A stretch of 63,813 nt of DNA, the filler included, from Reclinomonas americana ATCC 50394 (lineage: Eukaryota): assembly GCA_048213135.1 (NCBI GenBank). It is 7 parts of 7 records of this genome, joined end to end, with 100 filler letters (N's around TTAATTAATTAA, not from the genome) between each part and the next. Parts side by side here need not be neighbours in the genome. Positions count along the whole stretch, not along the records: positions 54,857 to 61,757 come from PS015629.1; 6 more parts are not named here. One strand, 5' to 3'. Of this stretch, positions 1-63,813 are shown in pieces. The notes beneath the pieces were generated by a model, which was not told the DNA's origin, did no database searches, and saw only the letters and a program-made list of their open reading frames with translations. The stretch's first letter is position 1, and the number at the start of each line of letters is the position of its first letter. The position numbers and the translations under genes were made by a program.

Positions 1-294
1 TGGGTGCCAGCTCACCGGCCGCCTCGTCGGCGTCAGCAGGACCACATCATTCGTCGGCCTCGGCGGCGCCCGTTAGCGGCGAGCCATAACAGGAGGCAAC
101 ACAGAGAGTGAGAGAAAAAAAAGTGAGGCCTCGTCTCGCCTTGCTTCTCTTGCCCTCTTTTTAGTTTCTCCCCTCCTCCTCCTCCTCCTCTCCTTCAATT
201 TCTTCTATACATTCACGAATAAGCGTGGCGCGGATGTCGCTCATCCATGCGCGCATTATAAAGACAGACAGGATCATATCAAACATAGAGAGAA

Positions 295-689
295 TCACAA
301 CATGGTGCAGCACTTGTTGCCGTCGCGTGCTGTTGTGTAGAACGTCTTGGCCTGCGAGCTGAGATCGGTCGACTTTTGAATGAGCGTGTCCAATCGCTCA
401 CCTCGCTCCAACACGCCGTCAATGGTCTTGTGCTGCGCGCGCAAGGCATGGAAGACACGTGTCAGCGCGCACACACGCACACAAGGGGGAGAGCGGTCTC
501 TTGTGAAAGAAGAAAACCAACCATGATCAGCTTGGTCTCGTCAATGTCCTTTTGCACCTTGAGAATGGCATCGGCCTCGTGCGGGTCCTGGTACTTGGCC
601 ACGTAGCCCTCCAGGTCACCGTGTGGCAGACCGTTCTCCGAGCGGCAGTTGAACTCGCCGTGGTACTTTTCGCTGTACTCGTCGAGGAT
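295..689 (-). CDS. YKT6: Longin R-SNARE Ykt6, last two exons (5' part missing or in the gap)
   Basis: Spliced translation YQDPHEADAILKVQKDIDETKLIM|HKTIDGVLERGERLDTLIQKSTDLSSQAKTFY...KCCTML*. GT-AG intron; C-terminal di-Cys prenylation motif. Confidence 0.93.
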
Positions 690-1003
690 CTGGGGTGGTG
701 GGTGAGTGAGGGAGAAGGGTGAGGGACGAAGGAAAGGGGCGAAGAAGGCGAAATCGGTGGGTAGCATAGTGGGCAGGATGGGAAGGACGGCAGGAAAGAG
801 GAGCAGGAAGAGAGATCACCGAGCATGCGTACGAAGAAGAGGGAATACAAAGAACACCGAGGCAAGAGGAGTTGACGAAAGTGGGCAAAGCGCAAGCGAC
901 AAATGCGCATGGCCGTGGGGAGTGAAAGAATCCTTCCAGGCGACGATTGGACAAGCTGGCGACCACCAAGATTCGCGGGATAGATGCGTGTGCACATGCA
1001 AGT

Positions 1004-1087
<84 letters not shown>

Positions 1088-1161
1088 AGAGAGAGANNNN
1101 NNNNNNNNNNNNNNNNNNNACCTCCAACTACACTCAATACACACTCACTCACTCACTCACG

Positions 1162-1196
<35 letters not shown>

Positions 1197-1410
1197 ACTC
1201 ACTCACCACTCATCTCTCTCTCAGTCACTCACACTCAATCACTCACTCACTCATCTCTCTCTCTCTCTTTCAGTCACTCACACACTCACTCACACTCACT
1301 CACTCACACACACACTCTCTCTCACACACTCACTCACACACTCACACACTCTCACTCTCACACACTCACTCTCTCTTTCTCTCGCGGCCTTCTCTTCTCC
1401 TCTCACTCAC

Positions 1411-1492
1411 CGCGCTTTCCATAGACAACAGCATGCTCGCCGAACAAGAGGATCTTGCCAGGCGCAGACACACTTGCGATGAACTCAGTCAT
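1411..1492 (-). CDS. MVK: Mevalonate kinase (GHMP family), first exon only
   Basis: MTEFIASVSAPGKILLFGEHAVVYGKR followed by a GTGAGT donor. SAPGK.ILFGEHAVVYG is the mevalonate kinase N-terminal signature. The rest of the gene is not visible (gap at ~1097-1119). Confidence 0.85.
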
Positions 1493-1820
1493 TTTGTATG
1501 CGAAAAAAAAAAACCACTCACAAACTAACTAAACTTGCGAAAAATTCTCACGCGACGTTCCTCTTATAACGTGTTTCTGCACAGCACCTGTGTGCGTGTA
1601 AGAGTGTGCCTACAAAGTACATAAGCACGACGATCAGTTGTGAAACAGAGCACAGGCGGAAACAAGCTTGCAAGTTGCGAAGTCGATCGCGATCGATATC
1701 GTATACGTAAAAGGCTTGCTGCATTGTGTTGACCATGAGTGTGCTCTCACAGCTTGCAGTCTCCACCACGAAACGACGTCCCGACAAGACAAGGCATCAG
1801 GACGTACGTACTTGTCTTTC

Positions 1821-2876
1821 ATGCAACGATTCCGCGGCCACACCGACCGGATTGTATCGCTGGCTGTGACCCGCGACGAGCAGTTCATTGTCACAGGCAG
1901 CCACGACGCGACTGTGCGCGTGTGGTTGCTGGCAAGTGGCGAGCAACTGCACTGCTTGTGTGGTCACACGGATCGCGTGCAGGCAGTGGCACTGACACCG
2001 AGTGATCGGCATGTAGTGTCGGGCAGCGCGGATGCCACGGTGCGAGTGTGGTCGCTGAAGAGTGGGACGGAGGTGCGTCGACTGGAGGGGCACACTGGCG
2101 TTGTGAGTGGTGTGGCGGTGACCACTGATGACACGTGCGCGGTGTCGAGCAGTGACGACTGCACGGTGCGAGTGTGGGCGCTGAAGAGTGGCAAGGAGGT
2201 GCGTCGGTTTGCGGGTCACACGGCTGCTGTGACGTGTGTGGCGGTGTGCCCCGACGGGCAGCACGTGGTCACGGGGAGTGAGGACAAGACAGTGCGCGTG
2301 TGGTCACTGGCGAGTGGCGAGGAGGTGCGGCTGTTGACTGGCTGTCAAGGCACTGTGCGCTCAGTGGCAGTGGCGCCCGACGGGCAATTCGTGGTCTCTG
2401 GCGATATCTACCAGGTGGTGCGCATGTGGTCGCTGGCCACCGGGCAGCAGCTGCACTGCATGAGCGAGCATCTGGCGATGGTGTGCTCGGTGGCGGTGAC
2501 CGCCGACAGCATGTTCATTGTGTCGTGCTCGTGGGACGGCACAGTGCAGGTGTGGTCGGCGGCCAGTGGACATCGAGTGCTGCGGCTGGTGAACGACAGA
2601 GGCGGAGTGCTCTCAGTGGCCACGACACGCACCGGTCGCTACATTGTCGCTGGCGTCGTCGTCGACAGTTGCGTGCGCCTGTGGCCTACGCACTACGGTC
2701 TCGCGTGCGAAGAACTGCAGTGCGCCGAGGCCGCCCTGGAGGCGGTGCACAAACTCCAGCAACGCCAGCGTGCCGCCAAGCACCCGCGATGCCTGGTGGA
2801 GATTGCACTGCGCTGCTTCATTGTCGAGGACGCGCAGGTTATCGCCCATCGATATGCCAGTGTGCCGTTGTTCTGA
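1821..2876 (+). CDS. WD40-repeat protein with conserved C-terminal tail, family copy 1 (intronless, more divergent)
   Basis: About 7 GH..V.SVAVTPD...VSGS.D.TVRVW repeats, then HYGLA...RCLVEIALRCFIVEDAQVI. First in-frame ATG at 1821. Confidence 0.9.
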   Translation: MQRFRGHTDRIVSLAVTRDEQFIVTGSHDATVRVWLLASGEQLHCLCGHTDRVQAVALTPSDRHVVSGSADATVRVWSLKSGTEVRRLEGHTGVVSGVAVTTDDTCAVSSSDDCTVRVWALKSGKEVRRFAGHTAAVTCVAVCPDGQHVVTGSEDKTVRVWSLASGEEVRLLTGCQGTVRSVAVAPDGQFVVSGDIYQVVRMWSLATGQQLHCMSEHLAMVCSVAVTADSMFIVSCSWDGTVQVWSAASGHRVLRLVNDRGGVLSVATTRTGRYIVAGVVVDSCVRLWPTHYGLACEELQCAEAALEAVHKLQQRQRAAKHPRCLVEIALRCFIVEDAQVIAHRYASVPLF

Positions 2877-3328
2877 CCACAACACGACTGCGTCCGCGGT
2901 GGTTTCTCTTGCAGAAACGCCAGCGTTTGGCATGGACTTCAGCGCGCTGCAGCTGTGTTGCTGTTTGGACAACAACAGATCATTCATTCATAAAGGTCTT
3001 GATGACCAAGTCCAACCATGTCCAAAACATCAACACAAACACCAGCCTTGAGGGCAGCAGCAGGTTTCTTTGGTGTGTGTTTTTTTGCTCTCATGTGAAC
3101 AAGTCGCGATCGAGAAATGCGACCTTGAAGTTTGTACATGTTGTTGTTGCATTCGCGACGTCGCAAGGCACACAAGTCATCTACGAATGGTTCTGCTGCA
3201 CCTGCTGCCCCACTGACACCCTTGAATGCCTGCTTCCCAAGAGCTTTCATGCATGCATGCGACGTCCATTTCTCCGATGTCCTCTACGTCTTCTCCCCTT
3301 CTTCCCCCTTTCCCTCCCCGCGCACCCC

Positions 3329-4315
3329 ATGGAATCCGAGTACCTTCGCTCTCTCTTCTCGCTCACTGGCAAACGCGCGGTGGTGACGGGCGGTGGCAAG
3401 GGCGTGGGCGCCATGATCGCCCGCGGACTTGCACACGCCGGCTGCGCGCGCGTCTACGTGTGCTCCCGCGATGCAGCCTCGTGCGAGGCCTTTGCCAAGG
3501 AAATCAACGCCGAGAAAGGGTGCGTCTCACAGAAAGAAAGAGAATGCAGACTCTCACTCACACTCTCCAATGTGCAGTGTGGCCAAGGACTGTGTGGTGG
3601 GCTTGGAGGCCAACCTGAGCGACGAGGCCGGCTGCAAGGCGTTTGTGAGCACACTGCGCAGCAAGTACAACGAGACTGCATTGCACATTTTGGTCAACAA
3701 CTCGGGGGCGAACTGGGGCTCCACCATTGCGGAGTACCCCGAGTCGGCGTGGGACAAGGTCATGGCGTTGAACGTGAAGGGAGTGTTCATGCTGACGCGA
3801 CTGCTGCTGCCGCTGCTGGAGGAGGCGAGTCAGGAGAAGGACGCACAGGGGGCCACGGGATACGAGAGCGGCTGTTCACCGGCGCGCGTGATCAACATTG
3901 GCAGCGTGCAGGGCGAGGTGCCGCCGATGTTGGAGACGTATGCGTATAGTGCAAGCAAGGCCGCGGTGCATCACTTGACGAGAGTGCTGGCGTCGCAGCT
4001 GGCGCGTCGTCACGTGACGGTCAATGCGTTGGCACTCGGGCCGTTCGAGTCCAAGATGATGGCGGTGTGTCATCCTCGTTCGTTGCTCCGGCATCTCGCT
4101 CACTCTGTTGCGCTCGTCTCATCATCGCTGGCGGTGTGCAGGCCACGCTGAAGCGATACAAGGACACGATTGTGCAAAACATCCCTCTCGGTCGTATCGG
4201 ATCGCCCGACGATGTCGCCGGTGTGTGCACCTACCTGTGCTCTCGCGCTGGCGAGTACGTCAGCGGTGCGATCATTCCTGTCGAGGGCGCCTACATGGTG
4301 CAAGCGAAGCTGTGA
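3329..4315 (+). CDS. Short-chain dehydrogenase/reductase (RhlG/FabG-like), 3 exons, PTS1 (-AKL)
   Basis: TGGGKGVG, NNSG, YSASK motifs; two GT-AG introns restore the frame; ends QAKL*. Confidence 0.9.
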
Positions 4316-4404
4316 CGCGACCAAGTGTACACGAAACGCTCGTCCACTATGTACATTTCTTGCGAGACTCAGAGCGATCCAGTCAGTGCGTGTGGTGGCG
4401 TAGA

Positions 4405-5094
4405 TTACGCCTCCACGTCGCCGCGAGTGAGCAAGTCGCCGAACTCGGGGTGCGACGGCATGAACTGGTGGTGCGCACAAAGACAAGAGAATGGTCAGTC
4501 AAGATTCTTATTCCACTCTTGTGGTAGCACCATGACTAACCTTGTCGCGAATGTACGTGCTGTGCCAGCCACACACCACACAACAGCGCGCGTTGTTAAT
4601 CACGCGGAAGACCACAGGCAGGCAGGCGAAGGGGAAGGGGGGCGGTGAGACTCACCAGGTGGCTACGATCTTCTGCCATCCGGCCGCCTGGAAGTATCGC
4701 ACTCCAGCCTAACAAACACAGTCATCCAACAGAATCTCTCTCTCCCTCCTTCCCTCTTCAACCTGCAGCTCACCTCGACAAGGAAGTCGGCCAGGCCCTG
4801 CCCACGAAACTCCGAATCGACCTCCACGTGTGACAGCTCGACAAACTTCTCCTGCCCGGCACGATCGTGCGAGACGAACTGCAGGTGGCCGATCACACGC
4901 CCGCCCTCCCCAGCCACGCGCACGAGCATGCGTTCCGCGTGCGACACGGGGATCGGTTGCTCACCTGACACGTGAGATCGATGAGCATGAGAGAGTGAAG
5001 AGAGAATGCGCTCGCAACACACACCAAGGCGCAGCTCCAGGCTCTGTGCGTTGGAGCTCTCTTGTACCCAGCAGCGGTCGAGAATGCCACTCAT
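4405..5094 (-). CDS. NATD1/YjdJ-like GNAT acetyltransferase, multi-exon
   Basis: HVEVDSEFRGQGLADFLVE|AGVRYFQAAGWQKIVATC|TYIRDK|FMPSHPEFGDLL: RGQG acetyl-CoA motif and C-x-Y motif. Confidence 0.8.
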
Positions 5095-5250
5095 CGCGTC
5101 TTTTGCTCACAGGAGGCGCGGAAAATGAAGGGTGGTGGTGTCGATCGACGAAATGACTTTGGTTCACTACACCTTGTCTCGTTTCTCCGGCCGTGCAAGA
5201 TGAAGGTTTACTATCTGCAGCAAGAACTATCTTTATGCGCAACAGCGGAA

Positions 5251-6333
5251 TCACAGACTGTGGGCGCTAGAGCAGCATCGGAACAGCACCGCCCCCGCGT
5301 CCTCGACGATGAAGCAGCGGAGCACCATCTCTGGCAGGCAGCGTGGATCATCCTCTCCCTCCTCCTCCTGTGGCAGCATCTCCTGAACAGCCTGCATGGC
5401 CAGCCGTGCACAGTCGACATCAATGTGCGCGAGGCCACTCACCGTCGACCACACGCGCACAGTTCCATTGTCTTCACAGCTGACAATGTGCTGTCCATTG
5501 GGAGTGACGGCGAGGGAGTTCACGCCCCCGTTGTGCCCCTCCAACCTTTGCACCTCCTCTCCACTGACCACCGACCATATTCGCACTGTCGCATCGTCGC
5601 CACCACTCACCACATGCCGACCGTCGGGAGTGGAGGTGACAGACCACACTCCAACAGAGTGTCCCACCAGTTGTCGCACCTCCTCTCCACTCGCCAGTGA
5701 CCACATGCGAATGGTTTCGGCGAAGCCACTGCTCACAATGTGCAGACCATCACGGGTGACGGCGACTGACCACAACATTCCTCCGCTTCCCTCGAGCCGT
5801 CGCACTTCCTCGCCTGTTGCAAGCGACCACACTCGCACGGTGCGATCCGCACTTCCACTCACAACGTGCCGACCATCGGGAGTGACAGCCACAGACGCCA
5901 CGGATTGAGCGTGTCCCTCCAACCGTCGCACCTCTTCGCCACTTGCCAATGACCACACTCGCACTGTCTTGTCATCGCCACAACTCACGATATACTGACC
6001 ATCGGGGGTGACGGCGACAGACCTCACTTCTCCAGTATGGCCCTCCAACTGTCGCACTTCTTCTCCACTTGCCAGCGACCACACCCGCACTGTTTCGTCG
6101 TCACTCCCACTCACAGCGTGCGCACCGTCGGGAGTGACGGCCACGGTGCTCACCCCACGCGTGTGTCCATCCAACAATCGCACCTCTTTGCCACTCGCCA
6201 GTGACCACACGCGCACTGTGTTATCCTCATGGCCACTCACAATGTGCTGGCCGTCGGGTGAAATGGCGACGGAGTACACTTCCCCAGGTGTTTGGATGCG
6301 CAGACTGGAGAAGAGTGGCGCAGTGGAGGCCAT
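5251..6333 (-). CDS. WD40 family copy 2 (intronless)
   Basis: MASTAPLF..., 7 WD repeats, tail ...[24 protein letters not shown]. Confidence 0.92.
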   Translation of the reverse strand: MASTAPLFSSLRIQTPGEVYSVAISPDGQHIVSGHEDNTVRVWSLASGKEVRLLDGHTRGVSTVAVTPDGAHAVSGSDDETVRVWSLASGEEVRQLEGHTGEVRSVAVTPDGQYIVSCGDDKTVRVWSLASGEEVRRLEGHAQSVASVAVTPDGRHVVSGSADRTVRVWSLATGEEVRRLEGSGGMLWSVAVTRDGLHIVSSGFAETIRMWSLASGEEVRQLVGHSVGVWSVTSTPDGRHVVSGGDDATVRIWSVVSGEEVQRLEGHNGGVNSLAVTPNGQHIVSCEDNGTVRVWSTVSGLAHIDVDCARLAMQAVQEMLPQEEEGEDDPRCLPEMVLRCFIVEDAGAVLFRCCSSAHSL

Positions 6334-6685
6334 GCTGGGTGGAGGAAGGTGAGGGCGAGAGAGAAACGAAGAGGATGCGTGGTGTGTGCTTGCGAAGTGT
6401 CTGTGTGTGCGTGTGTGTTGGGACGAAGAGACGTCATACAAAGTCCCGATCTTCGGGCTGCCATTCTCGTCTGTGCTATCGCCGCTGCACCTTCTTTCGA
6501 GCAGATTCTCCTTTACCTACTGGCTTGCATTTCACAAGAACGCTGTCCACCTTCAAAGTCATATGTCGGTAGTCACGATATCGAAGTTGACGACGCTTCA
6601 CTCTCTCCCAAGCAACAATGTACTGCACGCACACACAAGAAAAGAACTCTAGCACAGAGACTCCAACAGCACCCTCACTCAATCA

Positions 6686-7759
6686 TTACAGATGCAGGGC
6701 AGGATCAACACTGCACCGGAACAGCACCGCCTCTGCATCCTCGACGATGAAGCAGCGCAGCACCATCTCCGGCAAGCAGCGTTCCTCTTTCACTTCCTGC
6801 ACCTCCTGAACTGCCAACATGGCCAGGAGTGCTTGATCAAGTTCAATGCGAGCAAGGCCGCACGGCGTGGACCACACGCGCACTGTCTCATCAACGCTCC
6901 CACTTATAATGTGCTGGCCATCAAAGGTGATGGCGACGGAGCGCACCCATCCATTGTGCCCATCCAGTCGCCGCACTTCCTCTCCACTCGTCAATGACCA
7001 GACTCGCACTGACTCATCATAACTCCCGCTCACCACATGCTGGCCATCGCGAGTGACGGCGACGGAGCGCACGTACGAGAGACAAGTGTGTCCCTTTAGC
7101 TGTCGCACTTCTTCGCCACTGGACACAGACAACACTCGCACATTCTCGCCAACACCTCCACTCACAATGTGCTGACTGTCGGGAGTGACAGCCAGAGACC
7201 ACACAACACCAGTGCATCCGGTGAAGAGTCGCACCAGCTCTCCACTCGCCACAGACCACAGTCGCACAGTCTTATCCTCACTGCCGCTCACAACAAACTG
7301 ACCGTCGGGAGTGCCGGCAACAGATGTCACCGTGTCGGTGTGTCCCTCCAGCAGTCGCTCTACTTCTCCACTCGCCATCGACCATATTCGCACGGTGGTA
7401 TCACCTAAGCAGCCGCCACTCACAATGTGCTGGCCATCGCAAGTGACTGCCACGCATCGCACGTAGCTAGTGTGTCCCTCCAGTTGTCGCACTTCTTCTC
7501 CACTCGCCAGGGACCACACCCGCACCGTCATGTCATGGCCTCCGCTCACCACGTGCTGACCGTCGGGAGTGAAGGTGACGGAGAGCACCTTTTCTGCATG
7601 TCCCTTCAATCGTCGCACCTCCTCTCCAGTCATCAGTGACCACACGCGCATAGTGCTGTCCTCATTGCTGCTCACAGCATGCTGGCCGTCGGGAGTGACG
7701 GCGACGGCATACACTTTCCCAGGCGCCTTGATGCGCAGCCTGCAGAAGAAGAAAGGCAT
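6686..7759 (-). CDS. WD40 family copy 3 (intronless)
   Basis: MPFFFCRLRIK..., 7 WD repeats, tail STPCGLA...[23 protein letters not shown]. Confidence 0.92.
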   Translation of the reverse strand: MPFFFCRLRIKAPGKVYAVAVTPDGQHAVSSNEDSTMRVWSLMTGEEVRRLKGHAEKVLSVTFTPDGQHVVSGGHDMTVRVWSLASGEEVRQLEGHTSYVRCVAVTCDGQHIVSGGCLGDTTVRIWSMASGEVERLLEGHTDTVTSVAGTPDGQFVVSGSEDKTVRLWSVASGELVRLFTGCTGVVWSLAVTPDSQHIVSGGVGENVRVLSVSSGEEVRQLKGHTCLSYVRSVAVTRDGQHVVSGSYDESVRVWSLTSGEEVRRLDGHNGWVRSVAITFDGQHIISGSVDETVRVWSTPCGLARIELDQALLAMLAVQEVQEVKEERCLPEMVLRCFIVEDAEAVLFRCSVDPALHL

Positions 7760-8059
7760 GAAGGAGGCTATGAGGGATGGAGGATGGTGGAGGAAGAAAC
7801 GAAGGGGATGGATGGTGTGCGAGTTCTGCTTTGAAGGCGTGTGTGTGTGTGTTGTGGAGGACGAAGGGACGTCAACAAAAGTTTCCGTCCTCCTTGTCGG
7901 GTCTCTGCTGGAGTCAACACTGCTGACTTGCCAGCTTGCATTCACAGGAATGCTGTTGACGTCCACCTTCAACACCAAACGGAAGACGCTGCACCATGGC
8001 CATAGTACACTTCTGCTTCAAGAAAAAACAAAGCGACGGAACAACTCTGGCACCAAACT

Positions 8060-9136
8060 TCACAGATGCAGGGCAGGATCAGCACGGCACCGGAACAGCA
8101 CCACCTCGGCGTCCTCGACAATGAAGCAGCGCAGCACCATCTCCGGCAAGCAGCGTTCCTCTTTCGCCTCCTGCATCTCCTGAACCGCCAACATGGCCAG
8201 TCGCGCTTCATCAAGATCGACGTGAGCGAGGCCGCATGGCGTGGACCACACTCGCACGGTCTTGTCAGCACTGCCACTCACGATATGCTGACCGTCGTGG
8301 GTGACGGCGACACATGTCACCCCTTCCGTGTGTCCCTCCATCCGCCGTACTTCCTCTCCGCTCGCCAGTGACCACACTCGCACAGTCCGATCCCAGTTCC
8401 CGCTGACCACATGCTGACCGTCCGGGGTTACGGCGACCGAGCGCACCGCGCCAGTGGCTCCCTCCATCCGCCGCACTTCCTCTCCACTTGCCAGTGACCA
8501 CACTCGCACCAAGTTGTCTCCGCTTCCGCTCACACCGAATTGACCGTCGGGAGTAAACGTGACAGAGAAAACTGGATACACATCACCTTTCAGCAGCCAC
8601 ACTTCGCCGCCGGTGGACCACGACCACACTCGCAGCGTTTTGTCCCACGTGCCACCGCCGCTAGCGATGCGCTGACTGTCGGCGGCGACGGCGACAGACC
8701 CCACCCAGTCATTGTGCCTCTCCAGTCGTCGCACCTCCTCCCCTGTCGCCAGAGACCACACGCGCACTGTGTTGTCGTCACTCCCACTCACGATGAGCTC
8801 ACCGTTGGGAGTGACGGCGACAGACCGTACGGCGTCGGTGTGCCCCTCCAACCGTCGCAGTTCCTCGCCGCTCGCCAGCGACCACAAGCGCGCAGTCTTA
8901 TCATGACTCCCACTCACTACGTGCTGACCGTCGGGAGTGACGGCGACAGACGACACCCAATCTGTGTGTCCCTCCAACCGTCGCATCTCCTCCCCTTTCG
9001 ACATGGACCACACGCACACGGTGCAATCCTCGTGGCCACTCACAATGTGCTGACCATCGGGAGAGACGGCGACAGAGTGCACTCGACCAGGCGTCTGCAC
9101 ACAGAGCCTGCAGGAGAGTGGTGTGGTGGAGGCCAT
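8060..9136 (-). CDS. WD40 family copy 4 (intronless)
   Basis: MASTTPLSC..., 7 WD repeats, same conserved tail. Confidence 0.92.
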   Translation of the reverse strand: MASTTPLSCRLCVQTPGRVHSVAVSPDGQHIVSGHEDCTVCVWSMSKGEEMRRLEGHTDWVSSVAVTPDGQHVVSGSHDKTARLWSLASGEELRRLEGHTDAVRSVAVTPNGELIVSGSDDNTVRVWSLATGEEVRRLERHNDWVGSVAVAADSQRIASGGGTWDKTLRVWSWSTGGEVWLLKGDVYPVFSVTFTPDGQFGVSGSGDNLVRVWSLASGEEVRRMEGATGAVRSVAVTPDGQHVVSGNWDRTVRVWSLASGEEVRRMEGHTEGVTCVAVTHDGQHIVSGSADKTVRVWSTPCGLAHVDLDEARLAMLAVQEMQEAKEERCLPEMVLRCFIVEDAEVVLFRCRADPALHL

Positions 9137-9388
9137 GGTGGGTGGGTGGGAAGTGAGAAGCGCGTCACAACGATCGTCACAACGGTCGAAAACAACGAAG
9201 AGGACGAAGGGACAGTCAACGAAATCCCTCCCTTCTCGGCGTTGCCTCTCTCGTCTGCATTACTGCTGCTGTACTTCTTCTCGAGTCGATTCTCATTTGC
9301 CACCTTCAAAGTAGCAGTTGTGACATCTTACACTCTCGCTTCAAGGAACATCACACAGCAAAAGAACAAACCAATCCCGCTCCCAACT

Positions 9389-10300
9389 TTACAGAAGCAG
9401 GGCGGGATCAGCACGGCACCGGAACAGCACCGCCTCGGCGTCCTCGATAATGAAGCAACGCAGCACCATCTCCGGCAGGCACCGCTCCTCTTTCGCCTCC
9501 TGCATCTCCTGAACAGCGCTCATGGCCAGGCGCGCGTGATCCACGTCGATCAGCGCGAGCCCACACGGCGTCGACCACACGCACACCGTGGTATCCTCGC
9601 TCCCACTGACCACGTGCTGACCATTGGGAGTGACGGCGACAGACCACACGCAGTTGCAGTGCCCCTCCAACCTCTGCACCTCCGCACCACTCGCCATCGA
9701 CCACACTCGCACCGTCGCATCATCGCCACCACTCACCACATGTCGCCCATCAGGTGTGACCACAACAGATCGCACTCCCCCATCGTGCCCCTCCATCCGC
9801 CACACCTCCTCACCACCTCCCAGCGACCACACCCGCACCGTACCATCATTACTGCCACTGACAATGCGCTGACCGTCGGGCGTGACAACAATCGCCGTCA
9901 CCCAACTACTGTGCCCCAACATTCGTCGCACTTCCTTCCCACTCGCCAACAACCACACTCGCACCGCGTTGTCCACACCCCCAGTCACCACATGCCGCCC
10001 GTCGGGCGAAAACGCGACCACTTGCACAGCGCCGTTATGTCCGTGCAACTGTAACCGTCGCACGCCCTTGTCACTCGACTTTTCCCGCACTGCCTTGGCG
10101 TTACTGTGCAGATCGTCGGCGACTACGACCATCGGCGGCAGCAACTCATCTCCTCCTCCGCCGCCGACCTCATCTCCGCTCGCCAAAGACCACACTTGTG
10201 TGGTGCGATACTCACCGCCGCTGACAATGCGCGCACCGTCAGCTGTCACGACGACTGTGAACACGCGCTCTTGCGCTTGCAACACGCGACACACGAACAT
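9389..10300 (-). CDS. WD40 family copy 5 (intronless; 5 intact repeats plus one degenerate segment)
   Basis: First in-frame ATG gives MFVCRVLQ. The second repeat is replaced by a GGGGGDELL... segment; same tail. Confidence 0.88.
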
Positions 10301-10374
10301 CGGCAAAGCAAGGACAGTTGCAGGCTCGCGCGCCGTGAACTGTCCTCTGTCCACTTTCACATCACGCTTTCACA

Positions 10375-11272
10375 ATGGAGCAAGGTGCGTTGCCTTCCTC
10401 ATGCACACGCTCCTCCACTGCGCACGTGTGTGCATGCACCACTCTCTTGTCGCGCACAATCATTCCTTTTCACTTGTTGTCACAAAGGTGGACATTTCTG
10501 TGACCATGTCTCTCACTCTTTCTCTTTGTGTGTGTGCGCAGACGTTGCACACCGTTTGCCGACTTTCGAGACTCGCGCGGAGATCGAGTGCGGACTCGCG
10601 CAGCAAAGTCTGGAGGGTCTCGATGTGAGCTCATTGAATCCGTTGTCGCCGCAAGTCATTTCGCGACAGGCAACTATCAACATTGGTGAGTGTTTGCACA
10701 CAAAGGGCATACGTGTGTGTGTGAGAGAGAGAGAGAGAGTGCAATTCCATCATGGGATTCATTTTCGGGTGCTATTTTTTTTGTGTTGTTGTACTTGTTG
10801 GGGCGTGTGCGAGACTCACAAATGGCTCTTTGTGTTTTTTTGCGTTTCAGGCACAATTGGTCATGTGGCGCACGGCAAGTCGACTGTGGTGAAGAGCATC
10901 TCGGGCGTGCAGACTGTGCGCTTCAAGAACGAGATTCGTCGTAACATTACCATCAAGCTCGGCTATGCCAACGCCAAGATCTATCAGTGCCCGACGTGCC
11001 CGGCGCCGCAGTGCTTCCAGGCCTACGGCTCATCGACTGCCGATCGCAAGGAGTGCCGTCACTGCAACACGCCGATGGCGCTCATGCGTCACGTCTCGTT
11101 TGTCGACTGCCCCGGTCACGATATTCTCATGGCCACCATGCTCAACGGTGCCGCGGTCATGGACGCTGCGCTGCTGCTGATTGCCGCCAATGAGCCATGT
11201 CCGCAGCCGCAGACGGCCGAGCATTTGGCCGCTGTCGACATTATGCAGCTGAAGCACCTGATCATTCTGCAA
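10375..11272 (+). CDS. EIF2S3: Translation initiation factor eIF2 gamma, 5' exons
   Basis: MEQ|DVAHRL...[21 protein letters not shown]...[13 protein letters not shown]...[20 protein letters not shown]. Confidence 0.96.
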
Positions 11273-11346
11273 NNNNNNNNNNNNNNNNNNNNNNNNNNNN
11301 NNNNNNNNNNNNNNCCTCTTCTTCTATTCTCCCTTCCGGTACTCAC

Positions 11347-12674
11347 CGCCAGTGACGTTCGACACGACGTGAAAGTGCCAGCTTCTCGCCCAACTGAGTG
11401 CACACGGGTGCGGTCAACACAATGCGTGCTGTGTCGTCTCGGACGGCTGACACACGGCCGCCGGCTGACATGCTACCAATGTTGACCATCAGCACTTCGC
11501 TGATTGCGAGTTTTTGCACCTGCACAGCGACAGCACAAAGAGAGTGAGCTTCAAGTTGGCACAGGAATACATATAGAGGGTGACAGACCTTGCCCTGCTT
11601 GCCATCGCCGGTCTTGACACCCAGCAGGCGGCGCAGGAGGAAGAAGCTAATGTCGAGTTCTGTGTAGATCTCAGGCAAGTGTCCTGGATCGCCAATGACC
11701 TGCGAAATGGACCCGAATTAGCACGAATATCAAAGGAGGGGAGAAGGGAGAAGGGGAGACGGAAAGGGATAAAAGGAGACGAAAAGGGAGAGAGAATGGG
11801 GGAGAGTGACGGGACAAAAAACAGGGACAATTCAGGGAGAGAATGAGGGGAAAACAGGGAGAGAAGAGGGGAAAGGGAGACAGAAAACGGGAGCAAACCG
11901 AGGAAAGAGGCTCAAAGTTCTCGCATCCTCAACCAATCGACTATCTATCATTCCCGTGTTCACTCTATTAGCACGAGTCTCCTGGCTTCTCTCTCTACTT
12001 GCATTTCACATTCCTCCCCCTAGAGTACATTCTTCCCTTCGCCGAGTCTCATTACCTTTCCCTTTTACCCCCCTCTCCCTTGCCCTTCTGCCCCCTTCTA
12101 CCCCTTCCCCCTTCCCCTTATCACCCACCTGCCCAACAAGTCGATCCTGGCGCGTCAGCGTGGGATCAATCTTGGTGCCGACACCAATGAGACCACCGGG
12201 TACGGCAAACTGCAACTCGTTCTCCTCGGCGTACAGTGATGTGATGCGTGTTCGGATCGGTGTGCACTTTTGTCGGCCGTCGTCCATGCGCGACACAATG
12301 CCCGGTCTGACCTCAATGTCTTGTCCCTTCTGCTCACCCGCCCACACCAACACATGAGTACATCATCCAACAAACAAGAGAGACGGTGACTTGTCCTCGA
12401 CCGAGAGACGAACCCTCAACACGCCCTCAATGATACTGCCACCGGCGACGCCACCCTTCAGTCCGGCCACCTCTGTGCCGGCCTTGTTGACGTCGAACGA
12501 ACGAATCACAATCATGCGCGGCCGCGTCACGAAATTCCGCTGCGGCACCGGAATCGTACGGACCATGTACTCCAGCAGTGCGTCGACGTTGAAGCCGAGC
12601 TGTGCACTGATGGGGATGATGGGGCTGCCCTCGGCATTCGTGCCGTTGATGAAGGCACGGATGGCGCGGAATTG
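11347..12674 (-). CDS. EIF2S3: eIF2 gamma, middle exons (segment inverted between two N-gaps)
   Basis: PIIPISAQL...RSFDVNK...GGVAGGSI...[15 protein letters not shown]...LMVNIGS...[10 protein letters not shown]. Confidence 0.95.
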
Positions 12675-13018
12675 CTGATCAGCGACAAAATGAGGAAACG
12701 GGGGAGGAGCGAGGTCATCAAAAGGAGAGAGAGAGNNNNNNNNNNNNNNNNNNNNNNNNNNNNNNNNNNNNNNNNNNNNNNNNNNNNNNNNNNNNNNNNN
12801 NNNNNNNNNNNNNNNNNNNNNNNNNNNNNNNNNNNNNNNNNNNNNNNNNNNNNNNNNNNNNNNNNNNNNNNNNNNAAAGAGAGGCTCTTTGCTCACTCGC
12901 AAGCTCCTTCTATTCTGTCATATTTTGGTTGCGCCTGAGTCACTTTGTGTCTTCCTCTCCGTGTCGCTCTTTCTCTTCAGTTTCCTTGCTTTCCGTGTTA
13001 TGCAGGGCTCTCTGTTGT

Positions 13019-13100
<82 letters not shown>

Positions 13101-13237
13101 TCTCTTGCCCTCTCCCTCTCCTTGTCCCTCTCTCTGTCCCTCTCCACTCTCTCCCTCTCCCTCTCCCTCCTTTCCCTCTCTCCCTCTCTTCCCCCTCCCT
13201 CACTCACCCACCCTCCCTTCCCTCCCTTCCCGCGCAG

Positions 13238-13292
13238 CCTCATTGGCTGGGGAGAGATCCGCTCCGGCACCGTGCTGGAACCGTCGAGCTAG
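13238..13292 (+). CDS. EIF2S3: eIF2 gamma, last exon
   Basis: CAG acceptor then (R)LIGWGEIRSGTVLEPSS*, the conserved eIF2-gamma C-terminus. Confidence 0.92.
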
Positions 13293-13459
13293 AGCGCATG
13301 CGCGGCACAAGTTTGAGTACTATGTGTGAAGAGGATTGTTGTGTGCCCCAAGTGTGTGTGCGTGCGTGCGACCCGGCTCGTAGACGACAATAAAAAAAAC
13401 CAAGAAAAATCCATGATCCATTCATCCACATTCACAAACTTCTTCGCCCGAGGTGTGGC

Positions 13460-14789
13460 ATGAGCAATCGCTCCTTCAACGACATGTCTCTGTCGCCACC
13501 AGCCGGCGCCACTGACGGCACCCGCTCGCCTCCTCTCCTCCTCTCCTCCTCCTCATCGCACCTGACAGCGACCACAGTCGGCGGCACTCAGCGCCACAGC
13601 AGCAGCAGCAGTGGTGGTGGTGGAGGCGACGATGACATGGAGCACTCTGGCAACAGCGACGATGCTGCGCAAGTGCGATCACTGGTGGAGCGATACGAGC
13701 GCGGAATGCAGCAGCAGACGTCGGTCTTGGGCAAGCTCAAGCAAGAGTTTGCGCGACTCACGCACGCGCATCAGTCGGGCCGCGCTGCTGCGACTGCTGC
13801 AGGTACGAGTGGTGGGAGTGTGAGCATGCTCAGTGCCTTGTCTCCACCGCCACTGGTCGCGTCACAGCAGCAGCAGGTGCGATGATCGTTTTTACTGACA
13901 TTTTTCGCGCCTAAATCTGCTGCAATCAATCGCTTATGACTTCATTTGTGTGGCATCAGTCGTCGCCTGGGTCCATGATGGACGCTTTGTCGGCTTCGTC
14001 ATTGAGCAGTTTCGCGCGCTTTTTTCTTCGTTGTTGTTGTCTCTGTCTGCGTTTTGATCAATCGCTTTCCAGTGTCGATGGGTGATCGACTGGCCGACAT
14101 CAACGTGGTGCTCGAGCGCAATGGTTTTCGTCGCCTCCACCCAAACCTCAGTGCGTTGTCCTCGTGCATGTCTCAAGTGACCTGCTGCCCGTCTGATCTG
14201 ATCACAGACGACACGCAAAACGTGGCGGTGCTGGCCGATGTGGTGGACGAGTTGGATCGGAGGCGATCGGTGGTCGACTCGTTGCTCTCGGAGGCGCACG
14301 AGCGGCGTGCCAATGACTCAGCGAGTGAGTCGACGATGCGGTCGCTCGATAGCACGGTGGCATCGCTGCGGCGCGAGTTGCAGGCGGTGGAGGGCCGTCT
14401 GTACGAGTCGGAGGAGGCGCGGCGACGATTGCAGCATGAGGTCGATCAGGAACGCGCACAGCACAAGCGTGAGATGCGTGAGATGGCGGCGATGCACGGT
14501 CAGCTGGAGAATCGTGCGCGAGCCAAGGAGCGTGAGGTTGATGGCCTGCGCGAACGCCTGTCAGAGCTGCTGACCAAGGTTGGGTGGCAGTCATTTTCAT
14601 CTAGCATTCACTGGGCTGACGTGCAGAGCAGGATGAGGCACGGCGGCAGCGCGATCTTGCGCTCTTTCGGGAGATCACCTCCAAGCCGAACGTACGACCC
14701 AACAACATTCACGACACGCGCATGCTGGAGGCGATTTCGGCGTACGAGAGTCGCAAAGAGCGCATGACGGAGGAGTTGCACAGGCTCAG
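13460..14789 (+). CDS. Coiled-coil protein resembling centrosomal CEP70, 5' part
   Basis: INVVLERNGFRRL...DELDRRRSVVDSLL, a long coiled coil, then HDTRMLEAISAYESR. Resemblance to CEP70 is from recalled motifs only. Runs into a gap. Confidence 0.5.
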
Positions 14790-15272
14790 GTGGGGGAAGG
14801 GGAAGGGGAAGGAAAAGGGAAGGGCGATGAGGGAGAGGGGAGGGGGAGTGACAAAGGAAGGGTGCGAGGTGAGAGTAAGGGGTTCGGAGGAAGGAGCGAG
14901 TGCAACGAGACTAAACGGGGGGGACTGTGGGAGAAGGGGGAAAGGCGCGAGATAAGTGAGAGAGGGATTGTGTGATAGAAAAGAGAGGAGGCTGGGGGAA
15001 TGATCAAGAGCCATGAGGATGCATGTGAACTGTTCTCGAACTGAATCGCATTGTATCGTACCTGTCACCAGAGGGTGCCGCAGCGAGAAAATAGAGAGAG
15101 ATAACACTGGAAGAAAGAACAGCTAACTGCAGCCACTCGGGAAGAGTGTGAGAGAAAGGAGGTGGAAGTGGAAGAGGGTAGGCAGCGAGCAAGAACAAGG
15201 GGGCTTGAGATGAAGGCTGAGAATACTGTGAAAGGGGCTGGTGCAACAGTATACGATTGCACAAGTCGCGGT

Positions 15273-15329
<57 letters not shown>

Positions 15330-15467
15330 TAGGAGGAGGAGGAGGTACGTACTCGTCTCGTCCGTCCGTCCGTCTTCTTCCTTCCTTCCTTCCCTTCCGT
15401 CGTCGTACGACGTACGTACTCCTNNNNNNNNNNNNNNNNNNNNNNNNNNNNNNNNNNNNNNNNNNNN

Positions 15468-15479
15468 TTAATTAATTAA
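15468..15479. other. Artificial contig linker TTAATTAATTAA (also at 27533, 31951, 49427, 54801, 61802)
   Basis: Identical 12-mer with stops in all six frames, always embedded in N-runs. Confidence 0.97.
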
Positions 15480-15523
15480 NNNNNNNNNNNNNNNNNNNNN
15501 NNNNNNNNNNNNNNNNNNNNNNN

Positions 15524-17236
15524 GTTCTCGGTGGTGGTGGAGGCGACTGCGCGCGACGGCACCGCCACCACCACCTTTTGCCTGCGTGCAGCACTGGCGG
15601 TGGTGTCCAGCGAGAGCAGTGCTGACGGCGGCCGCGGCGGCAGCTCATTGACAATCATGGTCGCGAGAATCGCCTTTTGCTCATCCTCCGACGTCGGCGA
15701 CGACAGCGGCGACGCCGACGAGCTCGACAGCGAATCCGACAGCCGATCACTGTGCTCTGCCGCCGCCGCAGCCGCGGCAGCAGCGCTCGGCTTGCCCTCG
15801 ATCAAATCACGCTCCAGCGGCACTGGCGCGTGCGGTCGTCCCATCAACAGCGACGGCGACGACGACGACTTGCCAATCACCATGAGACCGGCGGCGGCCG
15901 TCGACCAGCCGTTCTCCGTGGGGGGACTGCGGGCGGCAAAGCTCTTGCGAATGGGTACGATCATGTCTTCCTCTTCTTCTTCTTCCTCTGTGTCGTCGCC
16001 CTCAATGAATAGTTGGCGGCGCTGGCTTGGTGGTTGAACGGGGGGCAAAGGGGCGTGGGGTGGGGGTGGTGAGGGGACTGTGGGGGAAGGAGAAGGGGTG
16101 AGAAAAAGGAAAAGGGGGAAGGGGGGAAGGGAGGGGAAAGGGGAGAAGGGGGGAGGAGAGCTGGGGAAACGGAGAACGAACGAAGCCAGAGGCTAGAAGG
16201 GATCAAAGAGAAGGAAGATGAGGAGAGAGTCGGACTGAGAGAACTGAGCTGCGAAAGAGGGACAGTGACAATGGAGGCAGCAGAGAGAATGATAGGGGGC
16301 AGGGGAGGAGAAGAAGCGAGAGGAGGGCAGGGTGAGGAGAGACTGTCAGGAGAGAGGGAGAGAGTCACAATGAGCTGTGAAAGAGGGACAGCGAGAAAGG
16401 GAAGCAGCGAAGAGGGACAGGAGGAGGGGCAAGAGGAGGGCAGTGAGACGAAGGGAAGGAGGGAGGGAGGCAGAGGGAGGAGGGAGGCCAGAGAGACAGC
16501 AGAGAGAGAGAGAGAGAGGAGGCCGGAAGGGGAGGAGAAGAGACGAGAGGAAGGCAGAGGGAGGAGGCAAGAGGGGGCCAGAGGGCAAGCAATATAGACA
16601 GCAGCGAGACGCGAGGGAGGAGAGGCAGAGAGAGAAGAGAGAAGAGAGAGAGAGAAGAGACAGAGAAGGAAGATGAGGAGGGAGACAGTGAGAGGGAGGG
16701 CAGGAGGACGCAACAGGGAGAGACACGAGGGAGAGACAGAGAGAACACGCTCCAAAATGCACCTGCAGACGACAACACTGGCGATCGCGATGACAAGCTC
16801 GACCAACGCGCAGGCACAATCGCTATTGATGCTGATGTTGTAGTTGTAGTTGACACTGACTGTTCCTGTTGCCTTGCACTCTATTCTCCCCGCACGCACG
16901 CAACAATAATAAACACAGACGCAAGAGAGTGAGAGATCAAACAGAGCGCGGACATTGGTTGCAGAGTTCCTCCGTGTGTGATTATTTCCCCTTGCCTCTC
17001 TTTGTCAGACAACTCACCTCTCCAATGCGCATCCACAGTGCACACTCTGTGTGTGCGTCTGTGAGGCGCCACATGCACTGAGAGCGCGCATGCTCAAATT
17101 CCGCTCTCCTTGCGCTCTCCAATGAGGAGCTGTTGTTGTTGTCAAGGGTGTGTAAGAGAGGGAGGCCGCGGGGTGCGCAGAAGCGGAAGGCCACTTGCGA
17201 GTGTTCTTCGCAGAGGGCCGAGTGCATCATCATCAT
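15524..17236 (-). CDS. Hypothetical Ser/Ala/Glu-rich protein, multi-exon, 3' end in gap
   Basis: Coding-like open frame 15524-16040, with a long pyrimidine-rich intron upstream. 5' exons uncertain. Confidence 0.45.
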
Positions 17237-17661
17237 TGTGAGAGATGAGAGAGATTGATAAGGGCGAACGGTCACAATGATGAGTCAACGGTGCGCGGAC
17301 AACTGCGGTATTGATATTGGGGGAATTCGAAAGGGAGGTCTGATGTATGTGGGACTACAGGTTAGTGATTGGGACGGTGGGGGTGGGGGAGTCGTCTGTG
17401 AAATGGAGCTGAGGGAAGGGAGGATGGAGGGCAGCCGCAGCAAAGTTATTGATTGCTTCACGGATCTGGACCGCAGCGGCCAAGCTTCATTTGTCTGGCT
17501 TGTTTGCCGAGCCAAACACCACCAAGCAAACCGTGCACCGAGCAGCAAGAGACGTGCAGTCTTCTCCAAACACTCAAGAGACACAAACAAAGACACAAAC
17601 TCCACTCGTCAAAACACACCTCCTCAAGTCGTGCGGAAGTGCCGACAAACCGAGAGATCGG

Positions 17662-18857
17662 TCAGTCACGCGAGCGCCCACAGTCCGCGCCAGCGCCGTC
17701 GACACCAGAGTCCGTGCAGAGGACCTTACGCAGCTGAGGACATTTCCCACCTGCAGCTATCGGCTGGGCGTCTGTCATGATCAATGGCTCGCAGCCGAAG
17801 TACGCTGGATCGTACGTCGCGCCGGCTGAGAGAGCCGCCAACAACTTGTCAAAGTCAAAGTTGTCGACGTTGTACTCGGTTATGACCCAATCTGGTGTGG
17901 CCCATTCCAGGCTCAACTTGCGCGGCTCGTAGCTCGGCAAGCCAAAAAACACCACATCCTCTGGTGGACGACATAGCACCATCCACGTCACACCATCAGG
18001 CCGCACGGCCGCCAAAATCGTCTCGCACACAGCGACTCGATCCACTGCTGATCCCACCCACACTCGCAAACACGATCGCGTTCGATACGGGTCGCCCTTG
18101 TCGATCGGAATGCGGGAAGGTGGCACGATTTCCACAGAGACCGCAGTGCCGTCGACCACGCACTTGGCCAGCGACTGTTGCAGGTGACAGAGGGCGGCTG
18201 AAAACTGTTGCGAATCGATCGCGCCACCGGCACCTCGCTCTTCGTACTCGGCAATCTCGGGGGCGACCAAAATCTGCCCATCCATCTTCGCACACCGGCT
18301 GCCTCGCAACAACTCGCGTGGATCCACTGCACGGCCGCCATTCTGCGCGACCGCTTGTGGCCACTTTTGTCGCCACTTCTTCAACGGCGGTGGCTTGCCT
18401 GTGCAGTGAGAAAGAGAGAGAGAGAGAGAGAGCCACTTGTGTAAACCAAAAGTGACTGCCACACCACGATGACCTTCATACAGCACACAAACGCACCAAT
18501 CGTGGTCCGCCGCACAACAAAGGTGTGATCCGCCTGTTGTTCAGTGGCCCGGCCGTCAGCCTCGAGCCAGTGCTGCAGGCGACGCATCACTTCGTCATCA
18601 GATCCGCGAGGCACACGAAAGTGGGGCGTTGCACGCCGACTGCGAGAGGTCGCACGGCTGCCAGCTGCCGCTGATGAACTGAGCGATGCAGTCTCCTTCG
18701 GCGCAGTGGCACTCTCGGAGGGAGAGGTGAGTGTCGTAGTTGTTGATGAATGAGAATCATCCTCCGCAGTGCCGCTGCGTCGTCGTCGTCGTCGTCGGTG
18801 TCGTTGGGTGTGCGACTGGCGAGTGCGCGACGCCGAAGCACGCGGTGCGCTCATCAT
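17662..18857 (-). CDS. Hypothetical protein, 2 exons
   Basis: Two coding-like ORFs joined by an intron ending in (CT)n...CAG near 18400. No family recognised. Confidence 0.55.
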
Positions 18858-19776
18858 GAGGCAAGGAAACTGGGAGCACCACGCCCGCCTACAGTCTAAA
18901 TTTCGGAGAGCAAATGTGCACGTGATGGCACCACCACAGAGGCACGACTTCAAGAGCGCATGAAATATCAACAGCGGTTCTGCCTTCCTCCACGCAGAGA
19001 CGTGCAACAGCCAACTCATTCATTCGCCAGCAAACACGGCGACACACACGCGGCTGAAAGCGTACACAACATCAATCAAAAAAAACGAACCCCGTTATCA
19101 CTCGTCACTCGAGTGCACCTGCGCAACACCAAAACACACATACACACACACACATGCACGCACGACAACGTCAGCGCACAAGTTCCTCTCTCTCTCTCTC
19201 TCTCAAGCAGAACGCAACATCCGGCATCTCATTCATGGCGACGACAGCAGTAGTGCCACCGCACGAGACAGACTCGTGCGAGGCCTCACCGACAGGGTCG
19301 GCGCCGATGATGGCGGCACACGGAAGGCTCTCCAAGCCCTCTGCGAGTGAGAGACAGAGAGACAGAGAGTGAGTGACACACTGACAGACACATTCTCCTC
19401 TCGCGGTCTCACATTCTCACACACGCATACACATGGATACATCTCACTCTCTCACACTCACACCCTTGCACACACACACACGCGCACGCACACTCATACA
19501 CTCACACACTCACACACACACACACACTCAGCCGCTCTCCTGCCTTCCCTTTCCTCTCTCTCTCCACTCTCTCTCTCTCTGTCTGACTCTTTCTTCTCAC
19601 GCACCATTCGGACGCGAATGCGAAGAACCCATCTCTCTCACACACGTGCTCACACTGCTTCACTCGCAACCACAGAACAACGAAGGAGCTCTCTCGCAAG
19701 AAAGAGAATCGAAAACACAATCAGCGTGTCCCACTGTCGCCTTCGTGTCCCCCTCCCTCTCTCTCCCCTTTCCTCC

Positions 19777-20901
19777 ATGGCATCCACCGCTCCTCCCCCT
19801 CCCTTCTTCTGCAAAGTGATGCAAGAACCTGCGAGAGTCTTCACAGTCGCCATCACTCCCGATTCGCGCCACTTTGTGAGTGCAGGTGTGAACAGCGTGG
19901 TGCGTGTGTGGTCACTGGCGAGTGGCAAGGAGGTGCGCCAGTTGCGAGGACACACCGATGACGTGCGGTCTGTCACCGTCACTCCCGACGGTCAGCACGT
20001 TGTCAGTGCGAGTGGTGACGCGTCTGTGCGCGTGTGGTCGCTGGCGAGTGGCGAAGAGGTGCGACGCATGGAGGGGCACACAGGGAGGGTGAACTCTGTC
20101 GCCGTCTCTCCCGATGGTCTGCTCGTGGCGAGTGGGGGTTGGGACAAGACAGTGCGACTGTGGTCTCTGGTGAGTGGCGGCGAAGTGCGACGGCTGGAGG
20201 GACACGATGATCAGGCGTGGTCTGTCGTCTTTGCTCCCGATGGCCAGCACGTGCTCAGTGCGAGTCTGGACTGGACTGTGCGTGCGTGGTCTGTGGCGAG
20301 TGGGGAGGAAGTGCGGCGGTTCGTCAAGGACGGTGATGGTGATTCGGTGTACTCTGTGGCTGTGTCGCCAGACGGGCAGTGTGTGTTGAGTGGGAGCTCG
20401 GACTGCACAGTGCGAGTGTGGTCCATGGCGACTGGCGCCACCCTTCATCGCTTGGAGAGACACGACGGATGGGTGTTTTCCGTCGCCTTCACTTTCGATG
20501 CTCGGTACATGGTGAGTGGGAGCGGAGGCAGCACTGTACGACTGTGGTCTGCCGTGACTGGGGAGGAGATTTGCCAGCTGCAGGGGCACGTTAGCGCGGT
20601 GTGGTCGGTCGCCGCTGCACCCTGCGGCCAGCACATTGTGAGTGGCGGCGAGGACAGGACGGTGCGAGTGTGGTCGACGCCGTGCGGACTGGCCCGCTTC
20701 GATCTCGACGAAGCACGGCAGGCCATGCGGGCGGTTCAGGAGATGCTGGAGGAGGAGGAGGAGGAGGAGGAGGAGGAGGAGGAGGAGGAGGAGGAGCATG
20801 TTCCACGCTGCCTGCCAGAGATAGTGCTGCGGTGCTTCATCGTCGAGGATGCCGAGGCAGTCCTCTTCCGGTGCCGCACCGATACCACACTGTGCCTCTA
20901 G
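19777..20901 (+). CDS. WD40 family copy 6 (intronless; poly-Glu expansion in tail)
   Basis: MASTAPPPPFFCK..., 7 WD repeats, STPCGLARFDL...(E)n [26 protein letters not shown]. Confidence 0.92.
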   Translation: MASTAPPPPFFCKVMQEPARVFTVAITPDSRHFVSAGVNSVVRVWSLASGKEVRQLRGHTDDVRSVTVTPDGQHVVSASGDASVRVWSLASGEEVRRMEGHTGRVNSVAVSPDGLLVASGGWDKTVRLWSLVSGGEVRRLEGHDDQAWSVVFAPDGQHVLSASLDWTVRAWSVASGEEVRRFVKDGDGDSVYSVAVSPDGQCVLSGSSDCTVRVWSMATGATLHRLERHDGWVFSVAFTFDARYMVSGSGGSTVRLWSAVTGEEICQLQGHVSAVWSVAAAPCGQHIVSGGEDRTVRVWSTPCGLARFDLDEARQAMRAVQEMLEEEEEEEEEEEEEEEEHVPRCLPEIVLRCFIVEDAEAVLFRCRTDTTLCL

Positions 20902-21223
20902 CGTGGTCTCTGGCCTCTTGAAGTCGTTCTGTCGGGAAATGTATGCGTCGCGCGACGCACTGCGGGTTGCACTTGCACAATTACTCCACAGAAGAATCCT
21001 ACACGATGCTACTCGCTATTGACTCTCCCTTCGTGTCTATCTCTCACTCTCTCTGTCTGTCTGCCGTTCTGTCTGTTTACTCTGTCTGTGCATCTCGACT
21101 TCCAGTCATCAAAGGCGACACTTACACAGGTTAGCTTCGTCGTATTTCATTCGATATCGATATCGTGATGGATGATTGACGCCGACACATCTTCTCACCC
21201 CCTCTCTTTCCACCGCCTCCGCC

Positions 21224-22642
21224 ATGGGCGCCTGCTGCTGCGCACCGCGCGACGACCACCCTCTCTCACATCAAAAGCCACACCACGAACAGCGGTACCT
21301 CACGCAATCACCAGTCACCACCGAGGCCACGACTCCATCAACCGCCGATGTCAACGATGATGATGAGTACGATGATGACGATGAGAGGAGACACCGACGT
21401 CGGCGACGACGACGAGCACCACCCACATTGCCTCCAGAGGTCGCCCGCTTGACAGGTTGCAGCGGTCGCGTGCACGCAGTCGCTGTGTCGCCGCATGTCG
21501 CCGGATTGCCACAGGTAATCTGCAGAGCGAGAGAGTGCTCATTCTGTCTCCCTTCCCCACACACGCTCTCTCTCTCCCTCTCTCTGCAGCTGGTGGCCAC
21601 GGCATGCGAGAACCAAACCGTGGAGATCTTCAACGCCGACACGGCCACGTTCCTCGGCAAACGCGAGGGACACAACAGCGAGGTGCTCTCCGTGGCCTTC
21701 TCGCCCTCCGATCCCACCATGCTGGTGAGTGGAGGCGGCGGTCGCCGCTACCTCAACTACGAGGTCATTCTGTGGGATCTGTCGGATATGGTGGCCAGTC
21801 GGCGGCGCGTCCGCATACAGCCGCGTAGTCGCTTGCCGCCCATCAACCCTCTCCGCTGGCGATCGCGGAGACTGACGCACAGCACCGATTCGCTGGTTGT
21901 CTCACGTGATCAGCGGCTGGTGGTGGCGGCCGTGCGCGATGGCACTGTGCGCGTGTGGCAAGCGGCTTCCGGCAAGTTCCTGCGTGTGCTGGTCGGACAT
22001 ACCGCACCAGTGCGTTCGGTGGCGACGGTGCTTGTTGGTCAGGAGGAGTTGCTGGTGAGCGGATCCGACGATGGCACGATTCGGTGGTGGCGCATGGACA
22101 CTGGCGAGTGTCTGCGGTTCGTGCAGACCGACAGTGGCGTGCGGTCCGTGGCCGTGTCGGGCGATGATCGTTTGGTGGCGACGTCGCACGCCAATGTGGA
22201 GTGGCTCGGACGCAGTTCACCGTCGTTGCGACGCGCGTCTCACCCGATCCGCCTGTGGTCGTCGCTGTCGGTGTTCGAAGACGACGATGGACCGCAGCTG
22301 GTGCGCTCGTTTGGTGGTGGCGGTGGCGACGGATTCGCGATTGTCGATGCGTCGTTTTGTGGCGACGACGCTCAGTTTGTGCTGAGTAGTGCGCTCGGTT
22401 CGTGCACGTGTCGCGCTTGATCGAGGCTGCTTGCCGTCGACTCACTTCGGTTGCTCGCAGACTGCACCGTGTGCATCTGGCAGCGCAGCAATGAGAGCAA
22501 CGAGTGCGTGGCCGTGGATGTGGTCGGGCCGGGTCCTCCGGCGCGCAGCTTGCACGATGGGCGCATCGTGTGCGGCTGCTACGAGGGAGTGTTGGCGGTG
22601 ATGGCACCGGGTGAGTTGTGGCAACCAGCGCATAGGGGATAG
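21224..22642 (+). CDS. WD40 protein unrelated to the family above, with N-terminal MGACCC (myristoylation/palmitoylation-like), 2 introns
   Basis: Divergent WD repeats, no conserved tail; GT-AG introns near 21515 and 22398. Confidence 0.75.
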
Positions 22643-23115
22643 AAGGAAGATGAAGATGCGAAAAGCGTGGGCTGCAATTGAAAAAGAGACGAACACAATG
22701 TTCACATAGAGAGAGAGAGAGAGAGAGAGAGAGAGCACTCTCGTCCTACGTAAAAACAATGCGAGTACAAGGTGCAGCAGACAGAGCACAGCGCACCTCA
22801 ACAACCAGCGCACTCAGTCCGCGAAAAAAGGGAGAGGGCGAATGTTGGCTCATTTGGAGCTCACCAATGCGCACGCGCAGGTCCCTGGAGCTCCCGCTGG
22901 TGTGCCCAACAGGAGTCGCGAGCGGCGCGGAATGCCGTGGATGCCGTGTACGGGCTGCTGTGCATGGAGCGTGGCCGCGGCAATGGTGGTGGAGAACCGC
23001 TGCCACTGGTGGTGTTGCGCGCAGTGCAAAGTGGATGCGCGGCCGGAGTGTGACGAATGCTGACAAACAAAATCTACTGCGGCTACATTCTACCCACACA
23101 CGACACACACACCCG

Positions 23116-49620: not shown

Positions 49621-50832
49621 CTTGTTGATCGGGTTGCCGGAGCGGGCAGCGTGCTGGATGGTGCGGATCTCGCTGATGGCCCAGTCGACGCTCGCGTAGA
49701 AGTCGGCATCACTGCGAGGCGATGGTGAGTCGAAGAAGGCAGAGCGCTGGCAAAGGGAGGGAGAGACGCAACAGATCCATCGTGTCGATGGAGATCTCGG
49801 TGGCGCCGCCAAAGCCGTCGCAGATGCGCACGTTGTAGCCGTAGCCAGTGAACAGTGCCACCAGCTCCTCGTTGCTCATGGCTGCGTGAAGCGGAGGAAT
49901 GAGGGGAAGGGAGGAGAGGGGAAAGAAAGGGCATGTGAAGAAACTCACCGCCGAAAATCGTGGGCTCGGCAATCTTGTACCCACTGCAATCATACAACAT
50001 AATGTGAGTAACGTGAGAGAGACGAAAAGAAGGATTGCACACGAGCCGCAACTTGACGTGCAGAATGGGCAGCACGGCACCACTCTCAGCCGGGTCGAGC
50101 CACTTGGTCGAGTGCCACGCGGCGGCAGTCGGGCCGGTCTCGGCCTCGCCGTCGCCCACCAGGCACGGGACGATCAGGTCGGGATCTAGGAGGTAGGAAG
50201 GGTGGTGAGGATGAGGGGGGAAGGGGAGAGGGGGGGGGAAAGGGGGAGGGAAAGGGGAAAGAGGGAAAAGGGAAAGAGGGAAGGGGGAAGAGAAGGAAAG
50301 GGAGAGGGAAAAGGGAAAGAGGGAAAGGGGAAGAGAAGGAAAGGGAGAGGGAAAGGGGGAGGGAGAGGGGGAGACAGAGGGGGAGAGAGGAGGGGAGCAG
50401 GGAAGAGAGGGACGAAGAGGAAGAGGAAGAGAAATGTGACAGAAACGAGTGACAATGGGAAAGGACTGAGCAGACGGTATTTCGGAGGAGGGTAGAGAGC
50501 GCACGATCCCACTGACAACGCAACTGTCCATCACGGCACCATAGGCCACAGCCAGCGCGTAGCCGAGCTCGCCGCCCTCGTGAATGCTGCCGGGCGTCTG
50601 TGTGCGAATGCACGAGATGAGCCACACCACATTACGCACTGCCAAACGCAAGTAGACACACACAAACCTCGGCATTGATGTGCGACGGGAAGCCGCCAGG
50701 CCACGAGAACTGGCGGATCAAGTGCGCCGCGCCCTCCAGCGTCAGCACGTTGCTGGGGTAGAAGGTGCCCAGGCTGCCCTCGGCAAAGAGGTTCGACAGC
50801 ATGGCGGGTGCGCCGTGGCCGGGACCGACGAC
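49621..50832 (-). CDS. xfp: Phosphoketolase, middle exons (segment inverted between gaps)
   Basis: GPGHGAPA...[27 protein letters not shown]...GDGEAETGP...LHVNGYKI (TPP-binding region). Confidence 0.95.
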
Positions 50833-50868
50833 CTACACGAGGAGAAGGGAGAGAGAGTGAGGGAAAGG

Positions 50869-50902
<34 letters not shown>

Positions 50903-50989
50903 CGAGAGACGAAGAAACAGAGAGGAACAAATGAAGAATGAGAGCTNNNNNNNNNNNNNNNNNNNNCTCTCTTTCTTTTCTTTCTTCTC

Positions 50990-51026
<37 letters not shown>

Positions 51027-51146
51027 GTCCCCTCGCTCTCTCTTTCTCTTCCCCTCTCTCCTCTCTTCCCCTCTCTTCCCCCTCCCTCCCCTCCCCCTTC
51101 CCTTTCCCTTTCCCTTTTCCGAACTGACCCTTTGTGTCTTCGGCAG

Positions 51147-53553
51147 CCTCGCTTCCCGATGATCGTCCTCCGCAGCCCGAAGGGCTGGACCGGCGTGCGC
51201 ACTCTGGACGGCGAGCCCGTCGAGGGCTCCTTCCGCAGCCACCAGGTGCCGTGCTCGGACACATACACCAACCCCGCCCACTTGCGCGCCATTGAGGACT
51301 GGCTGCGCAGCTACCGCGTTGCGTTTCCTTTTTGCTTGACACGCGTCCTTTCCCATCAATCGCACTCACCACAATGTTGCTTCAGCCCGAGGAGCTGTTC
51401 CGCGTGGAGGACGGCAAGTGGCTGTTGAAGGAGTTCCTGGAGGACTTTTGCCCAAAGGGCAACCTGCGCATGGGCTGCAATCGGTCAGTTCTTTTTGTGC
51501 AATCCTCCCTGTTCCACACACGACGCTCACCTTTTCGTTGTATTCTCGCTGCAGCCACACGTGCTACTGGCGCCCCGACGGCTCCCACGTCGACCCGTGC
51601 GCTCACCTCGATGTGCGTCTTGCTTGTCTTTTTTTAATCCTTGCATCCTCCCGATTGCTGAGTGTCTACACAGCTGCCGAGCCTGTTCGAGTTCGCCACC
51701 CACGTCAATGTCGCCCAGCGTGACTCCACTGGTGTGTCGTCGGCCATTGACAGCTCGACGCGCCAGCTGGGCAAGTTCCTGCGCGAGGTCGTGTCGCGCA
51801 ACCCGCGCACGTTCCGCGTGTTCTCGCCCGACGAGTTCGTCTCCAACAAGCTCAACTACATTTTCGATGTGACGCACCGCAACTTCCAGTGGCCGATTGG
51901 ACGCGGTGACTACCACATTGAGAAGCAGAACGGAGGTCGCGTGCTGGAGATCCTCTCCGAGCACACGTGCCAGGGCTGGATGCAGGGTTACTCGCTGACC
52001 GGTCGCTACGGCATGCTGCCGAGCTACGAGGCCTTTTTGGGTGCGTATTGTGCTTTTTCACTTGTTTTTTTTGCATCCTCTCCCTCACCGACCATCATGT
52101 GCAGGCATCATCGCCACCATGATGGACCAGTACGCCAAGTTCATCAAGATGGCGACGCCGCTCGAGTGTTGCGTGGCAGTTGCCGAGTGTGTGGAAGTGG
52201 GGGAAGAGTTTGCTTACCCCTCGTGATGTAAACAGGGCGCCCGCGCGTGCCGAGCCTGATTTACCTGGAGACCAGCACTTTGTGGCGCCAGGAGCACAAT
52301 GGCTTCAGCCACCAGAACCCGAGCTTCATCAACACCGTGCTCAACAAGAAGGTTTGTTTCGTCCCTCGTTGATGTTCTTGGCGGCGAGTGCTGACGATTT
52401 TGATGCAGGCGCACTTTGCTCGCGTGTACCTGCCGCCTGATGCCAACACTCTGGTCGCCACCTACCACCACGTGCTGCGCTCGACCAACAAGTGCTGCCT
52501 GATTGTGGCACCCAAGTACGAGATGCCGCAGTGGTTCACGATGGAGGTCAGTCGCTTGTCTATAGTTGAACAAAGCAGCGCGTCTCACCAACTCCAATAG
52601 GAAGCACTGGCTCACTGCCGCGCCGGCGCCGGCGTGTTCAAGTGGTGCAGCACCGACGATGGCGAGAACCCCGACGTGGTGCTCTGCGGTATCGGTGGCG
52701 AGGTGTGTGACTGGAGAGGACTACTTGAGTGACAAAATGGGTTGCTGACTTTTTCTGTGTGCAGGTGATGGTGGAGACGGTGATGGCCGCTCGCATCCTC
52801 TTCAAGAAGCTGCCGAAGCTGCGCATCCGCGTGGTCAACGTCACCGATCTCTGTTGCGTGGATTCTTCAACCGTTGTTCTTCTCACAATCACGATTTGCT
52901 CACTTTCCTATTCCCCAATGCAGTGGTGCTGTCAACCGACCACCAGCACCCGCATGGCCTGTGCGACGCTCAGTTTGCGTCGCTCTTCACTGCGGACAAG
53001 CCGGTGATCATCAACTTCCACGGCTACCCGTCAGCCGTCAAGGAGGTGAGTGACACCAACATTGCACAGCTTCTTTCCAATGTCGTATCACTCACCAACT
53101 TTTCACTGCAGTTGCTGTTCGATCGCCCGAACACGGCTCGCTTTACCATCCACGGCTACATGGAGGAGGGTGAGTGTGACCCCGCCCACGCATCCCTTGT
53201 CTATACACACATCAGCACTCACTCTCATTTCGCCCAACAGGAACCACCACCACGCCGTTCGACATGCACGTGCTGAACCAGACCGATCGCTTCACGCTTG
53301 CCCGCGAGGCGGTTGAGTTCGGTGTTGCGGGCGGCAACAAGGCCATTGAGGCCGACGCCCTGGGCCTGCTCTCGCACTTTGCCTACCTGCTGCGCGATCA
53401 CCACCAGTTTCGTCGCAGTATTCAGACAGTCTTCGTATCGTTGTTGCTCATCTCACCTCCCCCCACAGCTACGTGCGCCAGTACGGCAAGGACGCCGACC
53501 ACATCCTGCTGTATCCGGATGCGCCGTCGACGGAGGGCTCCTCGTCAACATGA
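51147..53553 (+). CDS. xfp: Phosphoketolase, 3' exons
   Basis: [13 protein letters not shown]...FRSHQVP...[11 protein letters not shown]...[15 protein letters not shown]...[13 protein letters not shown]...FHGYP...[14 protein letters not shown]. Confidence 0.96.
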
Positions 53554-53766
53554 TGAGTGCATGCCCGCAACTTACCGTGTTTTGTTGTTGAGCGAATGAG
53601 AAGGAAAAAATCGAGCAAATCTGTCAATGAAATATCGACCACCAGTGTTTAATTATTATTGAAGGGGGCATCGACAAGTGTCAGAGGGCTCCCTTGCTGA
53701 ATACACGCCTTGACTTGTTGTTGTTTCACGGAAAAGGGAATCATGCAAGCATTGTGGTCAGTTTAA

Positions 53767-54131
53767 TCATTGTGCCGCATATGCATGCAACGCCGCCACT
53801 GCCTGCTGCGCCATCTCGAGTTCCTCGTCGGTGGGCACGACCAGCACCTTGATATAGTGCGAGTCCGCCGCAGCGTCGGGTGGTGGCGAGCGACTGATCT
53901 CCCATGCCTTGTGGCCCTGCTCGCGATGATGCCGCTTGGAGACGGTGTTCAGCGCGGGATCGAGGGCCAGGAAGCCTCGCAAGCAGCGCAGACCGCTGTA
54001 GAGGGGGAAAGGAGTGAGCGCGTCGCAGGGGAGGAAGGCGGTGGGGCACGACGTACATGCATATTTGTTCGCGGATAAAGGCGCTGTTCTCGCCAATGCC
54101 GGCGGAGAAGACAATGGCGTCCAGCTCGGCG
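53767..54131 (-). CDS. ack: Acetate kinase, last two exons (rest in gap)
   Basis: LDAIVFSAGIGENSAFIREQIC ... KVLVVPTDEELEMAQQ: acetate kinase C-terminal signatures. Confidence 0.9.
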
Positions 54132-55500
54132 CTGTGGGAGGGGAAGGGATTAGAGGGGAGAGGATGGGAAGGGAAGGGATTGGAGGGGAAGGGATAAGAG
54201 GGGAAGGGAGGGAAGGGAGGGAAGGGAGGGAGGGAAGGGAGGGAGGGAGGGAAGGGAGGGAAGAGACGGGAAGGAGGGAAGGGAGGGAACGGAAGGGAAC
54301 TGTGAGATGGGAAGGAGAGGGACAAGGAGGGAGGAAAGGAAGGGAGGGAAGGGAGGGCAAAGGGAGAGAGGAAGTGAGGGATGAGAGGGAACGGCGAGAC
54401 GGGAAGGAGGGATGAAAGGGAAGGGAGGGAATGGAGGGAAGGGAGAGAGGGAGGGAGGGAGAGAGGGAAGGGAGGGGAAGGGAGGGGAAGGGAGACAGAG
54501 AAAGAGGAAGAGGCAGAAGAAGAGGAAGAGACAGTGAGAGAGGCACAGGAAGAGACAGAGGCAGAGGAAGAGACAGAGGTTGAGACACAGCGACAGACAC
54601 AGAGGCAGAGGAAGAGGAAGAGACAGAAGCAGAGGAAGAGACAGAGGCAGAGAAAGAGGAAGAGACAGAAACAGAGAGGAGAAGACAGAACGAACACACA
54701 CACACACACACACAAAGAGAGAGAGAGAGAGGAAGGTAGTTCGCCCCTCAGCGACGNNNNNNNNNNNNNNNNNNNNNNNNNNNNNNNNNNNNNNNNNNNN
54801 TTAATTAATTAANNNNNNNNNNNNNNNNNNNNNNNNNNNNNNNNNNNNNNNNNNNNGGGTAAAAGTCGACAAACTGCACACAAGAGAGAAAGAGAGAGCA
54901 AGTGAGATATTCACAGATTCCTTCTCGAAATCATGTCTCATGTGATGTGTGCATGAGAGAGAGAGAGAGAAACAGTGAGGGAGTGAGTGTGAGAGTTGTG
55001 TCTCTCTTTGGTGTTTGTTTGTTTGTTTGTTTGTTGGGCATCACCATCGCGCACACACAGACACACACACATACAAACCATGCAATGTGCTGTCGAGGAT
55101 GTGCGGCAGAGGCAGTGGCCTGCGCCCACACTCCGCTAAAGATGCGAGTCACGTGGCCGCGCAAGCGCGACGCAGTGAACATTTGTGTGTAGTCTGTGTT
55201 TGTGACAAATGAATTTTCCCGATGCGAAGTTGTGTGCTGAGTCGCGTACCAGTCAGTGTTCACCGTGTGGAGGAGAGACATGTGATGTTTGTGGACTGTA
55301 CAGCACTGCTTGTTGCAGAGAAAACGAGCATGAGCAACTTCGCAATTTGACTTCGCGCGCGATCGCGCAACTGCAAGCTGACCCTGAAAGAAGAAGTAGA
55401 CGCAAGTGCTCAGCAGAAAAGAGGCAACTGCAGGAAGCATGCATAACCCGTGCACGTCCTGGGGGTTCAGAACCCACCGAACAAACCTCGCTGCGACTTC

Positions 55501-56604
55501 ATGGCCTCCTCTTCTGCCCCTGATCCACCACTCTTCGAGTTCTCCAGAGTCCGCATGAAGGCACCTGGGTGCGTGTACTCTGTCGCCGTCACTCCCGACG
55601 GGCAGTACATTGTCAGCGGTGGTGTTGGCAATGTTGTGTGCGTGTGGTCGCTGGCGAATGGAGAGTGCGTGTGGAAGCTGAGAGGGCACAAGGCGGCGGT
55701 GATGTCTGTCGCCGTTGCTCGTGATGATGACGGGCAGCTGTTTGTTGTCAGTGGAGGCTACGACTTGACTGTTCGCGTGTGGTCGCTGGCGAGTGGGGAG
55801 GAGGTGCGACGCTTGGAGGGACACACTCGCTACGTGCGGTCGGTGGCGGTCACTCCCGACGGTCAGCACGTTGTGAGTGGTGGAGGCCGTGGGGACGGCA
55901 CTGTGCGAGTGTGGTCCACGGCGAGTGGAGAGGAATTGCGACGCATCGAAGGGCGCGAACAAGATGAAGTGTTTTCAATCGTCGTCACTCCCGATGCTCA
56001 GCACTTTATCACTGCGACTGGAGACACCGACGTGGTACTGTGGTCGTTGGCGAGTGTCAAGCAGGTGCGACGGTTTGAGAGCCTTCGGACAGTGCGTTAT
56101 GTTGCGATTACTCCCTGTGGTCAGCACGTTGTCGGAGGTGGCGACCGTTCAGTGTCGGTGTGGTCCATGGTGAGCGGCAAGGAGGCTCGGCGACTCCATG
56201 TCTCGGTGAACTGTGTCGCCGTCACAAACGATGGCCAGCACGTCGTGATTGGTGGGGACCGGTACAACGCTTTGCGAGTGTGGTCTGTCGCGAGTGGAGA
56301 AGACATGCAATGGTTGCCGGGGCACAGTGACGCAGTGCAATCTGTCGCCATCACGTACGACGGCGAGCACGTGGTGAGTGCGGGCAGCGATGCGACGGCG
56401 CGTGTGAGGTCGACGGTACGCGGCCTTGCCGGCATCGACCTTGATCAGGCTCGCCTGGCCATGCGCGCTGTTCAGGAGATGCAGGAAGCCGATGAGCAGA
56501 TGGATCCACGCTGCCTGCCTGAAATTGTGCTGCGCTGCTTCATCGTCGAGGATGCCGAGGTGGTGCTCTTCCGATGCCGTGTTGGCCCCGACCGGCACCT
56601 GTAG
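55501..56604 (+). CDS. WD40 family copy 8 (intronless)
   Basis: MASSSAPDPPLF..., 7 WD repeats, tail PRCLPEIVLRCFIVEDAEVVLFRC. Confidence 0.92.
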   Translation: MASSSAPDPPLFEFSRVRMKAPGCVYSVAVTPDGQYIVSGGVGNVVCVWSLANGECVWKLRGHKAAVMSVAVARDDDGQLFVVSGGYDLTVRVWSLASGEEVRRLEGHTRYVRSVAVTPDGQHVVSGGGRGDGTVRVWSTASGEELRRIEGREQDEVFSIVVTPDAQHFITATGDTDVVLWSLASVKQVRRFESLRTVRYVAITPCGQHVVGGGDRSVSVWSMVSGKEARRLHVSVNCVAVTNDGQHVVIGGDRYNALRVWSVASGEDMQWLPGHSDAVQSVAITYDGEHVVSAGSDATARVRSTVRGLAGIDLDQARLAMRAVQEMQEADEQMDPRCLPEIVLRCFIVEDAEVVLFRCRVGPDRHL

Positions 56605-56883
56605 GGCGGTGCGAGTTGTCACTTGTTTGGGTGTCGGGACTTCCCGAGAGAGTGAAGTCAATTGCAATGCAGTAAAGTCCATCGTTTACCAGTGCCCGCA
56701 GCACCTGGCGAAGACCTTCTTTGATGTTGATGGAATGTGACAGAGAAAGAACACGCAATACGAGAGAAGCCACAATCGGGACCCCGCGAACGCCAATGTC
56801 CCACACCTTCTGTTGTCCTTGCCTCCCACATCAACATTCGCATCCACAAGCGCAGCCCATCAGCCACCCTCTTCTTCACTTCC

Positions 56884-57960
56884 ATGACCTCTCCACTCTT
56901 CTGCCGACTGCTCATTCAGGCGCCTGAGCAAGTGTACGCAGTCGCCATCACCCCCGAAGGCCAGCACATTGTGGGAAGCACCGACAACAATACGCTGTGT
57001 GTATGGTCTCTGGTGAGTGGGGAAGAAGTGCGACGATTACAGGGGCATTCCAAAGGGGTGGTCTCTGTCGCCGTCACTCCAGACGGCCAGCATGTAGTGA
57101 CTGGCAGTCGTGATCATACAGTACGAGTGTGGTCGCTGGTGAGCGGGGAGGAAGTGCGACGACAAGAGGAGCACTCAGGAGTGGTGTTCGCTGTTGCGGT
57201 TACTCCCGACGGTCGGCACTTTGTAAGCGGCGGCGGCTTCGGTGACAGCACAGTGCGCGTGTGGTCGCTGGCGAGCGGGGAAGAGATGCTATGCTTCAAT
57301 GGACACACACAAGGAGTGACTTCCGTTGCCATCACCCCCGACAGTCAGCGTGTTGTGAGTGGAGGTAATGACTGTACTGTGCGAGTGTGGTCACTGGAGA
57401 GTGGCGAAGTCGTGCAACAGTTGGAGGGGCACGCTGACTGGGTGAATGCTGTTGTCGTCACACCCGACGGTCAGCATGTTGTGAGCAGTGGAGACGGCGG
57501 CGCAGTGAGAGTGTGGTCTCTGGCAAGTGGCGAAGAGGTGCGGCGGCTGGAGGGGCACATTGGTCCGGTGCAATCTGCTGCCGTCACCCCCGACGGCGAG
57601 TACGTGGTGAGTGGGGGCGACGACGGCACGGTGCGGCTGTGGTCATTCGCGAGCGGAGAAGAAGTGCAACGGTTGGAGGGACACACTGACACGGTATGGT
57701 CTGTCGCCATCGCTCCCAGTGGTCAGCACGTGGTGAGAGGGAGCGGTGATAAGACGGTGCGCGTGTGGTCCACTCCTTGTGGCCTCGCCCTGAATGAAGT
57801 TGAACAAGCACGCCTGGCCATGCACGCTGTTCGGGAGGCGCAAGAGGATGGGGATGAGGTGGTGGTGGATTCGCGCTGCCTGCCAGAGATGGTGCTGCGC
57901 TGCTTCATTGTCGAGGATGCCGAGGCAGTGCTCTTCCGAAGTCGCACAGATCGACTCTAG
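56884..57960 (+). CDS. WD40 family copy 9 (intronless)
   Basis: MTSPLFCRLLIQ..., 7 WD repeats, tail [24 protein letters not shown]. Confidence 0.92.
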   Translation: MTSPLFCRLLIQAPEQVYAVAITPEGQHIVGSTDNNTLCVWSLVSGEEVRRLQGHSKGVVSVAVTPDGQHVVTGSRDHTVRVWSLVSGEEVRRQEEHSGVVFAVAVTPDGRHFVSGGGFGDSTVRVWSLASGEEMLCFNGHTQGVTSVAITPDSQRVVSGGNDCTVRVWSLESGEVVQQLEGHADWVNAVVVTPDGQHVVSSGDGGAVRVWSLASGEEVRRLEGHIGPVQSAAVTPDGEYVVSGGDDGTVRLWSFASGEEVQRLEGHTDTVWSVAIAPSGQHVVRGSGDKTVRVWSTPCGLALNEVEQARLAMHAVREAQEDGDEVVVDSRCLPEMVLRCFIVEDAEAVLFRSRTDRL

Positions 57961-58533
57961 GAGGGGATTAATACGACGCTTCTGGCATGTTGCCGGGCTG
58001 TGATGGTGCTCTTGATGACTTTTGACACCAACACTTGTTGCTGTCCTTCTGCATTCCGGTAATTAAGCTGCGCCGCAGCCTCAGGGCAACTAGATCCATC
58101 GCGTCGCTACTGCAGCACTCAGCTTCAACGAGTTCAGCGTCGACGTCTGCGTACGGCTGCTGGTATCAATGCGCCATGAAATCCCCTCGAGGCCAACACG
58201 CGTTTGATTGGCTTTATCTCCTGAAAGGGAAGATGACTGTTGGAGAAGTAAGTATATTGTTGGTGTGCCAAGGTCATTGTCGGCAAGGGATTTGTGGGTG
58301 TTGTCGCATTATTGGAATGTGGCCTAGAATGCCAGCGTTCCGATGTTTCTGGCTGTCTCATCTGGTGCTCACTCGGGATGGTCATCGTCATGCTGCTGTG
58401 TTGATGTTTTGGAGAGTAAACTTGTCGGATATTTGTCGCATTATTGGTGTAGTGCATGAGGTGTTTGTTTTTCCTCGTTTCGTCCCCTTCCTTGTCCCCC
58501 GTTCCTGTTGTCGTTTGCTCGCATTTGGGTGAG

Positions 58534-58554
58534 ATGGCAGAGCAGCAGGTGATG

Positions 58555-58590
<36 letters not shown>

Positions 58591-58822
58591 TTTCCCAAAG
58601 CTGCTCTCCTCTCTCATCTTCGTCTCACCAATTTGATATCCGCAGGATTGGGCTCTCGGTGATGAGTGTGCCATCGATATGTCGGCTGCGGGCTACCTCG
58701 GAGGCGGCGCTGTTGCGTTCACGCCGTCCCTCTTGCTGTCGCTCACACGTGCTTGTTGCCACTGACCGCTAACTGTGTGTGCGTCTCTTTTTCTGTCTCT
58801 CTCTCACACTCACACACACGCG

Positions 58823-58856
<34 letters not shown>

Positions 58857-61386
58857 GCGCATTCCTTGCCATGACAGTGTTGCGTTTGTTGCATTCGTGT
58901 TCGGAAAAATGTTGCAATGGGACAACTGATTCTCCCTCTCACTCTCTCTCTCTCTCTCTCAGTCGGGCAGTGCCGTCGCGCCAGGTTTGTGTCTCTCTCT
59001 GCCTCTCGCTGACTTCGTCTCGTTCGCTCGCTCGCTCACTCACTCATACGCTGTTGCTAGACTGGAAGTAGCGGTCAAGGTATGCGCTAGAGAACAGCAC
59101 CATCGCGGTTGCCTACTCTCATCCCTCTCTCTCTCTCTGCACCGCAGCGCGTGTCTCTCCACTTGGAGTTCGTATTTCTTTCCCTCCCTCCCTTGCATTC
59201 TGCAGAGCGAGTTGACTTTCGTGTGCAGGCATCACATGTCCAAGTTCTACGTCCAACGGTGCTTCATGCTCCCCGCCACCCGCCGATCTTGCTTCGCACT
59301 TACCGCCTCTGCAGTGTGCTCCGCGAGCTTCGCCTGCTGTCGCGCTTGTTCCACCCCAACGTTTCGCCCCCCATTCGTTGGCTTCCCCTCATCGTCGTCG
59401 TCTCTCACTCGCGATGCAGGTCATGCGACTGCTCGATGTCAAACCGCCGGGTCCCCGCTTCGAGGACTTCCACGAGGTCTACATTGTGACGGAGGTTGTC
59501 GACCGCGGCTCGTTGGAGGCGTTGCGTGTTGCATTGTTTTGCTTGCAGCGTAGCAGCTCGCAGCATGGCTCACGTCGCCACCACACAGTGCGATGGCTCC
59601 GCAGTTCCTCGGTTCGAATACCGACGTGAATCACGATGATGAGATCAACCGGCGTTTGATCATGTACGACATTGCAAAGGCGCTCAAGTACCTTGGCGAC
59701 TCGAAAATCTTGCACCGCGACCTGTTGCGTCTCGCGAGATCTTTGCAGTATTATGACGCAGGCGCTGATCCTTAGTGTGCTGCAGCGCGCCCAAGAACAT
59801 TCTCCTGTTCTCGCGAACAGACGGCAGGCTGGGAGCCAAGGTAAGTGTCGATGCGGCCACCACGGATGTGACGAAAGGGCGGCGGCTGACGTGCATGTCT
59901 GCCAGGTGTGCGACCTCGGCTTGTCGCGCATGATGCTCGAGTTCCCGGGAGAAGGCAACAAACACACGGAGCTGGTGCAGACCCTCACGTATCGTTGCGT
60001 TGGAGAGTGTGTGTGAGTGGAGGACCTCGTTGTTTGCGTGTGCAAGGGTAGTAGAAGAAGAGAGCAAGATGCACGGATCTCTGTTGCCTGTATTTTGTTA
60101 TCTGTTGTGATCAACCTCTCACCATCGCTCGTCCCAACAGGTGCTCCAGAAGTTCTCGTGCGCGCGCCATACGATTACCGAGATATGTGGGGAATTCACC
60201 TGTGTGTCAACTCTTCATTTAAATTAATTTTGCCTTGCTGACATTCGCTTCGTCCTCCCAGCACCCGACCTGTGGAGCTACGGTCTGTGAGTGTGCGCGC
60301 ACGTGTTGTCGATTGCTGCGCTCTGATTTCCTCCTTGACTCCACACAGGCTGCATTCTTGCCCGCATGTACAACTTCAGAAATCTTGTTGTGAGTCGAGA
60401 AATGTGGTGCCTGTCGTGCGCATCTAGTTTTTCACTGATTTTATCTGCCGCAGCGAAAGTCAGGCTGCGGTCCGTGCTGGCAGCGTCTTGAAAGGGAGAG
60501 TGATGGTTGCTTACCAGTGATTGTTTGTCGCGACTGCATGCGCAGATTACGAAGTGTACGAGGCGGTCTTTCATGGGCAGACAGGTCTGTCTCTCTGTTG
60601 CCTGCATCGATTCATGTACGCACTCACTGATTGAGTTGACCATGCGCAGAGACGGCGCAGTTGACTCAAATTATTCACGCGATCGGCTTGGATGAGCGGG
60701 TCAAGGCATGGGTTCTTGAGAACGGTCAGAGTCCCATGAAGGATTGGCTCAATCGCCAACCCGTCCGCGAGTCTCCTGGCTGGCGATCGGTGTTGCCTGA
60801 TGGACCGGATGACGGTAGGCGTTGCGCAGATGTGTGCACCACGCACACATGGATATATCGCTCACGCACGCGTTTCAATTTTTCGTTAACGTTGTCTCAC
60901 AGCGCTGGATCTCATCGACAGGATTTTGCAGGTACGCTCGTTGTTCAACGGGCAGTGACTTTCTCACACTGGTACACTCAACGGTGCACTGCAGTTCATC
61001 CCAAACGATCGGAATCGACGCCTGCAGAGAGCGGAAGACGAGGACAAACTGTTGGATGGAGTTCTGAGCCACCCATACTTTGATCCCATCCGCCAGTTTG
61101 TTGTTGACTCGCACGACGTTGCGTAGTTTATTGTTTCCGGGTGCGTGCATTAGTGGCGGAAGCTTCTCACGGTGTGACCTCGCAGGACGCTGTGCATTTG
61201 CCGGTCGGTCTCGACGAAGAATTCGCATTTGAAGATGTAATTCACGAGCTCAACGTCGACGATTTACGCGGTACGTGGTACGTGTGTCGGTGAAGATCGC
61301 CGTGACAACGTGATAATGACAACTGCGCAGTGGCCATGTGGGATACTGTTCGCAAGTTCCATCCGGAGCTGCCGGCAGCTCGTTAA
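58534..61386 (+). CDS. Divergent MAPK-like (CMGC) protein kinase with about 21 introns
   Basis: Spliced: LGGGAFG...VAVKR...RVLRELRLLSRLFHPNV...HRDLAPKNIL...CDLGLSR...TELVQTLTYRAPE...DLWSYGCIL...HPYF...FAFE...FHPE. Confidence 0.85.
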
Positions 61387-61553
61387 CAGCTGCCTCTCGA
61401 CTCTTCCTCATGCACATGCCCGCGCCACAATTGGTGGGCCTTCTTATGGCACCGCCCCGCGCAATGTCGGGCAGAATACAAAATTAAATCCTGTCAATTC
61501 TGTCGGATTTCATGCTTTCTCCAACGCCATTGGCGATTGATTTCCACACAACT

Positions 61554-61757
61554 ATGAGCGAGGACGACCACGGCAAGAAGATCTGCTGCTACTTTGTCCG
61601 CGGCAACTGCCGGCATGGCGACGCCTGCACGAACGCGCACACATACGAGAGCTGGAGGGCGGCGATTCCGTGGGGCGGTAAGGGCCGGTTTAAGGCCGCG
61701 GTGGCCGCGCAACGGGGGAACCTCGAGGACGCCGGTCTCGAGGGTTTTGCCGACATT
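61554..61757 (+). CDS. CCCH zinc-finger protein, 5' fragment
   Basis: ICCYFVRGNCRHGDACTNAH (C-x7/8-C-x5-C-x3-H); truncated by gap. Confidence 0.8.
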
Positions 61758-61857
61758 NNNNNNNNNNNNNNNNNNNNNNNNNNNNNNNNNNNNNNNNNNN
61801 NTTAATTAATTAANNNNNNNNNNNNNNNNNNNNNNNNNNNNNNNNNNNNNNNNNNNN

Positions 61858-62886
61858 TTGTGCCCGCTCTCCAGCGTGGCCACCACCTGCTGACGCACTT
61901 GCTCGTTGAGGGTGGTCAGTCGCTCCTGCACCACCTGCTCAATGTCCTCGGCCTCGACAGCCTCCAATCGCACCGTCTCCACCACGGCCTCGGGCGATGC
62001 AGCCACAATGAGGTCGCGCATTTGGTCGGCCACCTCACCGAACCGACTCGTCACCACCACAATCGGCGCCACCACGACTGCAGTAAAAAATCAGCGAGAC
62101 TTGGGGGGGATTGCAGGAAATGACCGCTTGCGTACCGCCTTGCTCCTCTGCCGCAGCATCGTCGCCAAGCAGCAGCACCTCGCGCACTTGAGCCACCGAG
62201 CCCGCATTGTCGAGTACGAGCACGCCACGCGAGGCTGCCAGCAGGCGCCTTGCTTCGCGTCGGGCAGGCGCTACATCGCCGTCGCCTTCCCCACCGACCA
62301 GTGAGCCGACGTGGCCCGCCATGCGCTGGCCCTCCACCGCGTCCAGTCGCATTTGTGCAGAGACAAAGGCGCGCAGGCATGCCTCCAGAGCGGCGAGTGG
62401 CTGTGTGTGGGAGAAGAGAAGGAAGAAGGGGAATGAGAGGATGCATGAAGTAGAGAAGAGGGAAAAGCTCCACGTGACGCACTGCGACGTGCTCTGCTGC
62501 ATTGGCATGGTGACCGCGCAGTTCCACAGACACCGCCGAGCCATTCCATTGTTGTTGCTGCAACTCGCGAACAATGAGCTCTGCGAGGAAGGACTTTCCG
62601 GAGCCACCTGCTCCAACGATGAAGATAACAGAGGGGCGGTCTGCAGCAGTCGCAGCGTGAGCTTGAGGAGCATGACTCAGCCTCTCTCTCTCACGCACGC
62701 GCACACACACACACCAGGTGCCTCGAGAATGCGCGTGGCGAGTGCATTAGCAGTGTGACGCCGACTGGGAAAGCGAAAGGTGTCGTCGGGGTGAATGGTG
62801 CATGCGATGAGCGGTGGAGCGGCCATGACTGCAAGAACTTCGGAAAAACACGCAATCAATGCGTGTTCGTCTCGTCCGTCCGTCAT
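61858..62886 (-). CDS. NB-ARC/STAND-class P-loop NTPase, partial, multi-exon
   Basis: Walker A IVGAGGSGKSFLA, VELRG, Walker B VLVLDNA, sensor-like IVVVTSR. Start uncertain; 3' end in gap. Confidence 0.75.
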
Positions 62887-63520
62887 GCTTGGTGAAGACG
62901 GCAAGCAGGTTTTCTCAAACTGCAGATGCGAACAACGGTATGGCTGCTTCATAAACCCCTGCATTGTGTGACGACGAGAATTTTGACTTCGACGTCGACT
63001 TCAGGGTTGCGATTACTGCTGCTGCAAGGCAACTAGCTAGGATTGTGCAACTGCAACACGGATCCGGAGGGCAGTCAACTTCTTCCGCATACCTCCCGCA
63101 GCGGTCTCGGCAAGCCTTTATAATTTTTGGTGCCAGTCGCGCGTTCGAATTCGAATTGCTTGCTCTGTGTTCATTCTTTTCCCAGCCTCTGCATGCGTAT
63201 GCCATGCATCACGCTGCAGCACATGAGTTCTATGGCTTTCTTTTTCGCAGTTGGCCATGGAGAGGCGCATGTGCCAGGATTTGCAATCCGGACACATTTG
63301 CGATATCGATCCCGCTGAGATGCAGCTGCTTTCCCCTGCCCATCTAAAATACACCAAGCTGCTGTCTCCATCAAAGCTGCATGCGCTGGCTGGCTGCAGT
63401 TTGCGATATCGAACGCCGCGGCAACCGGACAGTGTGCATTGCAGCGAGCAGTTTGTCCGTTCACACAATAACGCAGAGCACTTACACGGCGTGAGGCAGC
63501 CCACACAGGGGTGGGAGAGA

Positions 63521-63813
63521 ATGATGCGCTCATTATCATGCGCACTGCTCCTCGTTCTGCTCTTAATCGCATGCGCAACAGCAGGCGAGTAACACCAATC
63601 TCTCGCTCATCACTCATCACTTACTCTCTTCTCTCACTCATCACTCTCTGATACACAGACACCACTGTCACTGTCTCTGTGGTCTCCACGTCCACTGTCG
63701 GCGCTGCTATTGGACTCACCGCCAGCAACGGGCCACCTGCCGCACAAAGTGTCTTTGAAGTCAGTGATCTCTATGGGGGAGTTCTGCTGGAGCTCACTGG
63801 ACCGGGCGGAGCC
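63521..63813 (+). CDS. Probable secreted protein, 5' fragment
   Basis: Signal-peptide-like MMRSLSCALLLVLLLIACATA, followed by a short intron-like CT-rich stretch ending in CAG. Confidence 0.45.

Follow-up and report, generated by a model that had tools for sequence, protein, structure and literature searches.

A protein kinase gene of the intron-rich eukaryote Reclinomonas americana ATCC 50394 probably contains an exon that consists of a single nucleotide. T at position 58878 of the window (the whole stretch of 63,813 nucleotides that was analysed) would be a constitutive one-nucleotide exon of this CMGC-like kinase gene, and the introns on its two sides would be removed one after the other, a reading to which we give a probability of roughly 0.6. 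The one-base exon is the reading of the locus with the best support. It is unproven, because no orthologue was found and it depends on the logic of one sequence. If it is true, one base decides whether the kinase has an ATP-binding loop at all. The locus and its surroundings are composed as follows.

58534..58548, plus strand: first kinase exon (ATG and four codons), with a GTGATG donor next to it; the full model puts it in frame with exon 2, and the start codon is putative
58549..58645, plus strand: intron 1, 97 nt, GT..CAG
58646..58711, plus strand: exon 2, 66 nt, 22 codons, ending in phase 0 and holding the first four glycine-loop residues G-G-G-A
58712..58877, plus strand: upstream flanking intron, 166 nt, from donor GTTGCGT (58712-58718) to acceptor CAG (58875-58877), AG-free inside
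58878..58878, plus strand: candidate one-base exon, T, first base of the Phe codon T/TC of the glycine loop
58879..58962, plus strand: downstream flanking intron, 84 nt, from donor GTTGCGT (58879-58885) to acceptor CAG (58960-58962), AG-free inside
58963..58984, plus strand: exon 3, 22 nt, TC GGG CAG TGC CGT CGC GCC AG, in frame only with one base ahead of it
58968..58970, plus strand: rival CAG acceptor 8 nt downstream (score 9.4 by position weight matrix, PWM), in frame without T, with loss of F-G-Q
58985..59060, plus strand: intron 3, 76 nt, with a GTTTGTGT donor (PWM 9.2), CTGAC at 59009 and a TAG acceptor
59061..59079, plus strand: exon 4, 19 nt, with the V-A-V-K lysine motif at 59068-59079
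59080..61386, plus strand: remainder of the gene, another 15-16 exons by exon table and translation, with TAA at 61384-61386

The sequence anatomy of the locus, the frame logic and the fact that GTTGCGT serves as a donor here are matters of observation. A single base is sandwiched between the acceptor of one intron and the donor of the next, with CAG directly upstream (58875-58877) and GT directly downstream (58879-58880), and it cuts a gap of 251 nt (58712-58962) into two introns, one of 166 nt and one of 84 nt. The only AG dinucleotides inside this gap, at 58876 and 58961, are those of the two acceptors, so both sub-introns are free of internal AG. The upstream intron has a (CT)n tract at about 58825 to 58857 and branch-like CTGAC, CTAAC and CTCAC motifs starting at 58762, 58769, 58803 and 58809, which are 65-112 nt from acceptor 58877, and the downstream intron has branch-like CTGAT at 58926 and CTCAC at 58938 in addition to a CT tract. 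An earlier note on this DNA had described the end of exon 2, both GTTGCGT motifs, both CAG motifs, the T at 58878, TC GGG CAG from 58963 and, upstream of the T, a pyrimidine tract with distal CTGAC/CTAAC motifs, and all of these are found at the places it had given. The two introns show no sign of having arisen by duplication or from an introner family, as only the common CT repeat aligns between them.

The last codons of exon 2 are ...GGC GGC GCT, ending at 58711, and with the one-base exon the predicted mRNA junction reads ...GGCGGCGCT + T + TCGGGCAG. The kept T would complete G-G-G-A-F-G and hold the frame through V-A-V-K to the stop. Translation agrees with the earlier claim that T gives L-G-G-G-A-F-G in frame with V-A-V-K at 59068-59079, and it also bears out that skipping T leads to an early stop, which comes 12 codons on when 58711 is joined to 58963 and 58985-59060 is removed. 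The model with T runs from ATG 58534 to TAA 61384-61386 with 19-20 GT-AG introns, encodes 409-425 amino acids and has every catalytic motif. A gene that is intact from ATG to TAA and has all catalytic motifs is therefore expected to have a working glycine loop.

Judged by its motifs, the gene encodes a CMGC-like protein kinase. The Gly loop, VAxK, the alpha-C Glu, HRDxxxxN, a DFG-like motif and APE occur in this order in the exon model, and the rest of the gene contains L-R-E, HRDLAPKN, D-L-G, A-P-E, D-L-W-S-Y-G-C and a CMGC-like C-terminal H-P-Y-F. The strings V-A-V-K, L-R-E, HRDLAPKN, D-L-G, A-P-E and D-L-W-S-Y-G-C were assigned to kinase subdomains by textbook knowledge. In Pfam searches with single exons as queries, exon 59590-59721 matched Pkinase at 16 bits (E 0.008), under the cutoff of 31.7, and there was no match for five other single kinase exons or for the direct-join frame 58963-59079. 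A PDB sequence search with exon 59590-59721 was weak, its best matches including MAP kinases (E 0.05-0.08), and another kinase exon had no PDB match. Even with T, the lysine comes 17 residues after the first glycine of the loop, fewer than the about 19-26 of textbook kinases, and for this reason the model of the N-lobe may not yet be complete. For the 22-nt exon, log-odds of codon usage (-1.1 bits in the microexon frame versus -0.2) are not in favour of the microexon frame and are uninformative.

Orthologues of the kinase were sought with several of its exons. Against the longer proteins of the protein collection, neither exon 60652-60813 nor exon 59590-59721 (at E up to 10) found any, and an exhaustive search of representatives with exon 59590-59721 gave one match, the distant multi-kinase protein P0122, which was rejected as too distant to guide a spliced alignment of the kinase N-terminus. 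A metagenome scan with a 54-aa kinase exon had no match. In a scan with the read-through frame 59554-59772, seven loci were rejected as orthologues, each matching at most one exon. The whole window had no Rfam match at gathering thresholds.

The neighbouring phosphoketolase gene served as the reference for donors. Its best relatives are 57-70% identical, some of them cyanobacterial, chlamydial or agaric, and spliced alignment to one homologue (P0003) gave 19 GT-AG introns. Five of these 19 homology-mapped introns start with GTTGCGT and one more with GTTGCGG; the 8-mer GTTTGTGT of the intron 3 donor also begins one of them. In the whole window GTTGCGT occurs 22 times, versus 9.8 +/- 3.5 expected, and none of 100 shuffles reached 22. 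Within the kinase and phosphoketolase genes, each of the 12 sense-strand copies coincides with an inferred exon end. By homology, GTTGCGT is thus a genuine donor of this organism.

A PWM was trained on the 19 homology-validated introns, and donors were ranked over 58640-59090. The top three are 58985 (9.2), 58879 (8.4) and 58712 (8.1), and the validated donors themselves range from 4.8 to 10.9. Acceptor 58962 scores 14.3 and is the region's best, and acceptor 58877 scores 1.8, beside -5.0 to 10.5 for the other motif-supported acceptors of the kinase gene. By the organism's own rules the flanking introns are plausible, with the upstream acceptor weak and its nearest branch-like motif 65 nt off; such a distance is unusual beside phosphoketolase introns, whose whole length is 54-79 nt. 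An AG lies within 12 nt upstream of the used acceptor in two of 27 reference introns (10-11 nt upstream), and an unused AG lies within 12 nt downstream in 12 of the 27, so that the first well-placed AG is normally the acceptor. This rule favours 58962 over 58970 and 59060 over 59068, and acceptors 58962 and 59060 fix exon 3 at 22 nt, hence the one-base deficit. Signal strength alone does not settle site choice, as a conserved motif elsewhere in the kinase gene demands donor 60283 (5.4) and not the stronger adjacent donor 60287 (8.8).

In-frame GT-AG routes number 334, and G-x-G-x-[FY]-G arises in three of them, all three by way of a 1-nt exon. When GC donors are admitted as well, 24 of 5847 in-frame routes give the motif and 24 of 24 begin an exon at 58878, half of them (12) with the 1-nt exon and the other 12 with its 4-nt equivalent that has a GC donor. 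Every aromatic G-x-G-x-[FY]-G route among all in-frame GT/GC-AG routes uses acceptor 58877. The chance of AG-N-GTTGCGT on one strand of the 251-nt gap, scaled from window shuffles, is about 0.0016. A search of the window for AG, one to five bases and a strong donor gave seven sites, and none besides 58878 combines GTTGCGT with a plausible acceptor, so the arrangement at 58878 does not recur in the window. AGNGTTGCGT has two copies in the whole window versus 0.83 expected, which is not significant, as 19 of 100 shuffles get to two; the second copy, at 52165, coincides with the end of an ordinary exon.

The earlier note had regarded skipping of the T as the only alternative. This was too narrow, since several in-frame GT-AG routes need no microexon, being ordinary splicing by way of another acceptor, another donor or a retained intron; all in-frame routes of this kind have poorer or over-short glycine loops. 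Route (a) uses acceptor 58970 (58712-58970 with 58985-59060) and loses F-G-Q. Route (b) uses acceptor 59068 or 59071 (58712-58962 with 58985-59068 or 58985-59071) and gives G-G-G-A-S-G, after which only 8-9 residues are left to the lysine, and route (c) uses donor 58989 (58712-58962 with 58989-59060) and gives G-G-G-A-S-G with the lysine 18 residues past the first loop glycine. In route (d) 58712-58962 is spliced and 58985-59060 retained, an option that arises because intron 3 is without stop in one frame, and in route (e) 58712-58877 is spliced and 58879-58962 retained. All five are in frame and stop-free and make the exotic exon unnecessary, and (b), (c) and (d) keep a G-x-G-x-x-G string. 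The protein would then have a non-canonical or shortened glycine loop. We consider this unlikely, and less likely than the one-base exon. The acceptor of route (a) scores well (9.4), and among the 27 reference introns there are two that ignore an AG lying 10-11 nt before their acceptor, but these two are the only such cases, and routes (a) and (b) must both pass over a CAG or TAG that follows a pyrimidine tract at normal branch distance. For route (c) it speaks that the kinase gene does use a weaker donor beside a stronger one (60283/60287); against it, donor 58989 has a PWM of 2.9, under the validated 4.8-10.9, and lies 4 nt from the region's best donor. Routes (d) and (e) add 25-28 residues of translated CT-repeat. 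The coding log-odds per codon over 58963-59079 are 0.01 versus 0.11-0.65 in kinase exons, and the C+T content of intron 3 is 72% versus 32-67% in exons. None of the five routes gives the aromatic loop residue. They leave a perfect AG-T-GTTGCGT unused within an intron, which is the coincidence of about 0.0016 given above, and they make the in-register F-G-Q from T and the next 8 bases a coincidence as well.

It is very improbable that the missing base reflects an assembly without one T at the boundary of exon 2 or of exon 3, in which case there would be a single 250-nt intron, or a pseudogene that was recently frameshifted. The draft scaffold has 20 runs of N and one contig inverted inside the phosphoketolase gene, and the region is rich in CT microsatellite, which would suit an artefact. 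However, base-level accuracy of the assembly looks good, because the frame is unbroken over roughly 800 aligned phosphoketolase codons; many WD40 open reading frames of 400 amino acids are intact, and neither junction is a homopolymer run. The remaining kinase gene is intact with 19-20 introns and all catalytic motifs, and either version would once more make the internal AG-T-GTTGCGT coincidental.

With the one-base exon, introns 58712-58877 and 58879-58962 would be ordinary short spliceosomal introns, each with a GTTGCGT donor, a pyrimidine tract and a first-AG acceptor. We infer that the mRNA contains T and that the two splicing events follow one another. The two introns would have to leave one after the other because the overlapping splice sites around T cannot both be occupied, and it is a reasonable inference that splicing is ordered or nested where 3' and 5' splice sites one base apart are not bindable at once, a point that the authors of the Arabidopsis APC11 study also make (PMC4674806). 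Either order of removal could work. If the upstream intron left first, the donor would be rebuilt (...GCT-T/GTTGCGT), like a recursive-splicing ratchet point, and if the downstream intron left first, the acceptor ...CAG/T-TC would stay intact. The mechanics are likely those of recursive splicing at the zero-nucleotide ratchet points of Drosophila, where 3' and 5' sites also adjoin and the 5' site is rebuilt for the second step, as described in bioRxiv 10.1101/006163. Those ratchet points keep no base and serve very long introns, whereas the kinase would keep one base between introns of 166 and 84 nt. The gap of 251 nt with its two identical strong donors would be a compact natural substrate to see how the spliceosome handles 3' and 5' sites one base apart, and in which order.

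One-base exons are already known, and the kinase T would add one to a known rarity. That they are very rarely documented, as had been claimed, fits the two published nuclear cases that were found, in Arabidopsis APC11 and in Fusarium CYP621A. In Arabidopsis thaliana APC11, the single-nucleotide exon A333 was proven by cDNA sequencing and by constructs with base substitutions and deletions, and the authors argue for intron definition with removal of one intron after the other (Guo and Liu 2015, PMC4674806). There, too, one frame-essential base lies directly between AG and GT, in a gap formerly annotated as a single intron. According to the same report, the gap in APC11 measures 422 nt and its base sits at 333, whereas the kinase gap is 251 nt and both of its donors are GTTGCGT; the kinase T would complete a catalytic motif, in a protist-like eukaryote. 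The P450 genes of the Fusarium CYP621A family have a one-nucleotide exon AG/G/GT, for which 18 SRA reads, 20-24 orthologues and a relative without introns speak (Nelson and Syed 2026, PMC12940212). As in the kinase, a phase mismatch in a conserved motif and an over-long 'intron' are solved there by one base with two consensus sites. The base described for CYP621A is a G, which fits both splice-site consensi, whereas the kinase base is a T in a single sequence.

Both cases bear on whether a real exon T might undergo regulated skipping, so that a frameshifted, short-lived mRNA would act as an on/off switch of the kinase. All that speaks for such a switch is that skipping leads to the stop 12 codons on and that the weak-looking acceptor 58877 would allow some skipping. 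The APC11 exon is described as constitutive (PMC4674806) and the CYP621A exon as correctly spliced under several growth conditions (PMC12940212), and a switch is highly doubtful. If the constitutive one-base exon is true, it would be the third nuclear one and the first outside plants and fungi, as well as the first to furnish a piece of a catalytic motif, here the aromatic residue in the loop that binds ATP. It would also be an annotation trap, as gene finders, unable to place one-base exons, would call the kinase frameshifted or loop-damaged. The introns of placozoan cox1 are presumably self-splicing organelle introns and not spliceosomal. This mitochondrial gene also has an exon of one base, but in an organelle setting with trans-splicing introns (PMC5436844).

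A full-text literature search for splice donors of the GTTGCG or GTTGCGT type found no paper. On balance, we expect a constitutive one-base exon with two-step, recursive-like splicing between two GTTGCGT donors, and these donors would form an undescribed class, possibly one of shifted register. GTTGCGT can be likened to the non-canonical shifted or bulged U1 registers described in PMC4856993, as a GTGCGT displaced by one base, which suggests that it may be recognised in a shifted register. The GTTGCGT class is no rare exception here, with roughly one quarter to one third of the donors. No donor heptamer is commoner here than GTTGCGT, and standard splice models trained on GTRAGT would score it poorly, a side observation that may be of greater consequence for the annotation of this genome. 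GTTGCGT resembles GTGCGT, the other common donor of the organism, moved by one base.

The 251-nt gap between exons 2 and 3 of a protein kinase gene is probably best explained by an exon of a single base, T 58878 (probability about 0.6, judged from the genomic sequence).

58534-61386, plus strand, protein kinase gene of about 20 short exons

Exon 2 (58646-58711) ends in GGC GGC GCT in phase 0, and the exon after the gap begins with TC GGG CAG at 58963. This third exon has 22 nt and is one base short for linking exon 2 to the V-A-V-K exon, because donor 58985, TAG acceptor 59060 and acceptor 58962 fix its length and the frame. Acceptor 58962 is the first AG past its pyrimidine tract and the top acceptor of the region, with a score of 14.3 by a position weight matrix (PWM) trained on 19 homology-validated phosphoketolase introns. 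Donor 58985 (GTTTGTGT) is an identical 8-mer to a validated phosphoketolase donor and opens a 76-nt intron that ends at acceptor 59060, before the V-A-V-K exon. Codon usage of the 22-nt exon did not separate the frames.

Inclusion of T 58878 gives the loop G-G-G-A-F-G and a reading frame from ATG 58534 to TAA 61384-61386 with 19 or 20 GT-AG introns and 409 or 425 residues. The full model contains L-R-E, HRDLAPKN, D-L-G, A-P-E, D-L-W-S-Y-G-C and a CMGC-like C-terminal region. In this model the first loop glycine precedes the lysine by 17 residues, which is short for a kinase. Pfam gave only a weak Pkinase match with single exons as queries, and no orthologue was found with exon or read-through queries against the protein collection, the representative set and metagenomes. 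For 60390-60545 two models are in frame, one with a 52-nt exon (60454-60505, GTTGCT donor) that adds 17 residues and one with a single 152-nt intron from donor 60394.

The letters and places reported in the earlier note all match the window sequence exactly: CAG (58875-58877) lies to the left of T 58878 and GTTGCGT follows from 58879, while the gap itself starts with a GTTGCGT donor at 58712 and ends with a CAG acceptor at 58960-58962. The top three donors by PWM within 58640-59090 are 58985 (9.2), 58879 (8.4) and 58712 (8.1). Acceptor 58877 is weak (1.8) but inside the span of this gene (-5.0 to 10.5), and the closest consensus branch-like motif lies 65 nt before it. Two copies of AGNGTTGCGT occur in the window, which is not significant.

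The note's proposal of GTTGCGT as a donor of this organism proved real. In the phosphoketolase gene, introns were mapped by aligning the homologue P0003 to the DNA with our own spliced aligner (database homologues are 57-58% identical). All 19 introns are GT-AG, 18 of 54-79 nt and one of 339 nt; five start with GTTGCGT and one with GTTGCGG, making 6/19 for GTTGCG. The window holds 22 copies of GTTGCGT against 9.8 expected (0 of 100 shuffles reached 22). In the two genes, each of the 12 copies on the sense strand coincides with an inferred exon end, and six of them are donors of the kinase model. No other heptamer serves as a donor in this organism as often as GTTGCGT.

48807-53520, phosphoketolase gene, 19 introns mapped by spliced alignment to P0003
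49149, 49772 (minus), 50524 (minus), 51318, 52168, 52853, GTTGCGT examples, phosphoketolase area
58712, 58879, 59521, 59724, 59994, 61118, GTTGCGT examples, kinase area

A related donor form, GTTTCG, is also present. GTTGCGT resembles the other common donor, GTGCGT, shifted by one base, a hint that U1 may pair in a shifted register. A string search found no literature on GTTGCGT-type donors. The closest relatives of the phosphoketolase are transcript-like records, followed by cyanobacteria, chlamydiae and agaric fungi.

Skipping of T 58878 by a direct join of 58711 to 58963 leads to a stop 12 codons on, as had been claimed; skipping is not the only alternative, since other in-frame routes exist. 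Routes linking exon 2 with the lysine codon were enumerated, allowing at most three introns, each 40 nt or longer. With GT donors, 334 routes were in frame and stop-free, of which six gave G-x-G-x-x-G and three G-x-G-x-[FY]-G, the latter all using the 1-nt exon. When GC donors were added, 24 of 5847 routes gave the aromatic loop. In all 24 an exon begins at 58878, which is the 1-nt exon in 12 routes and an equivalent but implausible 4-nt form with a GC donor in the other 12.

Ordinary splicing without a microexon, all routes taken together, is rather unlikely. Acceptor 58970 could be used with loss of F-G-Q, or the direct join could be followed by acceptor 59068 or 59071. Of 27 reference introns (19 validated and eight backed by kinase motifs), two have an AG in the 12 nt before the acceptor used and 12 have an unused AG in the 12 nt after it; the first well-placed AG is thus the norm, which weighs against both routes. 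Donor 58989 could also replace 58985, but scores 2.9 compared with 4.8-10.9 for validated donors and lies 4 nt from the region's best donor. PWM rank does not settle such choices, because a conserved motif needs the weaker of two adjacent donors elsewhere in this gene: D-L-W-S-Y-G-C-I-L is kept only via GTCTGT at 60283 (5.4), not the adjoining GTGAGT at 60287 (8.8), two sites that may act as tandem alternative donors. The introns 58985-59060 and 58879-58962 both happen to be open and either could be retained, but this would insert a translated CT repeat; pyrimidines make up 72% of 58985-59060 (32-67% in exons), and the coding log-odds per codon is 0.01 for 58963-59079 (0.11-0.65 in exons). None of these routes yields the aromatic loop residue, and each leaves idle in an intron a perfect AG-T-GTTGCGT, for which about 0.0016 sites are expected per 251 nt (from a window shuffle expectation of 0.83 on both strands).

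If T 58878 is an exon, its two introns would have to leave in turn, because an acceptor and a donor one base apart cannot be bound simultaneously. Successive removal in either order would be feasible: with the upstream intron out first, the join would rebuild GCT-T|GTTGCGT, whereas prior removal of the downstream intron would leave the acceptor CAG|T-TC intact. At recursive-splicing ratchet points, as an excerpt of bioRxiv 10.1101/006163 describes them, the donor is likewise rebuilt by the first splice; here one base would be kept. The suggested on/off switch by skipping of T found no support.

Nuclear one-base exons have been published twice, in line with their description as very rarely documented. 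In Arabidopsis APC11, cDNA and mutant constructs proved the exon, and the authors likewise favour sequential removal (PMC4674806). The one in Fusarium CYP621A, ranked by its authors as the second example, has 20-24 orthologues and 18 SRA reads behind it (PMC12940212). T 58878 was detected by the same logic as CYP621A, from exon phases that fail to match within a conserved motif; both published cases are RNA-backed and CYP621A also has comparative support, whereas T 58878 is a candidate read from genomic sequence. If true, it would add another lineage to this small class, within a catalytic motif.

A T missing from the assembly, or gene decay, is a still less probable explanation. The window is draft, intron-rich eukaryote DNA (G+C about 55%) with 20 runs of N, several of which flank TTAATTAATTAA linkers, and within the phosphoketolase gene one contig has the inverse orientation. 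A missing T is unlikely because no frame break interrupts the alignment of about 800 phosphoketolase codons, many WD40 ORFs of 400 aa are unbroken and neither junction is a homopolymer. On this reading, too, the internal site would be there by coincidence. The inverted contig (49483-50946, between two N linkers) is opposite to the phosphoketolase exons on both sides, and this orientation is a scaffolding error. The joins at 15424-15523, 27489-27588, 31907-32006, 49383-49482, 54757-54856 and 61758-61857 consist of 44 N, 12 bases and 44 N; at 61758-61857, the one join where the 12 bases were read, they are TTAATTAATTAA and give a stop in all six frames.

1644-2876, 19351-20901, 21176-22420, 46307-47599, 55447-56604, 56731-57960, plus strand, WD40-repeat ORFs
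5251-6516, 6686-8017, 8060-9259, 9389-10369, minus strand, WD40-repeat ORFs

These roughly 10 ORFs are long, with near-identical repeats, and apparently intronless; they form an expanded family whose members cluster around intron-rich genes. The C-terminal tails of the two whose ends were read (5254-6516 and 56731-57960) are alike. Just 3' of the kinase gene, an ORF (61553-61757) truncated by the N linker starts with a putative zinc-finger pattern of the C-x8-C-x5-C-x3-H type.
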